Below are positions 1 to 64,000 of a stretch of 64,000 nucleotides of DNA, in pieces. Position numbers and translations under genes: made by a program. The DNA lies in the IMG/VR virus record IMGVR_UViG_3300005965_000002, positions 62,001 to 126,000 of that record; one strand, written 5' to 3'. Under the pieces are notes generated by a model. The model saw only the letters and a list, made by a program, of their open reading frames with translations, searched no databases and was not told the DNA's origin. Position 1 is the first letter of the stretch. The number at the start of each line of letters is the position of its first letter.

Positions 1-2987
1 GGTATCCTTCGACCGATACCGAAAGCTTTTTCGTGTATCTTTAAGGTTATAGGTGCCTGATTTCTTTTAAATTCGTTTCTTCTAACCATACGACCAATCT
101 GGTGGTAGTCGCTTGCACTCATTTGATTTTGTACCCGCAGTATCTCTGCCCAGTCTTCCCTATATGCTTCTCTTCCTTCAATAAATACCTTTAGTCTCGC
201 ATCTAGAAGAGGATAAGGGGGCAAATTATCAGTATCCTCCTGTCCGGGAGCTAGCTCAGCGGAAGGAGCCTTATTAATGATAGACTCCGGTATTAATTCT
301 TTATTATGAAATTCATTATAGTACCTGGCAAGCTCATAGACTTCCATCTTATAAAGATCACTTAAAGGGGCCAGGCCCCCATTCATGTCCCCGTATATTG
401 TGCAATTATGCGTTTTTACGCCATTTACTGTGTATTCATGGTCTTTTTCTACTGTGAAATCGAACATTTCAACTTCTGTTTCCACAGTTTCTAATTTTTT
501 AATAGCGGCGTAGTATGTCTTACTCTTAATTCTATCTTCCAAAGCAACCGTGATATCACTTTTATTTTTAATTGTATCAAGAAATTTTTTAAGAATACTT
601 CTTCCAATCCACTTACTATTTTTATTTAAGTGCCTTCGAATAGTCCCATTTACCTTCCAATGTGTGTTGTCCTTGATGTGTGATAATTCACAGTGTGTTA
701 TAGGAACAACATCATAGCTGGTTTTTATTTTTTTTGTGTTTTTTGTGTTATTATATAGTCTATTAGCTATACTTTTCTTCAGGATTTTAAAATTTAACAA
801 TTTTTCTGATTCTATTGCCGGTATATACACTTCGTGTAAGTTTTTCCTGGACCTAATATAGGAAACTACCCCCAAATTCAACAAAATTAGATGTAACTTT
901 TCTACTAATTTATAGCTAACACTATGGTATAGGATTTCTGACGTATTTTTGTTACCGTTGCTAGTACTATCTAAAAAAACACCTTCAATGAAAGGTTTTA
1001 CAAGATTTAGCGGGGCTCTCATAATGCACGCCGGTACATCTTTATTATGGGAACCATGTTCAATTCCTAAATGTCTTAAAAAACTGTTAAACTGAACACT
1101 ACATATTTCTATAAAAAAGCAACCTCTTTGGTCTTTTTTTGTAACTTTATACGAGCTTTCTTTTAGCCTTATGCTCTTAAAAAACATTACACAGAAATCA
1201 GAAACATACTTTTTAGAAGTACGTATTCTATAGATACTATCATTTATCCCGGAATAAGAGCCGTCAGCAACACAGATACCTATAAATTTAGATAGATTTT
1301 CATTCAAGTGAGATGGAAAATTAATATCTTGGGATATATAGTCAAATTCTTTTTTTTTGTAAGAAAACGTTATGTCGGTACTTCTGCCCCATATGTTTTC
1401 ACCAAAACTTACTATAGACATGTCTCCTACTTTTAGATTTTTAGCCTCTATAAATTCTTCTTTTCCATTTTTGTGTATCTTTATTTTGTGGTCTTCCGAT
1501 ATCTTTATTATATCCCCAAGTATGTTAGTAATTTTGATAAATCTATTTTTAACATTCCTAAATGAGTGCGTAACAGGCATGTCCTTGATAGAATAGGAAT
1601 TTTTTTCGTCAAAAACGCTACGAGCGCTAATTATGCCATTATCCGTAAATATGTAACTATCTCCATGGACACAATAACCCACGGACATCTCACTTTTGTT
1701 TCCTGTGGAAACTAGTAGATACCCAAATTGGTTAGAAAAAGCCATCAAAAGGAGCCCTCTTATACGGGCTTGCATGTTTTGCCTAGTCAAATCTGCGTCT
1801 GGAAGGTCGCCGACAGCGAAAAGAAAATCAGTGAAAACTTTTTCAAATATCCCTTTGATAGGTAGATTCTTTAGCTCTACTCCCAAGTTACTGCATAGCT
1901 TCTCAGAGTCCGTCACACTTCCTATACTAGAATACTCTGATGGCATTGTTACCGCAAAAACTTTGTCCGGACCAATAGCATCAGCGGCCATAGCTATTGC
2001 AACAGCGCTATCTATTCCTCCTGAGGATCCTATTACGATCCCTTTAAAGCACCCAAGTTTAGAAAAATAGTCATGGATACCATTTTTTATCTGTTCGTAA
2101 AAGAATTTTCCAGGGTTATCTTTGTTAATGGGACGCCTGTCATCCTTAGAAAGAAAATCATCTTGTACGGGGATCCCACCGACAAAAACAGATTCTACAC
2201 ATTGTTCGGAATAACTACCTGCGCGTAAGCAGATGTTTCCATTCTGATCTGTTACAAAGCTGTTGCCGTCGAACACTATGGAATCGTTAGCACCTACTTG
2301 GTTAACGTAAACTATGGGAATACCGTACTTCTTGGCGTTATCAGAAACTATTCTTTCTCTGACCCTACGCTTGTTGATCACTGAAGGAGAGGCGTTAATG
2401 CTGATAATAAGGTCGGCGTTTGCTTTGAAGAGATCTTCTACAGGTTTTTTTGAATAAGATTTATTCTCGAACCAAATATCTTCACAGATCAGTAACCCTA
2501 TACGATTACCATTAAAATTAAAGATTCCGGTTTCATTACCCGGTTCAAAATAGCGTGCCTCGTCAAACACATCATACGTAGGAAGCAGTTGCTTGCGATA
2601 TCTGTAAACAATCTTTCCACTTTCTATAACAAGCGCGGTATTAAAAAGGTTTTTGCCTTTACCTTTATTCTCCTCTATAGCTCCTATTATAATTATACCA
2701 GGAAATGTTTTTACCTCTGATAGTACTCTACTTAGTTCGATTTCATGGTCATGAAAAAAAGAAAAGAAGTCCAGAAGATCAAGGGGAGGATATCCTGCAA
2801 GAGCAAGTTCTGAAAAAACTATACAGTGGCTTTGATCGAAACTTTTATATTTGTGTATGTACTCTTCTATTTTTTGGACATAGCTAATGATCTTGTCCGC
2901 ATTACCTTTTAAATCTCCAACTATAAAATTGAGTTGGGCCATGTGGACGCTTAGCGACTTTTGACTACGATTAGTTGAGATATTCAT
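1..2987 (-). CDS. nadE: Glutamine-dependent NAD+ synthetase, intein-containing, 3' end beyond window
   Basis: Manual translation (not in ORF track): MNISTNRSQKSLSVHMAQLNFIVGD..ELALAGYPP..KQLLPTYDVFDEARYF (nitrilase-like glutaminase domain), then SGGIDSA, NMQARIR, TGNKSEMSVGY|intein|CTIYGDMNGGLAPL, KAPSAELAPGQED. ATG at 2987 overlaps the end of pncB; alternative ATG at 2942. Confidence 0.95.
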   Translation of the reverse strand, partial: MNISTNRSQKSLSVHMAQLNFIVGDLKGNADKIISYVQKIEEYIHKYKSFDQSHCIVFSELALAGYPPLDLLDFFSFFHDHEIELSRVLSEVKTFPGIIIIGAIEENKGKGKNLFNTALVIESGKIVYRYRKQLLPTYDVFDEARYFEPGNETGIFNFNGNRIGLLICEDIWFENKSYSKKPVEDLFKANADLIISINASPSVINKRRVRERIVSDNAKKYGIPIVYVNQVGANDSIVFDGNSFVTDQNGNICLRAGSYSEQCVESVFVGGIPVQDDFLSKDDRRPINKDNPGKFFYEQIKNGIHDYFSKLGCFKGIVIGSSGGIDSAVAIAMAADAIGPDKVFAVTMPSEYSSIGSVTDSEKLCSNLGVELKNLPIKGIFEKVFTDFLFAVGDLPDADLTRQNMQARIRGLLLMAFSNQFGYLLVSTGNKSEMSVGYCVHGDSYIFTDNGIISARSVFDEKNSYSIKDMPVTHSFRNVKNRFIKITNILGDIIKISEDHKIKIHKNGKEEFIEAKNLKVGDMSIVSFGENIWGRSTDITFSYKKKEFDYISQDINFPSHLNENLSKFIGICVADGSYSGINDSIYRIRTSKKYVSDFCVMFFKSIRLKESSYKVTKKDQRGCFFIEICSVQFNSFLRHLGIEHGSHNKDVPACIMRAPLNLVKPFIEGVFLDSTSNGNKNTSEILYHSVSYKLVEKLHLILLNLGVVSYIRSRKNLHEVYIPAIESEKLLNFKILKKSIANRLYNNTKNTKKIKTSYDVVPITHCELSHIKDNTHWKVNGTIRRHLNKNSKWIGRSILKKFLDTIKNKSDITVALEDRIKSKTYYAAIKKLETVETEVEMFDFTVEKDHEYTVNGVKTHNCTIYGDMNGGLAPLSDLYKMEVYELARYYNEFHNKELIPESIINKAPSAELAPGQEDTDNLPPYPLLDARLKVFIEGREAYREDWAEILRVQNQMSASDYHQIGRMVRRNEFKRNQAPITLKIHEKAFGIGRRI
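405..1673 (-). mobile_element. Intein (423 aa) with LAGLIDADG-type endonuclease in NadE
   Basis: Starts CVHGDSYIFT, ends GVKTHN, +1 residue Cys. Removal restores GY-CTIYGD. Internal KFIGICVADG and a degenerate FIEGVFLDS block. Confidence 0.9.
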
Positions 2988-4587
2988 TTTTACCAACGCA
3001 GTGAATGTTCAAGATATGATTAGGATTCTTTCTTTTTCTTTTTATATCTCTGGTAATTACTGTCATCAGATTTTGCTCATACTGAGTATCTTCACACATG
3101 CTTTTTGCCGGGTTATTAGATATCTTGGCGACTGGCTGCAGTTCCTCATAATTTCTGCCACACTCTACCATTTTAATTACAAGCTGTAAGGCTTTTGGTC
3201 CGATGTCGTTTGTAAGGTTAGTCCCAACACCGAAAGCTACGCGAATGCGCCCGCTGAAGTACTTAGCTAGACGAATAACGGTGGGTATATCTAACCCATC
3301 ACTGAAAACTAAGGTTTTCGTCCGGGGATCTATACCAAGATGCTTATAGTGGTCAATTAGCCTGTCTCCCCAAAGAAATGGATTCCCACTATCATGTCGA
3401 GCACCATCAAAAAGTTTGGCAAAATATCTGTCAAAATCAGCGAGGAATTTTTCATCTCCGTAAGTATCAGAAAGAACTATCCCGAGGTCCCCTCGGTACT
3501 CTTTAGCCCAGCTATCCATAACAAACTGCTGCGCGTCAGAAAGCCGGGGACCCAAAGCTTGACCTGCCTGGAAGAGCTCATGAGCCATTGTCCCGATGGG
3601 CTTAAGGTCGTAAAACATAGAAAGCATGACGTTACTGGTACCAGACAATACACCAGCTTCTGCCATTGTACTAACTACTTCTTCATGCCACTCACCACTA
3701 AAGCATCTTCGGGTGCCGAAATCTGATATGATTAATTTCTGTCCTGTTTCGGACTCATATTTTTTAACCATCTGTATCTTAGCTTGGAGTCGTTCCCGGC
3801 CTTCATCTAAGTCGGTATTTTTGTGCAGTGCCCGTGTGTAGCATTCATGTACGATTTTAAGTATTTTTACTTCAAAAGGTATCGTATGAAGCCAGGGCCC
3901 CCGAATGACAATATCGAGTTTTCCGTTTTTCTCTTTTACAGTCACGTACTTTCTGCGTAGATAAAACATACGCAAGAAATCTACGTAATCAGGGGAAAGA
4001 AATTTACATTTCTGTTCAATAAAATTAAGTTCTTCTTCTGTATAAGACAAGTTACATATATGGTCAATCTGCTTTTCTATTTCTTTTTTAAAAGGAAGTA
4101 GATCTACTCCATCGGTACGGCATTTAAAACGCGCCTTCATAACTGCTCTCGAACAGTTATGAAGTATATATTGTTGCATGGAGAGCTTATAGAGATCGTC
4201 ATCTGTCATATATTGGATTACATAGGGATCCCCGTTTTCATCCTTCTTGGCAGAATCATTATATATCTTAGACATAAAAGTGCCTTGGCTGTCACTTTCC
4301 GAGACACAAGTCATGGAAATAAATTCAGCCTCAGGATTGGCTTTTTTGATTTCAGGCATGATTTCAGTTTCCGGATCGGAAACTGGATTTTCGGTTTTAA
4401 CAACGAATGTGTCGATTACCATGCCTTCATGCTTATCAAGTACTTCTTGTATGTGCTCGCTTACGTTTTCAATATCTTCAGACACATTATCTCTAAGCAA
4501 GCTTTTCAGCGAATTGACCAATATATTATGGTCTCTCGTTGCAAAGCCCGAACGGGGCCTGATCCAACAGTCTACTAAGTACCTCAC
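2971..4587 (-). CDS. pncB: Nicotinate phosphoribosyltransferase with ~115-aa unknown N-terminal extension
   Basis: DLYK, DFGTRR, GTSN, GTMAHE (phospho-His), DTY, RHDSG, FSDGL and FGVGTNL motifs. Confidence 0.93.
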   Translation of the reverse strand: MRYLVDCWIRPRSGFATRDHNILVNSLKSLLRDNVSEDIENVSEHIQEVLDKHEGMVIDTFVVKTENPVSDPETEIMPEIKKANPEAEFISMTCVSESDSQGTFMSKIYNDSAKKDENGDPYVIQYMTDDDLYKLSMQQYILHNCSRAVMKARFKCRTDGVDLLPFKKEIEKQIDHICNLSYTEEELNFIEQKCKFLSPDYVDFLRMFYLRRKYVTVKEKNGKLDIVIRGPWLHTIPFEVKILKIVHECYTRALHKNTDLDEGRERLQAKIQMVKKYESETGQKLIISDFGTRRCFSGEWHEEVVSTMAEAGVLSGTSNVMLSMFYDLKPIGTMAHELFQAGQALGPRLSDAQQFVMDSWAKEYRGDLGIVLSDTYGDEKFLADFDRYFAKLFDGARHDSGNPFLWGDRLIDHYKHLGIDPRTKTLVFSDGLDIPTVIRLAKYFSGRIRVAFGVGTNLTNDIGPKALQLVIKMVECGRNYEELQPVAKISNNPAKSMCEDTQYEQNLMTVITRDIKRKRKNPNHILNIHCVGKNEYLN

Positions 4588-4662
4588 ATTAAGCCTCCAA
4601 AAATAAGTAAAGTTTCGAGCGCAAGAGATAATATACTTTTTTAAAATGCCCGGTTTAAAGCA

Positions 4663-5760
4663 TTAACTAAAAAAATTATCTACCGTGTTTACGCACAGAG
4701 TATCGATATCGTTGATATTAGGTGACTTAGGTAGAGTAGATTTCTTATACAATTCTGTGAGTTTTTGGTCACAATCATGGGCATACTGCTCTATTTTGTC
4801 ATATGACCAAGCTCCGTTTCTGATAGCCCGTAGCTCATCAGCATCAATATCCGTACGGTCTACGTTTACCTTTTCGGTTTCTAAGATCTCAAGACCCATC
4901 CTCAAGAGTCGGACCAAGTGTGCGGCGTTTTTAGCGTCAAATCCGTATTTTTCTTCAAGCTCAGCACGAGCCTTATTTCTGGATTTTTTCCATTCATAGT
5001 ATCTATCCCAGTCTCTTTTAGCTTCATAATAGGCAACCTCTTTTTTGGCTTCCTGTACGTATTCCTCTTTGAGGTAATTATCCCCGAGAGATATAAACGT
5101 ATTAGCCTGGGCTTTAATGCCACACTGCAGCCATTCCAGAGCAGTTTTTCTTTGCTCCGGGATCAAAAACTGGGTATACAGAGGAATTACATAATCCCCG
5201 TAAAGCCTGTCTAACTCATCCAAAAAATTCTGTTTCTCTTCTTCTATAATAAATTCCAGAGCGGCACTTACTACTGCTTTAAGCTGAGAAGTCGGAAATA
5301 TTGAGGGATTTCTTAGGCCAAACTCTTCTCTTTCGGGTGATTTTTTAGGAGGATCTAAAAGAAATTTTCTATGGGTTTTTATGCGGTTAAGTTGTGCAAT
5401 TGCATACCCGGAAAAAGTATACCTGCATCTCTTAGTCACGAAGATATCTCTGTTTTCAATAAAAGTATCCCAGTAAGGGCTTCGGGTAATAACACATCTG
5501 TCCGGCATCCATAAAAGATCCATCATATTAGGATTGTTATCGGAAATCAACCTTAGAGCTTTACGGATATCATAGCAAACGCGATCTTTTTCTTCGAACC
5601 CACGAAACTGTTCAAACTTTTGAAATCCGAAAAAATATTCTTTACCTGGAATCATGACGCCTGCTTTATCATAATCTGATTCGGCATGGTGTATACCGTA
5701 AGCTCTGCTGCCTACTACAGTCTCAAATATGATTCTGGGTAATACATAAGAAATTTCCAC
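4663..5760 (-). CDS. Pol-beta superfamily nucleotidyltransferase (Nuc-transf/YcgL/RlaP-like)
   Basis: GSRAYG..SDYD motif, NNPN, C-terminal GFDAKNAAHLVRL..IRNG. Confidence 0.8.
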   Translation of the reverse strand: MEISYVLPRIIFETVVGSRAYGIHHAESDYDKAGVMIPGKEYFFGFQKFEQFRGFEEKDRVCYDIRKALRLISDNNPNMMDLLWMPDRCVITRSPYWDTFIENRDIFVTKRCRYTFSGYAIAQLNRIKTHRKFLLDPPKKSPEREEFGLRNPSIFPTSQLKAVVSAALEFIIEEEKQNFLDELDRLYGDYVIPLYTQFLIPEQRKTALEWLQCGIKAQANTFISLGDNYLKEEYVQEAKKEVAYYEAKRDWDRYYEWKKSRNKARAELEEKYGFDAKNAAHLVRLLRMGLEILETEKVNVDRTDIDADELRAIRNGAWSYDKIEQYAHDCDQKLTELYKKSTLPKSPNINDIDTLCVNTVDNFFS

Positions 5761-5985
5761 TTTATCTTCTCCTTATTTTTGTTATCAATATACTTATCAA
5801 AGCGCTTTAATTAAAGAAAAAGAAAATTTTTATTATAGGATAAAAGTGCTCAATTCTACTTTAATTCTCCAAAAACCTCTGTTATATTAATATGATTTCC
5901 CTACCTTTTTAGGTCTAATAATTCTTTAATACGCCCTCTTGAGTTAAAATAGAGACGGTATAAAATGAAAGGATGTGTTTGAAAA

Positions 5986-8900
5986 ATGTTTAAGACTGCA
6001 CTAGCCTATGAGAATTGGAAAACCAAATATCGGTACGAGAACGAGACCCCCGAAGAAACTTTCCTCAGAGTCGCAAAGGCTCTAGCTTCAGTAGAAAAAG
6101 ACCCTGAATATTGGACTGATAAATTTTATAGAACTCTTGTTAAGCTTAACTCAGAAGGTGAAGCCATAGGCTTAAAATGCACTCCCGGGGGGCGTATTAC
6201 AGCTAATGCGGGAACGGATTTCAAGCATGCAACTCTCCTCAACTGCTACATTTCGGGGGCTGTTTCTAATGCTGAAATAAAATATCCTAGAAAGACCTTT
6301 GATAATAAGCTTGCTCACGATATCGTCTATAAGTCCGATAAAAATCCTGATGATCTTATTAATATATTTTTAACTATTCTGGAGCAAGCTAAAACCCTTG
6401 CTTCTGAAGGAGGGTATGGGATAAATTTTGATTTTATCCGCCCTAGAGGATCCTTAATTAAGGGTACCGGAATAAAGCACCCAGGCGTAGTTAGCTATAT
6501 GAAAATATGGGATTCCGTTTCGGAATGTATAGTAAAAGGTACAAATGATGGGTATATAGATAAACTAAAAAATTACTTAAATAAAGAAGATTTTAATGAT
6601 ACTAAGGAAATAGTAAAATCCATGACCCGTAAGGGAGCTATGATGGGTGTTCTTAGTTGTGTTTCTGGAGACACCTTAATTTCTACCATAGACGGTTTGA
6701 TTCCTATTAAACAATTAGTAGGAAAAAATCCTCTTTTATACTGTACAGGTAAGGATAGAAACATATACGTCAGAAGAGCTAATAAAGTATGGAAGACAGG
6801 AAAAAGAAAAACGCTAAAGATATTATTAGACAATGATACTCATTTGATATGCACTCCTGACCATAGAATTATGCTACATGATGGGTCTTATAAGGAGGCT
6901 AAAGACTTGGTATTAGGAGACTCATTGTCAGCATTCTATAAAAGTATTTATTGTAGAAAAGGTATTTACAAAACAAGTGCTTATAAACAAATAGGTATTA
7001 CTGGTCAAAAGAAAACCATACCTGAGCACAAAGCCGTGTGTGAATTTAAATACGGTATGTACCCCGAGATAGTTGTCGAAGAGGATGGAGTTTCCTATTC
7101 GGATAATAGCCAAGTCATACACCATATAGACGGGAATTCATTAAACAACTCCCCTGACAATATAGAACTTATATCTTTTTCAGAACACGCTGATCGCCAT
7201 AAAGAAGAAACAATAAGAATATTCGATAAAAATAGAAAAAGAATAGCAAAAGAAAGAAAAGGAAAAACTTGGGAAGAGTATTACGGACCAGAAAAAGCTG
7301 CTATTTTAAAGAAGAGAGCCAGTGAAAGAATTAAATTAAAAAGAAAAGGTAGCTGGAATAAAGGTTTAAATGGTGCTAAGTATAAGGAACATTATCAGAA
7401 CGGATTTAAAAATCAGTTTGAAGAGGCCAACACTTGGGAAGAAGCGTATGGTTTAGAGAAAGCTTTATCGGCAAAGAATAAAAAGAAAGAAACTCTTGCT
7501 AAAAATACCCTTAGTAACCATAAAGTAATAAGTGTCTCAGATTATGAAGAAATTGATGTTTTTGATATATCTGTGCCCGATTTTCATAATTTTGTGGCTA
7601 ATGGTATCTTTGTTCATAATTGTAGTCATCCTGATATTGAAGAGTTTATCAGAGCAAAACAATCCTCCGGAGTTTTAACCAAGTTTAACATATCAGTACT
7701 TATAGACGACAAATTCATGGAAGCCGTAAAAAAAGATAAACTCTATGATTTGAGCTTTAATGGCAAAATATACAAAAGGGTAAAAGCTAAAGACTTGTAT
7801 AATATTATCATGGAATCAACATATAATAGAGCGGAGCCTGGAGTTCTTTTTGTTGATAACATGCATCGAAATAATCCGCTATCCTATTTAGGTAAAGCTA
7901 CATGCTGCAATCCCTGTGGAGAGGTGCCGGGTTTGGGCTCTTTAACAACAACATGTTTATTGGGGTCTCTTAATCTTACTCAATATGTATTAGCTTACGA
8001 TAAAGAAACAGGTGCTAAATTAAAGAAACCTATTTTTGATTGGGAACAATACGAAGATGATATAAAAGTATTTACTCGAATGCTTGATAATGTAAATGAT
8101 ATTACTTATAACTCTCTTCCCTCTTATGATTGGGTTACTAAAAACATACGTCAGTTTGGTATGGGGATAAATGGTTTAGGATCTGCTTTATCAATGTTAA
8201 GAATTCCATATAACTCCAATAAATCCCACCAATTTGTTAAAAAAGCTGTATCCATTAAAGAGAATATAACCTGGCAAACTTCAGCTTTGTTAGCAAAAGA
8301 AAAAGGTACATTTCCAGCATATGATAAAGAACAATTTGAATCTACTGAATATTTTAACTCAGATCGCATAATAGACGAAACCCGTGAAATGCTCCGTAAA
8401 TACGGAGCCCGTAATGGAAAGACGACGACAAACCCGCCTCTTGGTAATACCTCAGTAATCTGCGACAATGTATCTAATGGCATAGAGCCTGTCTTCATGC
8501 TTGAGTATGAGCGTAAGGCTATCTGTAAAGATTGGCCTGAGGGTGTAAATGGGGAAAATATTAAAAAGCTCCTCAAGAAATATGATGAGAATGACTATAC
8601 ATATTGGCGGGGTGACATAAACGGAAAGACTTATTATTATGAGCCTCATAATAGAGGATTGTGTGGGGTAACAACAGTCCGCGACTATGGTTATCAATGG
8701 TTACTTGATAATTATCCCGAAGAAGATCATAGCGAGTACCTCGTAACCACAGATAAGCTCACTGTGGATGATCACGTAAACTTGCAGAGTATTGTTCAGT
8801 ACTACTGCAACCAGTCTGTTTCTAAAACTTCAAACCTTCCTTTTGGATATCCTTTTGATGAGTTTAAAGACCTTTATATGAAGGCTTGGAAGAAGGGTTT

Positions 8901-9519
8901 GAATGGTTTCACTACTTATCGTAGCGGATCTATGGAATCTGTTATTTCAGAAATAAGCAAAGCAGAAGAGAGCAAAGAGATTATAGCCCGGGACATAAAG
9001 CTTCCTACTGAATTCGTTAATGGCCCTACTCGGGTAATCAAAAGAGAGCAAATGAAGTTTTACATTCATTTCTCTTATTTACCTGAAGACTCCGAGATGG
9101 TATTCCCGGTTGCTATGTGGATATATACTAATGATAGAAACAAAGATAACTCTCGTATATGTAACAAAGCTTCACGCAATTTGGCTAAGCTGGCGCTAGA
9201 TTGCGGTGTTGATAGGGAAATTGTAGAGAAAGCCCTTGATAAAGCTAAAAAAGATTATCCACATAATAGACTTGGTAGGATGATCTCGCTATGTATGAGG
9301 CATAACGTTAGCCGAGATGATATACTGGTGTCTTTAATGGGTATTGATGGTGATCATATTTCTACACTATTAACTGCCGTACGAAAGTTTATAGGAGAGA
9401 CCATTAAGGATGGTACTAAACTAAAAGGTTACAGATGTGAAGAGTGCAATGGAGATAATGTAATCTTAGAAGGTGGTTGTAAAAAATGTCAGGACTGTGG
9501 CTTTAGTGGTTGTGGTTGA
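5986..9519 (+). CDS. nrdJ: Class II (B12-dependent) ribonucleotide reductase, intein-containing
   Basis: PGGRI, NC, GGYG..F..IRP, HPDIEEFI, EPG, NPCGE, CLLGSLNL, GIEP, QSVSKT, TTYR. C-terminal TSCPD-like domain and CxxC..CxxC ribbon. No beta subunit nearby. Confidence 0.92.
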   Translation: MFKTALAYENWKTKYRYENETPEETFLRVAKALASVEKDPEYWTDKFYRTLVKLNSEGEAIGLKCTPGGRITANAGTDFKHATLLNCYISGAVSNAEIKYPRKTFDNKLAHDIVYKSDKNPDDLINIFLTILEQAKTLASEGGYGINFDFIRPRGSLIKGTGIKHPGVVSYMKIWDSVSECIVKGTNDGYIDKLKNYLNKEDFNDTKEIVKSMTRKGAMMGVLSCVSGDTLISTIDGLIPIKQLVGKNPLLYCTGKDRNIYVRRANKVWKTGKRKTLKILLDNDTHLICTPDHRIMLHDGSYKEAKDLVLGDSLSAFYKSIYCRKGIYKTSAYKQIGITGQKKTIPEHKAVCEFKYGMYPEIVVEEDGVSYSDNSQVIHHIDGNSLNNSPDNIELISFSEHADRHKEETIRIFDKNRKRIAKERKGKTWEEYYGPEKAAILKKRASERIKLKRKGSWNKGLNGAKYKEHYQNGFKNQFEEANTWEEAYGLEKALSAKNKKKETLAKNTLSNHKVISVSDYEEIDVFDISVPDFHNFVANGIFVHNCSHPDIEEFIRAKQSSGVLTKFNISVLIDDKFMEAVKKDKLYDLSFNGKIYKRVKAKDLYNIIMESTYNRAEPGVLFVDNMHRNNPLSYLGKATCCNPCGEVPGLGSLTTTCLLGSLNLTQYVLAYDKETGAKLKKPIFDWEQYEDDIKVFTRMLDNVNDITYNSLPSYDWVTKNIRQFGMGINGLGSALSMLRIPYNSNKSHQFVKKAVSIKENITWQTSALLAKEKGTFPAYDKEQFESTEYFNSDRIIDETREMLRKYGARNGKTTTNPPLGNTSVICDNVSNGIEPVFMLEYERKAICKDWPEGVNGENIKKLLKKYDENDYTYWRGDINGKTYYYEPHNRGLCGVTTVRDYGYQWLLDNYPEEDHSEYLVTTDKLTVDDHVNLQSIVQYYCNQSVSKTSNLPFGYPFDEFKDLYMKAWKKGLNGFTTYRSGSMESVISEISKAEESKEIIARDIKLPTEFVNGPTRVIKREQMKFYIHFSYLPEDSEMVFPVAMWIYTNDRNKDNSRICNKASRNLAKLALDCGVDREIVEKALDKAKKDYPHNRLGRMISLCMRHNVSRDDILVSLMGIDGDHISTLLTAVRKFIGETIKDGTKLKGYRCEECNGDNVILEGGCKKCQDCGFSGCG
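6658..7620 (+). mobile_element. Intein (321 aa) with HNH endonuclease in RNR
   Basis: VLS|CVSGDTLIST ... CTPDH ... FVHN|CSHPDI. Internal HHIDGNSLNNSPDNIEL (HNH). Confidence 0.93.
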
Positions 9520-9555
9520 TAAATAACATATTCATATAATATCTAAGGAGTTTGT

Positions 9556-10185
9556 ATGTCCATGGAACACGTAAAATCATTTCTAAACGGCTTTGAAAAT
9601 GCAGAAAAAGCCAAGCTACTTGAAGAGTTAACTACTGCTCTCTCAGACCAGGGACAAGTCTTGTGTGTTACACCGGAAAAAGTTATTCCACCATTGCGTG
9701 TAAAGAAACTTTTTGACGATGCTATCATTCCTACAAAGAGCCATGAAACTGATAGCGGGTTTGATCTTTATGCTTATAAGGTAGAAAAACTATACGAAAA
9801 TAATGAGGCGGTGAGTTTGGAAAGCTATGCTTCTCCAAGCATTTCAAAAGAAATTTACTTACTTCCGGGTCAGAGGTGCCTTATTAATACTGGCATCTCT
9901 GCAACCGTAGGGCCTGGTTTTGAAATTCAGATACGTCCTAGGAGTGGTAACGCCTTAAAGAAGGGTATTACTGTTCTGAACACCCCCGGTACTATCGATG
10001 AGGGTTACAGAGGTATGATTGGTGTCATCCTACAAAATGCCTCGGATTCTCAGGTTACTATTAATATGGGTGACAGAATAGCTCAAATGGTAGTTTGCCC
10101 CGTGGTTTTATCTAAAATTCAAGTCGTTGAGGATTTAGACGTGACAGAAAGAAATGATGGTGGCTTTGGTCATACAGGTAATTAA
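9556..10185 (+). CDS. dut: Trimeric dUTPase
   Basis: SGFDL, RPRSG, NTPGTIDEGYRG, RIAQ and RNDGGFGHTG motifs. Confidence 0.96.
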   Translation: MSMEHVKSFLNGFENAEKAKLLEELTTALSDQGQVLCVTPEKVIPPLRVKKLFDDAIIPTKSHETDSGFDLYAYKVEKLYENNEAVSLESYASPSISKEIYLLPGQRCLINTGISATVGPGFEIQIRPRSGNALKKGITVLNTPGTIDEGYRGMIGVILQNASDSQVTINMGDRIAQMVVCPVVLSKIQVVEDLDVTERNDGGFGHTGN

Positions 10186-10211
10186 TAACCTTTTTTACAG
10201 GAGCATATTTT

Positions 10212-10406
10212 ATGCCATCCGCTTTTATTAAAAGAACTTGCTTAAACCCAAACTGTAACAAAAATTATGATCTGACAAAAATAGAAGCGAAATCAGACGA
10301 TGGGTACTGCTGCTTTGAATGCTGGGAAGAAATGAATTGTGAAGCTCCTCAGGAAGAAGTAGATATCTTTGAAACTAACGAAGTACTTGATTTAAAATTT
10401 GATTAA
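10212..10406 (+). CDS. Small Cys-rich (putative Zn-binding) protein
   Basis: CLNPNC..YCCFEC; GGAG RBS upstream. Confidence 0.6.
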   Translation: MPSAFIKRTCLNPNCNKNYDLTKIEAKSDDGYCCFECWEEMNCEAPQEEVDIFETNEVLDLKFD

Positions 10407-10418
10407 TACGGAGTATTT

Positions 10419-11147
10419 ATGCCTTTGAAAAGATTGTGGAAACCTAGCCCCTTCTTCTCAAAAAGGGGCGATTATCCTTTAGATATGATTGTAATCCATC
10501 ATGTGGGCAGTAAAAACGGTAAACTTTACAGCCCTGGAGGAACTATAAGGTGGTTTACGGATCTAGAAGTACATAGAAATAAAGAAACCGGTAAAATAGA
10601 GAATAAGGTTTCTGCCCACTATCTAATTACCAGGCAACCATACCAACACCATGATGTGGTTTCCTTTGTACACGACTGGGATGTAGCTTATCACGCAGGC
10701 CGTTCAGAATGGGAAGTAGATGGTACTAAGAGGAGAGGCATAAACAAATACTCTATAGGTATAGAATTAGAAGGCGACGGTAACTTTGTTGAGTATACTG
10801 ATTTTCAATATGACACCTTAATACAACTTATCAAGGAAATCAGAGAAAAATATGATATCCCTGATAAATTAATCGTAGGCCATGAAGAGGTATCCCCGGG
10901 AAGGAAAGTAGATCCTGGGAAATACTTTGACTGGGCTATATTAATGAAGGGTATAAGCCCGGAACCTGAACCTATAGTTATGCCTCCTATTGAGATTACC
11001 TCGGGAGAACAACAGGAAGACTCTACTACGAAAACTGAGGGTAGCGTGGTAGTAGATGACTTCTATATGGAGGATGGTAAAAAAGAGAACGGATCTTTTA
11101 TACAAGCCATTTTTGCTTTCCTGCAGAACCTGCTTTCTCGTAGCTAA
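10419..11147 (+). CDS. N-acetylmuramoyl-L-alanine amidase (Amidase_2/AmpD-like), possible endolysin
   Basis: IVIHH, VSAHYLI, AYHAG, SIGIELEG, VGHEEVSPGRKVDPG. Confidence 0.9.
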   Translation: MPLKRLWKPSPFFSKRGDYPLDMIVIHHVGSKNGKLYSPGGTIRWFTDLEVHRNKETGKIENKVSAHYLITRQPYQHHDVVSFVHDWDVAYHAGRSEWEVDGTKRRGINKYSIGIELEGDGNFVEYTDFQYDTLIQLIKEIREKYDIPDKLIVGHEEVSPGRKVDPGKYFDWAILMKGISPEPEPIVMPPIEITSGEQQEDSTTKTEGSVVVDDFYMEDGKKENGSFIQAIFAFLQNLLSRS

Positions 11148-11153
11148 AAAACG

Positions 11154-11187
11154 AACCCCTCATCTATTATAGTAGGTGAGGGGTTTT
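11154..11187. terminator. Bidirectional intrinsic terminator between convergent amidase and dnaJ
   Basis: AACCCCTCA...TGAGGGGTT stem flanked by A and T runs. Confidence 0.75.
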
Positions 11188-11212
11188 CTATAAATATCTT
11201 ACTTTATCTTCG

Positions 11213-12115
11213 TTAGTCCTTCTCTATACTGATGATTTTTTTATACAGTACAATTGTTTCTTCAGAAGGGGTTATATCTTTTTCTACAAAAATTATTCTT
11301 ATTCTTCTAGGGTAAGGAAGCTCAGGACGTTTATCTATAATTTCTGGATCAGAGTTATCAGGGGCGAACTTAACTCTAAATTTTTTATCGTATATAGTAA
11401 CTACTATTGGTTCTCTTATAATTTTTCTTAAGGGGTGTATTGATATATACTTTTTAAATCCCCACCCATCGAGGAGTATCCTGCTTTTTTCTTCTAAATT
11501 TATTTTAATGTGAACATCCCCAAAATTGCCATTAAGATCTTGGTTTCCTTTACCTCTCACTATAGCAGTTTTTTCATTACATTCTTTAAGATCTACTCTG
11601 AACTCTATAGGAATTACTTGAAAGGTAAACTTGGTACCGGAGCACTTCGGGCAAGCAGAGTCTTTCTTATAACCTATACCCTCGCAAGACGGGCAAGTAG
11701 GATCGTTATTTAATAGCGACATTACTTTGTTTTTTATCTTACCTTTGCCGGAGCAAATGTCGCAGATACCATCTTTTTTAAGATAGCTTCCTGTGCCTTC
11801 ACAATCGGCGCACAGCACCCGTCTGTTGATATGTATATACTTGGGCCTGCCAAAGTATATATCATCGATAGAGACGGTTACAGACGTGTATATGAAGCCT
11901 TTGGTGTGGGTAGGTTTGCTTGTTTGGATCTGATCTAAAATAGAAGGGTCTTCTCTAATGCTTTTTATCGCCCTAACTATTTCAGAAAATTTTTTAGCAG
12001 TCTGAGGATCTTTGGTTTTATCGGGGTGGTATAGTATAGCTAAACGTTTGAAGCTTTTTTCTGCTTCTTTGTAAGTACATCCGAGGGGTAATTCTAAAAC
12101 ATCTAATGGATTCAT
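11213..12115 (-). CDS. dnaJ: DnaJ-like co-chaperone
   Basis: J domain with HPD, four CxxCxGx Zn repeats, C-terminal GxG..GD; lacks the G/F-rich region. Confidence 0.88.
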   Translation of the reverse strand: MNPLDVLELPLGCTYKEAEKSFKRLAILYHPDKTKDPQTAKKFSEIVRAIKSIREDPSILDQIQTSKPTHTKGFIYTSVTVSIDDIYFGRPKYIHINRRVLCADCEGTGSYLKKDGICDICSGKGKIKNKVMSLLNNDPTCPSCEGIGYKKDSACPKCSGTKFTFQVIPIEFRVDLKECNEKTAIVRGKGNQDLNGNFGDVHIKINLEEKSRILLDGWGFKKYISIHPLRKIIREPIVVTIYDKKFRVKFAPDNSDPEIIDKRPELPYPRRIRIIFVEKDITPSEETIVLYKKIISIEKD

Positions 12116-12130
12116 ATATTATATAAAAAG

Positions 12131-12159
12131 AAAAGGAGGGATAAATTCCCTCCTTTTTT
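12131..12159 (-). terminator. Intrinsic terminator after the 12173-13970 cluster
   Basis: AAAAGGAGGGA-TAAAT-TCCCTCCTTTT hairpin. Confidence 0.75.
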
Positions 12160-12172
12160 ATTAACTGCTTAC

Positions 12173-12670
12173 TTAACGAGTATTTGCTCTGGGAGCCTGG
12201 TTCATCAATCGATAACCAGGAATTCCTTTGTAAGAAGATGGGAAAGTCGATTCATCTTCTTCAGATTCGTTAGTAACGGTCCTTAAGAAGATCACAGACT
12301 TAGTAGCAGCAGTAGTGCTTAAACCGCCCTGGCTAGCTATTAATCTAACCATAATAGACGTGTTATAGATACTGCCTCCTAAATCAGAGCGAGCTTCCCA
12401 TTCAAAGTTTAAAGAGGTTCCCTCTGAGCTAAAAGTAAGATCGTTAATGTCGGTATCCGATGACTCTGTCATTTCATCCCAAGTACTACCGCCATCTATT
12501 GAATACTCGAATGAGCTCAAAGAGACTCCCGAACGCTCCGGATCAGCAGTACCGGTGTACGGGATGTTGATACTCTGAAAATCGCTACTCAAAGTGGGAG
12601 TGCCGATTTTAACTTTAAATTGTACTACCGATAACTCCGTATCTAAATTTTTCACTTCTATAGTACTCAT
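12173..12670 (-). CDS. Beta-rich putative virion protein
   Basis: S/T-rich, EYSIDGGSTW motif typical of Ig/FN3-like structural domains. Confidence 0.5.
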   Translation of the reverse strand: MSTIEVKNLDTELSVVQFKVKIGTPTLSSDFQSINIPYTGTADPERSGVSLSSFEYSIDGGSTWDEMTESSDTDINDLTFSSEGTSLNFEWEARSDLGGSIYNTSIMVRLIASQGGLSTTAATKSVIFLRTVTNESEEDESTFPSSYKGIPGYRLMNQAPRANTR

Positions 12671-12683
12671 TTTATTCTCCTAG

Positions 12684-13061
12684 TTAAACTTCTATGTTAA
12701 GGCCTGTTTTTGCTAATTGCTTTTTCAACGTTTTTTCCAATTCTTTCAACGTCTTCTTGTTTGAAAGATCGTTATAGATATCTCCGTGTAGTATCTCAGC
12801 AGCATCTTCGCTGTTAGGGTTGTCAGAAGGTCCTACAGCTAAATTTTGTCTTTTATAGACTACAAAAGCTAATAGTTTTCGCTTATCTTCTTCTACTAGC
12901 CCCTCAAAAGGCTTCTTATTACTTTCAACGTTCTCTCTTACCTTTTGATATATCTTGGGAGCATCATGATTAAGCGTACGCATATCCAGATCATCTAGTC
13001 CTATAGACTTTTCGATGATATCAGCGTATCTTCTGATCTTTTTCCCTATTGATTCAAACAT
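12684..13061 (-). CDS. Hypothetical protein (possible head protein)
   Basis: Operon-coupled ORF; N-terminal KIRRYADII. Confidence 0.5.
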   Translation of the reverse strand: MFESIGKKIRRYADIIEKSIGLDDLDMRTLNHDAPKIYQKVRENVESNKKPFEGLVEEDKRKLLAFVVYKRQNLAVGPSDNPNSEDAAEILHGDIYNDLSNKKTLKELEKTLKKQLAKTGLNIEV

Positions 13062-13510
13062 TAGTCATTGTACTCAAAGACGAATCTATAGTTAACGTTT
13101 TCAGAAGCGGGGTCTTGCGTTCCTAATGAATTTCCTCCAGCCTGGACATCTAACCAAACGTAGTTCCAGTTACCAGCGGATCCACCAATGTCTAACCCAT
13201 CGCTAACGAGAGTAAAATCACTCACATCAGGTCTTACAGTAAAGTTATCTGATAGCCTGGTATCTCCAGCAGGTACTCCAGGAATCTGGGTAGCGCTTTG
13301 AAATTTACCAAATGCACAGTGAACAAAAGATCCGCGATCTTCCAAGAATAAAGCAATTCTTGAGGGAGTTATACCATCACCATAGGGCTGTAATACAATA
13401 GGAGATGCATTATGACTACCCTGGACTACAGTACCAAATGATAAACCTGTAGCATCATTAGTTATTTCCTCAAAGTCTGAAGGATTATAGGTTCTAACTT
13501 TTAAGCTCAT
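13061..13510 (-). CDS. Putative virion protein, paralog of 13527-13970
   Basis: Shares KVR.Y.P, TGL.FG, YxWLDVQ and NVNYRFVFEY with its neighbour. Confidence 0.6.
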   Translation of the reverse strand: MSLKVRTYNPSDFEEITNDATGLSFGTVVQGSHNASPIVLQPYGDGITPSRIALFLEDRGSFVHCAFGKFQSATQIPGVPAGDTRLSDNFTVRPDVSDFTLVSDGLDIGGSAGNWNYVWLDVQAGGNSLGTQDPASENVNYRFVFEYND

Positions 13511-13526
13511 TTTATCCTACCTTTTC

Positions 13527-13970
13527 TTAAGAATACTCGAAGACAAATCTATAATTAACGTTAGTAGTGCTCCCTGTTTCGAGGGCACCTACCTGCACGT
13601 CCAGCCAGATATAATCTCCATTTCCTTGTGTATCTAAGTTTATGTTAACACTTCCTGCCCCTGTAGCCTGGGTATTTACGGTAAAATGGTCTGATATGTA
13701 AGGGCCTGGGAGTGACGTGTCAGAGGTCCAAGACCTAACGTCAGCAGCGAATTCATCGCTTACGAGATATCCGAATTGAGACTGATTATAGCCTCCGTTA
13801 TTCTGTAGATAAAGCTTTAAATCAGTAAAACTATCTTCAGATGTTTTGAGCGGCCTAACAAGAACAGGCAGCGCACCGTGTTGACCCGCTCTAATATTTC
13901 CAAAATTTAGACCGGTTACATCGCTGGCTAATAAATTACCCGTCCTGGGGCTATATGCTCTAACCTTCAT
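13527..13970 (-). CDS. Putative virion protein, paralog of 13061-13510
   Basis: Same shared motifs; preceded by the TAATTATCTCTTAATA motif. Confidence 0.6.
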   Translation of the reverse strand: MKVRAYSPRTGNLLASDVTGLNFGNIRAGQHGALPVLVRPLKTSEDSFTDLKLYLQNNGGYNQSQFGYLVSDEFAADVRSWTSDTSLPGPYISDHFTVNTQATGAGSVNINLDTQGNGDYIWLDVQVGALETGSTTNVNYRFVFEYS

Positions 13971-14036
13971 ATACTTAATTCCGATAGCTAAGAATACTCT
14001 ATTCCTTAACTTAAGTATATTAAGAGATAATTATCC

Positions 14037-15083
14037 TTAATAAGCCTTTAGGACATTTAATATGTGTTGGAGTCTGTGGGTGTAGGTATGGTTTAATGCT
14101 ACTTTTTTATAAGCATTAAAGGCCATTGAATCTCGAAGTTTGTCATCTTTGATATACTTTTCTGCTTGGTAGGATAGTTCTTCAGGAGAGGAAAAAAACC
14201 CTACTTCATCTTCGGTGAATATCTCCCTTGCTTCTTCTCTTGTATCTTCCATAAGCATAAAGGACTGGCAAAGGGGAGCCTCATATGCGCGGGGATTTAA
14301 GCTTAGAGCTGGATAGCGGCTTTTGTTATTTGGATTACTTCCGGATTTAGTGCGGGGATTCCATTTAATATCTCTAAAAAAATTAAGTACAATTTTTGCC
14401 CCATTGTAGTATTTGACTGTGTCCTCATGGTTCACAGTGCCATTCACATCTACATAATCCCAAAGGGGCGTCTTTTTTGACATATAGTTCACATGACCGG
14501 AGATATTAAACTTTAGATTGTGCTTTTGCACAACGGGAATGAGGCCTTCCATCATTTTTTGCCTGTTTGGATAGACAGCTCCTATAAAAAGGATATCGGA
14601 ATGGTATCTCGAATTTATCCTCTCTCTGGGTATTTTACCACATTCTTCCTCGGAAGCCGCTGTGGGGCAATAGTATACATTTTTATACTTTTTACTAGTT
14701 CCTATAGATTTTTCATTTGAGAAGTAGTAATCTATCTTATCAAGCTTATATTTCATAGGATCGAAGCTATGAGGATCCTCAGTACCTACCACAACAGTTT
14801 TTACGTGATAATAGCTCTCCAGCATATAATCCGGGATGTTCAACCCACCAATAAAGAAAATGTGGGTGAATTCTTTTTCTTTAATTAAGGCCAGAGAGTG
14901 TGCTACATGGTAACAAATTTTAGGAGAGACTATCTCAACAAAATTATGGAATGGGAGGGTTTCAAATTGTACACCTAGCTTTTTAAGGGCGTACATGTAA
15001 CCGTGATAAACATCGGTGAGAGCAAAATTGGTAAAATCAGAAACTAAAAGAACTTTTATCTTATTTTTTAGCTTTAGCATCAC
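14037..15083 (-). CDS. GT-B glycosyltransferase, CgeB/Glyco_trans_1_2-like
   Basis: TEDP, DILFIG.YPNR, YNGAKIVLN, NPRAYE and HTYTHRL motifs. Confidence 0.82.
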   Translation of the reverse strand: MMLKLKNKIKVLLVSDFTNFALTDVYHGYMYALKKLGVQFETLPFHNFVEIVSPKICYHVAHSLALIKEKEFTHIFFIGGLNIPDYMLESYYHVKTVVVGTEDPHSFDPMKYKLDKIDYYFSNEKSIGTSKKYKNVYYCPTAASEEECGKIPRERINSRYHSDILFIGAVYPNRQKMMEGLIPVVQKHNLKFNISGHVNYMSKKTPLWDYVDVNGTVNHEDTVKYYNGAKIVLNFFRDIKWNPRTKSGSNPNNKSRYPALSLNPRAYEAPLCQSFMLMEDTREEAREIFTEDEVGFFSSPEELSYQAEKYIKDDKLRDSMAFNAYKKVALNHTYTHRLQHILNVLKAY

Positions 15084-15459
15084 GGGTTGATATCCTTAGA
15101 TTGCCGTTATCTTCGTCTACGGTAAAAATTTGTAAGATACCATCTTTTACGTATCCTATATTCCTTGCAATGACCTTTATTTCCCTATTACTCATATCTT
15201 GGTATCCTAGCTGACTAAAAAACCAATCATCAGCCTTTATAAACGGATACTCATCTTTTGCTATGGATATTTTAGATTCACCACGCCATAATAATTCAAG
15301 CGCCACTAACTTGTCCTTTTTTATCTCGAACCAGTTAGTGGCGTGATTTTTTCCGTTGCTATCAGTATAGTTTTCTTTTTCTCTTAATTTACGGCCATCA
15401 TCATAATAGGCGATAAACCCGGTGAAACTCTTTCTGCTATTTCCTTCTCTTGGGGACAT
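15061..15459 (-). CDS. Hypothetical protein
   Basis: Overlap-coupled ORF in operon. Confidence 0.55.
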   Translation of the reverse strand: MSPREGNSRKSFTGFIAYYDDGRKLREKENYTDSNGKNHATNWFEIKKDKLVALELLWRGESKISIAKDEYPFIKADDWFFSQLGYQDMSNREIKVIARNIGYVKDGILQIFTVDEDNGNLRISTRDAKAKK

Positions 15460-15778
15460 GGAATTTTGGCCTTTTGGGTCTTGATGGTTTAATTGCTTTA
15501 GGCTTTTTTGGTTTGTGAATTTTTGGCTTTTTCGGCTTTGGTGGCTTATGTTTTTTGTGCGTCATCCAATTAGGAGTGGTACGCTTGAATAGTTTTTTCG
15601 TTTTACCGAAAAGCTTTGTTCTCTTTAAATAACGCCTTCTTTGAAGCCTAATCTTTGCTTTATGCTTTCTGTAATAGAGCTTAGCCTTTAATCTTTGGGC
15701 TGGTGTTCGCCTTTTGAGCTTTTTCACCAGCCTTCTTTTGTATGCTCCAAGTATTACTCTTCTTACTGACACCGGCAT
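15437..15778 (-). CDS. Very basic Lys/Arg-rich protein (putative nucleic-acid condensing protein)
   Basis: Composition dominated by K/R with KPKKPK repeats and no acidic residues. Confidence 0.55.
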   Translation of the reverse strand: MPVSVRRVILGAYKRRLVKKLKRRTPAQRLKAKLYYRKHKAKIRLQRRRYLKRTKLFGKTKKLFKRTTPNWMTHKKHKPPKPKKPKIHKPKKPKAIKPSRPKRPKFHVPKRRK

Positions 15779-15828
15779 CTTACATTCCTTTTTAAGAGAT
15801 TTGTTAAGGTGCCAGTATAAAAAGATTA

Positions 15829-16380
15829 TTACTTAATAAGTCCGTGCTCTTTTTGGAATTTATATAGATTATACGCGGGGGAGTTTGATAACTCTCGTTC
15901 TATCCTCTTATATTCGTCTAAAAGAGGAGCCGCTCTCTCAGGGGTCATACCCTTTCTAAGGAGCTTCTTACGTATCTTATGCAATTCTTTAAGTGGTTTA
16001 ATAACCTCTTTATACCTTCTCGATGTCCCAGCCAAAGATGAGGAGTTCTTTAGACCGTGGCAGACTTTACAGAGATAAAGCTGCTCTTTTTTTGGGAATT
16101 TTGAAGGTAGATAGAGTTTTAAACAATGCCTGCCACATTTAGGGCACAGAATATACCAGCGAGCACCACCTAAATGGTTAGACTTATGGTGGTATGTGAA
16201 AGTCTGATTATTAATCGTGAAGTTTTTCAGACTAGCATACATTCGCCTGAAAAATTCCTCTTCGGTATCGTCTGGGTATTTCTTTTTGATTTCTTTTTTT
16301 ACTTTTTGAGCGATTACGGCAAAATCTAATCTGTCCGTGGACTCAATAGGTAGGTATTTGGATTTTTGCATGTCAGTCAC
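15829..16380 (-). CDS. Zn-finger protein of unknown function
   Basis: GGARWYILCPKC..LY..CKVCHGL. Confidence 0.6.
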   Translation of the reverse strand: MTDMQKSKYLPIESTDRLDFAVIAQKVKKEIKKKYPDDTEEEFFRRMYASLKNFTINNQTFTYHHKSNHLGGARWYILCPKCGRHCLKLYLPSKFPKKEQLYLCKVCHGLKNSSSLAGTSRRYKEVIKPLKELHKIRKKLLRKGMTPERAAPLLDEYKRIERELSNSPAYNLYKFQKEHGLIK

Positions 16381-16440
16381 CTTTGAATAAGCGACAATCT
16401 ATTCTTATCTATGGATAAACAAATTATTAAAAGATAATTA

Positions 16441-16947
16441 TTAACTGCCGCTTTCCATCAATTTAGTTTTACTTCCAGAAACAAATTCAAGAAGTTTTTC
16501 CAGTAGTTTTATAGTAAAAACAATAAAACTACCCAAAATACCAGGCTCTTTCTTAGCTTCTGTCAGAGACTTATCAAGCACCCATTCATACGCGGAGAGC
16601 TCAGGGTACTTTTCGTATTTTACTTCTGGATCCTTTAACTCTTGCTCTAGCTGTTTTTCAGCATCTTCTCTCGAAAGTTTGTAAGCAAACGCATTACATT
16701 CTTTCGGATTGGTACAGTGGTCAAGTAGGTCTAAATTAAGTCTGGCTTTTTTTGCATCGCTAAAGTCTAAACAATTGTATGCACATAGCTTAATCTGATA
16801 TGGTTCACCAGCGTTATTATTTATAGTTATTGTTTTGCCATATGCACAATTATCATGTACTTTCTTTCTATCTTCCTTTATCTTTTCGTATAAAGCTTTT
16901 CTATAAAGCTTTCTATACTGCCTGTATATTACCCCTGGACTTTTCAT
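16441..16947 (-). CDS. Hypothetical Cys-containing protein
   Basis: ORF in operon. Confidence 0.5.
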   Translation of the reverse strand: MKSPGVIYRQYRKLYRKALYEKIKEDRKKVHDNCAYGKTITINNNAGEPYQIKLCAYNCLDFSDAKKARLNLDLLDHCTNPKECNAFAYKLSREDAEKQLEQELKDPEVKYEKYPELSAYEWVLDKSLTEAKKEPGILGSFIVFTIKLLEKLLEFVSGSKTKLMESGS

Positions 16948-16994
16948 TTAGCTATTTCTCCATTTAGTTACTGGCCGGGGAATGACGGATACAT

Positions 16995-17519
16995 TCATTT
17001 TGAGCTATGATCGTTACTATGGTCATAAAAAAAGTCGTCGTTCAAGAAATGTATAGTATCCACGTAGTTGCAAAACCTCTTATTAAAGCTAGAACCCTTC
17101 ACGGACCACACATCTACAGTTTTTCCATGATCCTTTAAGTATTTACAGAGGTCGATAAAATCTCCATCCCCGGACATTAAAACCCATTTATCGAATTTAT
17201 TTATCATCCTCATACAATCAATACAGATTGCCATATCCTGGTCGGTGCCTGTATAGGTGACCCCACCTCCACCCTTATTATAGTAATCTACATGTTTATA
17301 TGCTTTTTTGATAATGAGCTTGTACTTTAGATTCTTTAAAAATTGTTCAAACTTATCACTTTGAGCGTCTGGGGTCCTGATTATATAGGCGTACATCCCT
17401 ATAATATCATCACCACTTTTGTCAAAGTATTCCTTAATTTTTAAGAAGTCGATCCTTTTTTGCTTATCCTTTGCGGAAAAAAACAGATTTTGTACATCCA
17501 GTTGTACGAAGGTTCTCAT
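16995..17519 (-). CDS. NYN domain (LabA/DUF88, PIN-like) nuclease
   Basis: DVQN, DQDMAICID, LMSGDGDF, GKTVDV. Confidence 0.88.
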   Translation of the reverse strand: MRTFVQLDVQNLFFSAKDKQKRIDFLKIKEYFDKSGDDIIGMYAYIIRTPDAQSDKFEQFLKNLKYKLIIKKAYKHVDYYNKGGGGVTYTGTDQDMAICIDCMRMINKFDKWVLMSGDGDFIDLCKYLKDHGKTVDVWSVKGSSFNKRFCNYVDTIHFLNDDFFYDHSNDHSSK

Positions 17520-18130
17520 ATTTTTTTCTCTACCTTTATATTGCTATCTACCAATTTTACTTCATACTCGTTTTTCGCGTGCTCTGCTAAGTTAGGATTG
17601 TGGGTTATTATCAAGATGTCCATTCCTAATTTAGTAGAGAGCTCAGATATTAACTTGCTAACATTTTCTATATAAAGACTGTCGACGGCTCCGAAGCTTT
17701 CATCTAGCATCATAAATCTTTGCTTCTTCAGTTTTATGATACTTAGGATTCTTAGTATCGTGCTCTCGACTACTTGCACGCTGCTTTTGGAGCTAGGGTT
17801 AACTAATTTACCATTATAATAAGTTTGTAAGTCAATAAATAGCTTTTTCCTTTTTTCCTGTACTTCAGATTGGAACTTCATATCCCGGTCAGTAAAAACT
17901 GTGTTGAGTCCGTACGTAACAAGCTTATCCATTTTGGATAAATCATTTTGTATAAGCTTATCTATAAGGTACTTTAGTACTTTCTCTGTTTGAGTAAGTT
18001 CTTCATCTTCCTTAGTAAGACTGCTTACTTCTTTTTCAATTTTTTCGAGCTGATCCTTTTTGGCTTTATAGATACCTTCGAGGTATCGCACTCGATCTAA
18101 AAAATCGTCTAGTTTTTCTGTATCTATCAT
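17516..18130 (-). CDS. SbcC/Rad50 C-terminal half
   Basis: Coiled coil, Walker B MMLDE, D-loop FGAVD, H-loop IITH; no Walker A. Confidence 0.82.
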   Translation of the reverse strand: MIDTEKLDDFLDRVRYLEGIYKAKKDQLEKIEKEVSSLTKEDEELTQTEKVLKYLIDKLIQNDLSKMDKLVTYGLNTVFTDRDMKFQSEVQEKRKKLFIDLQTYYNGKLVNPSSKSSVQVVESTILRILSIIKLKKQRFMMLDESFGAVDSLYIENVSKLISELSTKLGMDILIITHNPNLAEHAKNEYEVKLVDSNIKVEKKI

Positions 18131-19290
18131 GCTTTAATAACTCTTGAGTAGCTACCGATACCAACACTGATATACTTGTTATCATTGTCAGCACCAGTCT
18201 TATATAATTTGAAAAATGGCTTATCATTGTCCATATATAACTCTAGCAGCCCGTCCGAGCCAAAAGACGACAGAACTGTTTTAAATAGCTTGTAGGATAC
18301 CGTCCTCGTAACTTCATCGTTGTCATCATCAATTCTTACGCAACTGACTGTCTCAGTACATTCCAGGTTACCTATCATGGACATAGTTAGCTTAGCATCA
18401 GATCCAGTGCCTGAGAGATTTAGCTCTATCCCTGTTGCAGCTAAATCCTTAGAAGTTATTACAAGCCTGTCGAGGCACTTAATCAAAGTATTCTTATCCA
18501 CCTCTATATGGGGCCCCTCAGATTTGATCATGTCTTTCTTTATCTTAGGGGTCTCGATTGCTGACTTTAGAAATGAAAAATATAGGTTCCCTGCTAAATC
18601 GGTTACACCTATCTCTTTGTCGTTTTCGAATACTTTAACAATCTCCTCTCCGCTAGTGCTGAGAGTCCCTGAAAAAGAAGGGATAGCAGTCTTACGAATC
18701 TTGGTATTATCAAAAGGCTTAAAGGTTTTGCTTAGAAAAAATCCTATTTTATTGCTCCCGTTTGCACTGTAAGCTATGCTGTCATGAAGTATCAGAAAAT
18801 CATATTTTCTGACTTCATCCTTTAAGGGGGTCATATAATTTAGCGACCATTTTAGGATATTTGACAAGGTTTCAGAAGATATCTCACATATTACGTCGTC
18901 CTCATCTACCGTACCGCTGAATGTAAGCATTTTATCGGGAGGAAAAGACTGAAATGACGTAAAAGATTTACCGGCTTGAGTAGTATATATTTTTACTACT
19001 AAATCTTCGGGGTTGATCTCTATTCTAACTTGCTCTGTATCTATCTTGGAAATGAGCTTATCAATGATCTTAGGGTCAATTGTAAAAGACATCTCACTTT
19101 TATCTTGATCGATTACATCGATAGACACGCGGCACTTAAGATCATTATTGGTACCAACAATAGATAGCTTACTGTCTTTTACAGAACAAAGTAAATGCGC
19201 ACGTTCTTCTTGCAGAACTACTTTAGATAGTGAAAGCTTTGCCGTATCTACAGCTTTTTTAAATTCTGCTTTATCCACTATGATTAGCAT
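18127..19290 (-). CDS. dnaN: DNA polymerase III beta sliding clamp
   Basis: 387 aa with a three-domain beta-clamp pattern (GTNNDL, FP, SANG); clamp loader genes are in the same window. Confidence 0.75.
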   Translation of the reverse strand: MLIIVDKAEFKKAVDTAKLSLSKVVLQEERAHLLCSVKDSKLSIVGTNNDLKCRVSIDVIDQDKSEMSFTIDPKIIDKLISKIDTEQVRIEINPEDLVVKIYTTQAGKSFTSFQSFPPDKMLTFSGTVDEDDVICEISSETLSNILKWSLNYMTPLKDEVRKYDFLILHDSIAYSANGSNKIGFFLSKTFKPFDNTKIRKTAIPSFSGTLSTSGEEIVKVFENDKEIGVTDLAGNLYFSFLKSAIETPKIKKDMIKSEGPHIEVDKNTLIKCLDRLVITSKDLAATGIELNLSGTGSDAKLTMSMIGNLECTETVSCVRIDDDNDEVTRTVSYKLFKTVLSSFGSDGLLELYMDNDKPFFKLYKTGADNDNKYISVGIGSYSRVIKA

Positions 19291-19291
19291 A

Positions 19292-19552
19292 TTATCCCTC
19301 GATCTCTTCTAATTTCTTTGCAGCTGCATCTAAATTACTTTCAAGATCAGATACTAATTTAGAAAACTCGGATTCTTTTTCTTTTATTACATTTTTGAGT
19401 TCACTAGGTTTGTACCCGGCATCTGTGATTTCTTTGACGACTTCAGAAAGAGCCTTTTTCTTGGCTTTATATTGTTCTTCGAGCCTGATTTTTTGAGTTT
19501 CTAGCTCTTTAGCCTTCTGCTTTAATTCCTGAAATTTCTCTAAATCAGACAT
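19292..19552 (-). CDS. Small coiled-coil protein
   Basis: Heptad-rich 86-aa ORF. Confidence 0.6.
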   Translation of the reverse strand: MSDLEKFQELKQKAKELETQKIRLEEQYKAKKKALSEVVKEITDAGYKPSELKNVIKEKESEFSKLVSDLESNLDAAAKKLEEIEG

Positions 19553-19603
19553 GAATATACCTTTCTTCTATCATAATATAGTAGGCGGTCAATAAAAATT
19601 AAA

Positions 19604-20434
19604 CTAAAACCCAATATCTATAACTTCCCCGTTGCTATCTTCCTTTATTGAGCTTCTTTTTCTTCTATTTGCTTGTTTCTTTTGATTAAACTCATCACAC
19701 ATTGTTTGCCAGGCGCACCACTTACAGTGCTTTGAGAGCTTAACGTTGGGTTTGAATTCTTTGTCCTCTTTGATAGTCTTTTTTACGAGCGCCAGCTTGT
19801 TCTTAAATTTGATTATGTCATCCATCGTAAAATCTATGTAGTCTATTAATCTTAACTTGAAGTATAAGAATCCTATTTTATCCGGGAGTTTTCTGTGATG
19901 TAAAAGATATGCTAAAGCATAAAAGTATAACTGCTCCACATCGACGTTTTTTCCGACTTTATCAGTACCTTTACCGTCTAAAATTTCTATAGTACCGTCC
20001 GGGCAATGATGTATAAAATCTATCTTAGCTACTAATTCATCACCGCTTTTTTTCAAATTAATGACATACTTCTTCTCAGAAATGCAATTTGACCAAAAGT
20101 CGAACTTTTTAAGTACCTCCAAGGCATCTTGATAAACTAATTCAAATATGTCTACAGATGAATATTTTACCCAAGGATCGTCCCACACAACGTGGTTTCT
20201 ATCGAGCACTTTTTTCCACAAACGCCGGAGTAACCCTTTAATGACTTCAGGAGTAAAATCCGGTACCTCTCTTATGTAGTATTTTACATAGTATTCGAAA
20301 AACATCTGTATTAAAATACCATACAGAGCAAAATACTTACTAGGTGGGTATGGTGGCGGTACCCTGTTTATTTGGTAATAGAATTGCCTCGGGCAATCTT
20401 TATAGGTTTTATAATTTGAATATGACAGCCTCAT
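19604..20434 (-). CDS. PD-(D/E)XK RecB/Cas4-like exonuclease
   Basis: LSYS..CPR, E..KID..ILDGK, QLYFYA, CKWC..C. Confidence 0.85.
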   Translation of the reverse strand: MRLSYSNYKTYKDCPRQFYYQINRVPPPYPPSKYFALYGILIQMFFEYYVKYYIREVPDFTPEVIKGLLRRLWKKVLDRNHVVWDDPWVKYSSVDIFELVYQDALEVLKKFDFWSNCISEKKYVINLKKSGDELVAKIDFIHHCPDGTIEILDGKGTDKVGKNVDVEQLYFYALAYLLHHRKLPDKIGFLYFKLRLIDYIDFTMDDIIKFKNKLALVKKTIKEDKEFKPNVKLSKHCKWCAWQTMCDEFNQKKQANRRKRSSIKEDSNGEVIDIGF

Positions 20435-21426
20435 TTATTCACACCTTTCAGAATAAGGTCCGCTTCGTCCATATAATGCTTAACCCTATCTATTATATTT
20501 TGACCTATATTTATATCTTTAATCTGATCATCTATTTTATCTATATCTGTTTCTTTTTCTTCTAACTCTGTTTTTAACTTTTCAACGAACTCAACAGCCT
20601 TCTCAATTTTTTCCTTTTGCTTCTTTTTACGCTCTATGTAGAAAGCTTCTTCTGCTGGACGGACTTTTAGCTTTACTATTTGTATTTTCGGTTTTTTATT
20701 TTCATCTATAGTAACTAATGATATCTTAGGGATTCTTTTAATACTATCCTCAGATAATGAGCCTCTACTAATAGCTCCAACATTTATAAAATGTTGCTCT
20801 TTTGAGGATCGCCTGATTACCTCTACCCCCTGGTCGATATGGTAATGGCCCAGGACAAAAATATCATCACTTAGCTCTGCTATTTCATCATACGAAAACA
20901 ACTTTTTTCCATATAGGTCACCACCTTTTTTTGTACTATAAAGATGGAGGACGCAAACAGAAAATTCATCATTTTTACTCTTGGGTATATCTTCAAAATT
21001 TGGCTCTTCAACAAAGGGAAAACTTCTTAGATTAATGCTGAATTTATTTTCCCTATCCCAGACTTCTTCATTTCTTAGCTGGGTAAGAGCCCCGCTTTTA
21101 TACAGAACATTCAAAGGCTGCTTATCGAATTGTTCATAGCTGTCATTTCTTAAGTCATGGTTGCCCTCGGTCATGTATATAGGAGCCGGGAAGGACTTAA
21201 AAAGTTCTATAAGCAATGAAGTAAGCTCGTGAGAATTTCTCATCGGAGCCTTTAAATTAAACAGATCACCGGCACAGATAAAGAAATCCACATTGAGTTT
21301 CTTACCCACAGCTTTAATCTGCTTAAGCTTGTGGAGAATATCATCACGATAAGACCCTTTTCTATTCTCAGGGTTTATATCGCTGATATGGACATCGGTA
21401 AACGTTATGAATTTAATGTCACTCAT
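20431..21426 (-). CDS. SbcD/Mre11 metallophosphoesterase nuclease
   Basis: DVH, GDLF, GNHD, GHYH; start taken at MSDIKF (21426). Confidence 0.9.
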   Translation of the reverse strand: MSDIKFITFTDVHISDINPENRKGSYRDDILHKLKQIKAVGKKLNVDFFICAGDLFNLKAPMRNSHELTSLLIELFKSFPAPIYMTEGNHDLRNDSYEQFDKQPLNVLYKSGALTQLRNEEVWDRENKFSINLRSFPFVEEPNFEDIPKSKNDEFSVCVLHLYSTKKGGDLYGKKLFSYDEIAELSDDIFVLGHYHIDQGVEVIRRSSKEQHFINVGAISRGSLSEDSIKRIPKISLVTIDENKKPKIQIVKLKVRPAEEAFYIERKKKQKEKIEKAVEFVEKLKTELEEKETDIDKIDDQIKDINIGQNIIDRVKHYMDEADLILKGVNK

Positions 21427-22574
21427 TTTATATCTGCTCCACAAGCAGGGCACTTATCAAAGGCGCTTAGCTGATCTGTAATACCATTAATTTGTTTTTT
21501 AACTTCAGATAATTCTATTTCTATCTCTTTAGTCTCTCTCGCAGATTTAATCAGTTTTTCTTGTAAGCTTTTTAGATTTGTGATTTCATTTCCGAATTTA
21601 ATAGTAGGTATTTTTACTTTGCCAGATTTAGAGAGATTTTGTTCTTCAGTATAGAGCTTCTCATATCGTATCTGTAATGCCTTTAACTTTTCTATTTCCC
21701 TTTGCTCTATTTCGAGTTTTTCCCTATCAATTATACTAACTGACGAGATGCTTTCTAGTCTTTTAATCTCTTTAGCCAAACCCGTTAATTTAAGGTTAAG
21801 CTCTTTGAGGTTATTTATAGACTCCTGAAAATCGGTGATAGGGCTATAGTCATGAACCTCTACAGACTCAACTGCCTTTAATTTTTTGTATTCTTGGGCT
21901 AACTTTGAGTAAGAATCACGCAAGTCCTTAAATTTGATTATCTCGGACTCTGCTTGTTTGACCTGGTTCCTGAATCCTACTATCTGAGCTTTAGCTTTCA
22001 GGACCTCTTCAAATCCTTCAAACCTCGCAATTTCTCTTTGAGCGGATTCTAGGTCGGCTTGACGAGTTTTTAGGAGGGACCGGTTCTTTCTTATATCTTT
22101 GGCACACAGATCAGAAGATTTATATAATCTGTCTAACCCGTAGATAGATATAAGAAGATCGGCTGTTTTGGAGTCGCGCTTATCGACTAGAAACAACGGA
22201 AAGAACTGCTCGGAGTAATGAAGGTTTATTTTATCATTACCCGCAGCAATCAAACCAAGACCCGCTTCAGTAATAGCTGACGGAGGGGGCTCGTTGCCTA
22301 CTTTTTCTAGCCTTTTACCATTTACAACATAAAAATTGTTTCCATCTTCTTTATGCCAGGTAAGGTCTAGATTGTTAGCCCTAATTCTTACTTCAGCGTA
22401 CTTAGCTTCCCAATTAATGAAGCTAGTACCTTGCTCATTAGTAAGTGCAGCATTGATTGCCCTCAACACTGCACTTTTTCCCAGGTGGTTCCTACCTGTT
22501 ATTACCGTAAATCCATCAACTTTTATATGAGCGTGTTTAATTGATTCATAGTTCGTAATCTCTATCTCAATCAT
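21423..22574 (-). CDS. SbcC/Rad50 N-terminal half ending in a Zn hook
   Basis: ITNYES, Walker A GRNHLGKS, Q-loop SEQ, coiled coil, terminal CPAC. Confidence 0.85.
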   Translation of the reverse strand: MIEIEITNYESIKHAHIKVDGFTVITGRNHLGKSAVLRAINAALTNEQGTSFINWEAKYAEVRIRANNLDLTWHKEDGNNFYVVNGKRLEKVGNEPPPSAITEAGLGLIAAGNDKINLHYSEQFFPLFLVDKRDSKTADLLISIYGLDRLYKSSDLCAKDIRKNRSLLKTRQADLESAQREIARFEGFEEVLKAKAQIVGFRNQVKQAESEIIKFKDLRDSYSKLAQEYKKLKAVESVEVHDYSPITDFQESINNLKELNLKLTGLAKEIKRLESISSVSIIDREKLEIEQREIEKLKALQIRYEKLYTEEQNLSKSGKVKIPTIKFGNEITNLKSLQEKLIKSARETKEIEIELSEVKKQINGITDQLSAFDKCPACGADIK

Positions 22575-23853
22575 TTTTCTCGCCCATAAGACTTTCTAAC
22601 TCATCCAAATCTGCTTTCGCGTCTGGATCTATGTCTGAACCTTCGTTTAAGATATCATCAGAGAGCCCCAGGTTACTTCGGAGATCCTTCATAATATCTC
22701 TCTCATCATCGGTAAGGTTCTCAATGCCCTTTTCAAGAAGCTCATCATGCATAGTTTTCATTTCATCTATATTCTGAGTAGGCTTCAAGTAGGTCTGCAG
22801 AGCTTTGAGGATTTCAGGGTTATTTTCCAAATGTTCAAGTAGAGCTTCCTTACCCTGACAGTTAAAGCTGTACTCGCCGTTGGGATCTTCCCACGAAAAC
22901 CAAGCGCCTTTGAGTTTAATAACCTTTTTGTTTTTGCCGAGTTCAACAAGGGATAGGATATTGTTTATACCCTTTCCGAAGGTTATGTAGATAGGTCCGG
23001 TCTTAAAAGGAAGATCAAGTTTATTTTTAACAACAGTAGCCTTAACTACCTGGTTGACTATCTTCTCTTCCTTTGCCCCTGTAATGTTACTCGTTACAAG
23101 AGCTTTTTCTTTCTGCTTAGGCCTGAGCTCTATACGTACGTTCGAGAAGAATCGTACAGCGTTTCCACCAGAGGTAGTTTCATCCGGTCCTGAATCATAT
23201 TTACTCTTCTTGATCACCTTACGCTTCTGGTTAAGAAGCATCAAACAAGTATTAGAGTTTTCTAATCTTTTTGTGATCCAGTTAAGAAAATGACTCATCA
23301 ACCGGGCTTGTTTACCAATTGCTGATACTTCGTCGGCATCTCCCTCAGCACTGTCTCTAGGTATCATTGCTGTTACTGAGTCAATGATAATAAGCCAGGG
23401 TTTGATTTCCATGAGTGATTGACCAATCAACTTAGCACCTTGTTCAAATGACATCGGAGTCATATGAATAAAGGTTTCTTGGTCAATATTAATGCCGAGG
23501 TTTTCTATATACTTCTTTTGTGTACGTAGGGAGTGCTCAAAGTCGGCGAATAAAACAGTACCGCCAGCTTTTTGTACTTCTTTAGCTGCATGCAAGGCTA
23601 TAGTTGTTTTACCGCAAGCCTCATCACCAAAAATCTCAACAGTATACCCACGAGGAAATCCACCGGGTTGGTCTTGGAGAGTACCGTCTCCTATGAGACG
23701 GTTTAAAACCCATGAACCAGATGGGATAATATCGATAGCCTTATGTATATCACCTTCAATTTGTTCTTTTTTTAATCTTTCAAGAAAAGACTGAGCAGCG
23801 CTTTTTGTAGGCTTACTCGTTGTTTTTTTCGTGCTCTTTTTTGCCGGAGGCAT
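22567..23853 (-). CDS. recA: RecA recombinase
   Basis: GGFPRG..EIFGDEACGKTT, IIIDSV, QARLMS, NQ.R, TSGGNAVRF, VVKNK. Confidence 0.95.
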   Translation of the reverse strand: MPPAKKSTKKTTSKPTKSAAQSFLERLKKEQIEGDIHKAIDIIPSGSWVLNRLIGDGTLQDQPGGFPRGYTVEIFGDEACGKTTIALHAAKEVQKAGGTVLFADFEHSLRTQKKYIENLGINIDQETFIHMTPMSFEQGAKLIGQSLMEIKPWLIIIDSVTAMIPRDSAEGDADEVSAIGKQARLMSHFLNWITKRLENSNTCLMLLNQKRKVIKKSKYDSGPDETTSGGNAVRFFSNVRIELRPKQKEKALVTSNITGAKEEKIVNQVVKATVVKNKLDLPFKTGPIYITFGKGINNILSLVELGKNKKVIKLKGAWFSWEDPNGEYSFNCQGKEALLEHLENNPEILKALQTYLKPTQNIDEMKTMHDELLEKGIENLTDDERDIMKDLRSNLGLSDDILNEGSDIDPDAKADLDELESLMGEKND

Positions 23854-24550
23854 TTTCGGAACTCCTTTTTATTTTATCAAAATCGTAAAACGAATCGTTT
23901 TGACGATATATGATGCCGTGGTAATCTACCGTACCTTTTTTCTTCCCTCTGGTGAATGTGTGCTTACCGGCAAAAGTGTGTAATTCGTACTCGTTTAAAT
24001 CTTTATCAGTTATTGTTTTTCTAAAATACCAGTCATAGAATTTTCTGGCAAAAACACCTGCCCAATAAGCATCACATGTATCTTCGGGAAGCCTTCTACC
24101 GACCATACCCAACGCCTCTTTAGCGGATTGGATCATGTGCGATTTGAAAACTTTCCTGGCGCTCATATCCGGGAATACAAGTTTCTTTAGCGTAGAAGGA
24201 GGGAAATAGACAACAAAGACACCTAGGTCAAGGTACTCACGGTGCAGGAATTGATTCAAAGCATACAGCATTTCTGTGTTAAACCCCTCAAAGTAAGGAG
24301 CTTCAGAGCCTATATACTTGATATCATACTCAAGAATTTTATCTCGTACCTGGTTAGCCTGTTTTATTAACCTCTGAACGAAGATTCCATCAGATGGGTC
24401 AGTTTTTAATCTGCCCTTATCTACAACTTCATTCGTAGGCTTATCTAGATCCATGACCACATAGCCCGTTTTTTTAACGGACGGGTCTAATCCTAACATA
24501 TACGCCATAGACTTGTATTGGGCTGAGGAAGAAGGGTCTTCCTCAGCCAT
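23813..24550 (-). CDS. RuvC-like Holliday junction resolvase
   Basis: LGLDPS..TGY, E, PSTLKK, K..M, DTCDA. Confidence 0.8.
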   Translation of the reverse strand: MAEEDPSSSAQYKSMAYMLGLDPSVKKTGYVVMDLDKPTNEVVDKGRLKTDPSDGIFVQRLIKQANQVRDKILEYDIKYIGSEAPYFEGFNTEMLYALNQFLHREYLDLGVFVVYFPPSTLKKLVFPDMSARKVFKSHMIQSAKEALGMVGRRLPEDTCDAYWAGVFARKFYDWYFRKTITDKDLNEYELHTFAGKHTFTRGKKKGTVDYHGIIYRQNDSFYDFDKIKRSSENASGKKEHEKNNE

Positions 24551-24558
24551 TCCTTTCT

Positions 24559-25197
24559 TTAGACATCCAGGACGTCGTCAAGCTGTACGTCGGTAGCAGC
24601 ATCATCGGAACCTGCGGTATCGATACCCAGGAGTTCACGGATTTCTTCAAGGGAAAGATCAGAGGCAAGGTTGCTTCCGATTTTCTCAAAGAGAGGATCT
24701 GCTTCCTTCAGAATCTTTTCTTCAAGTTCTGGCTTTGAGCGCCAGAAGCAAGAATTACAGCTCTGGATGATGATATTCTGGAATTCCTCGTTATCACAGG
24801 TGACCAGAATATCGTGGCTCTTAAGGGGGAATTCCTTATTGGCTTCGTTCAGGCGCTGGTACTTTTTATCATTGAAGATCCAAGGAACCAACTCGTAACC
24901 GGTCAGCTTGTCCTTACCATCGACCTTTTTGATATCGTAAACTACCAACACGGCACCCAAACGCCAGCGGGGGTCATTACCTTTGTAAGCGTGAGTGCAG
25001 CAAATCGCTGGATTCTCTTTTGTGCTCTTACAAACGTAATAGCGCTGGTTGAAGTGAACTTTCGTGGCCTTAAAAGGTTTTCTTTCATCACGAAAAACCA
25101 CACCACAGCGAACAGTCTTCCCTGCCTTGAATTTATGACTCTTGAAAAACTGAGGCTTTACATCTTCTCTATCGAAACCAATTTCCATCGCAGACAT
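24559..25197 (-). CDS. Putative single-stranded DNA-binding protein
   Basis: Zn-ligand-like H/C/CC, OB-like core and acidic tail; lies next to recA. Confidence 0.55.
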   Translation of the reverse strand: MSAMEIGFDREDVKPQFFKSHKFKAGKTVRCGVVFRDERKPFKATKVHFNQRYYVCKSTKENPAICCTHAYKGNDPRWRLGAVLVVYDIKKVDGKDKLTGYELVPWIFNDKKYQRLNEANKEFPLKSHDILVTCDNEEFQNIIIQSCNSCFWRSKPELEEKILKEADPLFEKIGSNLASDLSLEEIRELLGIDTAGSDDAATDVQLDDVLDV

Positions 25198-25246
25198 AGT
25201 TATCTCCTTAATGTGAATAATCTCATCGAAGCTCGTAGGACGAGGG

Positions 25247-25558
25247 TCAAAGAAATTCTTTAATTAATTCGCCAGCTTGGTAAACTATCTTCTTACCACT
25301 AATGTTCTTATCTACCATTTTTCCGGTAGTTCTATCAAATACTTTTTTAGTTTTGGTGCCCTTATCTTTTAAAACGACGGTACCAAAGCCAGCATCTAAA
25401 GTTAATTTTCCGTTTTTTAGTAATTCGTAGAACATGTCTTGAGTGAGACGCTTCTTAAGCTTTTTTCTAATTGCCTTTGTGTCGGCTTGCCTCAGTATTT
25501 CGGGGTCTATTTTTTCTGATAATACGGAAAAAATTGCCTCAAGGATTGTGTCTTCCAC
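25247..25558 (-). CDS. HU/IHF-like DNA-binding protein
   Basis: GFGT..KKVFDRTTGKMV..IVYQAG arm motif. Confidence 0.7.
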   Translation of the reverse strand: MEDTILEAIFSVLSEKIDPEILRQADTKAIRKKLKKRLTQDMFYELLKNGKLTLDAGFGTVVLKDKGTKTKKVFDRTTGKMVDKNISGKKIVYQAGELIKEFL

Positions 25559-25579
25559 ATGCTTACTCTCTCATAAATA

Positions 25580-26752
25580 TTATAAGGAGTCTAACAGATC
25601 ATCGACATCAATCCCTTCGGTTGACACCGAAGCCTCATCCTCATTAACAGGTTCTTGGGCTTTCTCACTACTTGAGGGATCATCGTTACCCTCTTCCGCC
25701 GAGTTATCGAGATCGGACTCGTCCAAATCGATATCCAACATATCTTCTGAATCGGATTCGCTATCATTGGACATCCTGACTCGTTGCTGAGCCTCGTCCC
25801 TGTCCTGGCTTTCCCCTTCAGAATTACTATCAGTATCTTCATCGGAACCGAATTCATCAAGAATGTCATCCACTGAATCTTCTTCCACTTCATCCATTCC
25901 GTCTACTTGCTCCCCGTTTTGATCCGACGAGCTTTCATCTCCGGACGAACTATCCGAATCATCAATAGATAGATCCACATCAAGGTCCGCCTCGATTGAA
26001 TCCTCTTCGGTAGCGTTTCCTACTGAGCCATCTGGTTTGTTAGTCCCAGCTTTCTGTTCAGGCGCACTATCCGATAATAGATCATCCCCGATTTCGGCAT
26101 CTTCTGTGTCGATATTATCTATATCTATATCTAAATCTTCATCTTCAGTCTTATCTATTTCTTCTGCAGAGGACTCGACGGTTTCATCAAAATCCTCTAC
26201 ATCAATTTCATCAGTCACCTCTTTTATATCAGCGAGATCGTTTGCAAAATCTTTTATGTCAGCATGGTCTATGGGTAGATTATTGAGCTTTGTTATATTC
26301 AGCTCTGTCATCCGGGCCATAGTTTTTAGATCGGAATTTTTTGAGCGCAATAGCTGGATTTGGGCTCTAAGAGCAGAGAGTAGATTTTGATAATCATTAA
26401 TTTTTTCTTCTGCTTCCGCTATCGCTCGGTGCTTATCCTCATATAAATCATCTACAGCGGCTTCCCTCTCCTTAATTGAAGGAAGCTTTTTTATTTTTTC
26501 GCTACTTGTCAGAGCCTTCCTTTTTAGAATCTCAAGCTCTGACTTATCGATATTGAGGTTACGTCGAATTACAGTATAGCTACGATTAGACTTTATGAAA
26601 ATCTTTTGGACCTGTCCTAACTTTTGTCCGCACTCAGCAATTTTTCTGTTAATATATGAGGGAGGAGCAACATCATGTCCATCAATATGTACATCGAGAG
26701 TCAGTAAACGGTCGTACGTTGCAGAGAAATAATCTTTTTGTTCGGTGCTCAT
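25580..26752 (-). CDS. Coiled-coil protein with ~200-aa highly acidic tail
   Basis: Helical N-half; D/E/S-rich low-complexity C-half. Confidence 0.6.
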   Translation of the reverse strand: MSTEQKDYFSATYDRLLTLDVHIDGHDVAPPSYINRKIAECGQKLGQVQKIFIKSNRSYTVIRRNLNIDKSELEILKRKALTSSEKIKKLPSIKEREAAVDDLYEDKHRAIAEAEEKINDYQNLLSALRAQIQLLRSKNSDLKTMARMTELNITKLNNLPIDHADIKDFANDLADIKEVTDEIDVEDFDETVESSAEEIDKTEDEDLDIDIDNIDTEDAEIGDDLLSDSAPEQKAGTNKPDGSVGNATEEDSIEADLDVDLSIDDSDSSSGDESSSDQNGEQVDGMDEVEEDSVDDILDEFGSDEDTDSNSEGESQDRDEAQQRVRMSNDSESDSEDMLDIDLDESDLDNSAEEGNDDPSSSEKAQEPVNEDEASVSTEGIDVDDLLDSL

Positions 26753-26820
26753 GTTCTATCTCCGTAAAAGGTCTGTTGAGTTAATATATCTGTTTTAAAA
26801 TATTTTTTAAAGTAGTTTCG

Positions 26821-27219
26821 TTATTTTTTTAGATTGGTAATGTTCAGCCCGCTACCGCTGTATATTTTTGAGTGGTTATTTATGAAATCTACAGTTTCAG
26901 GGTCATCTAGATCTCCCCAGAAGCATAGATTGCGTAAAGGGCTCTGCACAATCATTTTTACCTCATCCATGTGGGGGAAATATGAGGAAAAGATAGTTAT
27001 TCCCCCCGGATCACCAAAAGTATACTCGGATCGGAAATACTCCTGTAGAGCTTCAAACATCGGAGACTCATCGTAACCGTGTATAATTTCATTACTTACG
27101 GTTAGGATGACGTGAGGCCGGTCTCCAGCGATAATAACTGCTTTAGATTCTCCTGATTCGCGTATTCTTCCGGATTCGTATACAAGTCTTGCAAAGTAAT
27201 TCCATCTCCGTTCATCCAT
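26821..27219 (-). CDS. Degenerate dCMP/cytidine deaminase-fold protein
   Basis: AVII..N..TIFSSYFPHMDEVKMIVQS matches the TLYxTxxPCxxCxKxIxQS pattern; HAE and PCxxC are absent. Confidence 0.55.
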   Translation of the reverse strand: MDERRWNYFARLVYESGRIRESGESKAVIIAGDRPHVILTVSNEIIHGYDESPMFEALQEYFRSEYTFGDPGGITIFSSYFPHMDEVKMIVQSPLRNLCFWGDLDDPETVDFINNHSKIYSGSGLNITNLKK

Positions 27220-30200
27220 CCTCTGATCCTTTCGTCGAACAGAGTGTTTCTTCTCTGTATCCGATCATTATTAATCGCTTGCTCTATAGCTGATCCTTGC
27301 CCTAAGACCACAACTTTTTTCTTGGCCCTTGTAATGGCGGTATACAAAAGATTTCTCTGAAGAATTCTCTGACCATGGGCGCGTACAATAGGCAGGATAA
27401 TCAAGGGATATTCTAAGCCCTGACTATTATGGGTTACATACCCATTCATCACATATGTATTATCGTGTTCTACCTCAATATCATACATATCTACTTCAGG
27501 TAATTTTTCTACTGATATTACTTTATCATAATTATAATCACTATTGTAATATGTGTTTTCAAACTTATAAAATAAGGAATTACCCTCATTGTGTCCTATT
27601 TGAGGATTTCTCAAAGCGCACAGGTAGTCGCCGTTTTTTATATTTCCCGCTTCTTTAAAGTAGATTCCAGAGGTATTGGCTACAAGGTGCCTATGCTCAA
27701 AACTAGAATCTACAAATGCTCCTGATTTAGTAGTAATTCTATAAACTTCCTTTTTCCCCACATGTACCTTGGATATTACCCTTTTTTTATTATTTTTACC
27801 TGTTAGCACTATATCACCTTTTTTTATGTCAGATAAAGGTATTATCCCTCGTTCAGTAAAGATTTTATTGTATCCAGGAGCGCATTTGTGTACACTTATT
27901 GCATAAGCTAATTTAAGCATATCATCCGCAAGCTTCATGGGGATTTCTACTCGTTTTGTTTTCCCATCAAACTCATCAATATCAATAACAATATTTCCTT
28001 CTACTATTAAAACGACCTTACCAATATCTCCATTAAATACATCTAGGTAGTAGTTGTTCTTTTTGATTAGTACCCGGTCGCCTTTTCGAATTATCATCCG
28101 GTTTAAAGAAACCTCTTTTTTGTTATCTGCTGGAGGGTTTAGCACACTCTGAAGCGCTACGTTAAGCGTTTCTACACTCAGAGGGCCATTATTCCTCGGG
28201 GTGATAATCTGGAAAAGCGTGGGTTCCTTTTTCTTTTTGTTTCCGTCCTTTATATGCTGAGCAAACCGTATGATTGTTTCTTCGATTGTTCCCATATTCT
28301 TTTCACGAAGGAACCATATATCAGCATGCTTATCTCTTTTAAATAGGGAAAGATCCGTATTGCCGTCTCTTATCCTTTTAGCGGCTTTGATGATGTCAGA
28401 CTGCTCTTCCTGCCGGAATATGGTTCTAAGCTGAATGACTTTAAAGCATGCGCAGCTAATTAAGTGCTTAAGTACGGTACCTGGGCCTACAGAAGGTAGC
28501 TGGTCATTATCCCCGACGAACACAATCTTTGTGTGGGAGAATAAGGCAGAAACCAGCCTGAAGAACACCTCCATATCAACCATGGAAGTCTCATCTACAA
28601 TGACTACCTTTGTATTGTACTTATTCAGAGCATGGTAGTCCCATTTATCTCCTTTATACCCTAGCTGTCTGTGTATCGTGCGTGCATCATAATTAGCCGT
28701 TTTAGCCAGCTTTTTAGCAGATATGCCGGTAGGTGTCAGTAGGTCAAAGCTTATATTCTTTCTCACCATGAGTTCTACAAGAGCTTTAACAATTGTTGTA
28801 TTGTGAGTTACTGTGAAATCTCCTAAAACAAATCGACCGTTTCCTGATATTTGAAACCCATAATATTTACCCTTTCCTATGCTTTTAATTTGTATCCCAG
28901 TAACTAGATTATCTTTAATTTGTTTTCTTTCCTCGGCTGTTTTTTTCTTAACCTTCGTTGGTATCTTACATAGACCATTACCAGAAATAGTAGCACGGTA
29001 ATAAGTGCCCTCTCCTGAATAGTATTTCCCTTTACTAAAGCATGAAAAGGATTTTTTGCATGGTTTAGGGTAAGCGCTGAATCCTAATGATCTAGCGATG
29101 AAAACTACATCGTTTAAAAGCTTTTCACTCTTAAATATTATGTCATAGCAGTTTCCTCTTTTATCATAAGATCCATCAGAATCGATTATACCAGCTAAAA
29201 GATTGAGTCTTATTTCTTCGCTGTTGGCCTTATATAAGTGGGGGACAGTTTTTGCTATTGTCAGCCCAGATTCTTGTAGATAATTCCAAAAAAAATTGGG
29301 CTTTCTTTTTCCCTTTAATTCTCCGTATGCTTTTGAATCCATATCACGGGATATGTGGTATTCAATATTATCTCCACTAACTTTTTTTATTGAAATTTCT
29401 GTCCCTCTTAGTATGGTATCGATAGCCTCAACTACTTCGGTAAACGGAGTACTTATTCTTGAGGCGTCTATAGCGCCGTTTCCTAACCACATACCGAGTA
29501 GGTATGGATGTATAGGTATATCTTTTGTTGGAAATTTAACAGGCACTCTGTACCCTTTTAGCCTTTCACGAAAGCTCTTGGCTAAAGAAAAATAAGTGTC
29601 TATGGATATATCGTGTATTTTTCCTTTACCTGACCCAGCATAGGTTGATTGCTTTAGAGAGAGAATATGAGACCTATTTACGACGTACTTATCTCCCTTT
29701 TTAGGAATAACTTCAAAAAGTTCTTCTTCCCCAGTCGCCGTGGAAAGAACTACCCTGGGGGTAGAGTCATCCCCCATCAGAACATCGTTTGTCTTTATAT
29801 CTTGAACTTCTTTAATTGTACCATCATACATTAGAACGGGTGTCCCGTAGCCTAAGCATTTACCTGTACCCGGGGAGCCTGTAATCACCATTACTTTTTC
29901 TTTTGTGAAAGATCTAATAGATTCTTTTTGATCCTCACTAAGATCCATGTGGTGGGCTTTTTCGTACTCGGATATAAATTCTTCTACGTTGAAATCCCCA
30001 AAATCGCACTCATCGTGCTTATCATAGATTTTCTTAAGTAGCCTGGCACTTTCATTTTCATAGAAAAACATGTTTATGTCGTAGTACCGGTTTTCGTCCT
30101 GGTAAATAAAGCCATCCTTTACCAGTCCTTCTATATGAGGCTCTATCTCAGAAAAAAGAACAACACCATTTTTGAATGGGTACTCAGAACTTTTATTGTA

Positions 30201-30920
30201 ATCATTGAATAGCTTGCTGATTTCAGCAGGCTGCAGGAACAGGTGTCCGGACTGCATACAGCTACGAAGCATAAAAAGGATAAAGTATCGGTATCTTAGC
30301 GGGTCCTGCGGAGATTTGCCTAGTTTGTGCGCCAGGTAATCGCAAGTGGTGAATCCGAATCCTTCAAAGCTTAAAAGATAGGGATTCTGCTTGATGACTA
30401 ATTCGGCATTGTAGCTATATTTCGATATGATTTTTTCTATTTTGAACTTAGAAAGCCCGAGGCTATGGAGGAATACTTTTACGGATTTTAACTCTTTATT
30501 TTCCTTCCACGCCTCAACAATATTTTCTACTATTTTTTCGCCTATACCCTCGATCTCAGTTAATCTTTCCGGGGTATTTTCAATGATATCTTCTATATCT
30601 TCTTTCTTAAAGTGCTCCGCTATGTCTCGGGCTCTTTCGGGTCCAATCCATTTTGCGATGGACTGTAAGTAGAGATAAATTCCCTGTAGTGAGTTATCGT
30701 GTGCGAAGGTATGGCTGAGAGCTTTGAATGTCATCCCGTATTTAGGGTGATTGAAGAAATCACCATGCACATCTACCATAGCGTTAGGTAGAAGATTTGG
30801 GAAAGAACCGGAAACCGAAATCCTAGCTCCGTCTTTCTGCGCAAGTATAAAAATTTTGAAGTCACCGTCTTGCGATTCAAATTTTATTTTGTTTACTTTT
30901 CCGGTGATAGTTTCCATCAT
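27102..30920 (-). CDS. recD2: RecD2-like SF1B helicase with two inteins
   Basis: HhH repeats, GSPGTGK|T, PTG.SA, TIHR, DETSM, VGD.DQLPSV, RQ, NGDIG, HK|SQG.EY, LLYTAITRAK. Confidence 0.93.
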   Translation of the reverse strand: MMETITGKVNKIKFESQDGDFKIFILAQKDGARISVSGSFPNLLPNAMVDVHGDFFNHPKYGMTFKALSHTFAHDNSLQGIYLYLQSIAKWIGPERARDIAEHFKKEDIEDIIENTPERLTEIEGIGEKIVENIVEAWKENKELKSVKVFLHSLGLSKFKIEKIISKYSYNAELVIKQNPYLLSFEGFGFTTCDYLAHKLGKSPQDPLRYRYFILFMLRSCMQSGHLFLQPAEISKLFNDYNKSSEYPFKNGVVLFSEIEPHIEGLVKDGFIYQDENRYYDINMFFYENESARLLKKIYDKHDECDFGDFNVEEFISEYEKAHHMDLSEDQKESIRSFTKEKVMVITGSPGTGKCLGYGTPVLMYDGTIKEVQDIKTNDVLMGDDSTPRVVLSTATGEEELFEVIPKKGDKYVVNRSHILSLKQSTYAGSGKGKIHDISIDTYFSLAKSFRERLKGYRVPVKFPTKDIPIHPYLLGMWLGNGAIDASRISTPFTEVVEAIDTILRGTEISIKKVSGDNIEYHISRDMDSKAYGELKGKRKPNFFWNYLQESGLTIAKTVPHLYKANSEEIRLNLLAGIIDSDGSYDKRGNCYDIIFKSEKLLNDVVFIARSLGFSAYPKPCKKSFSCFSKGKYYSGEGTYYRATISGNGLCKIPTKVKKKTAEERKQIKDNLVTGIQIKSIGKGKYYGFQISGNGRFVLGDFTVTHNTTIVKALVELMVRKNISFDLLTPTGISAKKLAKTANYDARTIHRQLGYKGDKWDYHALNKYNTKVVIVDETSMVDMEVFFRLVSALFSHTKIVFVGDNDQLPSVGPGTVLKHLISCACFKVIQLRTIFRQEEQSDIIKAAKRIRDGNTDLSLFKRDKHADIWFLREKNMGTIEETIIRFAQHIKDGNKKKKEPTLFQIITPRNNGPLSVETLNVALQSVLNPPADNKKEVSLNRMIIRKGDRVLIKKNNYYLDVFNGDIGKVVLIVEGNIVIDIDEFDGKTKRVEIPMKLADDMLKLAYAISVHKCAPGYNKIFTERGIIPLSDIKKGDIVLTGKNNKKRVISKVHVGKKEVYRITTKSGAFVDSSFEHRHLVANTSGIYFKEAGNIKNGDYLCALRNPQIGHNEGNSLFYKFENTYYNSDYNYDKVISVEKLPEVDMYDIEVEHDNTYVMNGYVTHNSQGLEYPLIILPIVRAHGQRILQRNLLYTAITRAKKKVVVLGQGSAIEQAINNDRIQRRNTLFDERIRGWMNGDGITLQDLYTNPEEYANQENLKQLLSLETGLTSS
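27426..27884 (-). mobile_element. Mini-intein (153 aa) in RecD2 motif V
   Basis: SVHK|CAPGYNKIFT...YVTHN|SQGLEY; no endonuclease. Confidence 0.92.
28800..29858 (-). mobile_element. LAGLIDADG intein (353 aa) in RecD2 Walker A
   Basis: GTGK|CLGYGTPVLM...VTHN|TTIV; LLGMWLGNG and LLAGIIDSDG. Confidence 0.95.
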
Positions 30921-30935
30921 CGCCCTTAATAAGTA

Positions 30936-31244
30936 CTAGTTCAGAGAATCGTTATCTATCCTGGATTTTGGTATCTTTATCTTAATCCCTAAGATCAGCT
31001 TAAAACCCGCTAACGTTATAGATACAAGTGTCAGAAGAGCTGATAAGCAAGCTATAGCAACTACTAAAATAGCAGCTGTATCAGCTACAATCCAAGAAAT
31101 ATCTCTTATTCGTGATCCTTCAGATAGCCCAAAAAGGAAAAATGCTGAAAGGGCTATAGCTGGGATTACTAATAGAAGACCTTTGAAGAAAGAATTCATA
31201 AAAATACCTAAAAGGGGAGTGCTAACCCTCATGGTATGTAGCAC
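30936..31244 (-). CDS. Small membrane protein (two hydrophobic segments)
   Basis: Two long hydrophobic stretches; start may be the downstream MNSFF. Confidence 0.55.
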   Translation of the reverse strand: MLHTMRVSTPLLGIFMNSFFKGLLLVIPAIALSAFFLFGLSEGSRIRDISWIVADTAAILVVAIACLSALLTLVSITLAGFKLILGIKIKIPKSRIDNDSLN

Positions 31245-31265
31245 TCCCCGCCTCAGTTAGTGGTT

Positions 31266-31916
31266 TTAGTTCTGAATGTATTTACGATCAACGCGCACGA
31301 TGATATATTCACCAGGCTTGTACGTGGAGAATTTCATACCCTCACTGAATGCTTTTGCTGCATTAATTTCGAGGATTTCTACCCTGTCGCCCTCCCGTGT
31401 GGCAAACTTCGACGCAAAGTCGTTAGCCATCTCTGGAGTGTCATACAATTTGATGTACTTTTTTGTATGACTGCGTAGGCCTGTCTCCCGCATCCGACCT
31501 GCCAGGTTTTCCAGAGTACCAAAGTAAAGTGTATCAGGGGGTTGGACATACCGAACGATTTTGTACTTGATCTGGTTCTCCCCGTTGATGAGGATCTTCT
31601 GGTCTCTATCCTTGAAAAAGAACTCCACTACATGATTGTCATTGATGTAGTCAAGGTAAGGATGGAGGAAGACAACCACTTCTCTCATAGCCGGGATTGG
31701 TACGAATGCTTCTTGGTTATAAGGAAGCGAGTAGGATCTTCCTTCATTATCAAAAATCTCCAAGGAACCCGCGCAATTTTCACCATCACATTTGTCAGCT
31801 ACGCTCTTCAAAATATCAATAGAGCATAAAAGAGCTGTTTTGAGATCAGCGCTGCTTTTGAAAAGAGTTGGGGGTGACTTCTTAAACGGCGGTTTTTTGT
31901 TGTGATGCGGTATCAT
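31266..31916 (-). CDS. Degenerate RNA 2'-phosphotransferase (Tpt1/KptA)-like protein
   Basis: PPDTLYFGT..GL..KKYIKLY..ILEINA..GMKF..GEYI..V..KYI follows the KptA C-lobe pattern; start MIPHH has a GGAGG RBS. Confidence 0.7.
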   Translation of the reverse strand: MIPHHNKKPPFKKSPPTLFKSSADLKTALLCSIDILKSVADKCDGENCAGSLEIFDNEGRSYSLPYNQEAFVPIPAMREVVVFLHPYLDYINDNHVVEFFFKDRDQKILINGENQIKYKIVRYVQPPDTLYFGTLENLAGRMRETGLRSHTKKYIKLYDTPEMANDFASKFATREGDRVEILEINAAKAFSEGMKFSTYKPGEYIIVRVDRKYIQN

Positions 31917-31941
31917 TAACTTATCCTCCTGTGGTAGTTTA

Positions 31942-32373
31942 TTAGGATTCCGCTTTATTATTAGTATCACTACTAATGTTGGTTTCTTCTTCTTCTATTT
32001 CTTCTTCTTTTAGGGCTTCAGAGATATCAGATTCGGATAAAAGGACTTCTCTTTTAAGCAAACCAAATATCGTGGTATTTAGAAAACTGTTAACTACTCG
32101 GGTCTCTGTAAGAAGGTGCTGAATCATCTGGTTGATAGGAGATTCCTGATCCTTTAAAATATTCCTTACATTAGCCTTATCCCCATTAGCTAAACCAGAT
32201 AAAACTGTAGAGATATGCTCCATTGCTCGTACATTGAAGGAAATTTTCTTCTGAATAAAACCTTTCAGGTCTCGATTAATACCTTCCATGGAAAATGTAT
32301 AAGCTACTTCTTCTAACCGGCTATTATTCATTTCTTGATACTCTTGGAATTTCTTTTTGAGATCATCATTCAT
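31942..32373 (-). CDS. Hypothetical protein
   Basis: First ORF of the leftward block. Confidence 0.55.
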   Translation of the reverse strand: MNDDLKKKFQEYQEMNNSRLEEVAYTFSMEGINRDLKGFIQKKISFNVRAMEHISTVLSGLANGDKANVRNILKDQESPINQMIQHLLTETRVVNSFLNTTIFGLLKREVLLSESDISEALKEEEIEEEETNISSDTNNKAES

Positions 32374-32797
32374 ATTTTTAATCCTTAGGTGCAGTGATCA
32401 ACACTATGAATATACTGGTTTGCTCATTCTTTTTAAAGCGAATAAATGACATTTTTTGAGAAAATAAGAATATTTACTATTTTATAAACTGTATACTCGT
32501 TATTAATTATGACTTTTACCTTACCTAATAATTTACCAGAACCCAATATACTTTTTTAAATCATTACCTTACATATACTTTTTTAAAATTCAAAAAATAA
32601 AACCTATATATTAGTAATTATATTAATAATTACTCTTCTATTGTGTTTCCTCGAAGAGGAAATACAGTAGTAGCTATAAGAAATAAAGCTTAAACAGATG
32701 GCGACAAAAAATTAGAAAAAAGTTAGTAATGAGTAGATCTTACTTTAATTATGAAAATTTGATAAGTATATTGGAATAGATGTAAAGAAATCCAGGA
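32374..32797. promoter_or_regulatory. AT-rich divergent intergenic region at the strand switch (promoters, possible origin)
   Basis: Genes diverge here. Two ATATACTTTTTTAAA repeats, inverted repeat 32613-32634, hairpin 32638-32670, TTTGATAAGTATATTG at 32758. Confidence 0.6.
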
Positions 32798-33483
32798 GTG
32801 AATATGGGTCCTATTATAGTTATATCTGCTGATAAACTATCTCAATCAATGTTTTGTTCTTATTTATCCCAGATTTCCCTTATAGGGAAGGAAGTGGTAG
32901 TTAGAGATATAAATCTACTCTACTCCCCTGATGTTCAAGAGCAGATGATTGATGAATTTCTTACTCAGTTAGATAAAAGCCAACTATTGGTTGTTAAGTA
33001 TAAGATCAAAATAAATACTGATATGGATAAATTTAAGCTGCCGCCTAAAATACAGGATGCAGCATCTTATATTGTATTATTCGACATGTACTCCACCCAC
33101 CCTGAAGTATTAAAGGATACTCAGCAGTTTCCTAAGATACTTGATCGCTGGGAGGATTATATAAAAGGGCTCTCTTAGAGAGCTAACCCTCGTTTGAGAG
33201 AAGGTGAGCAAGGAGATAAGCAGCGGGATCGAGGCAGATTGACCGTGGTGGCTCCTGAAAATGCAAACCGGGCGGCTTATGAGGATTTTTAAAGGTCTTT
33301 TTAGGAAAAGGCCCCCTGCCGAAAGGCTGAGGAATTCTGCCAATAACTTACAGCCCGTAAATGCACGCGAAGCTGAGTGAGGCCCTGCCAGAAAGAAGCT
33401 TATAAATATCAAGCACTTAGGCAGGAAATAATACCAACTAAAGCCAAAACAGTAGTAGCCATCAGAAACAAAGCTTAAACAGA
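32664..33483 (+). repeat. 35-bp imperfect direct repeat (32664-32698 and 33449-33483)
   Basis: ACAGTAGTAGCTATAAGAAATAAAGCTTAAACAGA vs ACAGTAGTAGCCATCAGAAACAAAGCTTAAACAGA; 3 mismatches. Confidence 0.9.
32798..33178 (+). CDS. Hypothetical protein
   Basis: AGGAG RBS and promoter-like motif upstream. Confidence 0.6.
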   Translation: MNMGPIIVISADKLSQSMFCSYLSQISLIGKEVVVRDINLLYSPDVQEQMIDEFLTQLDKSQLLVVKYKIKINTDMDKFKLPPKIQDAASYIVLFDMYSTHPEVLKDTQQFPKILDRWEDYIKGLS

Positions 33484-33520
33484 AGAAACTCTGTTTCGGC
33501 GGGGTGCGTTAATCCCCTCG
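33169..33520 (+). ncRNA. Candidate structured non-coding RNA
   Basis: GC-elevated intergenic segment with many stems, including GCC-GAAA-GGC; family not recognised. Confidence 0.35.
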
Positions 33521-33549
33521 ACAAAAATTTTAGGTGAGGAATGTAACTC

Positions 33550-34563
33550 ATGTATTTCAAAGCCATTAAAGGCCATGGGGAAAATATTGCCCTGTTTAAA
33601 AAATGGGTGGTAGAAAACTCATTTGAAGGTGTTTATCTTTTTACAGGACCTAAAGGGGTAGGGAAATTTACAACGGCTCGCCAGCTCTGTAAATACATCC
33701 TGTGTACCGGAGTAAAAGATGATACCTGTCGCTGTGGAAGCTGTAAAATTTTTCCAGGCACCCCTGATTATCTGGAGATTAGTAAGGGTGGAGGAGAAAC
33801 TATTAAAGTTGCTGACGCAGAAAGCATAGACAATTTTACTAGTCTTCTTCCTTATAAAAGTAGAAAAAGGGTTGTGTTGATTGATGATGCAGAGAATCTA
33901 AACGTAAAAGCGGCTAATCGTCTACTAAAGGTGTTAGAAGATATAAAGAGCCATATGATTGTCATTTTGGTTTCTAGTAACCCGCATCTAATTCTCCCAA
34001 CTATTAAATCACGCACAACAGAAATTCCTTTCAGTCGCTTATCTGTGGAGGAATCTTTAGAGGTATTGAAGGATAGGGGCATGTCCGTTGGAAAAATTAA
34101 AGATATGTCCAAGGCTATACCATATTTGAGGGAAAGCATGCCTCGGGCAGGTCTTAAGTACTATGAGTATTATAAGTATGTACCCTCCTTCCTGGAGCTA
34201 ATGGTTTCTTCCAGTGAAGACGAAGTCTTGAGTGCTATTAAGAGTATAGAAGAAAATGAAAACATTTCTTATTTTGCCGAAATGTTAGTTGAGTACCTAT
34301 CTGACATGCTAAGGATAATGTACGATGCCGAGAACAACATACATTTTGATGCAAAGTTTAAGGAAATAGAGAAATTGACATTTTCTTGGAACGACGATCT
34401 ATGTATAGCATTTGCTAACCGCCTGCGAAACGCAATATCTGATTATGATCGAGGAATAAATTTGAAGTTGTATAATAGAGTACGCACAGCAGTATCCTGG
34501 GTTTACATTCTTCTCCAGAATCATTTGGGTAGGAAACAAAGTAAAGCCAAGGTTGCTCCATAG
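33550..34563 (+). CDS. holB: Clamp loader delta-prime subunit
   Basis: GPKGVGK, C-rich Zn module, IDDAENLN..AANRLLK.LE, LPTIKSR. Confidence 0.88.
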   Translation: MYFKAIKGHGENIALFKKWVVENSFEGVYLFTGPKGVGKFTTARQLCKYILCTGVKDDTCRCGSCKIFPGTPDYLEISKGGGETIKVADAESIDNFTSLLPYKSRKRVVLIDDAENLNVKAANRLLKVLEDIKSHMIVILVSSNPHLILPTIKSRTTEIPFSRLSVEESLEVLKDRGMSVGKIKDMSKAIPYLRESMPRAGLKYYEYYKYVPSFLELMVSSSEDEVLSAIKSIEENENISYFAEMLVEYLSDMLRIMYDAENNIHFDAKFKEIEKLTFSWNDDLCIAFANRLRNAISDYDRGINLKLYNRVRTAVSWVYILLQNHLGRKQSKAKVAP

Positions 34564-34571
34564 AGGAAATA

Positions 34572-35480
34572 ATGCCTAATAAGTATTTGATTACTGCTAA
34601 AGATTCATATTTTGCTCGTGAAAAAATTTTTCAGATAGCTGAAAAACACGATATACCGGATCCAAAAATTTTTGTAGAGCACAAGGACTTCATAGAGGAA
34701 GCCTACCAGGGTGACCTTTTTAATGATAGTCAAAAAGCCCTGGCTTTAATACCTCTTACAACAGAATCCCTGCCCCACATACTTAGTCTTTGTAACCAGA
34801 CTACTTCTGATGTTCTAATTCTAGTAGATTACGGTGGTCTATCCAAGAATCGAAACTACACAAAGATCAAAGCTCTTTGTGAGATTGTCCCGGTTAAAAA
34901 GTTTAGTGATAAAGAATCGGTTTCCTGGACAGCGGCTACCCTTAAAAACCACGCCTTTTCTTATGAGCCGGGCGTACCCGAGTTAGTAGCTGCTTATAAA
35001 GGACCTGATGCTCAAGGTATAATGAATGAGATAAAAAAGTTGGATTTGTATTTAGACGATAAAAAAGTTACAAAAAAAGTTTGTAAAACAATCATTTCCC
35101 GTGTAGGAGAGGGTAAAATGTTTGATTTTACAGAGCACTTCTTTAGAAAGCACAAAAAGGAAGTTATTGAGGAGTTTAATTCATTTTCAGAATCTTCATA
35201 TATAGGTTTGGTGCATCTACTGATTTCTCAGTGTGACCGGATATATAAGGTAGCTGTTTATAGAGAGCAAAAGATGTCAGCGGAAGAAATAGCAGAACTG
35301 ATAGGTATACCCCCTTTTATCATAAAGACTAAGATTTTTACAGCGCTGAATGTTTTTAATAAGGTAAAATTATTAAAGTTAATGGATATGTTTAATGAGC
35401 TAGATAAGCTCTTAAGATCATCTCCATATAATAAGAGATTGATGTTCGAGTCCTTTTTGCTGAAATCCTTTAACTTGTAA
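34572..35480 (+). CDS. holA: Clamp loader delta subunit
   Basis: NEIKKLDLY, FDF, GIPPFIIK, L.ELDKLLRS pattern of HolA. Confidence 0.78.
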   Translation: MPNKYLITAKDSYFAREKIFQIAEKHDIPDPKIFVEHKDFIEEAYQGDLFNDSQKALALIPLTTESLPHILSLCNQTTSDVLILVDYGGLSKNRNYTKIKALCEIVPVKKFSDKESVSWTAATLKNHAFSYEPGVPELVAAYKGPDAQGIMNEIKKLDLYLDDKKVTKKVCKTIISRVGEGKMFDFTEHFFRKHKKEVIEEFNSFSESSYIGLVHLLISQCDRIYKVAVYREQKMSAEEIAELIGIPPFIIKTKIFTALNVFNKVKLLKLMDMFNELDKLLRSSPYNKRLMFESFLLKSFNL

Positions 35481-35551
35481 TAATCTTTTTATTATTAAGG
35501 TAAAGCGGAGACTACAGTGACTGTAAGAAGCATAAAAAAAGGGTATGCCGG

Positions 35552-35872
35552 ATGAAAACGGGTGATCGTGGGGTTATAATAGAGATGGATCTGGACCAAC
35601 AAAGGTTAAAAGAATTGGTTAGTGAAGCTCTTAGGATAATTTACGAATTTATAGAAGGTGAGTATGTATACACAAAAGAAGATATAATGGGACAACTTGA
35701 AAGAATTTTGTCCACGAACCGTGTATCAGTTCCTTTTGTTTTAAATATAGGAAGTAAAAAAATTCCTGACTTGGAGCTTAAAGTAGAGCCTAGGCGAAAA
35801 AGATTGCTCTGCCACACTAAGTTTAGAAAAAAGATAGCTGTAGTTAATCAGATTTTAAGGACAATGAAATGA
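35552..35872 (+). CDS. Hypothetical protein
   Basis: ORF downstream of a copy of the late-type motif. Confidence 0.5.
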   Translation: MKTGDRGVIIEMDLDQQRLKELVSEALRIIYEFIEGEYVYTKEDIMGQLERILSTNRVSVPFVLNIGSKKIPDLELKVEPRRKRLLCHTKFRKKIAVVNQILRTMK

Positions 35873-36351
35873 TAGCCGAACCTTTATTTATTAGGTTTGT
35901 GAATGGTAAGATATCATCTCCAGGTATTATCGAATCCTTTAGGAATAATGCTGTAAATGATAAGACAAGAGATATAATAGAAGCAGCTACTGCTTCCCCT
36001 CCTAATTTAAGCGTTTTTAGAAAAGATTTTAGGAATTTATTAACAGATGTTATTGATAAAGGTATTACCCAGGATTTCATTAACTACGTAAATAGCTATA
36101 TGAAGCCCTCCATTGAGGAATATGTGCAGGGTTCGAGTGGTGGAAGGGCTGGTGAAAATAGGACGATAGGCATAAAGGATGAGGACACACCTTGGGTAGA
36201 GGCGGTAGTCTGTTATAATTTGTGCCTCTACATAAAAGTTGAGGGGATTGAGAAGATTAAACAGTGTGCTGTATGTAAAAAATTTTTCTGCCATAAAACT
36301 AAGTATGCCAAGTATTGTAATGATTCATGTAAGAGTAGAGGTAGAGAATGA
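35869..36351 (+). CDS. Protein with C-terminal CGNR-like Zn finger
   Basis: IKQCAVCKKFF..AKYCNDSC. Confidence 0.6.
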   Translation: MIAEPLFIRFVNGKISSPGIIESFRNNAVNDKTRDIIEAATASPPNLSVFRKDFRNLLTDVIDKGITQDFINYVNSYMKPSIEEYVQGSSGGRAGENRTIGIKDEDTPWVEAVVCYNLCLYIKVEGIEKIKQCAVCKKFFCHKTKYAKYCNDSCKSRGRE

Positions 36352-36872
36352 GGAAGAACCTCGTATTAGCTTTTGGCTTGCAGAATACTTACATGCATCA
36401 GGATGGCGCTATATCTTTAGGAGATAAAGCAGAAGTTTATAGATTCAGGATTAAAGATTATATACAGTCTTTAAATCAGGAAGTGAATAAGTTATACTTA
36501 TTAAGAGAAGTACACGCTCCTAATGATACTTTTTTCTGCCGCGACCGTACTCATTCTTTAGTCGGGAGTAAAGATGTAGAGGTCCCTGAAGTATTTAAAT
36601 CATATTTTAAATTTATCATCAATACGACACGATATAACGCTTTATATAAGACACCATTAGAATCAGAGATATTTAAAATTGACCCGGAAAAAATAGTATT
36701 GATAGGATTTGAAACCCATACTAATATCCTTTTTACTGCTGAGGAGTTAAGAAATAGAGGATATAATGTAACGGTAATTGAGCCTCTAGCAGCATCCAGA
36801 GATTTGACCTTGCATGCCTCAGCGATATCTCTATTAAGTGACACACTGTCTGTTTCTATTAGTCAGGAGTAA
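36348..36872 (+). CDS. Isochorismatase/nicotinamidase-fold protein lacking the catalytic triad
   Basis: LQNTY..DGAI, E.H, H..VGS, RYNALYKT.LE, GFET..IL.TA..RGY.V.V. Asp, Lys and Cys are replaced by Gly, Thr and Asn. Confidence 0.8.
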   Translation: MRKNLVLAFGLQNTYMHQDGAISLGDKAEVYRFRIKDYIQSLNQEVNKLYLLREVHAPNDTFFCRDRTHSLVGSKDVEVPEVFKSYFKFIINTTRYNALYKTPLESEIFKIDPEKIVLIGFETHTNILFTAEELRNRGYNVTVIEPLAASRDLTLHASAISLLSDTLSVSISQE

Positions 36873-36875
36873 GTT

Positions 36876-37193
36876 ATGGTAGCAATATTTCAGTACAAAA
36901 TACAGTGTCCCTATTGCGATACAGAAATATCTTTAGTTGCGGAAGAATCGAATCCAATAATTTTTCCCTGCAAAGGATGTAGCAATCATATTGTAATAGA
37001 GGGTAATATCGTGTACAATGTTCCATCTAATGTAGCACAGAGAGTAATGAAAAGGGTTAAAGTCAAACAGTGTGGCCAGGTAGTGAAGTCAAAACTTAAC
37101 CCTAAACATGTCATAACTCAGAAAGAGATAGATGACTTGCACGAAATGCTTGAAAATAATAGTACTATAGAGGATTTTTTAAAACAACTTTAA
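36876..37193 (+). CDS. Zn-ribbon protein
   Basis: CPYC..CKGC. Confidence 0.6.
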   Translation: MVAIFQYKIQCPYCDTEISLVAEESNPIIFPCKGCSNHIVIEGNIVYNVPSNVAQRVMKRVKVKQCGQVVKSKLNPKHVITQKEIDDLHEMLENNSTIEDFLKQL

Positions 37194-37206
37194 AAAATAG
37201 TACATA

Positions 37207-37659
37207 ATGTATATATTAAGGTATATGGAAGATAAAGAACTTGACGGAAAACTGGTATACCTTACAATCCATTTTGAAAATTGGTTAAAACAGGTAAATC
37301 CTGCATTTAACGTCCCTATGGCTAATAGGTTAGCTAAGGTGATTAAAGTCTTCGATTGGGATACAGAAGAGGGTCAGATACTGCTAGCCGAGAGGGAAAA
37401 GACTGGTAAGTGGAAAAATCTAGATCCCAAAGACTTTAAATTTGTCCTTAAGGTATACTACCCCGAATTAGTCTTAAAAGGCAAAGTCAGAGGCTTCTCC
37501 GCCCAGGAGCTTGCTTGTAGGTATTACCCGGGCAAGGATATAACTATGTTTGAGCCGCTGCCAGATTCCCTAGTAAAAGAATTAGTGCGACAAGAAAAAA
37601 ACATACTGAAGGTAGAAAAAAGAAATGTATCTGGATCCGTTCGTAAGAAGAGCAAATGA
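37207..37659 (+). CDS. Hypothetical protein
   Basis: ORF in operon; start may be the downstream MEDKE. Confidence 0.55.
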   Translation: MYILRYMEDKELDGKLVYLTIHFENWLKQVNPAFNVPMANRLAKVIKVFDWDTEEGQILLAEREKTGKWKNLDPKDFKFVLKVYYPELVLKGKVRGFSAQELACRYYPGKDITMFEPLPDSLVKELVRQEKNILKVEKRNVSGSVRKKSK

Positions 37660-38317
37660 AGCTATTTTTCGATACGAGGAACCTTTAGAATATCTAAACG
37701 ACAGAGGAATAACAAAAGACGAAATAAGAAAATATTCTTTAGGTTACTTGAATATTGCCAATATAAAAGATGATGAAACCGAAGAATACAAAAGATTTAA
37801 AGAACAGACCTACAATTTTAGGGCCCTCGAAAAAAAGTTACTGATTCCCTTAAAAAATATTCTCGGTAAAGTGAATGGTGTCATTACCAGGGACTTGAAA
37901 GAAAAACGATACAAACAGTTTTTCTTGAAAGAAGCAAAGGATATAGGCACCTTTTTTGGATTGTATGAGGCTCTGCCGGAAATATGTAAGCAGAGGAAAG
38001 TCTTCGTTCACGAGGGAGCGATAGACGCGATTTCTTTTGCGAAAGTTTTTCCAAATAGTATTTCTGTACTAACTTCTCGAATTAACGAATGCCAATACGA
38101 GACATTGCGTTTTTTCGCTGATACGATTATCTTAGTTTTCGATGAGGATAGCCCGGGTAAGCACGGCGTAGATACAATGTATAAACTGTTTGGTAAGAAA
38201 CATCTTTATACAGTTTCGATTGGGTTTAACGATTCAAATGCATGCTTACAAAGAATGGGGCTCGAATCTTTTAAAAGATATATGAGGAACAAAGTCCCTC
38301 TTTTATTAAGAAATTAA
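37625..38317 (+). CDS. DnaG-type primase catalytic core (TOPRIM)
   Basis: YLNDRGIT, IPLKN..G, VHEGAIDAIS, FDEDSPG; no Zn-binding domain. Confidence 0.82.
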   Translation: MYLDPFVRRANEAIFRYEEPLEYLNDRGITKDEIRKYSLGYLNIANIKDDETEEYKRFKEQTYNFRALEKKLLIPLKNILGKVNGVITRDLKEKRYKQFFLKEAKDIGTFFGLYEALPEICKQRKVFVHEGAIDAISFAKVFPNSISVLTSRINECQYETLRFFADTIILVFDEDSPGKHGVDTMYKLFGKKHLYTVSIGFNDSNACLQRMGLESFKRYMRNKVPLLLRN

Positions 38318-38343
38318 TATTAATAGATAATAAGGAAACTTAC

Positions 38344-39699
38344 ATGTCGGGTACAAAGTATCGTCCATTAGATTTTAATAGCGTATTGGGATTGGATTCT
38401 ATCAAGCTTATTCTCCAAAGAATAATTGATAGAAAGGAATTCGATCCCGCTTACTTATTCAGCGGTGACTTTTCTACTGGAAAAACTACCCTGGGAAGAA
38501 TATTCGTTCGGAGTGTCTTCTGCACCAACCGTAAAAAGGATATGTCCCCATGTAATGAGTGCTCGTCTTGTAAAGACTTTTTATCAGAGCGCCACCCCGG
38601 TTATATTGAGATTGATGCAGCTAATAATGGATCAAAGGAAAAAATAAAAGAGATCAGAGAAAAGCTTTCGTACGAGTCTGTAACAAGCAGGATATTTATT
38701 TTATTTGATGAATGTCATAATATTAGTAAAGAAGGAAACGACGCATTACTTAAGGAGTTAGAGAAAGACAGGGATAACGTACATTTTATTTTTTGCACCA
38801 CAGAATTAGATAAGATGCCCCCGCCTTTAAGATCGAGATGCATACAATTTGAAATACACCAGCCTACTGAAGAAAATATACGTAAAAAGTTAGAGTTTAT
38901 TTGTAAGAAGGAAAATATTAATTATGAGCTTGAGGCTTTAAGATTAATAGTTCAGTCCACCGGCAGGCATTACCGTGACTCTGAGAATAAGCTTAGACAA
39001 GTATCTTTCTTAGGGGATATATCTCTTGAGAATACTAAAAAAGTAACGTGTGTGTACGAAGAAGAAATAGCAAGGATGTTAATTTATCTTTCAGATGATG
39101 TAAACATTGCTATGGAAATTTGTGATTACTTAGTAGAAAGAATGAATGTAAAAAATATCTATCAGACAATACTTAGACTCATAGTAGATGGTATTAAGCT
39201 GCTGCAGGGTGACATGGAAGTTGATAACTCAGCTATGTCGTATATGAATGATTTAGTACGGCAATACGGAGATTCGTTATATGAAATGCTAGATTTCATA
39301 TTATCAAAAGGAAGATTTACAGATTTAACATTTCTCCAATCCGACCTCTTATTAATGCACTATAAATTCCTCAGATGTCAATTCGATTCAAAGGCACTCG
39401 CGCCACAAGCCGCATCAGTATCAGCACCAAATAAAGATCAAGATCAAAAAATAGTATCAAGAAATAAGATGGAAAAATTAAAACAAGCAGGATCCTCTTG
39501 GGAACGTGCTGAGATGATGCGGAAATTACGTAATGAAAAAAATAAGACAAAGAAAGATGATAGAGTAGAAGAAGCCGTATCAAAGGCATGGGGTCCTGAA
39601 GTGGATTCTTTTGGGACAGAGTCGGTGTTTAAAAGGGAGATATCTCCTACTGACTTTATGAAAAAAATTGGAGGAGCTCTGGATGATAACAAGATCTAG
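38344..39699 (+). CDS. dnaX: Clamp loader gamma/tau subunit
   Basis: KYRP..F, G..STGKTT, PCNECSSC, EIDAA, DECH, LLKELE, SRC, G.YRD. Confidence 0.92.
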   Translation: MSGTKYRPLDFNSVLGLDSIKLILQRIIDRKEFDPAYLFSGDFSTGKTTLGRIFVRSVFCTNRKKDMSPCNECSSCKDFLSERHPGYIEIDAANNGSKEKIKEIREKLSYESVTSRIFILFDECHNISKEGNDALLKELEKDRDNVHFIFCTTELDKMPPPLRSRCIQFEIHQPTEENIRKKLEFICKKENINYELEALRLIVQSTGRHYRDSENKLRQVSFLGDISLENTKKVTCVYEEEIARMLIYLSDDVNIAMEICDYLVERMNVKNIYQTILRLIVDGIKLLQGDMEVDNSAMSYMNDLVRQYGDSLYEMLDFILSKGRFTDLTFLQSDLLLMHYKFLRCQFDSKALAPQAASVSAPNKDQDQKIVSRNKMEKLKQAGSSWERAEMMRKLRNEKNKTKKDDRVEEAVSKAWGPEVDSFGTESVFKREISPTDFMKKIGGALDDNKI

Positions 39700-40243
39700 T
39701 AGAGCCCCTAAGAATAAGGGTATGGATCTTTCACATAAGTACAAAGGACCCGGAAATTGGTTAATAATACGAATTAAAGAAGGTTGTGAATTATCTGAGA
39801 ATTTTGATTTAATAGAGAGAGAATTAAATCTAATCTTAGAAAGCGATACTGAATATTTTATCCCAGCGTATGTGGAAAAGGTTGAAGATCAGTATATACC
39901 TATAGTTCTTTTCGAGGGGTATGTTTTTGTGAGGTGTGCTCATTGCTCATGTGATTCATCAAGTATATCATGCCTCGATGGGCCATTAGTAGTTAATAAG
40001 AGTATACAGTACGCTAGAAATAGGGACATTAATAATTTTAAGGACAAGCTTAATAAGCAGATACAGGATATGATCCCTAAGAAAGGGCAACTAATAGTTC
40101 CTAAAGTCGGTACCTTTAAAAACTTGGAGGGTACCGTAATTTCTGTGAATCGTAAAAAAAGAACCGCTAAGGCGATATTTAAGCAGGCATCAAGAGTCGT
40201 ATCAGCCTATATAAACGTAATAAATCTTGAAATTATAGATTAG
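39668..40243 (+). CDS. NusG/RfaH-like transcription factor (NGN+KOW)
   Basis: YFIP..LFEGYVFV (NGN), KGQ.I....GTFKNLEGTVISVN (KOW); true start is likely 39683 or 39722. Confidence 0.78.
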   Translation: MEELWMITRSSRAPKNKGMDLSHKYKGPGNWLIIRIKEGCELSENFDLIERELNLILESDTEYFIPAYVEKVEDQYIPIVLFEGYVFVRCAHCSCDSSSISCLDGPLVVNKSIQYARNRDINNFKDKLNKQIQDMIPKKGQLIVPKVGTFKNLEGTVISVNRKKRTAKAIFKQASRVVSAYINVINLEIID

Positions 40244-40250
40244 GAAAGAC

Positions 40251-41198
40251 ATGAAAGCTTACTTTATTATTGATGGAAATAACTTGGCTCACCGGGCACA
40301 CAACAGCCATTTTGACTTGAAGAAGGCAAATGGGGATCCTTCCGGTATGGTTTACGGATTTATGAGAATATTGATCTCTTTAAAAAAGAAGTACAGAGCT
40401 TTCAAATTTATTGTTGTGTGGGATAATAGGCCGGATAAAAAGTATGAGCTAAAACCCGATTATAAAGCTGGTAGATCTAGACTACCCACAAAGGTATTTG
40501 ACCAAGTAGGTGAAATAAAGTTGATATTAAGTAGGTGCGGGGTGGATCAGTACGAAAAGAGAGGGGAAGAGGCAGATGATGTAATAGCAACTTTGGTGCG
40601 CAGGTTTAAAGACGAAGGTTCTAAGGTATACGTATATAGTAACGATAAGGATCTCCTACAGCTAGTTGAGGATGGAAAAGTTACAGTATACAGGCCTAAG
40701 GTAGGAAATACCCCGGAAAAGTTTTTTGATGAAGAAGCTGTGAAGGAGAAATTTAACGTATCTCCAAAAAAATTAGCTCTATATCGTAGCTTCGACGGGG
40801 ATTCAAGTGATAATATATCAGGAGTTCCAAGGGTACGTAGGAAACTAATAGCAAGTATTGTGTCTAAGCAATCATCTCTCGCGGATATATTTAATAGTAT
40901 TCACGATGATGCGGACATAAAGAAAATGTTAAGCGAAAAAGAATACGAAGCTATAAATAAGCATCTGGAAACCGCTGCAATAAATCTTAAGATAATTGAG
41001 CTGAATCAGTTTTTAGAAGATATAGATAAGACAGAGGCTCAGTATTCGGTGGAAGAGGTATCAAAGATACTTAGTGACTACGAAATTAAATCTATAGACG
41101 CAGAAAATGTCATAGATTTATTTAAGACATCTGTGAATATTAAATTCACTGAGCCTAAGCAAGCTATCAAGCTTGAAACCTATTCCCTCTTTGATTAA
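40251..41198 (+). CDS. 5'-3' exonuclease / flap endonuclease (PolA N-terminal-like)
   Basis: IDGNN..R, YKAGR, EADDVIATL, SNDKDLLQL, GDSSDNISGV. Confidence 0.93.
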   Translation: MKAYFIIDGNNLAHRAHNSHFDLKKANGDPSGMVYGFMRILISLKKKYRAFKFIVVWDNRPDKKYELKPDYKAGRSRLPTKVFDQVGEIKLILSRCGVDQYEKRGEEADDVIATLVRRFKDEGSKVYVYSNDKDLLQLVEDGKVTVYRPKVGNTPEKFFDEEAVKEKFNVSPKKLALYRSFDGDSSDNISGVPRVRRKLIASIVSKQSSLADIFNSIHDDADIKKMLSEKEYEAINKHLETAAINLKIIELNQFLEDIDKTEAQYSVEEVSKILSDYEIKSIDAENVIDLFKTSVNIKFTEPKQAIKLETYSLFD

Positions 41199-41211
41199 CA
41201 GGGGAGGACAT

Positions 41212-41838
41212 ATGAAGCATAGCGTATGTCGTAGTATGGATCCTTTTGAGATACAGAGCAGATATTCATCTGAAGATTATTCTTTCTTTAGCTTTAAAGA
41301 AAGCTCATTTTGTTTAGATGATTTTGAACCGTTTATTGATAAGCTGCCTCGTAGAGAAAAAGATCTAATTGAAATGTACTACAAAAGGCAAAAAAAGCAG
41401 AAAGAAATAGCGGAGTTTTTTAATGTGACCCAGGGCGCTGTTTCTCATAGGCTCTCTAGAGCAAGAAAAAGATTAAAATTTTTGAGGGATATGCCCAAAG
41501 CTACAGGTAATCTCGAAGAAGATTTATCCACACATTTTACTGATTTTGAGATTGATATCATAAAATATATGATAGAGACTACGTGTCAGTCTAAAACTGC
41601 TGATATACTCAACAAGAAGCACGGGCTAAAAGGTAAAGAGAAGATGACGCAAGTTAAAGTAAGACACAAGTTTGATAGAGCAATATCAAAGATAAATAAC
41701 CTTAAGAAGAAAAACCCGGAACTCAATGTATACTTTGAACTTACGAAGTATGTACAGAAAAATCCGTATATGCTGCACGAGGTAATTTTGCCGCATTTCG
41801 ATAGAGGCTATAAGGTAAACTATAAAGGTGTTTTCTAA
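41212..41838 (+). CDS. Sigma-70 region-4-like HTH protein (tandem HTH)
   Basis: LPRREKDLIEMYY..QKEIAEFFNVTQGAVSHRLSRA; a second similar HTH follows; GGAGG RBS before ATG 41212. Confidence 0.75.
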   Translation: MKHSVCRSMDPFEIQSRYSSEDYSFFSFKESSFCLDDFEPFIDKLPRREKDLIEMYYKRQKKQKEIAEFFNVTQGAVSHRLSRARKRLKFLRDMPKATGNLEEDLSTHFTDFEIDIIKYMIETTCQSKTADILNKKHGLKGKEKMTQVKVRHKFDRAISKINNLKKKNPELNVYFELTKYVQKNPYMLHEVILPHFDRGYKVNYKGVF

Positions 41839-42189
41839 TGAGTAGGGAAAGTGGGGGCGGTTCTTCAGTCACAGAGGTAACTGGTACGGCCCAGAGGACT
41901 CCTATGAAGAAGTTGTTAATAAATTTTATTCAAAAAACCATAGGCTACCAGACAGTGTTACCTATCCCGTTTACGCAAAAGTTAGAGTGAGTGATGATAA
42001 GAAGTTACTGAGTTGTGAGAGGAATTTTAAGATAGAAAATCAGATGAAAAAAACTCTACCTTTAGTGGTACAAAAGATCAGAAATAAATAAAGTTTAGAT
42101 ATAATTATCTATTAATACATATCCTCCATTAGAATTTGGGAGCTTTGCAGTAAAATTCTGAAAAAGCTAGTTCTAATGGAGGTTTTCTT

Positions 42190-42594
42190 TTGTATAAGAG
42201 TTTAGCTAGTGTAATTAGAAGAATCGCAGCTACTATCGATAACCCCGATTCTGCCTACCAAAACATACCCTACTACCAACCGAGTACAGATATATCTGAT
42301 ATAGGGACTAAAGAGGAGATACAGGACGGACCTCCTTCTCTTTATACAAAACACTTTGATAAGAAAAAGTTTTTGGATACAGTTTACCAGGGACCTAACC
42401 CCCCGGTAACTGATGTTCTTATAAAGGATAGAGAAAGGGCTAACATTAACCCTGGTGATCCTATACAGAATTTGAATGGAGACCCTACTAGGAATCCTAA
42501 TCAAAGTCCTAATGAGAAGTATTTTGAAGACGACTTTGATAGAGATACTATCGGTTTTAATCCGGGAGAAAAAAAAGACTATTATATACCTTAA
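42190..42594 (+). CDS. Hypothetical protein, first of head module
   Basis: GGAGG RBS, TTG start, late-type motif at 42102. Confidence 0.6.
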   Translation: MYKSLASVIRRIAATIDNPDSAYQNIPYYQPSTDISDIGTKEEIQDGPPSLYTKHFDKKKFLDTVYQGPNPPVTDVLIKDRERANINPGDPIQNLNGDPTRNPNQSPNEKYFEDDFDRDTIGFNPGEKKDYYIP

Positions 42595-42604
42595 GGTGGC
42601 GAAT

Positions 42605-42946
42605 ATGGAAAGCAAATTTGAAGAAGCTGTAAAAAGAATGAACAGTAAACTCGCTGGTGAGGAAGACTACAATAAGTCTGTAGTTAATAACCTATATCAG
42701 TGCCTGAGTGAAGGGTTGTCTCCAAAGAAGATGGCTTCGAAGGTAGCTGGTAAGGGAGCTATTAATAACAAAAGCGCTTCCATAAAAATTTCCAGTTTAG
42801 CGGATATGTATAACTTCGATAGGGTCGCTAATGACGTTCTGGTTCATAAGTCTAATAAAGATTTATGGGCTATTGAAGCCGATGATCAAGGTGAGGTGCG
42901 TATAACAAGACTTTTTGATAACAATGGAGAACCCCTTAGGGTTTAA
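42605..42946 (+). CDS. Hypothetical head-module protein
   Basis: Start at MESKF; LVHKSNKDLW; KxAS motifs. Confidence 0.6.
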   Translation: MESKFEEAVKRMNSKLAGEEDYNKSVVNNLYQCLSEGLSPKKMASKVAGKGAINNKSASIKISSLADMYNFDRVANDVLVHKSNKDLWAIEADDQGEVRITRLFDNNGEPLRV

Positions 42947-42961
42947 GCAGTGGAGGACTAA

Positions 42962-43603
42962 ATGTCTAAAAGAATTAGAATGACTGAGAAAGTAGCTGCT
43001 GGACCTAAGGCTAAGAAAGATATACAGGATAATGGTAGGCAGACTGATGGTTTTAGTTATGATAAGTCACATGCTAAAACTTTACAGAAAGTCCTCCATA
43101 ATTTAAATGTAGCCTTAGGTACTCAGATAGCAGCTATGAAGGATTTGGCTATGCTCAGGGGTTCTGATGTTACTCCTGATGGCAAACTGGGGGGACGTGG
43201 GTTTGTTATGGAGTTTAGAGAAATGAAGTCTCTTATTAACGAATCCATTAATAATCTTTCTGATATTACTGACTCAATAGGTGACGAGCTAACAAACCCT
43301 AAATGGGGGTTGAGTAAAAATCAGGTAAATAAGATAGAAAAAGAGAAAGATAAGGTCCAGGATGAGGTTGAGGAAGTACAGGAAGAGATTAAAGAAAAAT
43401 CAGAAGACGATGAGGATTTAAGCCTCGATGATCTTAGAACTAACCAACCTAAAGAATCTGAAGAAATAAGCCCAAAGGACGTGAAAGATTCTAGTTATGT
43501 AGAGTCCGTGAGAAAATATAAAGAGATGTTAGAAGATCCAAATAAGAAAGATAAAGTGGCTGCAGCATTAAGAAGATCAATCCAGGCAAACCTTCTACGA
43601 TAG
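42962..43603 (+). CDS. Hypothetical head-module protein
   Basis: PDGKLGGRGFV core and acidic tail. Confidence 0.6.
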   Translation: MSKRIRMTEKVAAGPKAKKDIQDNGRQTDGFSYDKSHAKTLQKVLHNLNVALGTQIAAMKDLAMLRGSDVTPDGKLGGRGFVMEFREMKSLINESINNLSDITDSIGDELTNPKWGLSKNQVNKIEKEKDKVQDEVEEVQEEIKEKSEDDEDLSLDDLRTNQPKESEEISPKDVKDSSYVESVRKYKEMLEDPNKKDKVAAALRRSIQANLLR

Positions 43604-43614
43604 GAGAATATAAA

Positions 43615-45537
43615 ATGTCTTCACTTGGCGATATTTCCGGTTTCATGAAAGACTCCGGGGCCAAAGTCCCTGATTTGGACTGGCTCCAATTAGATGTTAA
43701 TAATAAGGACAATATTCCTGTCCCTATGAATGTTGAAATTGTTCCTCAGCTTGAAGAAGCGTGGGGACACGATAAAGTTGCTGGTACTACTCATCTGATA
43801 GAAAATCAGTCAGCTACCTACAACCCTTCTTTAGAGAAGAAGGCATCCGATGAAGATGTTAAAAAGGTAGTTGATGCAGCTAAGATAGAAATCATGAGGG
43901 GATCACTTGGTAAGGAACTAACCGAGAAACTAGGTAGCCAGTTCCCTCAAGAAGTAATAGTAGCTGCTAAGGATGAGCTGAAAAAGGTAGCTTCAGAGCA
44001 GGGACTTTTAGGAAGTGTCTACATAGACATCAGTCCTTTTAATTCATGTGCTGAGGCATCTAGAGTTTTGGGTCATAATAAGATTCGAATGGCTAGATAT
44101 GTTGTGGGAGAGCCCAAGAGGCATGTTTGCTCTTCTCATGCTACCGGAGTCTGTAAGGAACTCAAGAAAAAAGTTATTAGCAGCATGGAATATGATGAGG
44201 CTGTTTTAAATGAGTATACTACTCATTTAAAAATAGCGGGACTATTGAGCGCCGATGAAAAAGTTGTTAGTAGGGAAGGCCTGCGTAACGCTATCATAGC
44301 GTCAAAAATGCCTGCTAATAAAAAACAGGAACCTCAGAAAAAACAAGATAGTTCTGAGACTCAAATTGATGCTAGCAAACTTGATGAAAGTTTTGCCAAG
44401 CATCTTGAAAAAGAAGCAGCTGATATCCGTAAGTCTTATGAGTCAGATCGTTTTGAAGAAGCAAGACCTATAGTCGCTTTTATACAGAATGAAATGCTTA
44501 AGGGTAAGATCGGGAATTCTTTAAAAGAGTCAATTCAGAAGAATTTCCCACCGGATACCATTGAGAAGTTTTCTGCTGAGATTAAAAAGATCGCGTCCTT
44601 GCAGGGATTGATGGGTAATGTTTACGTGGATCTTGCTTATTATCCAAATGCTGAAGAAGCCGTAAAGTGTATTAAAACAGCGTCTACTAACCCAGCTTAT
44701 CTGATTAACACCAGACCTACTAATGAATTCGATAATAAGCTGGAAGTAGTAGCTAAGGCTACAGGGTGTCAGATTCTACCTAGAAATGGTGGTATAGATA
44801 AGAAGGTAGCTCATAGCTATATTGATGATCTTGCCTTTTCTGATAAGATTTCATTTGAGCTTTCAAAGGATCTTAAAAATAAGGTTGAGGCCGGAGAAAA
44901 TGTGTTGGCTATAATTAGAAATGCTTTTTTGGCCACACAGCAGCACACCAAGGCTGTTAAGGAAGGTGGAGTGCAAGGGTACTTTGCCTCAATGAATACA
45001 AGTAAATATAAGGATACAGAAAAAATTAAGACAGCCGCATATAAATCTATGGAAGCCGGTATTGAGTATGATAAGGTTTCTGCAAAGATGGCTGAGCTTA
45101 TGCCTACTACAGAAGCACTAAGTGCTGCTCGTACAGTTCTCGGTAGCATGAAAGAGGTTAAAGCTGATATCCTTAATAAGTGCAGCACTGATAAGTACCC
45201 CCTGGCTAAAGATGCTTCCATAGTGCAGGGTAGTAAATGTGCAAGTTGCATCCTCTCTACTGGTAATTCTTGCCTAAAACAGGAAAGAAAATTTGCCGGT
45301 AAAGAGAACATGGATAAACCCGTTGTGAACATCGACCCAAAAACATCGAAAGTCATTTACGATGAAAACCCTGACGTAAAAAGGGCGGACATAAATTCTG
45401 AATTTGAGATGTACGGAGATTTCGGTTCCGGAATGAATATCACCCTGAATGAAATGCGTGATCAGAAAAAAGAAGCAGGACTTGATATTGAAAACGGGTA
45501 CAACATGAATGGCCTGGATGCTGCCTTGTCCGACTAA
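43615..45537 (+). CDS. Putative head protein with internal duplication
   Basis: KKVASEQGLLGSVYID and KKIASLQGLMGNVYVD repeats; Cys clusters. Confidence 0.6.
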   Translation: MSSLGDISGFMKDSGAKVPDLDWLQLDVNNKDNIPVPMNVEIVPQLEEAWGHDKVAGTTHLIENQSATYNPSLEKKASDEDVKKVVDAAKIEIMRGSLGKELTEKLGSQFPQEVIVAAKDELKKVASEQGLLGSVYIDISPFNSCAEASRVLGHNKIRMARYVVGEPKRHVCSSHATGVCKELKKKVISSMEYDEAVLNEYTTHLKIAGLLSADEKVVSREGLRNAIIASKMPANKKQEPQKKQDSSETQIDASKLDESFAKHLEKEAADIRKSYESDRFEEARPIVAFIQNEMLKGKIGNSLKESIQKNFPPDTIEKFSAEIKKIASLQGLMGNVYVDLAYYPNAEEAVKCIKTASTNPAYLINTRPTNEFDNKLEVVAKATGCQILPRNGGIDKKVAHSYIDDLAFSDKISFELSKDLKNKVEAGENVLAIIRNAFLATQQHTKAVKEGGVQGYFASMNTSKYKDTEKIKTAAYKSMEAGIEYDKVSAKMAELMPTTEALSAARTVLGSMKEVKADILNKCSTDKYPLAKDASIVQGSKCASCILSTGNSCLKQERKFAGKENMDKPVVNIDPKTSKVIYDENPDVKRADINSEFEMYGDFGSGMNITLNEMRDQKKEAGLDIENGYNMNGLDAALSD

Positions 45538-45573
45538 GCAGCATTCAGCGTTTATATAACATAGGAGACATAT

Positions 45574-46260
45574 ATGCCAGATGATTCAATGGATCTCAAC
45601 TTAGACGAGATTCTTGAAACTGCTGAATTTGAGGATGAAAAAAATCCTATTGATATAGTAGAGAGAGAAAAGGGCGAAACAGAAGATATTAAGGATCTTG
45701 AATCCGAGATAGGTAAGGTACAAGAAAGCCATGATAAGGGTGAAGAGAGAGAATTAATAAACGAGCCCCAGGATCTTTTAGCTATTAATGTAAAAGGGCA
45801 CAGCCAGCTACAGCAGCTTATAGAAGACCCTTTAGAGAATGATGATCTATATCAGGCAATAGATAATGACGACCCCGCTCCGGCATTACTAAGGAGCGCC
45901 ATGAAGGAGTATGCAGAAGAGATAGCATACTTAAAGGCATGGAGGAAACATAATTATAAGTTAGACGCCGATATGACATCCGAGATATCTGATAAAAGGA
46001 TGAAAGCATTATTTAATCTTGTAAAGGCCGTACTTGAAAGAGAAAAGATAGCCAGTAAGCAAAGTAAAGGTAAGATAGATTTTCACGGAGAAAATTTTGC
46101 AAAGGTTTTTCAGTTTTTTCTCCAAGAGGTTCAGGAGACTTTTAAGACTGTAAATATACCAGAGCAGTATCAAAAGATCTTCTTTCCGCAGTTAGCAAAA
46201 CGACTGGACGGTTTTGAGAAAAAGGCGGAGAGGATATACTACGGGAAATCTCCTAGATGA
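45574..46260 (+). CDS. Putative terminase small subunit
   Basis: Helical protein overlapping the start of terL; positional inference only. Confidence 0.4.
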   Translation: MPDDSMDLNLDEILETAEFEDEKNPIDIVEREKGETEDIKDLESEIGKVQESHDKGEERELINEPQDLLAINVKGHSQLQQLIEDPLENDDLYQAIDNDDPAPALLRSAMKEYAEEIAYLKAWRKHNYKLDADMTSEISDKRMKALFNLVKAVLEREKIASKQSKGKIDFHGENFAKVFQFFLQEVQETFKTVNIPEQYQKIFFPQLAKRLDGFEKKAERIYYGKSPR

Positions 46261-48134
46261 GCATAGCTGAAATATGCGCTAACATGTCATCCGAAGAGGG
46301 TGTCGATACCAGTAAAATTCTGCATAAAGATGCTATGGAGTTTATTACTGCTCCGTGGGGTCTTGGGATGGGAACTGTACCAGGTGTTCCTTCGTTATAT
46401 CCCGCACAGAGATTTATCATTAAAATGTACTACGGGTTGGAATTAGATAATGGTTCTAATCGTGATATTATAATAAAAGATCAGTTCAACGAAGAAGAAA
46501 TTTACAGATTTAATGAGAAAGAGTATCAGGATTATCTTTTCTCCGAAGGTCGTATAAATAAGGATACTGAAAATAACTGGTTTACTGATCTTACCTTGGT
46601 TATGGGCAGGAGGGCCGGAAAAACTATGCTCACTTCTTGTATAATTTCTTATGAATTATACAAGCTTCTTTCGTATTATTGCCCTCAGGAATTTTACGGT
46701 ATAGTTCCTGAGTCTGAGATACGAGTGACGTGTGTAGCTACAAGCAAAGAAACAGCGGGTGAGCTCTTTAATGCGATTACTGGAAATATTGAGAGATCAG
46801 AGTTTTTTAGAAAGTTTAGAGGAAAACCTACTAAGCAGAGCATGTCTCTAAGAACACAGAGAGACTTGGATAAATATGGTGAGACCGGTAGAGCTACTCT
46901 TTCTATTCATGTGGCTCCATGCAGCGCTAAGGGTCTTCGCGGACATAATAACATTATTGTGGCTCTCGACGAGGTCGCATTCTTTTTTGAGGATGAGAAA
47001 AAAGAAGGAAAAAATTCAGCAAGCGACAGAAACGACCGAGCTATTTATAAAGCTGTTACCCCTTCTGTAGCTAAGTTCCAGGGAAAAGACGGTAAGCCCC
47101 ATGGTAAAATTATTTGTATATCGTCTCCTAATACAAAATCCGGTAAGTTCTTTGAATTGTATGAAAACTCATTTGGTGAGAATACAAAAAATCAGCTTAT
47201 GATACAAGCCCCTACGTGGGAGCTTGATAGTAACTTATCCTCAGAGTTTTTACATAATGAGTATAACTCAAATAGATCTAATTTTTATGTTGAGTACGGA
47301 GCACAGTTTAGTGATAGAGTAAAGGCATGGATAGAAGATCCAATAATAGTACGCCAAAATATAGTACCGGGTCTTATATACATAAAAAGAAGTAGTAACA
47401 GAATACCTCATTTTATGGGAATAGATATAGGACTAAAAGAGGACGGAACCGCTATTTGTATATGCCATCATGAAGAAGAGCTGGTAAACGGGGTACGTGA
47501 GAATTTAATCCAAGTAGACGACTGCCAGGTAAGGTTCGCACATGATGAGGGTAAAAAACATTTCACCCCGCAGGAGTTAGCTGACTGGCTCCATAGTTTT
47601 ACTAATAATTTCTTCATAGTCAAAGCTTTAATGGACCAATATTATGGGATGGGGATTATACCTCTTTTAGAAGATAAAGGCTTAAGACAGTTTGAGTATA
47701 GAATTTTTACTGAGACGCTGAATTCTCAGATTTATCAAAACCTACTCACTCAAATGATATCTTCAAATCTTAGGATTCCTGAAGAAGAAAGAGTGGTTGA
47801 CGGTAAAATTGAAAAAGATTCAGCTCTTGTGCAGGAGCTTCTTTCATTACAAGCTTATCAGAAGAGCAAGTATATAGTAAAGGTAGAAGCCCCGGATAGA
47901 AAAAACGCACACGATGACCGTTCAGATGCTTTCGCTCGTGCGGTCCTTCTAGCAACTGAATACAAAATTAGAGGTAAGGGAGGAAAGGTGGCTGCAGCTA
48001 GCTCAGGAAGAGCTCACAGCCATACTTTACTAAGATCGCTGGAAAGACGAAAAATTGATCTAAACAGACCCACAAGAGGTAGAATGCCATCCAGGACGGG
48101 AATGGGAGCAGGCTCTTTGGGGTTAAGACGATAG
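46257..48134 (+). CDS. terL: Terminase large subunit
   Basis: GRRAGKT, LRG, VALDE, ISSP, EYGAQF, GIDIG..D and HDD motifs. Confidence 0.92.
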   Translation: MSIAEICANMSSEEGVDTSKILHKDAMEFITAPWGLGMGTVPGVPSLYPAQRFIIKMYYGLELDNGSNRDIIIKDQFNEEEIYRFNEKEYQDYLFSEGRINKDTENNWFTDLTLVMGRRAGKTMLTSCIISYELYKLLSYYCPQEFYGIVPESEIRVTCVATSKETAGELFNAITGNIERSEFFRKFRGKPTKQSMSLRTQRDLDKYGETGRATLSIHVAPCSAKGLRGHNNIIVALDEVAFFFEDEKKEGKNSASDRNDRAIYKAVTPSVAKFQGKDGKPHGKIICISSPNTKSGKFFELYENSFGENTKNQLMIQAPTWELDSNLSSEFLHNEYNSNRSNFYVEYGAQFSDRVKAWIEDPIIVRQNIVPGLIYIKRSSNRIPHFMGIDIGLKEDGTAICICHHEEELVNGVRENLIQVDDCQVRFAHDEGKKHFTPQELADWLHSFTNNFFIVKALMDQYYGMGIIPLLEDKGLRQFEYRIFTETLNSQIYQNLLTQMISSNLRIPEEERVVDGKIEKDSALVQELLSLQAYQKSKYIVKVEAPDRKNAHDDRSDAFARAVLLATEYKIRGKGGKVAAASSGRAHSHTLLRSLERRKIDLNRPTRGRMPSRTGMGAGSLGLRR

Positions 48135-48144
48135 GATAGAAAAA

Positions 48145-51100
48145 ATGTCACAAAAATTTCAGGATCAGTTTTATTCTAACATAATAGTATACGATGAAAG
48201 AAAAAGGTACTATTACTTGTGGGCTCGTAAGAATAAGCCTTTGTTAGATGATGAGATTAGAAATTCTCAGTTAGCTATAGTAGATCAGGTTCGTCGCTCT
48301 ATCCAAAATGTGAGCGGTGATGTTTGCGTCCCTATCTCTCCGTATTCAACTAATAATCAGACAAACCCTTTTTCTATTACAGTTCCCGATGTGTATTCAG
48401 ACAATTTTATAGTAAAGGGAGGAAATGGGTTAGAGGCTCCCGCTGTAATGTTTGTAAAAGGATTTTACGTATTCTTGCCTGGAGATATTACATATAGAAA
48501 TCAGAATGATGCTGGTGGTAAATCAATAACGGATGAAGAGTACACAAAGACACCAATACCTGATATTTCAGAACCAAATGAGGATCGTATTGATATTATT
48601 TATGTCGATCTTCATTTTGGAGAGGTGTCTGCTACAGACTTAACTGAATATAAAGATACTAATTTAAGAAATCCTATAGTTGGAACGGAAACAGCAAATA
48701 GGCTAAGAGCTGTTTTTGATATTAGAATTTTAGAGGGGTTTACGTCATCTATAGATGAGAATATATTTAATAGACCCGAATTTTTAGGATCTATATCAAG
48801 TGATGACCCGGAAGCTAATCCTATATATAAAGAGCATTTTAAGGTTCCTATAGCAGTAGTATACAGGGAAGCCAACAAACCGTTAGATTCAAGTACTAAG
48901 ATAGTAGATCTACTTTCACTATATAACAAAAGAATACTTTCTTTAAATGAGATTACTTACAGAACCCTGCACGGAGGTTATGGAGAGACCGCTGTATATG
49001 AGCTAGGGATAAACCAGAACAATCCTAGATTCCCTCACGCTAAGTTAGATGAGGGGGCTTATGCTACAGGACTCAATCAGGGATTCGATACACAGGCATT
49101 TAATACTGATTCCGTAACTCCTCGCGTCCTCGATTCCGATGGTAAATTTGCTGTGGGAGGCCTCCTCGTCGGAAGAGAAGACTCTGAAAAAACGTATCCC
49201 ATTACCTCTGAGACTGGCCCGGTAGGATTATCTGATGGCGAAGCAATGGCGAATCAGATATCTTCAAAATCCGTATATATAGGATATGATAGAGGAGTCA
49301 CAGGATTAAGAGAATACCATGATCGTCTTAATATCCATATGCAAGGCATTACTGGGTTTGCTGGTCTAAGGATTATAAACGAAACCGGGGAAACAGGATC
49401 CATATCTGCCCATATAAAAGGAAAATCCGGTTCAGACGAAAATAATGTGTTTATCGATTATTTGGGTAGGTTAGGGATAAACACTCAGTATCCAGGGTGG
49501 ACCGCTGTAAATACTTTATGGAACACATCAGATGATAATATCGTTTTAGATGTTAATGATTCTGTAAGAATATGGCGGAACCAGTTTATTAAAGGTGACC
49601 AGTATATAGAAGGTAGTGCCTTTGGACAGGGGTGGCAAATACCGCAAAACCCTGAGGCACGTACCCCGGCTGCGTTTGGGTTTACCGGTATCACAAATCA
49701 GACAAGTGGAGTGATTCCAACAGATGATCTAGGTATTACGGGCAGAGCCGCTGTATACTTCAAACCGGGTGTGGCTGTTGTAGGTCACAAGGATGTTCCT
49801 GGGTATACAGGAAATTTTGGTTTTTATGAGGCTTTTGATTCTGATGGCGGCAGAGTTTTCACTATCGGTAGTTTAGGTGAAGATTTTGATAGGACTGTAA
49901 GAACTCTCTTTGGAGTAGGTTTTAGAACTCTATTTTTGACAGATTACAGTTTGTTATACCTACCACAGGGATATGGTCAAATCACGGGAGCAGATTCTCC
50001 ATGGGATCCTGATAAATTAGAAGTTACAGGTTTTGATTATAACGGTAATTTGGTCAATTTTACATATGAGATGCAGTCAACTGTAGGGTTAACCGGTATT
50101 TTTGAATTTGGGCAAGCGCTTGAAAACAATTTCCCCCAAACTAAAGCCCAGATAATACTGGACCCATTTGATGAATCTAGGGATCCGGGCGATAGAGCCG
50201 AGACACACGGGCAGTTAATTATAAAGGATTTGCAGGATAGGTCCTCTTTTAACATAAAATCAGTAAAACTTTATAGGGATAATTGGTTCACACCCCCCGG
50301 AGGCGGTGACTACTTAGAAATCCCTATGGTTGAGTCAAAATTTTTTGGATCCGGTAACCTAGGCGGTAATGTACTTGATCTTAAGTTCGCCAAACTTGAT
50401 CTTGGTGAAGCTGCTAACGCTTGGTTATTTAACGGAGACGTTTTCTTTAATGGTATCGGTGAACTCAATAGAGTCACATTTAGCCCCAACGTTCTTTTCC
50501 GGAACGATGTCTTCGTATATGGAAACTTTGTAGCAGATAGCTTGCTTTTTAATTACGCTAAAGTTAATAGTATGCAAGTTAATAATCAGCTAAAAGTAGA
50601 TGATGATCTAGCTGTTGGAGAGCATGCTGTTTTTGGTTATGATCTGGATGTGGCTTTTTCAAGGCTGAATTTGCAAATAAATATTAACGAAAATCTTACT
50701 TTACTAAATAACGGAGATATGCTGTCTGCTAAATACATAGCTCAGACGACAGGAGACTATGATGATGTTGACATAGATGTCTACGGAAGTTTTATAACAC
50801 AAACTAGAAGATATGGTTATGATCTCAGTCTGAAAATAGGTGGAAAATTCGGGAGTGATACAGACCCCTTAGGAATACATCTGATAGATAATAGATCAGG
50901 CATAACTTTAAATTCCGGGGATAGTCCTGATACTATAGTGTTTGACTACGGAAACGGTAGGGGTGATTACGGGACTCTTAATATAAATGTGAGGGGTAAT
51001 CTAACAGCTTCACAAGGAGTTTTGGCTGCAAACGTATCAGCGGGATCCGATCTCACGGAAGCTAACACTGATTATGCCCTCTATGTAAGCGGTGACAGCC

Positions 51101-52173
51101 GCATAGTAGGAACATTAACTGTTAACCAAATTAAGTACACAGGGAGTGAGGCTTCTGAAGACGGAGACCAAATAACTACTCCTCCTAATGTCAATGTTAT
51201 TGAAAGAAGTCAAGAATTTGTCATTGAGCCTCAAGGTGATATCTTAAGAACCAAAAAGTTTTCTTTATCCACAAAGGTTCTTCTTAACAATTCCGGTGGG
51301 TTGGGCGGTTCCCTGTACGAGTCATATGAATCGAATCCACCAACAGTCACCGAAGCGGATGTTTCTAGTACTACAGCTCTATTCGCGCATGATAACTTAA
51401 CGTATACGCAAGATGCTTTTAATGGAGATTATAGTCAAGATGAAGCTACTATCGAGCTTCGAGCAAGCGACTTTACTGACTCCTCTGTGCCAGAAGTGTT
51501 CCGGAGAAATTTCGACAGAATAACTATAGTTACATTAGGCACTCTTAGATCTACATTTGTCGGGTATGTGAGGGGTACGGATTACGGTATATCTAATGCC
51601 GATAAAGATAGCAGGGATCCAGCAAAAATAGTGCAGTCCTATGAATTTGAAAGCAGGTATTTTAGGAATAAGAACGGTGGTAGCATCATTAATTGGTTGC
51701 CTTCCTCATCAGGATCTAGCTCCAGATTTGGAGACGAGAACCTCATAGCTAAAGTAGAAGCCGATCTTATAGGTACTCATCCAAATAGACCAGAGATATA
51801 CCATATAGACAAACCCATAGCGGTTTTTCTACCACTCGATGTGTGGGAAAGGTATTGTATTAGATATCCGGATGCTTCAGATGCTTACACATACTCACTT
51901 TATTACCCTAAAGAAAATTTGATAGATAATTTAAACAGGGCAAAGTTTGAACAGTTAACAAGCTTCTCTAACACTGACGGCACTCCCGAAGATGAGTGGT
52001 TTTTAACTTTATACCCACAGCTTAACAATGTCACATCTGTAGCCTTTGCAGGTAGTAACAGTGATAGGTTGTATCGGGCAGAGTGGGATTTAAACATTAT
52101 AGTATACTCCAAAATATACGGTAAATGCTCTAATTTGATAGGTAATATAAACGTTTCTTATATGCAGGGATAA
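48145..52173 (+). CDS. Large virion structural protein (tail fibre/baseplate-like)
   Basis: N-terminal KPLLDDE and R.DIIYVDL..EV..D.L..ETANRL pattern; GRLGINT and beta-helix-like G/N/D-rich body. Confidence 0.6.
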   Translation: MSQKFQDQFYSNIIVYDERKRYYYLWARKNKPLLDDEIRNSQLAIVDQVRRSIQNVSGDVCVPISPYSTNNQTNPFSITVPDVYSDNFIVKGGNGLEAPAVMFVKGFYVFLPGDITYRNQNDAGGKSITDEEYTKTPIPDISEPNEDRIDIIYVDLHFGEVSATDLTEYKDTNLRNPIVGTETANRLRAVFDIRILEGFTSSIDENIFNRPEFLGSISSDDPEANPIYKEHFKVPIAVVYREANKPLDSSTKIVDLLSLYNKRILSLNEITYRTLHGGYGETAVYELGINQNNPRFPHAKLDEGAYATGLNQGFDTQAFNTDSVTPRVLDSDGKFAVGGLLVGREDSEKTYPITSETGPVGLSDGEAMANQISSKSVYIGYDRGVTGLREYHDRLNIHMQGITGFAGLRIINETGETGSISAHIKGKSGSDENNVFIDYLGRLGINTQYPGWTAVNTLWNTSDDNIVLDVNDSVRIWRNQFIKGDQYIEGSAFGQGWQIPQNPEARTPAAFGFTGITNQTSGVIPTDDLGITGRAAVYFKPGVAVVGHKDVPGYTGNFGFYEAFDSDGGRVFTIGSLGEDFDRTVRTLFGVGFRTLFLTDYSLLYLPQGYGQITGADSPWDPDKLEVTGFDYNGNLVNFTYEMQSTVGLTGIFEFGQALENNFPQTKAQIILDPFDESRDPGDRAETHGQLIIKDLQDRSSFNIKSVKLYRDNWFTPPGGGDYLEIPMVESKFFGSGNLGGNVLDLKFAKLDLGEAANAWLFNGDVFFNGIGELNRVTFSPNVLFRNDVFVYGNFVADSLLFNYAKVNSMQVNNQLKVDDDLAVGEHAVFGYDLDVAFSRLNLQININENLTLLNNGDMLSAKYIAQTTGDYDDVDIDVYGSFITQTRRYGYDLSLKIGGKFGSDTDPLGIHLIDNRSGITLNSGDSPDTIVFDYGNGRGDYGTLNINVRGNLTASQGVLAANVSAGSDLTEANTDYALYVSGDSRIVGTLTVNQIKYTGSEASEDGDQITTPPNVNVIERSQEFVIEPQGDILRTKKFSLSTKVLLNNSGGLGGSLYESYESNPPTVTEADVSSTTALFAHDNLTYTQDAFNGDYSQDEATIELRASDFTDSSVPEVFRRNFDRITIVTLGTLRSTFVGYVRGTDYGISNADKDSRDPAKIVQSYEFESRYFRNKNGGSIINWLPSSSGSSSRFGDENLIAKVEADLIGTHPNRPEIYHIDKPIAVFLPLDVWERYCIRYPDASDAYTYSLYYPKENLIDNLNRAKFEQLTSFSNTDGTPEDEWFLTLYPQLNNVTSVAFAGSNSDRLYRAEWDLNIIVYSKIYGKCSNLIGNINVSYMQG

Positions 52174-52175
52174 AT

Positions 52176-52364
52176 ATGCCTGGAGATTTAAAAGATCAAG
52201 AATGGTCAGCCTGGCCTGGATATTATGATCAAAGGTACCAGGATAATCCCGGATTTACTTACATGCCGGAGCCTAAAAGTGAGCAGGTACAGGTAAAAAG
52301 AATAATGAAAAGAATTCGAAAAAAATTCTTAAATGGGGAAGATCCAGATGGCAAATCCAAATAA
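52176..52364 (+). CDS. Small hypothetical protein
   Basis: Tightly coupled ORF. Confidence 0.5.
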   Translation: MPGDLKDQEWSAWPGYYDQRYQDNPGFTYMPEPKSEQVQVKRIMKRIRKKFLNGEDPDGKSK

Positions 52365-52686
52365 AATGATATCTGATTCAACACGCATGTCAAAGAAGCT
52401 TAAGGGAGAGATTGGTAAGTTAATGGCCCTATATGATGAGCTCTTTAAAGACATTGACCGAAAGTTCAGGACAGAGTATGTGAACCAAAATGGATCCATT
52501 GACGGGTTAGAAGATTTTTACACATTACTTATGGATTTGAAAATTAATAAATCTAAACTTAAGAATATTTTTTCTTTAATGTCTAGAATGAAGGATTTAA
52601 CTAAATACGATATTAATGAGGCTGAGAAGAAGATAGAAGACGAAAAAGAAAAAATAGAAGAAATAATAGATGGATCATTTAGATAG
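52333..52686 (+). CDS. Hypothetical helical protein
   Basis: ORF upstream of portal. Confidence 0.55.
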   Translation: MGKIQMANPNKMISDSTRMSKKLKGEIGKLMALYDELFKDIDRKFRTEYVNQNGSIDGLEDFYTLLMDLKINKSKLKNIFSLMSRMKDLTKYDINEAEKKIEDEKEKIEEIIDGSFR

Positions 52687-52695
52687 GAGATATAA

Positions 52696-55600
52696 ATGGC
52701 TGGGAGAAAAACAGGGAACAAAGGAACAACACCAAAGACTACGGTCACTAAGACTGCCTCTGAGGATTTAACTGTCCAGGAAGTACGTGGGGTAAAACCT
52801 ACTATGAAATTAACTGATAAAGAAAAACAAGTACGTGCGTTGAAGAAGTATGCTACTACCTCCTTTGGTTTTGGTAGTAGGGTAAGTTCAATGTACGGAA
52901 ATACGATGTTAAGTAATGAGGGTAATTTTTATTCTCCCCAGCTAAGTACAGACTTTCTTGAAAAACCACAAAATTTAAGAGAGAGACGGGCTTGGTATAG
53001 GCACTTCTATAATAGTAATGAGTTTGTAGGATCAGCAATAGACTTGCATTCCACCCTGCCTTTATCCAAAGTAAAACTGGAAAAGCCTAAGTGTAAAAAC
53101 CCAAAAATGGCACAATATGTTTATACGTTTTTTGAGGACATGTGCCAAGATATGAGACTGTTCAAGGTTCTTACAGAAATAAGCCACGAGTACTGGCTGA
53201 TGGGAAATTGTCTGGGAAAGAACTCAAAGCTTAGGTGTGTGGACTCTTATAAGAAAGCTGTTGATGTATCAGTAGGGGATTATGTACTTACTCATGAGGG
53301 TAGATTTAGAAGAGTAAAGAATAAATTTTCTCGGTACTCAGAAAAAATAACAAATATAGAAATGTGGAAAACTTATAAGAAGTTGGATCTTACAGAAGAA
53401 CATCCGGTTGAAGTTTATAGAAATGGTAAATTTGAATTTATAGAAGTCAAAGATCTAACGGAAGATGATTACATACGTGTAACATGGGTAAAAGATATAG
53501 ATGATGTAAAAACCATAAATTACTTAGAGAGTTTTAAAAATTTGGATATTACAGAATCTGGATATACGAAAGAAACAAATATAAAGAGAAAAAGAGCTAA
53601 GAAATCTCATGAATGCAGATTAAAGATGCTATTTTGGTTATCCAATTTAACGGAGCCTGTGATCAAGTCTAGAGATGACATAGCCTTTGATTTGAATGTT
53701 GAAAGAAAGACACTAGATAATGTTTTAACACAGTTAAATAAAGAATTTGGTAAAAGCAGATATAGTAGAAGAATAGGAGCGTCCAACTATCAAAAAGGAT
53801 CAAGGGTAGAGTGGCTACCTTTTAAATATTCTGATGTTGATAGCTGTTATGAGATAAAAAGGATAGAAAATTTTACCACTCCCCACACGGTTGATATTGA
53901 TGAAGATTTCTGCTATTTACTCGGGTACTGGATTGGGGATGGAACAATTTCAAGAGATAATAGTAGAAAGAATATTTGGGGAAGAGCTATATGGAATATT
54001 GTTTTTGGTGATAGCTCTGATAAACAAAAAGAAAAAATATATAGAATATTGCAGGAAAAGATAGGTATACAATGTATTAAGGAATGGGATTCCTACAGAG
54101 ACTGTGGAGATGGTAAAGTTAGTAAGCTTAGTACTGTTAAGATTAAGAGTAATCCTGCGTTTGTAGAGTGGTGGGCTAATAATTTTGGAGAGACTACAAA
54201 AGGTGATAATAGGAAAAAGATACCTTTATGGGTTTCTAAATTGCCCTTAAATAAGCTATATGCTCTTATAGCTGGTTTAGTTGATTCTGACGGATGTATA
54301 TCAAATGGTGTTTGTGATATTAGTTTATCTTCAGAATCATTGATTAGTTCTATACAGGAAATTTTGCTGAAATGTAATATTGTGCCTAATATTAATAAAA
54401 AGGAAGGAACTAAAGGAACAGGTGTTTTAAACAATAATGGAAAAATCTATAGCGATGTATATAAAGTTGTATTTAAAGCTAGAGATTTTTCTTCTTTTGT
54501 AGGAAACTATTCTATAAAGGGCGCAAAGTATTCGGATATAAAGCAAGAAAAGCCATACCTAAGCAAATACATAATTACAGATAATGGTGATATAGCATTT
54601 AAAGTAAAAAAGATAACAGAATCTGAATATAATGATATGGTTTTTAACTTTGAAGTGGAAGAAGACCATACTTTTCAAGTAGAGGGTTTTTCCACACACA
54701 ACTGTTTTCCTTTTGCCGAAGACCACGATCCTTACGATGGTGATGAGCAGACTGTAGCCCATCTTAAAGAAGAGGGTAGACAGAGAGCTGAGTACCTGTG
54801 GGAAAATTTTAAAGTAAGAGACAAAGACCCTAATTACAAAGGTTGGAGAAAAATTATCATTTTACCCCCGGATCAGGTTCGGGTAAGAAATGTCCTGTTG
54901 TCCGACCAAGAATCAATTATAGAATTCATGCCTGACCCGGAGACAAAAAAGTTAATAATGGGAGAGGGGTTAGGTAGGGTGTATGGCTATAGTGAAAGTA
55001 TGCAAATAAGCGAGATGGAAAAGAACATAAGCGTACCTGAAAAAATGAGGGATCAGATTAGAGAGGGGGGATCCATACCTCTAGATACTGATCCATATAC
55101 AGGTTCTCACGTTTACCACTTAGCCAGGAAAAAGAGCCAGTATGAGACACTGGGTGTATCAATATTAGAGAGATGTATCAATACCCTCCTTTTTGCCGAT
55201 AAAATCCGTCAGGCTCAGACTTCTATAGCCTCTCGACATATGACCCCTATTAGAATTGTATGGGCAGAGGAGCTCAATGAGGCGGATGTTGAAGCTCTGA
55301 GAGAACAGGTAGACCTTGCTCTAGTGGATCCAGATTATTCCATTATAACCAATTACCAAGTAAATTGGGAAGAGATGGGAAGTAATGGAAGATTGTTGGA
55401 GTTATCTACAGAGTACGAGCATATAGAGAATTCTTTGTTTGCTGGTTTAAATGTCACTAGGGAAATTCTGACCGGTGAAGGTTCATACTCTGGTAGCCGA
55501 ATTACCCTGGAGGTAATGAATCGAATCTATCTGCTCTTCCGAGATAGCATCCAAGAGTACATAGAAAATTATCTCTTTAAGCCCGTGGCCCATAAAAAGG

Positions 55601-56139
55601 GATTTGTTGAGAAAGATGAGTTTGGAAGAGAGCGGTTGATTTATCCTAAGCTGTCCTTCACGAGACTCGCTATTAAGGATAATGATGTTTATTTTGACCA
55701 GGTAAATCAGCTATATCAGAAGGGTTCGGTATCAGTAGATGTTATCTTGGATATGCTTGGTATTGATCCTGACGCTACAAAAGAAAAAATTGAAGCGGAT
55801 CTATTCACTGTTAATGACGCCTCCTTTAACGCTTTTATGCAGTCCCTATACACCGCTGTCGGATCTGACTTCTTCCAAAAGTATGATGTTGAAGGGGCTC
55901 TGGCTAAGTATCTCAGGATACCGGAGCTTGTGCAGCCTGCCGGAGAAGAAGAAGGAGGTTTAGGCGGAGCAGGTCTGGGAGGCGGACTAGGCGGAGGAGA
56001 AGCTCGGTTTGCTTCAGAAGATACTTCTGATATGACAGAGAGAAGGAAGGCGGCATTGCAGAAATTGATGAAGATAGCTATCAAAAACCCAGATAAACTG
56101 GATAAGCTAGCTCAAATTTTCGACCGTAAGAGAATATAA
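52696..56139 (+). CDS. Portal protein, intein-containing
   Basis: FVGSAIDLHS..P, EYWLMGN, HLARK..Y..G.SIL pattern; ~650 aa after splicing; lies between terL and the protease. Confidence 0.8.
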   Translation: MAGRKTGNKGTTPKTTVTKTASEDLTVQEVRGVKPTMKLTDKEKQVRALKKYATTSFGFGSRVSSMYGNTMLSNEGNFYSPQLSTDFLEKPQNLRERRAWYRHFYNSNEFVGSAIDLHSTLPLSKVKLEKPKCKNPKMAQYVYTFFEDMCQDMRLFKVLTEISHEYWLMGNCLGKNSKLRCVDSYKKAVDVSVGDYVLTHEGRFRRVKNKFSRYSEKITNIEMWKTYKKLDLTEEHPVEVYRNGKFEFIEVKDLTEDDYIRVTWVKDIDDVKTINYLESFKNLDITESGYTKETNIKRKRAKKSHECRLKMLFWLSNLTEPVIKSRDDIAFDLNVERKTLDNVLTQLNKEFGKSRYSRRIGASNYQKGSRVEWLPFKYSDVDSCYEIKRIENFTTPHTVDIDEDFCYLLGYWIGDGTISRDNSRKNIWGRAIWNIVFGDSSDKQKEKIYRILQEKIGIQCIKEWDSYRDCGDGKVSKLSTVKIKSNPAFVEWWANNFGETTKGDNRKKIPLWVSKLPLNKLYALIAGLVDSDGCISNGVCDISLSSESLISSIQEILLKCNIVPNINKKEGTKGTGVLNNNGKIYSDVYKVVFKARDFSSFVGNYSIKGAKYSDIKQEKPYLSKYIITDNGDIAFKVKKITESEYNDMVFNFEVEEDHTFQVEGFSTHNCFPFAEDHDPYDGDEQTVAHLKEEGRQRAEYLWENFKVRDKDPNYKGWRKIIILPPDQVRVRNVLLSDQESIIEFMPDPETKKLIMGEGLGRVYGYSESMQISEMEKNISVPEKMRDQIREGGSIPLDTDPYTGSHVYHLARKKSQYETLGVSILERCINTLLFADKIRQAQTSIASRHMTPIRIVWAEELNEADVEALREQVDLALVDPDYSIITNYQVNWEEMGSNGRLLELSTEYEHIENSLFAGLNVTREILTGEGSYSGSRITLEVMNRIYLLFRDSIQEYIENYLFKPVAHKKGFVEKDEFGRERLIYPKLSFTRLAIKDNDVYFDQVNQLYQKGSVSVDVILDMLGIDPDATKEKIEADLFTVNDASFNAFMQSLYTAVGSDFFQKYDVEGALAKYLRIPELVQPAGEEEGGLGGAGLGGGLGGGEARFASEDTSDMTERRKAALQKLMKIAIKNPDKLDKLAQIFDRKRI
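53209..54702 (+). mobile_element. LAGLIDADG intein (498 aa) in portal
   Basis: LMGN|CLGKNSKL..LTEEHP..STHN|CFPF; LLGYWIGDG and LIAGLVDSDG. Confidence 0.93.
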
Positions 56140-56519
56140 TGAAGTATAAGTTAATCTCCGATTTTATAAAAAAGCTTTCTTATGAATTAGAAATCGACCC
56201 GCCAAAAAGGGAAGAAGGGGGCTCTGGGTTTATTAAAAATCCAGTAGTTAAGAATATTAAGCCTAGACCTGCAGAAGAAATCTACCAAGAAGATGTTGAA
56301 CAAGAAGAAACACAAAGTCCTCGTTCATTTAAAAGACCGTCAGATGAGTTAGTAGAGCATGAGTATGAAAAAACCGATAAGCCCCATGTTAAGCCTGAAA
56401 GAGGCAAGCCCGCTCCTCAGAAATGGGATTATAAAGATACTATGACAGATTATATGAGAGAATATAGGCGTCAAAATAAGGACTTAGATACAGGTAATAG
56501 ATATATAAAAAGGAAATAA
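56139..56519 (+). CDS. Hypothetical head-module protein
   Basis: Coupled to the portal stop; YMREYR motif. Confidence 0.55.
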   Translation: MKYKLISDFIKKLSYELEIDPPKREEGGSGFIKNPVVKNIKPRPAEEIYQEDVEQEETQSPRSFKRPSDELVEHEYEKTDKPHVKPERGKPAPQKWDYKDTMTDYMREYRRQNKDLDTGNRYIKRK

Positions 56520-56546
56520 CCTCAGGATTTTTATATCAAGGAGTTT

Positions 56547-56843
56547 ATGATGGCGAAAGTTCCAAGACCCATGGTTAAACAGATTGAAAATATCGAAGAG
56601 ATTATTAAAAGTCTCTGCGATCTTGTGAACGATAGTAAAATAAAGCTTGAGTATTATGGCAAGGATTTTTTGGAAGAGTTGTCAGAAATCAGGCAGTCAG
56701 GTTTGGAGTTAAGAGATCGTTTGGAAATTTTTAAGAATAAGATGGAGTATGCTGCTAACGAGCAATTTAATAGCAGCAGCCGGTTCGCATCTACAGATTC
56801 CGTGAAAAGAGTGGTAGATGGATATTTATCTAGAAACTCCTAA
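56547..56843 (+). CDS. Hypothetical head-module protein
   Basis: AGGAG RBS; RFAS motif. Confidence 0.55.
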   Translation: MMAKVPRPMVKQIENIEEIIKSLCDLVNDSKIKLEYYGKDFLEELSEIRQSGLELRDRLEIFKNKMEYAANEQFNSSSRFASTDSVKRVVDGYLSRNS

Positions 56844-56869
56844 CATAATCTATTAATATCACTCAATAA

Positions 56870-58087
56870 GTGACTGTAGTGTATCAGAAAGGATCTGTAA
56901 TGGCCAAAAATATATATAGTGAAAGTCAGGCAAGTCAGAACGATTTACGCTATTTACTAGGTCCCTGTGAAAATAAGGGTATAAAGATAGATCTTTCTGA
57001 TGCCAAAGCTAAAGCAAAAAATCTTTTGCTGAAGCATCCAGAGATTCTTCATGATGGTAGACATCTTTTTCGAAATGAAAATGGCACTACTATTGTACAG
57101 GAAATAGTACCCCGAGGAGACCAAGGCCTGCCCCGTGTTTTAAATCAAGGTGACTTAAATGATATGGATCTTAAAGGTTTGGCTGATTATGCAGCTAAAT
57201 TAGTTGATCCCTGTCTTCTCCGGTACGACAGGAGAGTTGCCCTGGAAGATGCTTTAAAGAAGGCAATTTGGGAAAAAGATTCTGGAATGTATCAAGGTAA
57301 AGTAAATACCAATACATTTTGTTTACTCATAGATTTAATGGGTAATAACACAAAGAATGCTAGCGGTGATACTGAAGAGGGTAATAAAGAGAAACCGGAT
57401 AAAGAACCTGAGGAAAAGAAGGTAGTACAGGTAACTGAGGTCACAAGGAAAATAATGACACCTGAGCAAGAAGCTGAGTTAAAGGGTGAAGGTACTGGTG
57501 ATACTAAAGGTGTACCAGAAAGTGACAAGATAAAGCATCGTAAGTTCCTGGAGAGAAAGGAAGAGGAAAAGAGTCAAGAAGAATCTGATAAACCTCGTCG
57601 TAAAAAAGATAAAACCAATCCTGAAAAGGAGAATAAGAAGATGGATAAAGCAGCAGCCTTAAAAAAGATCGAAGCCATGCAAAAAGCAATCGAGGAGATG
57701 AGGGGTGTACTTGCTTCTGATGATACAGAAGAAAGAACAGCATCCGAAGAAGTGAATGGTGTAGCTCCTATCATAGACTCTCTTGATAAGATCGCTGGTG
57801 AATTAGAAGAAACCGGTGACATTGAGCTCATGAAGGTAGCTTACGGTATTGACGTCGTTTCTGATGTCCTGGAAGGTAAGAAAGAAGCCAAAGTGCTTGA
57901 GCATGATCTTGATGAAAAGTTCATGAGAGAGTATTTCAAGGGTGGTGTGCGCGAAGGTGAAGCTGATGAAAAGAAATATATGAAGCAGTTTGATAATGAC
58001 GATTCCGCTGCTGTAGAAAACGTCAAAGATAAGAAGAGTAGAACTGCTTCCGAGAAGACTAAAAGACCGTACACCAGAATCGACTAA
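56870..58087 (+). CDS. Charged putative internal head protein
   Basis: Late-type motif upstream; KNAS and RTAS motifs; start may be MAKNI. Confidence 0.55.
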   Translation: MTVVYQKGSVMAKNIYSESQASQNDLRYLLGPCENKGIKIDLSDAKAKAKNLLLKHPEILHDGRHLFRNENGTTIVQEIVPRGDQGLPRVLNQGDLNDMDLKGLADYAAKLVDPCLLRYDRRVALEDALKKAIWEKDSGMYQGKVNTNTFCLLIDLMGNNTKNASGDTEEGNKEKPDKEPEEKKVVQVTEVTRKIMTPEQEAELKGEGTGDTKGVPESDKIKHRKFLERKEEEKSQEESDKPRRKKDKTNPEKENKKMDKAAALKKIEAMQKAIEEMRGVLASDDTEERTASEEVNGVAPIIDSLDKIAGELEETGDIELMKVAYGIDVVSDVLEGKKEAKVLEHDLDEKFMREYFKGGVREGEADEKKYMKQFDNDDSAAVENVKDKKSRTASEKTKRPYTRID

Positions 58088-58108
58088 GATTTAAGAAGGG
58101 AAGGTACC

Positions 58109-58681
58109 ATGCCTGGATTATTTCCAAATCCTTCCGCTGCTCCGGAGGTTTTTAACATCGGCGATCCTGTACGCTGGTACATAGATGAGAAGTCTGTATC
58201 ACCGTACGTAGGTAGAGTAGTCGCTGTTGAACCTGCTATCTATAAAGTTTGGGTAGAATGGCCCGTCGGTGGAAAAAGACAACATTCACCGGAAGAGCTT
58301 ATTTTGGTCCCTCCTCAGGACGGAAGACCTACGGTTGAAGGGGAATCAGGATACACAAACTATGGTATCCAGGAATCTTACGAAGATTTTGGTAAGCTGG
58401 AGAGTGAGAAGGCTAAGAAGTTAGCTAAGGATATCGTGTCTAAGGTGAAGAAGGATACGAACAAGAATACTAAGATACAGAAGATGGCTTCTAAAATAGC
58501 TGGTAAGTTTGCCTCCGATGTCGTAGATAAGATTTCTACTGATATCGTAGAGTGCAAAGATAAGGGTTTTAATGAAGTCTATACCTATCAGAATATATAC
58601 AAAAAATACTCCAATACTTGTTCTGATCATTTCATTAGGTACGCTATCGAGAAGATTTATAATGAATTAAATCAGGAGTAA
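58109..58681 (+). CDS. SH3-like hypothetical head protein
   Basis: FNIGDPVRW..GRVVAV..VWVEWP..PEEL. Confidence 0.55.
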   Translation: MPGLFPNPSAAPEVFNIGDPVRWYIDEKSVSPYVGRVVAVEPAIYKVWVEWPVGGKRQHSPEELILVPPQDGRPTVEGESGYTNYGIQESYEDFGKLESEKAKKLAKDIVSKVKKDTNKNTKIQKMASKIAGKFASDVVDKISTDIVECKDKGFNEVYTYQNIYKKYSNTCSDHFIRYAIEKIYNELNQE

Positions 58682-58684
58682 CCT

Positions 58685-60253
58685 ATGGCAATGCCTAAGT
58701 ATGGACACGCTGTTGTCGTAGGACACAGTATTGATCCTGGAAGATGGATAGATAAGAAGGTTGCTCCCGGAAGGGTAAAAGTAGCAAAAAGAGTCATAGC
58801 TGATTATGACCCGTCTAGGTGGTTGCTTAGCCATGCTACTATTATTGCGTCTGTTGACGTTGATCAGAAGGATCCAAGTGATCCGAAAAGTAATTATCTG
58901 ATTAAGCCCGAATACTCCGTATTTGTTAATAATAACGGAGACTCCTGGGAAAGAGGCCTTCTTAAAAATTGTTACCACACCTTTATAGGTGCCGATAACT
59001 ACGTCGAGCACGTTCAGATTCCCGAGCTCTCTAAGGGAAAAATTATCGATGCCGCTATACGTGAGGTGCCTTTCGCTAAAGATTCCGAGGGTAATGATTT
59101 AACAACTCTCTACGTTGATATTCTTGTAGCTACCAGTTTAAAGCATAAAGACCTTGTGCAGAAGATTAAGACTGGGGACTATAATGCAATGTCAATGGGC
59201 TGCCTTATAGAATATTCTCAGTGTAGTAAGTGTGGTAATATAGCCAAGGATGAGACACAAGCATGTAAGCATATCCTCTATTTTAAGAAAAATTTCTTCT
59301 ACGATGAGGGAGGAAATAAGAGGATCATAGCTGAGCTTTGTGGTAGATCTGAAGATCCTGATAGTTGTAAGTTCATAGAAGGTAGCTGGGTTAAGAAACC
59401 CGCCTTCGAAGGAGCTCTTCTTAGGAATATTGTTAATCCTTCAGAAGGTATGGGTGAAAAGTTACAAAATGCTATAGCGGTCCCTTCTGCCGTTCCCACT
59501 ATGACTGACTTTTCAAAAGCCGCATCGTTAACTGCTGGTAATTTAGTACGCCAGATACAGGCCCAGGAAGAGGGTGAAGCACCTGCAGAAGCGCCAAAGG
59601 ATGATGCTGGTTTTCCTGAAGCTCCCGAAGGAGAGGGTGCTCCGTTAGAGCTGGATAAGCCCGGAGAAGAAGCCACCCCGGATGCGGGAGGAGCTGGAGG
59701 TGGTTTAGGTGGTGTACCTGCAGAAGGTCCCGGTGCTGAGCCTGTCGCTCCAGTCCCTGAAGGAGATGCTACTGTTAAGGAAGTTAAGGATCTCCTAAAG
59801 AAACATGTTTTACAAGAAATACGTGATGAATTAATACAGAAGAACTATAATGTAGAACCAAGAAATTTAGATGTTAATCCGGGCCTGGAAAATGATATGA
59901 ATGAGTCTCTAGTTAAAGAGGCAACATTCAAGAGGGTAATGGCTTCTGCAAAGAAATTAGGTAATGATAGATTAACAAACGGATTATTTATACTTACAAA
60001 TTTGAGGGATTGGAAAAGCCTAAAAAGATATGGTTATAGTCGAGAAGATGTAATAGGAATGATGCACTATATAGATAAAGTTGCTTCTAAAGAACCGCTT
60101 GATACTGATGTTGTAAAGGCTCTGGTTTCTATAAAGGAATCATCGGATTTAACAGATTTTTTTACTGAAATTATTGTAGAAACAGGTAAAGAATTAACCG
60201 CTAGCCAGGCAAAAAAGTTAGCTGGTTGGCGAAAAATATTGAAAAAAATATAA
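58685..60253 (+). CDS. Prohead (maturation) protease with Zn finger and acidic linker
   Basis: NNNGD, VEH..GKIIDA, AMSMG, CSKC..CKH, E.SWV..PA; lies between portal and scaffold. Confidence 0.72.
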   Translation: MAMPKYGHAVVVGHSIDPGRWIDKKVAPGRVKVAKRVIADYDPSRWLLSHATIIASVDVDQKDPSDPKSNYLIKPEYSVFVNNNGDSWERGLLKNCYHTFIGADNYVEHVQIPELSKGKIIDAAIREVPFAKDSEGNDLTTLYVDILVATSLKHKDLVQKIKTGDYNAMSMGCLIEYSQCSKCGNIAKDETQACKHILYFKKNFFYDEGGNKRIIAELCGRSEDPDSCKFIEGSWVKKPAFEGALLRNIVNPSEGMGEKLQNAIAVPSAVPTMTDFSKAASLTAGNLVRQIQAQEEGEAPAEAPKDDAGFPEAPEGEGAPLELDKPGEEATPDAGGAGGGLGGVPAEGPGAEPVAPVPEGDATVKEVKDLLKKHVLQEIRDELIQKNYNVEPRNLDVNPGLENDMNESLVKEATFKRVMASAKKLGNDRLTNGLFILTNLRDWKSLKRYGYSREDVIGMMHYIDKVASKEPLDTDVVKALVSIKESSDLTDFFTEIIVETGKELTASQAKKLAGWRKILKKI

Positions 60254-60357
60254 AAATATTTAGATAATCCTAATTATCTATTAATATTATCAAATTTAAC
60301 GAATTGGAATATACGAAATTTTTTCTGATTTCTCAGCAATAAGTCAGGAGGATATGA

Positions 60358-61431
60358 ATGACTAGGAAAAGATTGACAGACAAAACCGCCGAGTGGCTGC
60401 AGTCTAAGCCGGGCCAGGTGGTAGAGGGCAAGGGATCCGGAATCGATAACGATCCGTATAATATGAATGACACGGGTCATGAGAAGAACGATCCTAAGAT
60501 GGATCAGTATGCAAGTGGAGATCCTTCTGCTTGGGGTGAAGATGTAAACAAGGACAAATGGTGGGATGGTGAGGAGTCTCGTAATGAGATGAATGTTGCT
60601 GAGATGGGTAAAGGTACTCCTAAGAATGCTGCACAGGCTATTAAGGCTGCTCGTCAGATGGAAGAGCGTGCTTACAAGTGCATCGTTGCTTCGCAGCGTA
60701 TCCTTCCTGGTGCTCCTGATAATATTATTGAAGCCCAGGCTATGGAACTCCTTAATCTCCCTGTAGCTGCTATCGATAACATGCTTGGTCGCCAGGAAAA
60801 GCTTGCTAAGATGATCGCTGAAGCTGCTGAGAAAGCTGCTGAGGATAGCGAAGAAGAAGAAGAGACTGCGGATCCTGCTGAGGAAACTGCGGATCCTGCT
60901 GAGGAAGAAGAAAAAGATAAGAAGAAGGATAAGAAGGATAAGAAGGATAAGAAGGACTGGCTTTCTGCTAAAAAAGCTGCCATCGCAGAATTGAAAGCAA
61001 AGCTTGCTGAAGAAGAAGCAAAGATCGATGATGCTGAAGAAGAAGCAAAGATCGATGATGATGAAGGCGAAGGAAACAATAAAAAGAGAGCCAAGGATAC
61101 TGAGACAGAACCTGGCCGTCAGCCTCAGGAAGAGGGTGACATAGAAGAAAAGCATAGCGAAGGAAAGAAATCTAAAGAAGAAAAGAAGCCTGCTGAAGAC
61201 ATGGGAGAAGTAGAAGCTAAAGGTAAAAGCTGCAAGTCTGCTTCTGATGAAATTGAGCTGACTGCTTCTTCTGACAACCTTCTCGATGATATCTTCTCAA
61301 GCGTTACTGCTTCTGATGAGAAGAAGGGTGCAAAGACTCTTTCTGGTATCGTGAAGAAAGAAGCTTCTGAGGGTTCAGATAATTTGTCAAATCTTTGGCG
61401 TACAGATCCGGACGTAAGTTCGAATTTCTAA
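60358..61431 (+). CDS. Putative scaffold protein
   Basis: Highly charged, low-complexity protein upstream of decoration and MCP genes. Confidence 0.6.
   Translation: MTRKRLTDKTAEWLQSKPGQVVEGKGSGIDNDPYNMNDTGHEKNDPKMDQYASGDPSAWGEDVNKDKWWDGEESRNEMNVAEMGKGTPKNAAQAIKAARQMEERAYKCIVASQRILPGAPDNIIEAQAMELLNLPVAAIDNMLGRQEKLAKMIAEAAEKAAEDSEEEEETADPAEETADPAEEEEKDKKKDKKDKKDKKDWLSAKKAAIAELKAKLAEEEAKIDDAEEEAKIDDDEGEGNNKKRAKDTETEPGRQPQEEGDIEEKHSEGKKSKEEKKPAEDMGEVEAKGKSCKSASDEIELTASSDNLLDDIFSSVTASDEKKGAKTLSGIVKKEASEGSDNLSNLWRTDPDVSSNF
60862..61062 (+). repeat. In-frame tandem repeats in scaffold
   Basis: 21-bp x2 (ETADPAE), 9-bp AAGAAGGAT x4 (KKD), 27-bp x2 (AEEEAKIDD). Confidence 0.85.
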
Positions 61432-61491
61432 ATCCGCTTCCAAGAAGTTGGAAGATTGGGTCCTTTTAATAAACACTTATGGAGGTAAACT

Positions 61492-62043
61492 ATGGCTATT
61501 GGAGAAGCCAGCGCAATCGTCCCTGATAAGGGTGTGAACATTCTTTATAGAGTTGTTCTTAACACTCTTGGTAATCTGACTGCTACCGGCCTGACTCAGG
61601 ATAACACAACCGGTAACGATCAGAAGACAGAAAATTCTCGTCTTGGAACTGATACTCCTAAGGGTATTCTCGGTGGTTCAGTTGTAGCCGTTAGCAGCAC
61701 TGCTGGTAGCGGATACATTGTGGCTGCTGACGGAAGCACTAACACGCCCGTCGGTATTGCTGAGAACAACGCCGTTGGTTATCCTTATGAGTCTTCAAGT
61801 GGTGTCGCATCCGGTAAGCTTCCTTACCTGTGCGGATCTGGTTCAGTCTTTTCGACTGATATCTATGAAACTCGTAACGCAGCTGACAGCGCTGACCTTA
61901 CATATGAGGCCGGTGATGAGCTGTATCCGTCTCAGAACGGTCTTCTGACCAACGAAGATGCTGGTGGTGGCGTCGTTGTTGGTGTGGTTCTGACCGCTCC
62001 GAGCACAAGCGATCCTTTCATGGTTGTCCAGCTTCGTATCTGA
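61492..62043 (+). CDS. Putative capsid decoration/cement protein
   Basis: G/S/T-rich; YEAGDELY..NGLLT..VGVV motif; directly before the MCP. Confidence 0.65.
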   Translation: MAIGEASAIVPDKGVNILYRVVLNTLGNLTATGLTQDNTTGNDQKTENSRLGTDTPKGILGGSVVAVSSTAGSGYIVAADGSTNTPVGIAENNAVGYPYESSSGVASGKLPYLCGSGSVFSTDIYETRNAADSADLTYEAGDELYPSQNGLLTNEDAGGGVVVGVVLTAPSTSDPFMVVQLRI

Positions 62044-62093
62044 TGAGGGCCATCGGAGTCGCGTTTTAACTAACACATAAATGGAGGTTTTTA

Positions 62094-62975
62094 ATGGAAC
62101 AACCTATTACCAATGAACTTAAACAAGAGATCATTGGGCAGTATCTGAAGACTGCTGCCGGTCGTCAGAAGCTGGCTGCCAGCATGATTCAGCCCCTGCG
62201 TCTGCGTCGTGACTACACCTCCGTGGCTCGTAAGGCCTTCTTGGTCGAACAGCTTCCGGATGGTGCTCTCCCGATCTATGACAAAGATCCCAATGTGACT
62301 GCTTTTGTGGTCGGAGAAGAAGGCGAGAACATTCTCGCTATTACACGTCCTCGCCGTGTAATTTTCCCTCTCTTCGAGATTGCATCTAACCCTGAGATCC
62401 CGTTGACACAGGTTAAAGAACGCCGTTTCGATCTTATCGAACGTAGCCAGGATCTTGCTAAAGCACAGATTCAGGCCGCTGAAGATGGTCGTGCATTTGA
62501 CGTTCTCGATGCCGTTGCTAGCAATGGTTTTGATAACCTCGGTAGCGCTTATACAAACGCTCCGGTCAACGCTACAGCTCCTCTGACACCTAGTGACATG
62601 ATTGATGCCTTCGCACGTATCGAAACTCATGACCTTCGTGTTGCTAGAGTTTTCTGTAACGCTCTGGACTTCGCTGACATCCGTAAGTGGGGTCGTGATG
62701 TTCTGGATATCGAAAGCCAGGCTACTCTTCTGCGTACCGGTCTGATGGCCTCTGTTTGGGGTGCTCAGATCATCGTTACCAGAAAGGTCGCCCCGGGTTA
62801 CATCTACGTTTGTGCAGAACCTGAGTTCCTAGGCCGTATACCGGTCAGAACAGAACTAACGGTTCTCTCAGCCGATGATCCGAAGGCTCGCCGTATAGGA
62901 TTCTCTGTCTTCGAGAACCTTGGGATAGGAGCACATAATCCGCTTGCAGTCACGCGGATTCGTATAGCTCGCTAA
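62094..62975 (+). CDS. Major capsid protein (compact HK97-type fold)
   Basis: Strong RBS and highly biased codons. E-loop LPDGALPIYD, spine helix AQIQAAED, WGAQIIVT..V.PG; strong terminator follows. Confidence 0.82.
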   Translation: MEQPITNELKQEIIGQYLKTAAGRQKLAASMIQPLRLRRDYTSVARKAFLVEQLPDGALPIYDKDPNVTAFVVGEEGENILAITRPRRVIFPLFEIASNPEIPLTQVKERRFDLIERSQDLAKAQIQAAEDGRAFDVLDAVASNGFDNLGSAYTNAPVNATAPLTPSDMIDAFARIETHDLRVARVFCNALDFADIRKWGRDVLDIESQATLLRTGLMASVWGAQIIVTRKVAPGYIYVCAEPEFLGRIPVRTELTVLSADDPKARRIGFSVFENLGIGAHNPLAVTRIRIAR

Positions 62976-62993
62976 GTAAATTCTTAGTAAAGT

Positions 62994-63030
62994 AAAAAAT
63001 CCCGGTATTTTTATATACCGGGATTTTTTT
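62994..63030 (+). terminator. Intrinsic terminator after MCP
   Basis: AAAAAATCCCGGTAT...ATACCGGGATTTTTTT. Confidence 0.9.
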
Positions 63031-63103
63031 ATGCCCACATACGACCCAAAAAAAGGTATTATTGGATATTGATAAATTTTTTGGCGATATATATATTGTT
63101 AAT

Positions 63104-64000
63104 ATGAATAAACTAGATGAAATCAGAGAGAAAATTAAGAATGGCTCTTCCTATGAGGAACTATCCAAGGAGTATCCTTTAACGATAAATGGATACAAGA
63201 AACTGGGAGGAGTAATAAAAAAGAAGAGAAAAGTAAATAGCCATTCGGTAGCTGCTGTATACGGGAAAAAGTTAAAGGACGGATTAAATACTATAGATAT
63301 AATAGTTCAAGATGAACAAAAAGGTAGAGAAAAGAAATTAAACAGATCTCATATTATAGGAACATTACTAGGAGACGCATCTATAATAGTCACCACAAAT
63401 AAATGCTACCGTAGAACTTTTTACTACACAGTGGCACATACATGGAGACAGATAGAATACACTAAACTTAACTATGAAAAATTAAAGCCATACGTATCCA
63501 GGGTTAATATATCGGAGCCTAGAGATTGTGACGGTTTTAAAGATCACTGTATTTATATAAATACGGAAAGTACATCTGATTTTTTAGAATATTACGATAT
63601 GTTTTATACCCATGGAAAAAGAGATTGTAATCCTAAGAAACATGTTTTTCGCAGCAATATAGCTACAGAAATAGATGTAGAAGTACTATCGTTTTGGTTA
63701 ATGGATGACGGTAATCAGAGGGGAAAAGCAAAAGGTGTATTTGAGTTGACCATAGGAATGCAGGATTTTTATACAGAGAGAGAAGTAAAATGCTTTGTTG
63801 ATATTCTAACAGATAAAATAGGTATACCTTTCTATTACAACTTTGGTTCTACTTCTATCGAGATATATAATAAAATAGAATCATCAGAAAAGGCTATTCA
63901 GTTATTATCTCCGTATATTATCCCTGACTTAAGTTACAAATTGGGTTTAGAACCTGACATGTGCGGTTCTGTTTATAGAGGTGAGATTTGGTATAAAAAC
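63104..64000 (+). mobile_element. Free-standing LAGLIDADG homing endonuclease, runs off the right edge
   Basis: Manual translation: MNKLDEIREK..IIGTLLGDASI..LSFWLMDDG; not in ORF track. Confidence 0.85.

What the first reader, a model, noticed from the sequence alone, without database searches (positions are those of the whole stretch)
33169..33520. Candidate novel ~350-nt structured RNA upstream of the clamp-loader operon
Seen: a GC-richer intergenic segment with stems GCTCTC/GAGAGC, ATAAGC/GCTTAT, GGCAGA/TCTGCC, GGTCTTTT/AAAAGGCC, GCC-GAAA-GGC, CCTGCC/GGCAGG, AAACAGA/TCTGTTT and GGGG/CCCC. The first long-range pairs interleave, suggesting a pseudoknot or alternative folds. The size, the internal short ORF ending Ala-stop and the TTTCGG-C-GGGG..CCCC end loosely recall tmRNA, but the canonical ends are missing.
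Basis: partly seen in the sequence, partly recalled or inferred. Interest (0 to 1): 0.6.

Follow-up and report, generated by a model that had tools for sequence, protein, structure and literature searches.

The report
New phage RNA with matched flanking repeats
The flagged stretch is a real, previously undescribed structured RNA gene of a huge phage; it always travels with a small unknown protein gene, sits where the genes switch direction (perhaps the replication origin), and carries a tail whose sequence is copied exactly a second time just upstream of the pair.

Summary
Window 33186-33520 (+) encodes a structured RNA, and homologous elements occur in more than 20 metagenomic huge-phage contigs. 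Ten or more helices covary: 87-92% of cells are paired against about 40% in slid controls. A model built without the window's lineage finds window 33287-33386. Rfam 15 and ARAGORN find nothing, and there is no tRNA-like domain, so it is not tmRNA.

The RNA is not tied to the clamp loader. It always follows a roughly 125-aa gene of a new family with a minimal P-loop/RecA-like fold. This holds where the next gene is ParB (L006) and by gene layout where it is Cpn10 (JGI record without DNA; L009 carries the RNA before Cpn10). The pair always sits at the point of divergent transcription. In the window this coincides with the local GC-skew minimum and a 22%-GC region.

The unexpected feature is a repeat. 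In 21 of 21 loci examined, a locus-specific 22-66-nt sequence S (89-100% identical within a locus, different between loci, sharp edges) occurs twice. One copy lies upstream of the protein gene (window 32661-32698). The other forms the RNA's weakly structured tail (33446-33483).

My best reading, at modest confidence, is an origin-associated RNA, probably with the 125-aa protein, that acts through S by pairing with the upstream DNA copy. Function is untested. I judge it novel and interesting.

The parts
32409..32437 (-). Promoter-like site for the leftward operon (TTTAA-N19-TATATT class).
   Evidence: 8 matches of this class in the window against 0.99 expected, most of them just upstream of ORF starts or in gaps between ORFs (compare). 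This one lies about 30 nt upstream of the ATG at 32373 (-).
32450..32645 (.). AT-rich spacer (GC 0.22) with short direct repeats, lying between the divergent promoters. Local GC-skew sign change and gene-strand switch. Putative origin region (inferred).
   Evidence: Relatives carry tandem hexamer arrays at the same place: L007 (ATACTC)x9, and L017 (CCTATT)x4.
32646..32662 (.). Perfect palindrome TTTCCTC-GAA-GAGGAAA directly before S1.
   Evidence: Read. Nine loci show a perfect 4-7-bp palindrome with a 3-5-nt loop (3 nt in eight of them), a different stem sequence and no G-U pair directly before S1.
32661..32698 (+). S1, the upstream copy of the locus-specific repeat S.
   Evidence: 34/38 identical to 33446-33483. 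These are the only two copies in the 258-kb record, on either strand, at up to 9 mismatches.
32744..32772 (+). Conserved promoter-like site of the 125-aa gene (TTTAAT-N17-TATATT).
   Evidence: The TATATT block is nearly invariant in 13 loci.
32804..33178 (+). Gene for a 124-aa protein. The ORF is listed from GTG 32798; ATG 32804 follows an AGGAG. New family with a minimal P-loop/RecA-like fold.
33169..33183 (+). H0 hairpin over the stop codon TAG of the 124-aa gene.
   Evidence: kept with changed stem letters in L003.
33188..33284 (+). RNA 5' domain. H1 33188-92/33280-84; H2 33203-09/33263-69; H3 33211-15/33252-56; H4 33220-30/33237-49.
   Evidence: H3/H4 are 100% paired in 4 sequences, with 6 pairs changed on both sides. 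H1 has two compensatory double changes between window and L003 (read). H2 is weak, with 5 Watson-Crick pairs around a 2x2 mismatch.
33287..33386 (+). RNA core. H6 33294-301/33306-13 (loop UAGG); H7 33314-20/33325-32 (GAAA); H8 33339-41/33381-83; H9 33351-54/33372-75.
   Evidence: model R1, built without this lineage, matches here at 23.8 bits, E 3.9e-4 in 164 kb; 92% paired, with 20 of 24 pairs changed on both sides.
33384..33425 (+). H10, a variable-length hairpin arm (CCUGCC/GGCAGG).
   Evidence: helix 9: 94% paired and all 5 pairs changed on both sides. It is a 21-bp perfect hairpin in L031.
33426..33445 (+). Linker holding the counterpart of the conserved GACUAAAUG motif (AAAUAAU here).
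33446..33483 (+). S2, the copy of S that forms the weakly structured tail of the RNA.
33477..33520 (+). H11 (33477-83/33490-96) and H12 (33501-04/33514-17), hairpins closing the RNA.
   Evidence: Relatives have GC-rich hairpins here, several with UUCG/UACG loops.

Best explanation
Shown. Window 33186-33520 (+) is a gene for a structured non-coding RNA of about 340 nt. It has a 5' domain (H1-H4), a conserved core (H6-H9), a variable arm (H10), a weakly structured tail S (33446-33483) and two closing hairpins. Together with the 124-aa gene directly upstream it forms a two-gene cassette. That cassette is conserved in a clade of huge phages and always lies at the point where leftward and rightward genes diverge. 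The tail S is repeated, nearly letter for letter and in the same orientation, upstream of the cassette (S1, 32661-32698), next to a perfect palindrome and an AT-rich, repeat-bearing spacer. S differs freely between phages but stays matched within each phage.

Inferred. The only recognition that can demand identity over 22-66 nt of arbitrary sequence is base pairing. The RNA therefore most likely acts through S by pairing with the complementary DNA strand of S1, and in cis with that of S2. This would form an R-loop beside the unwinding-prone spacer. The loop would either prime or license replication there, or control the cassette's own promoter. The 300-nt scaffold would hold the RNA, and the small P-loop/RecA-fold protein would act as its partner, possibly helping strand invasion. 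Selection for pairing, or overwriting of S1 from the RNA, would keep the two copies matched while they drift.
For: - Structure: 61 pairs in 9 helices, 87% paired against 35-46% when slid, 42 pairs changed on both sides, 0 of 500 shuffles reaching the observed value. The core reaches 92% paired across 19 sequences, including the window. The window-type arm is 100% paired. Frequent G-U pairs place the structure on the + strand RNA.
- No known family.
- Cassette: the ~125-aa gene plus a 380-635-nt gap occurs in every locus. In two loci an extra ORF sits inside the cassette (L034; L045, a called 177-aa gene). The protein family has 117 clusters among 1.84 billion representatives, nearly all 75-165 aa and with no sign of fusion.
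- Repeat S: in 21 of 21 loci examined, a pair of direct repeats of 22-66 nt at 89-100% identity flanks the cassette, with sequences that differ between loci. Edges are sharp and flanks unrelated. No third copy was found on either strand in 258 kb or 52 kb. S is predicted to be weakly structured.
- Place: strand switch, local cumulative GC-skew minimum and 22% GC. Tandem short repeats upstream of S1. The replication genes on both sides are a RecD2-like helicase, the clamp loader and a primase. The cassette stays at the divergence point when the downstream gene changes.
- Protein fold: pLDDT 90; the best matches are RecA/RadA/DnaB-type cores and small P-loop kinases, at Z 6-7.8.
Against: - No transcript, R-loop or origin was measured.
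- GC skew in phages follows transcription direction, so the origin assignment is only an inference.
- S is not at the very 3' end of the predicted RNA, because hairpins follow it. A primer role would therefore need processing.
- Nothing explains the large conserved scaffold.
- The fold match of the protein is generic (Z below 8), and its Walker A site is not canonical (S-x-D-K-[LI]-[ST]).
- Frequent recombination between nearby direct repeats could keep them identical without any pairing function.
- In most lineages S is purine-rich with a three-base rhythm and lies in frame with an upstream AUG/AUA/AUC. This could point to translation instead.
Confidence: 0.3

Rival explanations
1. Ribonucleoprotein with mimicry. 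The RNA is the partner of the 124-aa protein, or of a host RNA-binding protein such as Hfq that binds A-R-N triplets. S is the protein's binding platform. S1, transcribed from a weak upstream promoter, is a competing copy used for feedback or as a second small RNA.
For: The gene and the RNA are strictly co-inherited. S is purine-rich with an (AGN)n rhythm in many loci. A promoter-like site lies upstream of S1 in the window (32582-32612, with a non-ideal spacer of 20) and in L023.
Against: A protein site does not need 22-66 nt of exact identity with sharp edges. S has no universal motif or composition; in L045, L046 and L006 it is not AGN-like. No RNA-binding fold was recognised in the protein.
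Confidence: 0.2
2. Recombination module. S1 and S2 are substrates for homologous or site-specific recombination that loops the cassette out as a circle, or amplifies it, or they are att-like scars of a mobile cassette. Ongoing exchange keeps them identical.
For: Direct repeats with sharp edges flank the cassette in every locus, also when it holds an extra ORF (L034; L045). L033 carries three copies. The protein has a RecA-like fold.
Against: No integrase or transposase lies in or near the cassette. The cassette has the same position and similar divergence as the neighbouring replication genes, so it looks old and vertically inherited. Old neutral repeats should decay or delete the cassette. 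No relative with an empty site was seen.
Confidence: 0.15
3. Messenger-like RNA. The scaffold recruits ribosomes without a Shine-Dalgarno site, in the manner of tmRNA or an IRES, and S encodes a short peptide.
For: The frame is open from the conserved UAA-AUG motif through S for 12-35 codons in most loci. The AUG (or AUA/AUC) is in frame with S in about 9 lineages. Indels among L007, L025 and L027 come in threes. The stop often lies in a hairpin loop, as in tmRNA (read).
Against: In L016 and L017 an in-frame UGA lies between the AUG and S, and L016 uses the standard code. L014 stops after 6 codons. An (AGN)n rhythm gives an open frame by itself. The peptide is not conserved. S1 cannot be translated in the same way. 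There is no tRNA-like domain and no SmpB.
Confidence: 0.08
4. Cis-acting leader (riboswitch or attenuator) of the clamp-loader operon.
For: In the window and many relatives the element lies directly upstream of the clamp-loader genes.
Against: The downstream gene is ParB in L006 and the P0014 contig, and Cpn10 in L009. A promoter-like site lies ahead of the RNA in several relatives. At about 340 nt with 10 or more helices it is far larger than known leaders.
Confidence: 0.04

Closest known systems
Origin R-loop / primer RNAs (ColE1 RNA II; phage T4 oriF/oriG transcripts; herpesvirus oriLyt RNAs). This comparison rests on my own knowledge.
   Same: A long structured transcript lies beside an AT-rich origin-like region inside a replication gene cluster. 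Part of it could hybridise to DNA.
   Different: Those RNAs hybridise in cis where they are made. None has a second, exactly matched DNA copy of its hybridising part 0.8-1.3 kb upstream, and none has a dedicated small partner gene. There is no sequence or structure similarity (Rfam negative).
tmRNA (Rfam RF00023 and the permuted families)
   Same: Similar size. A structured body is followed by an unstructured, ORF-like stretch ending in or near a hairpin. Huge phages are known to carry tmRNAs (PMC7162821, found).
   Different: No acceptor stem, T-arm or CCA; ARAGORN and Rfam are negative. No SmpB. The ORF is not universal. The tail is duplicated upstream.
Iteron replicons with the initiator gene between two repeat arrays (P1 incC-repA-incA, F ori2-repE-incC). 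This comparison rests on my own knowledge.
   Same: A small gene at an origin-like site is bracketed by matched direct repeats whose sequence is lineage-specific.
   Different: Iterons are arrays of about 19-22-bp protein sites. Here there is one long copy on each side, with no universal motif, and one of the two copies is part of an RNA gene.
Diversity-generating retroelements (VR - avd - TR - RT). This comparison rests on my own knowledge.
   Same: Two near-identical repeats bracket a small (~125-aa) accessory gene. One repeat lies in a structured RNA, and a hairpin lies next to the upstream copy.
   Different: No reverse transcriptase was found at the locus. The differences between S1 and S2 are not at adenines. 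S1 is not inside a target gene.

Membership tests
tmRNA | tRNA-like domain: acceptor stem formed by the 5' and 3' ends, T-arm, 3' CCA, G-U identity pair. | tested here: not met
   ARAGORN finds 0 genes, including permuted forms. No tmRNA family matches at E up to 10. H1 pairs the 5' end with the middle of the RNA and has no conserved G-U at a fixed position.
tmRNA | Tag reading frame with a conserved hydrophobic/Ala-rich end. | tested here: inconclusive
   The frame is open in most loci but interrupted by UGA in L016 and L017 and by UAA in L014. The ends are not conserved.
tmRNA | SmpB partner. | tested here: not met
   The neighbouring protein has an alpha/beta P-loop-like fold and gives no Pfam, NCBIfam or PHROG hit.
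Any Rfam 15 family (group I/II introns, RNase P, SRP, 6S, GOLLD, ROOL, HEARO, riboswitches) | Score at or near the family's gathering threshold. | tested here: not met
   0 matches at gathering score in 64 kb. Only chance-level rows appear in the E-value scans of the window region and of L007.
Origin primer / R-loop RNA | Lies at a replication origin. | tested here: inconclusive
   The strand switch, local GC-skew minimum, 22% GC and short tandem repeats fit an origin. Skew is confounded by transcription direction, and no origin was mapped.
Origin primer / R-loop RNA | Forms a persistent RNA-DNA hybrid that is processed into a primer. | not testable with these tools
Diversity-generating retroelement | Reverse transcriptase next to the template repeat, with adenine-specific differences between the repeats. 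| tested here: not met
   No RT domain among the neighbours. Differences between S1 and S2 are mostly C/T and not at adenines of one copy.
Integrated mobile element with att sites | Integrase or transposase within the repeat-bounded segment. | tested here: not met
   The segment holds the ~125-aa gene and the RNA, plus one extra ORF in L034 and L045 that I did not scan. The 125-aa protein has no recombinase fold.
Cis-regulatory leader of the clamp-loader operon | Constant association with the regulated gene. | tested here: not met
   ParB or Cpn10 follows the RNA in some lineages.

The most novel reading that the evidence does not exclude
A programmable RNA-guided step at a phage replication origin. 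A structured RNA carries a freely evolving 22-66-nt 'address' that pairs with a matching DNA site beside the unwinding region, helped by a minimal RecA-fold protein, to prime or license replication. The DNA copy may even be rewritten from the RNA, which would explain the exact identity and the sharp edges.
Probability: 0.18. Interest if true: 0.9.

Novelty: categorically new. Interest (0 to 1): 0.75.

Why it matters
Huge phages are known mostly from metagenomes, and how they start replication is largely unknown. This locus offers three things. It adds a large, well-supported new RNA class, with 10 or more covarying helices and no Rfam relative. It defines a new small protein family found only next to that RNA. 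It shows a sequence that is free to change between phages but must stay matched between an RNA tail and a DNA site. That behaviour is typical of guide-target systems. If the tail does address DNA at the origin, this would be a new way of defining or controlling an origin, and possibly a compact programmable RNA-DNA recognition module. Even if the function turns out to be different, the cassette marks the strand-switch region in this phage clade and is directly testable.

Tried and rejected
- Single-sequence folding is not significant.
- An alternative genetic code that would turn the gap into coding sequence is rejected. Table 11 already gives 91% coverage. Reading TAG through adds only 38 codons.
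- The minus-strand 100-aa ORF is not conserved.
- Phage database blastn found no match. A 18-nt exact pattern in IMG/VR found none. The clamp-loader peptide scan in IMG/VR found none.
- A pattern scan with the conserved H3/H4 motif gave one true locus (L036). One of the other six hits (L038) proved to be a chance match inside a helicase-like gene; L037 and L039-L042 showed no flanking repeat and were not inspected further.
- Model R2, built for the 5' domain of the commonest subtype, finds 8 untrained loci but not the window's lineage. The window's 5' domain is therefore supported only by a 4-sequence alignment and by hand.
- Searching the window's own genome with R1 returned nothing, not even the known copy, so it is uninformative.
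- MAFFT plus RNAalifold across subtypes fails to recover the helices.
- The pairs GGCAGA/TCTGCC and ATAAGC/GCTTAT are rejected.
- A possible closing helix UAUUUA/UAAAUG is invariant, so it cannot be tested.
- S as a protein-binding motif array (NCWGWA at about 12-nt spacing) is present in some loci and absent in others.
- The Python box was lost, so no scripts were possible after that.
- Whole-record searches for a third copy of S in L016 and L030 were not possible.
- No complex prediction was run, because no protein-protein claim is made.

Full report
**Setting.** The window is bases 62001-126000 of a 258,580-bp IMG/VR virus record. CheckV estimates it as about 55% complete, which implies a genome of roughly 0.45 Mb. 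GC is 38.6%. Table 11 fits, with ORFs of 450 nt or more covering 91%. The finding lies between an ORF at 32798-33178 (+) and the clamp-loader delta' gene at 33550-34563 (+), which is followed by delta (holA). To the left, on the minus strand, are three further genes:
- a 143-aa ORF;
- a Tpt1/KptA-like RNA 2'-phosphotransferase homologue;
- a RecD2-like helicase carrying two inteins.

- The segment is GC-richer than its surroundings (0.52).
- Folding the single sequence is not better than shuffles (z = -1.4 and -0.9).
- ARAGORN finds no tRNA or tmRNA in the window.
- Rfam 15 finds nothing at gathering scores and only chance-level rows at E up to 10.

On its own, then, the sequence proves nothing.

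**Relatives.** The clamp-loader protein has relatives at 37-73% identity in metagenome assemblies. Their contigs show the same layout: a 122-130-aa gene, then an uncalled gap of 380-490 nt.
- In the closest relative, whose proteins are 65-73% identical, much of the gap is almost letter-identical. The changes that do occur keep stems and alter loops.
- In L006 and a sister contig the gap is followed by ParB.
- In a JGI record without DNA the gap is followed by Cpn10. L009, which begins inside the RNA, carries the RNA ahead of Cpn10.

The element therefore belongs with the small upstream gene, not with the clamp loader. A scan of JGI metagenomes with the small protein gave 22 further loci. One more came from IMG/VR.

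**Structure.** I worked on 12 sequences of the commonest subtype with nine helices, three placed by eye and six by RNAalifold. The counts come:
- 87.1% of 668 cells are standard pairs, against 35-46% when the 3' partners are slid by 1-3 columns.
- 42 of 61 pairs show changes on both sides.
- None of 500 shuffles reaches the observed values.

G-U pairs are common, so the structure belongs to the + strand RNA. I then built a covariance model of the core (H6-H9) from eight sequences of that subtype only. It recovers the window's element at 33287-33386 (23.8 bits, E 3.9e-4 in 164 kb) and also L003, L006, L009 and L015. On the resulting 19-row alignment, 92.3% of cells pair and 20 of 24 pairs change on both sides. 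That alignment is fitted to the model, so it leans towards the structure.

A model of the 5' domain finds eight untrained loci but not the window's lineage. For that lineage the evidence is:
- The H3/H4 arm is 100% paired in four sequences, with six double changes.
- H1 shows two compensatory double changes between the window and L003.

No conserved ORF exists in the scaffold on either strand. The RNA is therefore real. Its helices in window coordinates are listed under 'parts'. The two interleaved long-range pairs are not.

**The partner gene.** The 124-aa protein has no Pfam (above threshold), PHROG or NCBIfam match.
- A profile of 21 members finds only 117 clusters among 1.84 billion representatives. 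Nearly all are 75-165 aa, and apart from one repetitive 1195-aa sequence that matches only the first 23 profile positions, none is fused to another domain.
- AlphaFold gives a confident five-stranded alpha/beta fold (pLDDT 90).
- Fold searches return only generic P-loop and RecA/RadA/DnaB/KaiC-type cores, at Z up to 7.8 and TM about 0.5-0.6.
- The conserved motif after strand 1 is S-x-D-K-[LI]-[ST]-x-S-M-F. A hhhFD motif ends strand 4. This recalls Walker A and B motifs but is not canonical.

**The repeat.** A 38-nt stretch of the RNA tail (33446-33483) recurs at 32661-32698, with 34 of 38 letters identical. These are the only two copies in the record. The same holds in every locus with enough flank. 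In 18 of 18 first tested, then in L036, and then in the two most distant members of the protein family (L045, L046), a pair of direct repeats of 22-66 nt at 89-100% identity brackets the gene plus the RNA.
- The sequence of S differs between loci, even where the scaffold is about 90% alike.
- The blocks have sharp edges and unrelated flanks.
- S still brackets the cassette when an extra ORF is present: an 84-aa ORF in L034 and a called 177-aa gene in L045.
- L033 has a duplicated upstream copy.
- S1 is always preceded by a perfect short palindrome whose stem letters vary and which never uses G-U pairs. This suggests a DNA-level element.
- S2 follows the conserved motif GACUAAAUG and is followed by stable hairpins.
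- S itself is predicted to be weakly structured.

**Is S a reading frame?** In many loci S is purine-rich with an (AGN)n rhythm. It is open in the frame of the upstream AUG (AUA or AUC in some loci), and indels between close relatives come in threes. However:
- L016 and L017 have an in-frame UGA between the AUG and S, and L016 uses the standard code.
- L014 stops after six codons.
- The (AGN)n rhythm makes one frame open by itself.
- In L045, L046 and L006, S lacks that composition.

I therefore treat translation as a minor rival.

**Place in the genome.**
- A promoter-like motif, TTTAA-N17-19-TATATT, occurs 8 times in the window against 1 expected. Most copies lie just upstream of ORF starts or in gaps between ORFs.
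- One copy drives the leftward operon (32437-32409) and one drives the 124-aa gene (32744-32772). The latter is conserved in 13 loci.
- In several relatives a promoter-like sequence of this type lies directly ahead of the RNA (L029 D2; read).
- Between the divergent promoters lies a 22%-GC spacer with short repeats, followed by the palindrome and S1.
- Genes point left for about 20 kb and right for about 30 kb from this point, and the window's cumulative GC skew has its minimum there.
- Relatives have tandem hexamer arrays at the same place.

All this fits an origin of bidirectional replication. Skew follows transcription in phages, though, and nothing was mapped.

**Interpretation.** Three things are shown: a new structured RNA, its fixed partnership with a new small protein, and a matched repeat that evolves fast between phages but in concert within each. 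The mechanism is inferred. Identity over arbitrary sequence points to base pairing or to recombination. No complementary copy exists in the DNA at hand. The available partner is therefore the bottom strand of S1 DNA, and of S2 in cis. This would give an R-loop next to an easily unwound spacer inside a replication gene cluster. I rank this origin-associated, guide-like reading first (about 0.3). After it come an RNP with a mimic site (0.2), a recombination or excision module (0.15), a messenger-like RNA (0.08) and a leader of the clamp-loader operon (0.04). The closest known analogues work in cis and lack the matched upstream copy and the partner gene. These are ColE1 RNA II, T4 origin transcripts and oriLyt RNAs, cited from my own knowledge. 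tmRNA membership fails on its defining tRNA-like domain.

**Limits.**
- The Python box was lost.
- Alignments across subtypes are partly made by hand.
- The loci are related, so the shuffle controls overstate independence. The slid controls are the fairer comparison.

Noticed in passing
window 27102-30920 (-): The RecD2-like helicase (1272 aa) carries two inteins. One has Hint plus LAGLIDADG homing-endonuclease domains at about residues 355-620, and a second splicing domain lies at about 1044-1165. Relatives of 763-789 aa lack them.
   Followed up: partly
window 31266-31970 (-): A Tpt1/KptA-like RNA 2'-phosphotransferase homologue (NCBIfam E 3.6e-11 over the C-terminal half) is conserved two genes to the left of the cassette in relatives. 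This hints at an RNA end-processing or ligation pathway near the RNA gene.
   Followed up: partly
window 4630, 5787, 5860, 19575, 26783, 32409, 32744, 37189: The promoter-like motif TTTAA-N17-19-TATATT occurs 8 times against 1 expected, mostly just upstream of ORF starts or in gaps between ORFs. It is probably the phage's own or host early promoter class.
   Followed up: partly
L034 1859-2113; L045 3034-3567: In two relatives an extra ORF sits inside the repeat-bounded cassette, between the 125-aa gene and the RNA: 84 aa in L034 and a called 177-aa gene in L045. Neither was scanned. The L045 ORF may overlap the RNA.
   Followed up: no
L033 1634-1902: A tandem 151-nt duplication upstream of the cassette gives two S1 copies, so this locus has three copies of S in all.
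   Followed up: no
L007 1979-2106; L027 252-383: Two tandem copies of a ~41-44-nt promoter-like unit (GATGTTTAAA...TTTATGTT) lie between S1 and the 125-aa gene.
   Followed up: no
G000 bases 144300-150200 (outside the window) and window 59560-59759: There is a cluster of the genome's highest GC peaks (0.53-0.62 in 200-nt windows). Rfam found nothing in the part that lies in the window. The rest was not examined.
   Followed up: no
L007 2852-2860 with 2960-2968 (also L025): The conserved start of S (GAAACCAC) can pair with GUGGGUUUC just upstream of the clamp-loader ribosome site. The pairing is absent in L027, so it is probably not general.
   Followed up: no

What the first reader, a model, noticed from the sequence alone, without database searches (positions are those of the whole stretch)
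36348..36872. Nicotinamidase-like protein with the whole Asp-Lys-Cys triad replaced
Seen: DxQND reads GLQNT, KxxYSAF reads TTRYNAL and TxxCV reads THTNI, while possible metal ligands (E-x-H and a later H) remain. It therefore cannot be the PncA that feeds PncB by the canonical mechanism. Inference: a nicotinamide or nicotinate binder/sensor, or an inhibitor of a host homolog.
Basis: partly seen in the sequence, partly recalled or inferred. Interest (0 to 1): 0.65.

Follow-up and report, generated by a model that had tools for sequence, protein, structure and literature searches.

The report
Triad-less nicotinamidase relative in huge phages
A huge phage from salt-lake mats carries a well-conserved relative of the vitamin-B3 enzyme nicotinamidase that has lost all three catalytic residues and always sits between two zinc-finger genes in the DNA-replication gene block, so it is not the enzyme its automatic label suggests and probably has a new, non-amidase job.

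Summary
Window 36348-36872 (+) is a real 174-aa gene of the isochorismatase/nicotinamidase fold. Pfam PF00857 scores E 1.6e-12, the AF2 model has pLDDT 93.9, and TM is 0.87 to Firmicute PncAs.

Profile alignment puts G10, T93 and N126 at the Asp, Lys and Cys positions. This is a family trait, not a one-off. In 128 relatives (34-99% identical) the Asp and Cys positions are never D or C, and they vary freely. New residues around the old pocket are nearly invariant: R53, E54, D60, E122, H124, R135 and E145. Triad-less representatives form one clade (SH-aLRT 99).

The gene is not linked to the phage's PncB/NadE genes, which lie 32 kb away (53 kb in a complete 469.6-kb relative). In every contig long enough to show its neighbours, it lies in the replication/transcription block between a CGNR-type zinc-finger gene and a zinc-ribbon gene, upstream of the primase core and clamp loader. 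It is as conserved as those replisome proteins.

Phage G, by contrast, has a canonical PncA inside a PncA-PncB-NadD-NadE cluster.

Best reading: a re-purposed, non-amidase ligand-sensing or regulatory subunit. The mechanism is inferred, not shown.

The parts
36348..36872 (+). Triad-less PncA-like protein, 174 aa (isochorismatase fold). Its ATG overlaps the stop of the upstream gene (ATGA), and a GAGG lies 7-8 nt upstream.
36375..36377 (+). Codon of G10, at the position of the catalytic Asp. In the family it is G 81, S 26, C 10, N 8, K 3, never D.
36624..36626 (+). Codon of T93, at the position of the catalytic Lys. In the family it is T 81, V 13, S 10, K 10, I 9, A 5.
36723..36725 (+). Codon of N126, at the position of the nucleophilic Cys. 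In the family it is N 66, T 20, S 16, I 6, F 6, M 4, A 4, L 2, never C.
36507..36554 (+). Remnant of the metal-binding motif, E54-x-H56 ... D60 ... H69. E54 is kept in 128/128, D60 in 125/128, H56 in 115/128 and H69 in 75/128. The fourth ligand is replaced by R65.
36711..36764 (+). Most conserved stretch of the family, E122-T-H ... L-F-T-A-E-E-L-R-N ... Y139. E122 takes the place of the oxyanion-hole/cis-peptide Ala or Cys. H124 takes the place of the Asp/Asn of T-D-x-C.
35869..36351 (+). Upstream partner gene, 160 aa, with a C-terminal C-x2-C ... Y-C-x2-x-C zinc finger. It resembles ABATE/zf-CGNR putative regulators. It is conserved upstream of the PncA-like gene in all loci with context.
36876..37193 (+). 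Downstream partner gene, 105 aa, a zinc ribbon with C11, C14, C32 and C35 invariant. It directly abuts or overlaps the PncA-like gene in nearly every locus examined (not called in L020), and a GGAG lies just before the stop of the PncA-like gene.
37207..37659 (+). Conserved 150-aa protein of unknown function. Its end overlaps the start of the primase core.
37625..38317 (+). DnaG-type primase catalytic core (DNAG_N + Toprim) without its own zinc-binding domain.
33550..35480 (+). Two clamp-loader subunits: delta-prime-like (33550-34563) and delta-like (34572-35480).
35552..35872 (+). Conserved 106-aa protein of unknown function, part of the syntenic block.
38344..41838 (+). Rest of the block: clamp-loader gamma/tau-like ATPase (38344-39699), NusG-like protein (39668-40243), 5'-3' exonuclease (40251-41198) and sigma-70 region-4 protein (41173-41838).
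3..4587 (-). Context only, the phage's NAD genes 32 kb away on the other strand: glutamine-dependent NAD synthetase NadE with an intein (3-2996, runs off the window) and PncB-type nicotinate phosphoribosyltransferase (2971-4587).

Best explanation
The gene encodes a re-purposed descendant of a Firmicute-type nicotinamidase that no longer hydrolyses nicotinamide by the Cys-thioester mechanism.

It belongs to one old, monophyletic, strongly conserved clade found in huge phages. In that clade the three catalytic positions became free to vary. A new set of polar residues at the same crevice became fixed: R53, E54, D60, R95, E122, T123 and H124. So did a surface helix, L-F-T-A-E-E-L-R-N.

It works as part of a fixed three-gene unit: CGNR-type zinc-finger protein, then PncA-like protein, then zinc-ribbon protein. 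That unit is embedded in the replication/transcription block with clamp loader, primase core, NusG-like protein, 5'-3' exonuclease and sigma-like protein.

My most likely mechanism is that it is the small-molecule-sensing, non-catalytic subunit of this unit. It would bind a pyridine or nucleotide-type ligand in the remodelled pocket and pass that state to its zinc-finger partners or the replisome. A dead-Nudix sensor such as NrtR reports ADP-ribose in the same way.

Shown: the fold, loss of the triad, family-wide conservation, single origin, synteny, and lack of linkage to PncB/NadE. Inferred: ligand binding, the identity of the ligand, and the partnership with the neighbours.
For: Fold and ancestry:
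- PF00857 E 1.6e-12.
- AF2 pLDDT 93.9, pTM 0.90.
- The top Foldseek PDB hits are all nicotinamidases, TM 0.86-0.87.
- The family profile matches PncA structures at E 5e-15.

Loss of catalysis:
- G10/T93/N126 sit at the Asp/Lys/Cys positions.
- In 128 members the Asp and Cys positions are never D or C, and they are variable.

Still under strong selection:
- Members are 34-99% identical, with 39 positions at 90% conservation or more.
- The protein is 41-59% identical between the window and its relatives. That equals or exceeds the primase (37-58%), the tau-like clamp loader (30-60%) and the exonuclease (34-57%) in the same loci.

Remodelled pocket: family-specific near-invariant R53, E54, E122 and H124 flank the old catalytic positions at the C-terminal edge of the sheet.

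One origin: 21 of 24 triad-less representatives form one split, SH-aLRT 99.

Context:
- Same gene order in loci L003-L008, L012-L014 and L016, including a high-GC relative and a distant subfamily.
- The zinc-finger / PncA-like / zinc-ribbon trio is kept even on short contigs of distant subfamilies.
- Start and stop overlaps indicate translational coupling.
- The upstream protein resembles ABATE/zf-CGNR putative regulators.

Not part of NAD salvage by position:
- PncB and NadE are 32 kb away on the other strand.
- In the complete 469,617-bp relative, NadD-like, NadE and PncB cluster at 152-159 kb and the PncA-like gene sits at 212 kb.
- Phage G shows what a real phage PncA looks like: an intact D/K/C triad inside NUDIX-PncA-PncB-NadD-NadE.
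Against: - No ligand, metal or partner was demonstrated.
- The co-folding test with the zinc-ribbon neighbour gave no verdict.
'Pocket' versus 'surface' placement of the conserved residues rests on alignment to known PncA structures and on the model's secondary structure, not on measured distances.
- Conserved charged residues in the old site could equally be a new catalytic centre, or buried salt bridges.
- Gene order in phages is only a weak guide to function.
- No fusion of this domain to a DNA-binding or replisome domain was found.
Confidence: 0.4

Rival explanations
1. It is a purely structural accessory subunit of the phage replisome, associated with the primase or clamp loader. The old enzyme fold would serve only as a protein-protein interaction scaffold and bind no ligand. 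From memory, and as a lead only: the chi and psi subunits of the E. coli clamp loader are alpha/beta proteins with vestigial nucleotide sites.
For: - Constant position between clamp-loader and primase genes.
- Conservation equal to that of replisome proteins.
- A helix that is nearly invariant on all faces, L128-N136, suggests an interface.
- The primase core lacks its own zinc-binding domain, while a zinc ribbon is encoded right after this gene.
Against: - The strongest family-specific conservation (R53, E54, D60, E122, H124) lies at the classical ligand crevice, which a scaffold would not need.
- Co-folding with the zinc ribbon gave no support, though that is also no evidence against binding.
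- No fusions to replisome proteins were found.
Confidence: 0.25
2. It is an active enzyme with new chemistry. A Glu/His (E122, H124) centre with carboxylates E54 and D60, possibly holding a metal, would replace the Asp-Lys-Cys triad and act on an unknown substrate linked to DNA or nucleotide metabolism.
For: - The catalytic positions vary, while immediately adjacent positions gained near-invariant acid/base residues.
- E54 and D60 keep the acidic part of the old metal motif.
- Conserved Arg and Thr residues (R34, R53, R95, T102, T123) would suit a phosphorylated substrate.
Against: - To my knowledge, no member of the isochorismatase superfamily works without both the Asp and the Lys.
- H56 is Arg in 9% of members, H124 is Gln/Asn/Ser in 7%, and H69 is lost in 41%. 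A fixed His-based metal site is therefore unlikely.
- In wider triad-less relatives position 54 can be L, M or H, and position 122 can be R.
Confidence: 0.2
3. Either it is a nicotinamide or nicotinate sponge or sensor that uses the canonical binding mode, or it is a decoy that inactivates the host's PncA by mixed oligomers.
For: - E54, H56 and H69 are present in this protein.
- Aromatic Y15, F62, F63 and Y96 are kept.
- The phage invests in NAD metabolism: PncB, NadE and an NAD-dependent ligase.
Against: - The third His is kept in only 59% of members, and the fourth ligand is lost.
- The aromatic wall (W in phage G gp275) is a variable polar residue.
- The oxyanion-hole residue is Glu.
- Blocking host PncA would starve the phage's own PncB of nicotinate.
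- The gene is a core syntenic gene, not a variable counter-defence gene.
Confidence: 0.1
4. It is an ordinary nicotinamidase after all, the first step of nicotinamide to nicotinate to NaMN for the phage's PncB. Alternatively, it is a decaying gene without function.
For: - The sources' automatic annotation calls relatives 'nicotinamidase-related amidase'.
- The phage has PncB and NadE.
Against: - All three catalytic residues are absent here, and the Asp and Cys are absent in all 128 relatives.
- The triad is described as totally conserved in nicotinamidases (PMC5531466).
- Decay is excluded by intact frames and 39 positions at 90% conservation or more across 34-99% identity.
Confidence: 0.03

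Closest known systems
Firmicute-type nicotinamidases/pyrazinamidases (PncA): B. subtilis 5ZN8/6A8L, S. pneumoniae 3O90-3O94, S. mutans 3S2S, S. aureus 6KUA
   Same: - Same short (~180 aa) isochorismatase-like alpha/beta fold, TM 0.86-0.87, with full-length profile alignment at E 5e-15 to 6e-12.
- Shared G20, G25, D60, T102, G120, T123, T-A of the helix after strand 4, G-Y, and H156.
- The acidic residue and first His of the metal motif are kept.
   Different: - Only 17-20% identity.
- The Asp, Lys and Cys positions are replaced by G, T and N.
- The metal Asp is Glu, and the fourth ligand Glu is Arg.
- The oxyanion-hole Ala/Cys is Glu, and the Asp/Asn of T-D-x-C is His.
- The aromatic wall residue is lost.
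- The gene is not next to NAD genes.
Bacillus phage G gp275 (canonical phage PncA)
   Same: It is a PncA-fold protein of a ~0.5-Mb phage, of the same short Firmicute type. It aligns over 158 residues.
   Different: - gp275 keeps D, K, C, the D-x-H ... H motif and the Trp wall.
- It lies in a NUDIX-PncA-PncB-NadD-NadE cluster.
- It is 19% identical to the window's protein.
- In the tree it falls among canonical enzymes, not in the triad-less clade.
Isochorismatases proper (EntB/PhzD type) and other cysteine hydrolases of PF00857 (CSHase, RutB, BiuH, TrtA)
   Same: Superfamily membership by Pfam score and by fold.
   Different: The cysteine hydrolases need Asp-Lys-Cys. The vinyl-ether-cleaving isochorismatases lack the Cys but, from established knowledge, keep the Asp and Lys. 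This family lacks all three.
NrtR, a Nudix-derived NAD-regulon repressor that senses ADP-ribose (functional analogy, recalled from memory, not tested)
   Same: It is an enzyme fold of NAD metabolism that lost catalysis, kept a ligand pocket, and acts with a nucleic-acid-binding module.
   Different: It has a different fold. NrtR carries its DNA-binding domain in the same chain. Here the putative nucleic-acid-binding zinc-finger proteins are separate neighbouring genes, and no ligand is known.

Membership tests
Isochorismatase-like superfamily (Pfam PF00857) | Score above the curated Pfam gathering threshold | tested here: met
   48.3 bits against a cut-off of 27, E 1.6e-12. The same holds for all relatives.
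Isochorismatase-like superfamily (Pfam PF00857) | Three-layer alpha/beta/alpha fold with a parallel sheet | tested here: met
   AF2 pLDDT 93.9. 140 PDB matches at E <= 0.001; those listed are isochorismatase-fold hydrolases, best TM 0.87.
Nicotinamidase PncA (EC 3.5.1.19) | Catalytic triad Asp-Lys-Cys, described as totally conserved (PMC5531466) | tested here: not met
   G10, T93 and N126 sit at the aligned positions. The family never has D or C at the first and third positions.
Nicotinamidase PncA (EC 3.5.1.19) | Metal-binding motif of one Asp and two His plus a fourth residue (Firmicutes: DAHxxxDxxHPE) | tested here: inconclusive
   This protein has E54, H56 and H69, and the fourth ligand is R65. 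In the family E54 is kept in 128/128, H56 in 115/128 and H69 in 75/128. Metal content was not measurable here.
Nicotinamidase PncA (EC 3.5.1.19) | Gly followed by the cis-peptide/oxyanion-hole pair (G-V/I-A/C) before T-x-x-C | tested here: not met
   G120 is kept, but the pair reads F121-E122. E122 is 95% conserved in the family. The cis-peptide geometry itself could not be tested.
Nicotinamidase PncA (EC 3.5.1.19) | Aromatic wall of the nicotinamide pocket (W83 of UbNic, Trp in phage G gp275) | tested here: not met
   Position 66 is D here and T/S/D/K/E/Q/G across the family.
Nicotinamidase PncA (EC 3.5.1.19) | Hydrolysis of nicotinamide to nicotinate | not testable with these tools
   Needs an enzyme assay.
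Phage Preiss-Handler / NAD salvage gene cluster (PncA-PncB-NadD-NadE, as in phage G and the 'NAD-jumbo phages' of PMC11662467) | Physical clustering with pncB, nadD and nadE | tested here: not met
   It is 32 kb from PncB/NadE on the other strand, and 53 kb away in the complete relative. Phage G's canonical PncA is clustered.
Isochorismatase proper (EntB/PhzD type) | Catalytic Asp and Lys retained although the Cys is absent (established knowledge) | tested here: not met
   The Asp position is G and the Lys position is T.
Replisome accessory subunit / partner of the flanking zinc-finger proteins | Physical complex with a neighbour-encoded protein | tested here: inconclusive
   Co-folding with the zinc ribbon scored 0.09 against a mark of 0.32, so there is no verdict. 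Conserved adjacency and overlapping stop/start codons are the only support.

The most novel reading that the evidence does not exclude
The triad-less PncA is a metabolite sensor that reads the NAD-breakdown state of the infected cell, for example a nicotinamide, NMN or ADP-ribose-type signal produced when NAD-depleting defences fire or when the NAD-dependent ligase turns over. Through its two zinc-finger partners it would gate the phage's replication/transcription programme. That would make it a phage-encoded pseudoenzyme checkpoint linking NAD status to DNA replication.
Probability: 0.1. Interest if true: 0.8.

Novelty: new variant of a known kind. Interest (0 to 1): 0.55.

Why it matters
Surveys of 'NAD-jumbo phages' count NAD genes by annotation (PMC11662467). 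The sources label this whole clade 'nicotinamidase-related amidase'. It has 330 clusters at E <= 1e-8 and 21 representatives at 50% identity, yet it cannot be a canonical nicotinamidase. Such counts of phage pncA, and inferred pathways that start from nicotinamide, are therefore likely overstated for this phage group.

It is also a clean case of an enzyme fold captured by a virus, stripped of its catalytic triad, and then held under selection as strong as that on replisome proteins. The gene sits at a fixed place between two zinc-finger genes. That points to an unrecognised component of the replication or regulation machinery of ~0.5-Mb phages, and it gives a small, well-folding protein with which to test the idea.

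Tried and rejected
- **Close phage relatives.** Megablast of 15 kb around the gene against GenBank phages found nothing. tblastn of the protein found only ~21-22% identical matches in unannotated Staphylococcus and Listeria 'phage' records. The tau-like clamp loader's best match was 33%, to an uncultured 485-kb phage. There is therefore no cultured close relative.
- **PHROGs.** Only a weak hit to phrog_19305, of unknown function, at E 1.4e-5.
- **Co-folding.** The PncA-like protein with the downstream zinc ribbon scored 0.09 and 0.02 against a mark of 0.32. That is no verdict, and it counts neither for nor against binding.
- **Fusions.** I looked for Rosetta-stone fusions in the length-unrestricted profile search. 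The long hits are tandem isochorismatase domains or a canonical PncA fused to a QRPTase-like domain. None joins the triad-less domain to a replication or DNA-binding domain.
- **NadD in the window's own record.** None was found in the 258-kb, 55%-complete record. This does not show absence from the phage.
- **Literature.** Searches for an isochorismatase-fold phage pseudoenzyme or anti-defence protein found nothing relevant. NARP3 is a PnuC/NadR system and is unrelated.
- **Phage G as a relative.** I considered that the phage G 'PncA-like' protein was a family member. It is a canonical enzyme in a different context.
- **Neighbours.** Context look-ups for three more distant subfamilies gave contigs too short to judge beyond the immediate neighbours. 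Pfam at loose thresholds gave nothing credible for the four small neighbouring proteins.
- **Not run.** I did not run read laying, because no RNA run holds the stretch.

Full report
**What is there**

The window is bases 62001-126000 of a 258,580-bp IMG/VR virus record that CheckV rates 55% complete. Near-identical DNA occurs in hypersaline-lake and microbial-mat metagenomes. A related record of 469,617 bp has direct terminal repeats and is rated complete. This is therefore a ~0.5-Mb phage.

The ORF at 36348-36872 (+) encodes 174 aa. It matches Pfam PF00857 (Isochorismatase) at 48.3 bits against a cut-off of 27. With 35 homologues it folds with mean pLDDT 93.9. Its best structural neighbours in the PDB are all nicotinamidases: B. 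subtilis 6A8L/5ZN8, S. pneumoniae 3O90-94, S. mutans 3S2S and S. aureus 6KUA, at TM 0.86-0.87 and 17-20% identity. 'Nicotinamidase-like' is therefore correct.

**The observation**

Single-sequence and profile alignments to the solved PncAs are full length, at E 5e-15 to 6e-12. They place the residues as follows:

| Catalytic residue | Canonical motif | This protein |
|---|---|---|
| Asp | 'ICIDYTNDF' | G10 |
| Lys | 'KTRYSAF' | T93 |
| Cys | 'CTDICV' | N126 |

The Firmicute metal motif DAHxxxDxxHPE (PMC5531466) reads EVHAPNDTFFCR here. E54 and H56 stand for the Asp and first His. H69 stands for the later His. The fourth ligand Glu is R65.

**It is a family trait**

The word search found 35 relatives. 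A profile search found 330 at E <= 1e-8. In the 128 sequences I aligned, pairwise identity runs from 34 to 99%. The three catalytic positions read:

| Position | Residues seen in 128 members |
|---|---|
| Asp | G 81, S 26, C 10, N 8, K 3 |
| Lys | T 81, V 13, S 10, K 10, I 9, A 5 |
| Cys | N 66, T 20, S 16, I 6, F 6, M 4, A 4, L 2 |

The canonical catalytic positions are thus not merely changed but unconstrained.

Other canonical features are also gone. The third metal His is kept in 75 of 128. The aromatic wall residue (Trp in phage G gp275) is a variable polar residue. The oxyanion-hole Ala/Cys is a 95%-conserved Glu.

In contrast, 39 positions are at least 90% conserved. They include family-specific R34, R53, E54, E122, H124, R135 and E145, and an almost invariant stretch E-T-H ... 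L-F-T-A-E-E-L-R-N.

The exhaustive profile search showed a still wider triad-less group with the same hallmarks: Q12, D60, R95, E122, T123, H/Q124 and E145. Canonical D/K/C enzymes follow only lower in the ranking. In a quick maximum-likelihood tree of 81 full-length representatives, 21 of 24 triad-less sequences, including the window's, form one split with SH-aLRT 99. This points to one ancient loss followed by long retention. The caveat is that the tree came from a short search and is unrooted.

**Context**

The gene is not in the phage's NAD block. NadE (with an intein) and a PncB-type phosphoribosyltransferase lie at window 3-4587 on the minus strand, 32 kb away. In the complete relative a NadD-like gene, NadE and PncB cluster at 152-159 kb. 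The only PF00857 gene there is at 212 kb.

Instead the gene lies in a co-directional block with this order:
1. delta-prime-like and delta-like clamp-loader subunits
2. a 106-aa protein
3. a 160-aa protein with a C-terminal zinc finger
4. the PncA-like gene
5. a 105-aa zinc ribbon
6. a 150-aa protein
7. a DnaG-type primase core lacking its own zinc-binding domain
8. a gamma/tau-like clamp loader
9. a NusG-like protein
10. a 5'-3' exonuclease
11. a sigma-70 region-4 protein

This order recurs in ten loci from other contigs. These include a high-GC relative and a distant subfamily. The trio of zinc finger, PncA-like gene and zinc ribbon is visible even on short contigs of other subfamilies.

The gene's ATG overlaps the upstream stop. 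The downstream gene starts 4 nt after its stop, behind a GGAG.

Between the window and its relatives the protein is 41-59% identical. That is as much as or more than the primase, the tau-like clamp loader and the exonuclease of the same loci. The upstream protein resembles ABATE/zf-CGNR putative regulators in the ESM Atlas, at TM 0.59-0.66.

**Contrast**

Bacillus phage G, also ~0.5 Mb, has a canonical PncA, gp275. It has an intact D, K, C triad, the D-x-H ... H motif and the Trp wall. It lies in a NUDIX-PncA-PncB-NadD-NadE cluster. It is 19% identical to the window's protein and sits among canonical enzymes in the tree. That is what a phage PncA feeding PncB looks like. The window's gene is something else.

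**Mechanism**

What is shown: a PncA-derived fold, no canonical catalysis, strong purifying selection, a single origin, and a fixed place in the replication/transcription block between two zinc-finger genes.

What is inferred: function. I rank the readings as follows.

| Reading | Confidence | Main argument |
|---|---|---|
| (a) Non-catalytic ligand-sensing or regulatory subunit acting with the zinc-finger neighbours | 0.4 | The new invariant polar residues sit exactly at the classical ligand crevice of this fold, while the old catalytic positions drift |
| (b) Ligand-free structural replisome accessory | 0.25 | Constant place among the clamp-loader and primase genes; conserved like them |
| (c) New enzyme built on E122/H124/E54/D60 | 0.2 | H56, H124 and position 54 are not invariant in the wider clade, which argues against a fixed metal-hydrolase centre |
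| (e) Ordinary nicotinamidase or decaying gene | 0.03 | Triad absent; frames intact and conserved |

A link to NAD is still conceivable. The phage encodes PncB, NadE and an NAD-dependent DNA ligase.

**Limits**

- I had no model coordinates, so spatial statements rest on alignment to known structures.
- The only co-folding job gave no verdict.
- No RNA data hold this stretch.
- There is no cultured relative.

**Verdict**

The positive inference about a nicotinamide binder or host inhibitor remains untested and is somewhat weakened.

The finding is a previously undescribed, widespread triad-less branch of the nicotinamidase family, fixed in the replication block of huge phages. I class it as a new variant of a known kind, with moderate to good interest.

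Noticed in passing
window 3-2996 (-), 5986-9519 (+), 52696-56139 (+): Three genes carry inteins: NAD synthetase NadE (Intein_splicing + LAGLIDADG), the ribonucleotide reductase large subunit (intein with an HNH domain), and the portal protein (intein with LAGLIDADG). An intein in a portal protein is unusual.
   Followed up: no
window 4663-5760 (-): A RlaP-family (Pol-beta-type) nucleotidyltransferase lies directly beside PncB and NadE. No NadD-type adenylyltransferase (PF01467) was found in the 258-kb record, although the complete relative has one next to NadE. It could be coincidence, an incomplete record, or a non-orthologous replacement.
   Followed up: partly
window 37625-38317 (+) and 36876-37193 (+): The DnaG-type primase is only the catalytic core (DNAG_N + Toprim, 230 aa) without a zinc-binding domain. 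A separate conserved zinc-ribbon protein is encoded two genes upstream. This may be a split primase.
   Followed up: partly
window 35869-36351 (+): The 160-aa protein has a C-terminal C-x2-C ... Y-C-x3-C finger and resembles ABATE/zf-CGNR putative stress regulators. It is conserved throughout this phage clade.
   Followed up: partly
window 39668-40243 (+) and 41173-41838 (+): A NusG-like protein and a sigma-70 region-4 protein sit inside the replication block, so the block also carries transcription factors.
   Followed up: no
G000:C1:254156-254857 (outside the window; L015): The phage encodes an NAD-dependent DNA ligase in a 678-aa open frame, so its replication consumes NAD.
   Followed up: no
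family members P0003, P0006, P0011 and others; P0080: The sources label the triad-less family 'nicotinamidase-related amidase'. One member is filed under a Candidatus Altiarchaeales MAG on a 41.8-kb contig, probably a phage contig binned into a MAG.
   Followed up: no
L006 (IMGVR_UViG_3300028920_002946, 182,677 bp, classed 'provirus'): This is a high-GC relative with the same gene order. Long spurious antisense ORFs overlap the real genes there, and simple longest-ORF filters discard the PncA-like gene.
   Followed up: yes
window 11213-12115 (-) and 46257-48134 (+), 58685-60253 (+): A DnaJ-like chaperone (J domain + CxxCxGxG) is encoded here. The replication block is followed directly by the packaging/head genes: large terminase, portal and a prohead-protease-like protein.
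   Followed up: no
P0229, P0272, P0217, P0177, P0222 (not in the window): These are proteins with two tandem isochorismatase domains, some with one triad-less domain. They may be independent examples of a catalytically dead domain paired with a live one.
   Followed up: no

What the first reader, a model, noticed from the sequence alone, without database searches (positions are those of the whole stretch)
39668..41838. Phage NusG paralog and a region-4-only sigma-like protein at the replication/morphogenesis boundary
Seen: an NGN+KOW protein and a protein with two region-4-like HTHs but no recognisable region 2, just before the late-type motif at 42102. Established: NusG paralogs (RfaH, LoaP) antiterminate long operons. 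Inference: host RNA polymerase is redirected by an appropriator-like factor plus a processivity factor for the >20-kb head operon.
Basis: partly seen in the sequence, partly recalled or inferred. Interest (0 to 1): 0.6.

Follow-up and report, generated by a model that had tools for sequence, protein, structure and literature searches.

The report
Huge-phage NusG paralog and tandem-HTH regulator
A roughly 470-kb phage with no detectable RNA polymerase gene carries a conserved pair of transcription genes, a NusG-type elongation factor and a sigma-region-4-derived two-HTH DNA-binding protein, just upstream of a structured, terminator-like leader that opens its packaging/head operon; the pair probably helps reprogram the host polymerase, which no experiment has yet tested.

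Summary
Gene 39683-40243 encodes a true NGN+KOW (NusG-fold) protein. Gene 41212-41838 encodes a protein with a real sigma-70 region-4 domain, a second diverged HTH domain and no region 2.

The window lies in a 258-kb fragment of a huge phage from hypersaline-lake and microbial-mat metagenomes. A 98%-complete relative shows no RNA polymerase gene, so host polymerase is probably used.

The block clamp loader / NusG-like / FEN / sigma4-HTH2 / head genes is syntenic in 10 related loci. In a distant 485-kb phage the two transcription genes are directly adjacent.

The motif at 42102 is real: 24 sites with at most one mismatch, all intergenic, against 0.45 expected. It is a genome-wide phage promoter, not a late-specific one. 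It contains two TAAT repeats 11 bp apart.

A conserved, covarying hairpin follows it (-27 kcal/mol, z -5). The hairpin sequesters the ribosome-binding site and ends in a U-run.

Best reading: the NusG paralog is an elongation/antitermination factor, and sigma4-HTH2 is a sequence-specific DNA-binding regulator of these promoters. "Sigma appropriator" is not shown. I rate it a new variant of known kinds, of moderate interest.

The parts
38344..39699 (+). Clamp-loader AAA+ subunit (451 aa). It is the upstream neighbour and overlaps the NusG-like start by 17 nt.
   Evidence: Pfam DNA_pol3_delta2 8.4e-26; phrog_5846 4.8e-50. Same position in 10 related loci.
39683..40243 (+). NusG-family paralog (186 aa): short basic N-terminal tail, NGN domain with the LFEGYVFV signature, then a KOW beta-barrel.
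   Evidence: RBS GGAGG 7 nt before the ATG. AF2 pLDDT 85.7. Foldseek hits to NusG/Spt5/RfaH. Profile versus PDB NusG 1e-5. NCBIfam best matches UpxY 2.3e-5 and LoaP 2.8e-3, far below their cut-offs. Homologues P0130 and P0125 pass the Pfam NusG gathering score.
40251..41198 (+). 5'-3' exonuclease / flap endonuclease (315 aa). A replication gene lying between the two transcription genes.
   Evidence: Pfam 5_3_exonuc_N 7.8e-41 and 5_3_exonuc 1e-8. Absent from this position in distant phage LR745208.1.
41212..41838 (+). Sigma4-HTH2 protein (208 aa): conserved acidic N-terminal peptide, sigma region-4 domain (residues ~36-97), second HTH domain (residues ~105-185), conserved C-terminal tail.
   Evidence: Pfam Sigma70_r4 4.3e-12. 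TIGR02937 48.5 bits, through region 4 only. AF2 pLDDT 77, C-domain >90. VIA Z 9-9.8 to sigma domain 4. More than 295 homologues of about 208 aa, mean column identity 67%. No Sigma70_r2.
41317..41502 (+). Coding region of the sigma region-4 domain (HTH1).
41524..41766 (+). Coding region of the second HTH domain (HTH2), which has a 10-residue insertion in the turn.
   Evidence: Structural match to the G20C small-terminase HTH, Z 6.2.
41839..42101 (+). 262-nt spacer specific to this phage; relatives have 15-45 nt here. No significant RNA structure.
   Evidence: Fold z +0.9. Single copy in the genome. Comparison with relatives.
42102..42117 (+). Class-2 phage promoter motif (perfect match to TAATWATCTHTTAATA), with two TAAT repeats 11 bp apart.
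   Evidence: 8 perfect and 24 one-mismatch sites in 258 kb, all intergenic, versus 0.45 expected. Same orientation as the downstream gene, about 55 nt upstream of starts. Same position in L010, L012, L013, L017, L019 and L020.
42123..42182 (+). Conserved leader hairpin. Its 5' arm (CCTCC...) pairs with the Shine-Dalgarno GGAGG of the first head-operon gene. It is followed by TTTTCTTTT (42183-42191).
   Evidence: MFE -27.3 kcal/mol, z -5.0. 8 of 10 consensus pairs show compensatory changes across 7 phages. Strongest of 31 class-2 leaders. No Rfam match.
42190..42594 (+). First gene of the packaging/head operon (134 aa, TTG start), function unknown.
   Evidence: Homologues at the same position in L012, L013, L019 and L020.
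46257..48134 (+). Large terminase. It marks the packaging module downstream.
   Evidence: phrog_2 3.7e-22.
35478..35493 (+). Weaker class-2-like site (2 mismatches) heading the run of genes 35552-41838 that includes both transcription genes.
32730..32772 (+). Class-1 (sigma-70-like) promoter, TTTAAT-N18-GTATATT, heading the + strand gene run that leads into the flagged genes.
   Evidence: No strong + strand terminator between it and 41838.

Best explanation
The interval encodes two parts of a transcription-control set that is conserved across one clade of huge phages. These phages appear to lack their own RNA polymerase.

(1) The 186-aa protein is a specialised NusG paralog.
- Inferred from the established NusG/RfaH/LoaP mechanism: its NGN domain binds the beta' clamp helices of the host elongation complex. 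This makes transcription pause- and termination-resistant over the long, one-directional phage operons.
- Its most likely specific target is the conserved terminator-like hairpin plus U-run in the leader of the packaging/head operon.

(2) The 208-aa protein is not a sigma factor.
- It is a monomeric DNA-binding regulator built from a sigma-region-4 HTH and a second, duplicated and diverged HTH.
- I propose that its two HTHs read the two TAAT repeats, spaced one helical turn apart, in the 16-bp class-2 promoter. It would thereby activate these promoters, which lack a -35 element.

Both genes lie in a gene run headed by a sigma-70-like (class-1) promoter, so they would be made before the class-2 units they serve.

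Shown here: the folds, the family membership, the synteny, the motif statistics and the leader structure. Inferred: polymerase binding, antitermination, and which protein reads the motif.
For: - NusG fold and signature.
- Region-4 domain without region 2.
- Second HTH.
- Conserved order clamp loader / NusG-like / FEN / sigma4-HTH2 / head genes in 10 loci. The two genes are directly adjacent in distant phage LR745208.1.
- Sigma4-HTH2 is the most conserved gene of the block (57-72% identity against 36-45% for the NusG-like protein), with invariant recognition helices.
- Class-2 motif: 24 sites, all intergenic, against 0.45 expected. The information peaks at the TAAT repeats at positions 1-4 and 12-15. 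The repeats are retained in the degenerate motif of relative G001.
- The phage's only complete sigma is sigma-A-like, which fits the class-1 promoters rather than class 2.
- The sigma4+C-domain module is fused to DNA methyltransferases in some relatives, and never to region 2.
- No RNA polymerase genes detected. Intrinsic terminators are used.
- Leader hairpin is conserved with covariation.
Against: - There is no direct evidence of binding to polymerase or to DNA. The beta-flap complex prediction gave no answer.
- The NusG-like protein scores far below the curated cut-offs of NusG, RfaH, LoaP and UpxY.
- No strong internal terminators lie in the head operon, so the need for antitermination rests on the leader hairpin alone. 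That hairpin could instead act on translation or mRNA stability.
- The class-2 motif is much rarer and partly altered in G001, although the HTH helices are invariant.
- I did not survey other HTH proteins of the genome as candidate readers of the motif.
- Only 55% of this genome is held.
- The transcription start is unknown, because no RNA runs exist.
Confidence: 0.45

Rival explanations
1. Sigma4-HTH2 is a polymerase-bound sigma-like subunit or sigma-4 surrogate. This is the first reader's 'appropriator', comparable to T4 AsiA/MotA or gp33, or to Thermus phage P23-45 gp39. Its region-4 domain would dock on the beta-flap tip and displace region 4 of the host sigma. That would switch RNA polymerase from -35-dependent (class-1 and host) promoters to the class-2 promoters, which lack a -35 element.
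For: - Domain 1 is closest to genuine sigma region 4 (FliA/ECF type) and gives no LuxR/GerE hit.
- Class-2 promoters have no -35 element.
- The conserved acidic N-terminal peptide sits where a sigma linker would be.
- Phage proteins that bind the flap and also antiterminate are known: gp39 (PMC3351154, abstract seen).
Against: - No region 2, and no partner carrying region 2, was detected.
- The complex prediction with the E. coli beta flap gave no answer, which is not evidence either way.
- DNA-methyltransferase fusions of the module suggest DNA targeting.
Confidence: 0.2
2. Sigma4-HTH2 is a DNA-binding protein with a role other than activating class-2 promoters. Examples are a repressor that shuts off early class-1 promoters, or a protein that marks sites on phage DNA.
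For: - The HTH architecture, and fusions of the module to DNA methyltransferases.
- Structural likeness of the C-domain to recombinase DNA-binding domains.
- The motif varies in G001 while the recognition helices do not.
Against: - Its fixed position next to a NusG paralog and directly upstream of the head-operon promoter, even in a distant clade.
- Its region-4 ancestry.
Confidence: 0.17
3. Sigma4-HTH2 is the small terminase subunit, an HTH protein that recognises the packaging site and is encoded at the head of the packaging module.
For: - Weak phrog_2538 small-terminase hit (E 0.012).
- HTH2 aligns with the G20C small-terminase HTH, Z 6.2.
- Its size and its position upstream of the packaging genes.
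Against: - It lies 4.4 kb and five genes upstream of TerL.
- A 228-aa ORF (45574-46260) overlaps the TerL start and is the better candidate.
- The model shows no oligomerisation or beta-barrel domain.
- It is separated from the operon by a promoter.
Confidence: 0.08
4. The leader hairpin is not an antitermination target. It would be a translational operator or a 5' stabiliser, and the NusG paralog would act generally, for example by excluding host NusG/Rho or coupling ribosomes, rather than at this site.
For: - The hairpin sequesters the Shine-Dalgarno sequence.
- Several other class-2 leaders also pair their Shine-Dalgarno sequence.
- The U-run doubles as the spacer between Shine-Dalgarno and start codon.
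- RfaH is known to work by excluding NusG and recruiting ribosomes (PMC7819879).
Against: - The hairpin is by far the strongest of the class-2 leaders and its loop sequence is unique.
- Its shape (stem plus U-run) is terminator-like.
Confidence: 0.35

Closest known systems
Specialised NusG paralogs (RfaH, LoaP, UpxY, TaA, ActX)
   Same: - Two-domain NGN+KOW architecture with the LF-GY-FV NGN signature.
- Encoded next to a long operon whose leader carries a structured, terminator-like element, as for LoaP and UpxY.
- The best NCBIfam matches are UpxY and LoaP.
   Different: - Phage-encoded.
- Scores are 4-7 times below every family's cut-off.
- A basic N-terminal tail, up to about 90 lysine-rich residues in homologues.
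- No ops-like recruitment element was identified.
- The KOW domain is modelled as a beta-barrel, and no fold-switch evidence was sought.
Sigma-70 family region 4 (ECF / FliA type) and two-subunit or minimal sigmas (B. subtilis SigO-RsoA; T4 gp55/gp33). The named examples are cited from my own knowledge.
   Same: Domain 1 has the sequence and fold of sigma region 4. The protein is small and lacks part of a normal sigma.
   Different: - No region 2, either in the protein or in a detectable partner.
- Region 4 is N-terminal and followed by a second HTH.
- The module also occurs fused to DNA methyltransferases.
Monomeric two-HTH activators (MarA/SoxS/Rob type), cited from my own knowledge
   Same: One polypeptide with two HTHs could read two half-sites one helical turn apart in an asymmetric site of about 16-20 bp beside or overlapping the promoter.
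   Different: There is no sequence or fold relationship to the AraC family. The binding geometry was not tested.
Phage takeover factors acting on sigma region 4 or the beta flap: T4 AsiA/MotA; Thermus phage P23-45 gp39 (PMC3351154)
   Same: The same proposed logic: switch host polymerase from -35-dependent promoters to promoters without a -35 element. In gp39 this is combined with antitermination.
   Different: No homology, and no evidence of flap or sigma binding here.
Other phage NusG-fold proteins (phrog_6386; BFVD entries annotated NusG/RfaH from uncultured Caudovirales)
   Same: Same fold. They show that phages occasionally carry NusG paralogs.
   Different: No detectable sequence match to any of 50,697 deposited phage genomes by tblastn. 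My literature searches found no experimental study of a phage NusG paralog.

Membership tests
NusG/Spt5 superfamily | N-terminal NGN domain (alpha/beta fold) that carries the polymerase-binding surface. | tested here: met
   The AF2 model aligns with NusG, Spt5 and RfaH (E 1.4e-6 to 1e-3). The profile hits NusG in the PDB. LFEGYVFV signature present, with L, Y and F invariant.
NusG/Spt5 superfamily | C-terminal KOW beta-barrel. | tested here: met
   Strands 137-185 are modelled as a barrel. It matches the NusG C-terminal domain and uL24 KOW.
NusG/Spt5 superfamily | Passes the Pfam NusG (PF02357) gathering score. | tested here: not met
   19.2 bits against 22.2 for the window's protein. Homologues P0130 (25.7) and P0125 (24.3) do pass.
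NusG/Spt5 superfamily | Binds the RNA polymerase clamp helices and modifies elongation. | not testable with these tools
   Needs biochemistry. I did not run a complex prediction for this pair.
RfaH / LoaP / UpxY (named NusG paralog families) | Passes the curated NCBIfam cut-off of the family. | tested here: not met
   UpxY 24.5 against 100 bits; LoaP 17.8 against 125; NusG 15.3 against 135.7.
Sigma-70 family sigma factor | Region 4 (HTH that reads the -35 element and binds the flap). | tested here: met
   Pfam Sigma70_r4 45.8 bits against a 24.1 cut-off. VIA Z 9-9.8.
Sigma-70 family sigma factor | Region 2 (binds core polymerase, recognises and melts the -10 element). | tested here: not met
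   No Sigma70_r2 hit in the protein. The only region-2 hit in the genome is a separate sigma-A-like gene. Only about 35 residues precede region 4. None of the 104 relatives of the C-domain that I checked has region 2.
Sigma-70 family sigma factor | Binds core RNA polymerase. | tested here: inconclusive
   Complex prediction with E. coli beta 831-1057 returned 'no answer'.
Small terminase | HTH followed by an oligomerisation domain, encoded next to TerL. | tested here: not met
   The model shows no oligomerisation domain. Five genes and a promoter separate it from TerL.

The most novel reading that the evidence does not exclude
Sigma4-HTH2 is a minimal promoter-specificity subunit without region 2. 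It would dock on the host beta flap through its region-4 domain and, with its second HTH and conserved C-terminal tail, direct host RNA polymerase to compact 16-bp promoters that lack a -35 element. The adjacent NusG paralog would be loaded at the structured leader to carry polymerase through 15-30 kb operons. Together they would form a two-part takeover system that lets huge phages do without a polymerase of their own. The conserved C-terminal tail might also couple the factor to the phage sliding clamp, as in T4 late transcription.
Probability: 0.12. Interest if true: 0.8.

Novelty: new variant of a known kind. Interest (0 to 1): 0.5.

Why it matters
Little is known about how huge phages without their own RNA polymerase schedule hundreds of genes.

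This locus offers a compact, testable system:
- one well-defined 16-bp promoter class;
- one conserved regulatory leader;
- two conserved candidate factors, which lie side by side even in distantly related huge phages.

A phage-encoded NusG paralog would extend the 'specialised NusG paralog for a long foreign operon' principle from bacterial capsule, antibiotic and pilus operons to virion genes.

A tandem region-4 HTH family found so far almost only in viruses would be a new type of phage transcription regulator. It could also serve as an orthogonal promoter/factor pair for synthetic biology.

Tried and rejected
- **DNA and protein searches of 50,697 deposited phage genomes.** No DNA match and no match for the NusG-like protein. 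One distant match for sigma4-HTH2, in LR745208.1.
- **Complex prediction of sigma4-HTH2 (residues 28-208) with E. coli beta flap 831-1057.** The result was 'no answer' (score 0.00). It is not evidence either way, and the host is unknown.
- **Foldseek of the whole sigma4-HTH2 model against the PDB.** No hit at E <= 0.001, only region-4 fragments. VIA-wide was dominated by domain 1, so the fold of the C-domain is barely tested.
- **Family scans of the C-domain alone** (Pfam, NCBIfam): nothing.
- **Sigma-70 promoter and terminator consensus scans of 32000-51900.** Neither promoters (55 against 61.9 expected) nor terminators (16 against 11.1 +/- 2.8) stand clearly above the shuffles. My own scan found no strong + strand terminator inside the head operon, so the 'internal terminators' idea is rejected.
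- **The exact class-2 motif and the local CGATCGGGTATATT repeat in relative G001.** Neither is genome-wide there. Only a degenerate class-2 variant was found.
- **The loop sequence CAGTAAAATT as a general recruitment element.** It is unique to this leader.
- **Rfam on the leader:** no match.
- **The 262-nt spacer as a structured RNA or repeat:** no.
- **Sequencing runs.** Only DNA assemblies from hypersaline-lake and microbial-mat metagenomes hold the stretch, with no RNA run. I therefore did not use read laying, and the transcript ends remain unknown.
- **Literature searches for phage-encoded NusG paralogs** found no dedicated study.


Full report
**Context**

The window is bases 62001-126000 of a 258,580-bp IMG/VR virus record that CheckV rates 55% complete. 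That implies a huge phage of roughly 470 kb. Near-identical DNA occurs in assemblies from hypersaline-lake and microbial-mat metagenomes; no RNA run holds it.

The left part of the window carries NAD-salvage, nucleotide and replication genes: ribonucleotide reductase, a helicase, a UvsX-like recombinase, a sliding clamp and clamp-loader subunits. From 42190 rightwards lie packaging and head genes:
- TerL at 46257-48134;
- a portal gene with an intein at 52696-56139;
- the prohead protease at 58685-60253.

The 'replication/morphogenesis boundary' is therefore real.

**What is in 39668-41838**

There are three tightly packed + strand genes, not two.

(a) *NusG-like gene, 39683-40243.* The ATG follows a GGAGG ribosome-binding site, and gene callers elsewhere chose the same 186-aa product.
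- Pfam NusG and KOW are both just below threshold (19.2 and 14.1 bits). It hits phrog_6386 'transcription antiterminator' at 2.8e-8.
- A profile of 17 homologues hits Aquifex NusG at 1e-5.
- The AF2 model (pLDDT 85.7) has an NGN alpha/beta domain and a KOW barrel. Its best PDB matches are all NusG, Spt5 or RfaH.
- The NGN hallmark LFEGYVFV and the KOW glycines are conserved.
- Among curated families it is nearest to UpxY and LoaP, but 4-7 times below their cut-offs.
- It is therefore a member of the NusG superfamily, but not of any named paralog family.
- Homologues carry lysine-rich N-terminal tails of up to about 90 residues.

(b) *5'-3' exonuclease/FEN, 40251-41198*.

(c) *Sigma4-HTH2 gene, 41212-41838.* The ATG follows GGGGAGG, giving 208 aa.
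- Residues ~36-97 are a bona fide sigma region 4: Pfam 4.3e-12, TIGR02937 above its cut-off but through region 4 only, and VIA Z 9-9.8 with rmsd 1.8-2.5 Å.
- There is no region 2.
- Residues ~105-185 form a second, confidently modelled helical HTH domain (pLDDT >90) with no family hit.
- The two domains align weakly but in register (hhalign E 0.0085).
- In the distant homologue of LR745208.1 the second HTH lacks a 10-residue loop and gives a sub-threshold Sigma70_r4 match (E 0.027).
- 'Two region-4-like HTHs' is therefore a fair description: firm for the first domain, tentative for the second.

**Family and conservation**

Sigma4-HTH2 has more than 295 close homologues of about 208 aa. Many lie on contigs of 200-470 kb. 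Mean column identity is 67%, and both putative recognition helices are invariant.

A profile of the C-domain, searched against 1.84 billion cluster representatives, found only 104 proteins.
- Most are 170-215 aa.
- About 16 are 380-605 aa. In these the sigma4+C-domain module follows an unrelated N-terminal region, and in two cases that region is a DNA methyltransferase.
- None of those checked has region 2.
- Atlas neighbours are almost all viral.

The gene order clamp loader / NusG-like / FEN / sigma4-HTH2 / g213 / g640 holds in all 10 related loci examined. Sigma4-HTH2 is the most conserved gene of the block. In LR745208.1 (485 kb, 33% identity) the NusG-like and sigma4-HTH2 genes overlap directly, with no FEN between them. 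This is the strongest evidence that the two are functionally linked.

**Polymerase**

No beta, beta' or T7-like RNA polymerase was detected in this fragment. No beta or T7-like polymerase was detected in a 98%-complete relative of 466,729 bp either. The control for the T7-like family was uninformative. Each genome has one complete sigma-A-like factor; the two are 39% identical. Strong canonical intrinsic terminators sit in intergenic regions. Host multisubunit polymerase is therefore the likely enzyme.

**Promoters**

Two classes emerged from k-mer enrichment in upstream regions.

*Class 1* is sigma-70-like: TTTAAA/TTTGAA, 17-18 bp, GTATATT. It lies mostly before tRNA genes, left-arm genes and minus-strand replication genes, and also at 32766 on the + strand.

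- There are 8 perfect and 24 one-mismatch sites, all intergenic in a genome that is 91% coding, against 0.45 expected.
- The sites share the orientation of the downstream gene and lie about 55 nt before the start codon.
- There is no conserved -35 element or other flank.
- The motif precedes head and tail genes, but also the ribonucleotide reductase gene, the replication gene run (35478, 2 mismatches) and many small left-arm genes. It is the phage's general promoter, not a late one.
- Its information peaks at two TAAT repeats 11 bp apart.
- The same motif follows the sigma4-HTH2 gene in six relatives.
- G001 keeps a rarer, degenerate form in which the TAAT repeats persist.

**Leader of the head operon**

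Five bases after the motif begins a hairpin (42123-42182), followed by TTTTCTTTT and the TTG start codon.
- MFE is -27.3 kcal/mol and z is -5.0.
- Its 5' arm pairs with the Shine-Dalgarno sequence.
- In seven phages, 8 of 10 consensus pairs show compensatory changes.
- It is the strongest of 31 class-2 leaders.
- Its loop sequence is unique in the genome, and Rfam has no match.
- It looks like a leader terminator or attenuator that doubles as a translational operator.
- I found no other strong + strand terminator between 42190 and 56519.

**Interpretation**

- By homology, the NusG paralog very probably binds elongating polymerase. The known specialised paralogs act on long operons through their leaders (PMC7819879). 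This operon has exactly such a conserved leader, so antitermination or anti-pausing there is the most economical model.
- Sigma4-HTH2 cannot be a conventional sigma. Its architecture and its methyltransferase fusions indicate a DNA-targeting module.
- The repeat structure of the class-2 motif fits a tandem-HTH reader, and the phage's only full sigma fits class 1 better.
- Nothing ties the protein to the motif directly. The flap-binding 'appropriator' model (T4 AsiA/MotA; P23-45 gp39, PMC3351154) remains open, since the single complex prediction gave no answer.
- A small-terminase role is unlikely on positional and structural grounds.

**Verdict**

The locus is a new variant of known kinds: a phage NusG paralog plus a tandem region-4 HTH regulator found so far almost only in viruses. 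It comes with a well-defined promoter and leader that make the idea directly testable.

Noticed in passing
window 52696-56139 (+): The portal gene (phrog_16240, 1.3e-34) is interrupted by an intein. Pfam finds Intein_splicing and a LAGLIDADG_3 homing endonuclease at residues ~213-669.
   Followed up: no
window 5986-9519 (+): The ribonucleotide reductase large subunit (1177 aa) carries an HNH-endonuclease-like insertion at residues ~330-520. It is probably another intein or homing element.
   Followed up: no
window 27102-30920 (-): A 1272-aa helicase (exonuclease V / Dda-like) has an internal segment (residues ~328-590) that matches terminase/primase-type PHROGs. This may be an inserted element or a fusion.
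   Followed up: no
L048 9685-11571 (LR745208.1): The clamp-loader gene of the distant huge phage is 628 aa. The match to the window's 451-aa protein is split in two (residues 4-124 and 119-369), which suggests an intein-like insertion.
   Followed up: no
window 3-5760 (-): A cluster of NAD+ genes: NAD synthetase, a nicotinamide phosphoribosyltransferase-like gene and a nucleotidyltransferase. NAD+ synthesis genes have been reported in gut jumbo phages (PMC11662467, title seen).
   Followed up: no
whole genome G000; in the window at 4636(-), 5793(-), 19560(-), 32415(-), 32551(-), 32766(+): A second, sigma-70-like promoter class (TTTAAA/TTTGAA, 17-18 bp, GTATATT) lies before tRNA genes and early-type genes. 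Its -10 core TAGTATATT is also the most enriched upstream word in relative G001. Region 32374-32797 is a divergent promoter region.
   Followed up: partly
G000:C1 sites 7813(-), 13352(+), 42359(-), 43766(-), 142418(+): Several other class-2 leaders begin with an anti-Shine-Dalgarno stretch that pairs with the ribosome-binding site (z < -2). About half of the 31 leaders have the Shine-Dalgarno sequence mostly paired in the MFE fold. This could be a recurring translational-control or mRNA-stability design.
   Followed up: partly
window 62999/63024, 11151/11184, 12129/12154; G000:C1 14480/14506, 41127/41155: Perfect GC-rich bidirectional intrinsic terminators lie in intergenic regions. Several + strand terminators sit immediately before a class-2 promoter, for example at window 68332 and 107383 (coordinates beyond the window, counted from its start).
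   Followed up: partly
G000:C1:128003-128392, just right of the window: A 693-aa open frame carries two weak Sigma70_r4-like matches (17.7 and 16.4 bits). It could be another HTH-repeat protein.
   Followed up: no
window 41839-42101: A 262-nt spacer between the sigma4-HTH2 gene and the promoter is present only in this phage; relatives have 15-45 nt. It holds a 50-aa ORF, has no significant RNA structure and is single-copy.
   Followed up: yes
window 45574-46260 (+): A 228-aa ORF with no family hit overlaps the TerL start codon. It is the best candidate for the small terminase.
   Followed up: no
window 18127-19290 (-): The phage encodes its own sliding clamp (phrog_947, 5.5e-13) as well as three clamp-loader-type genes (33550-34563, 34572-35480, 38344-39699). 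This matters if late transcription is clamp-coupled, as in T4.
   Followed up: no
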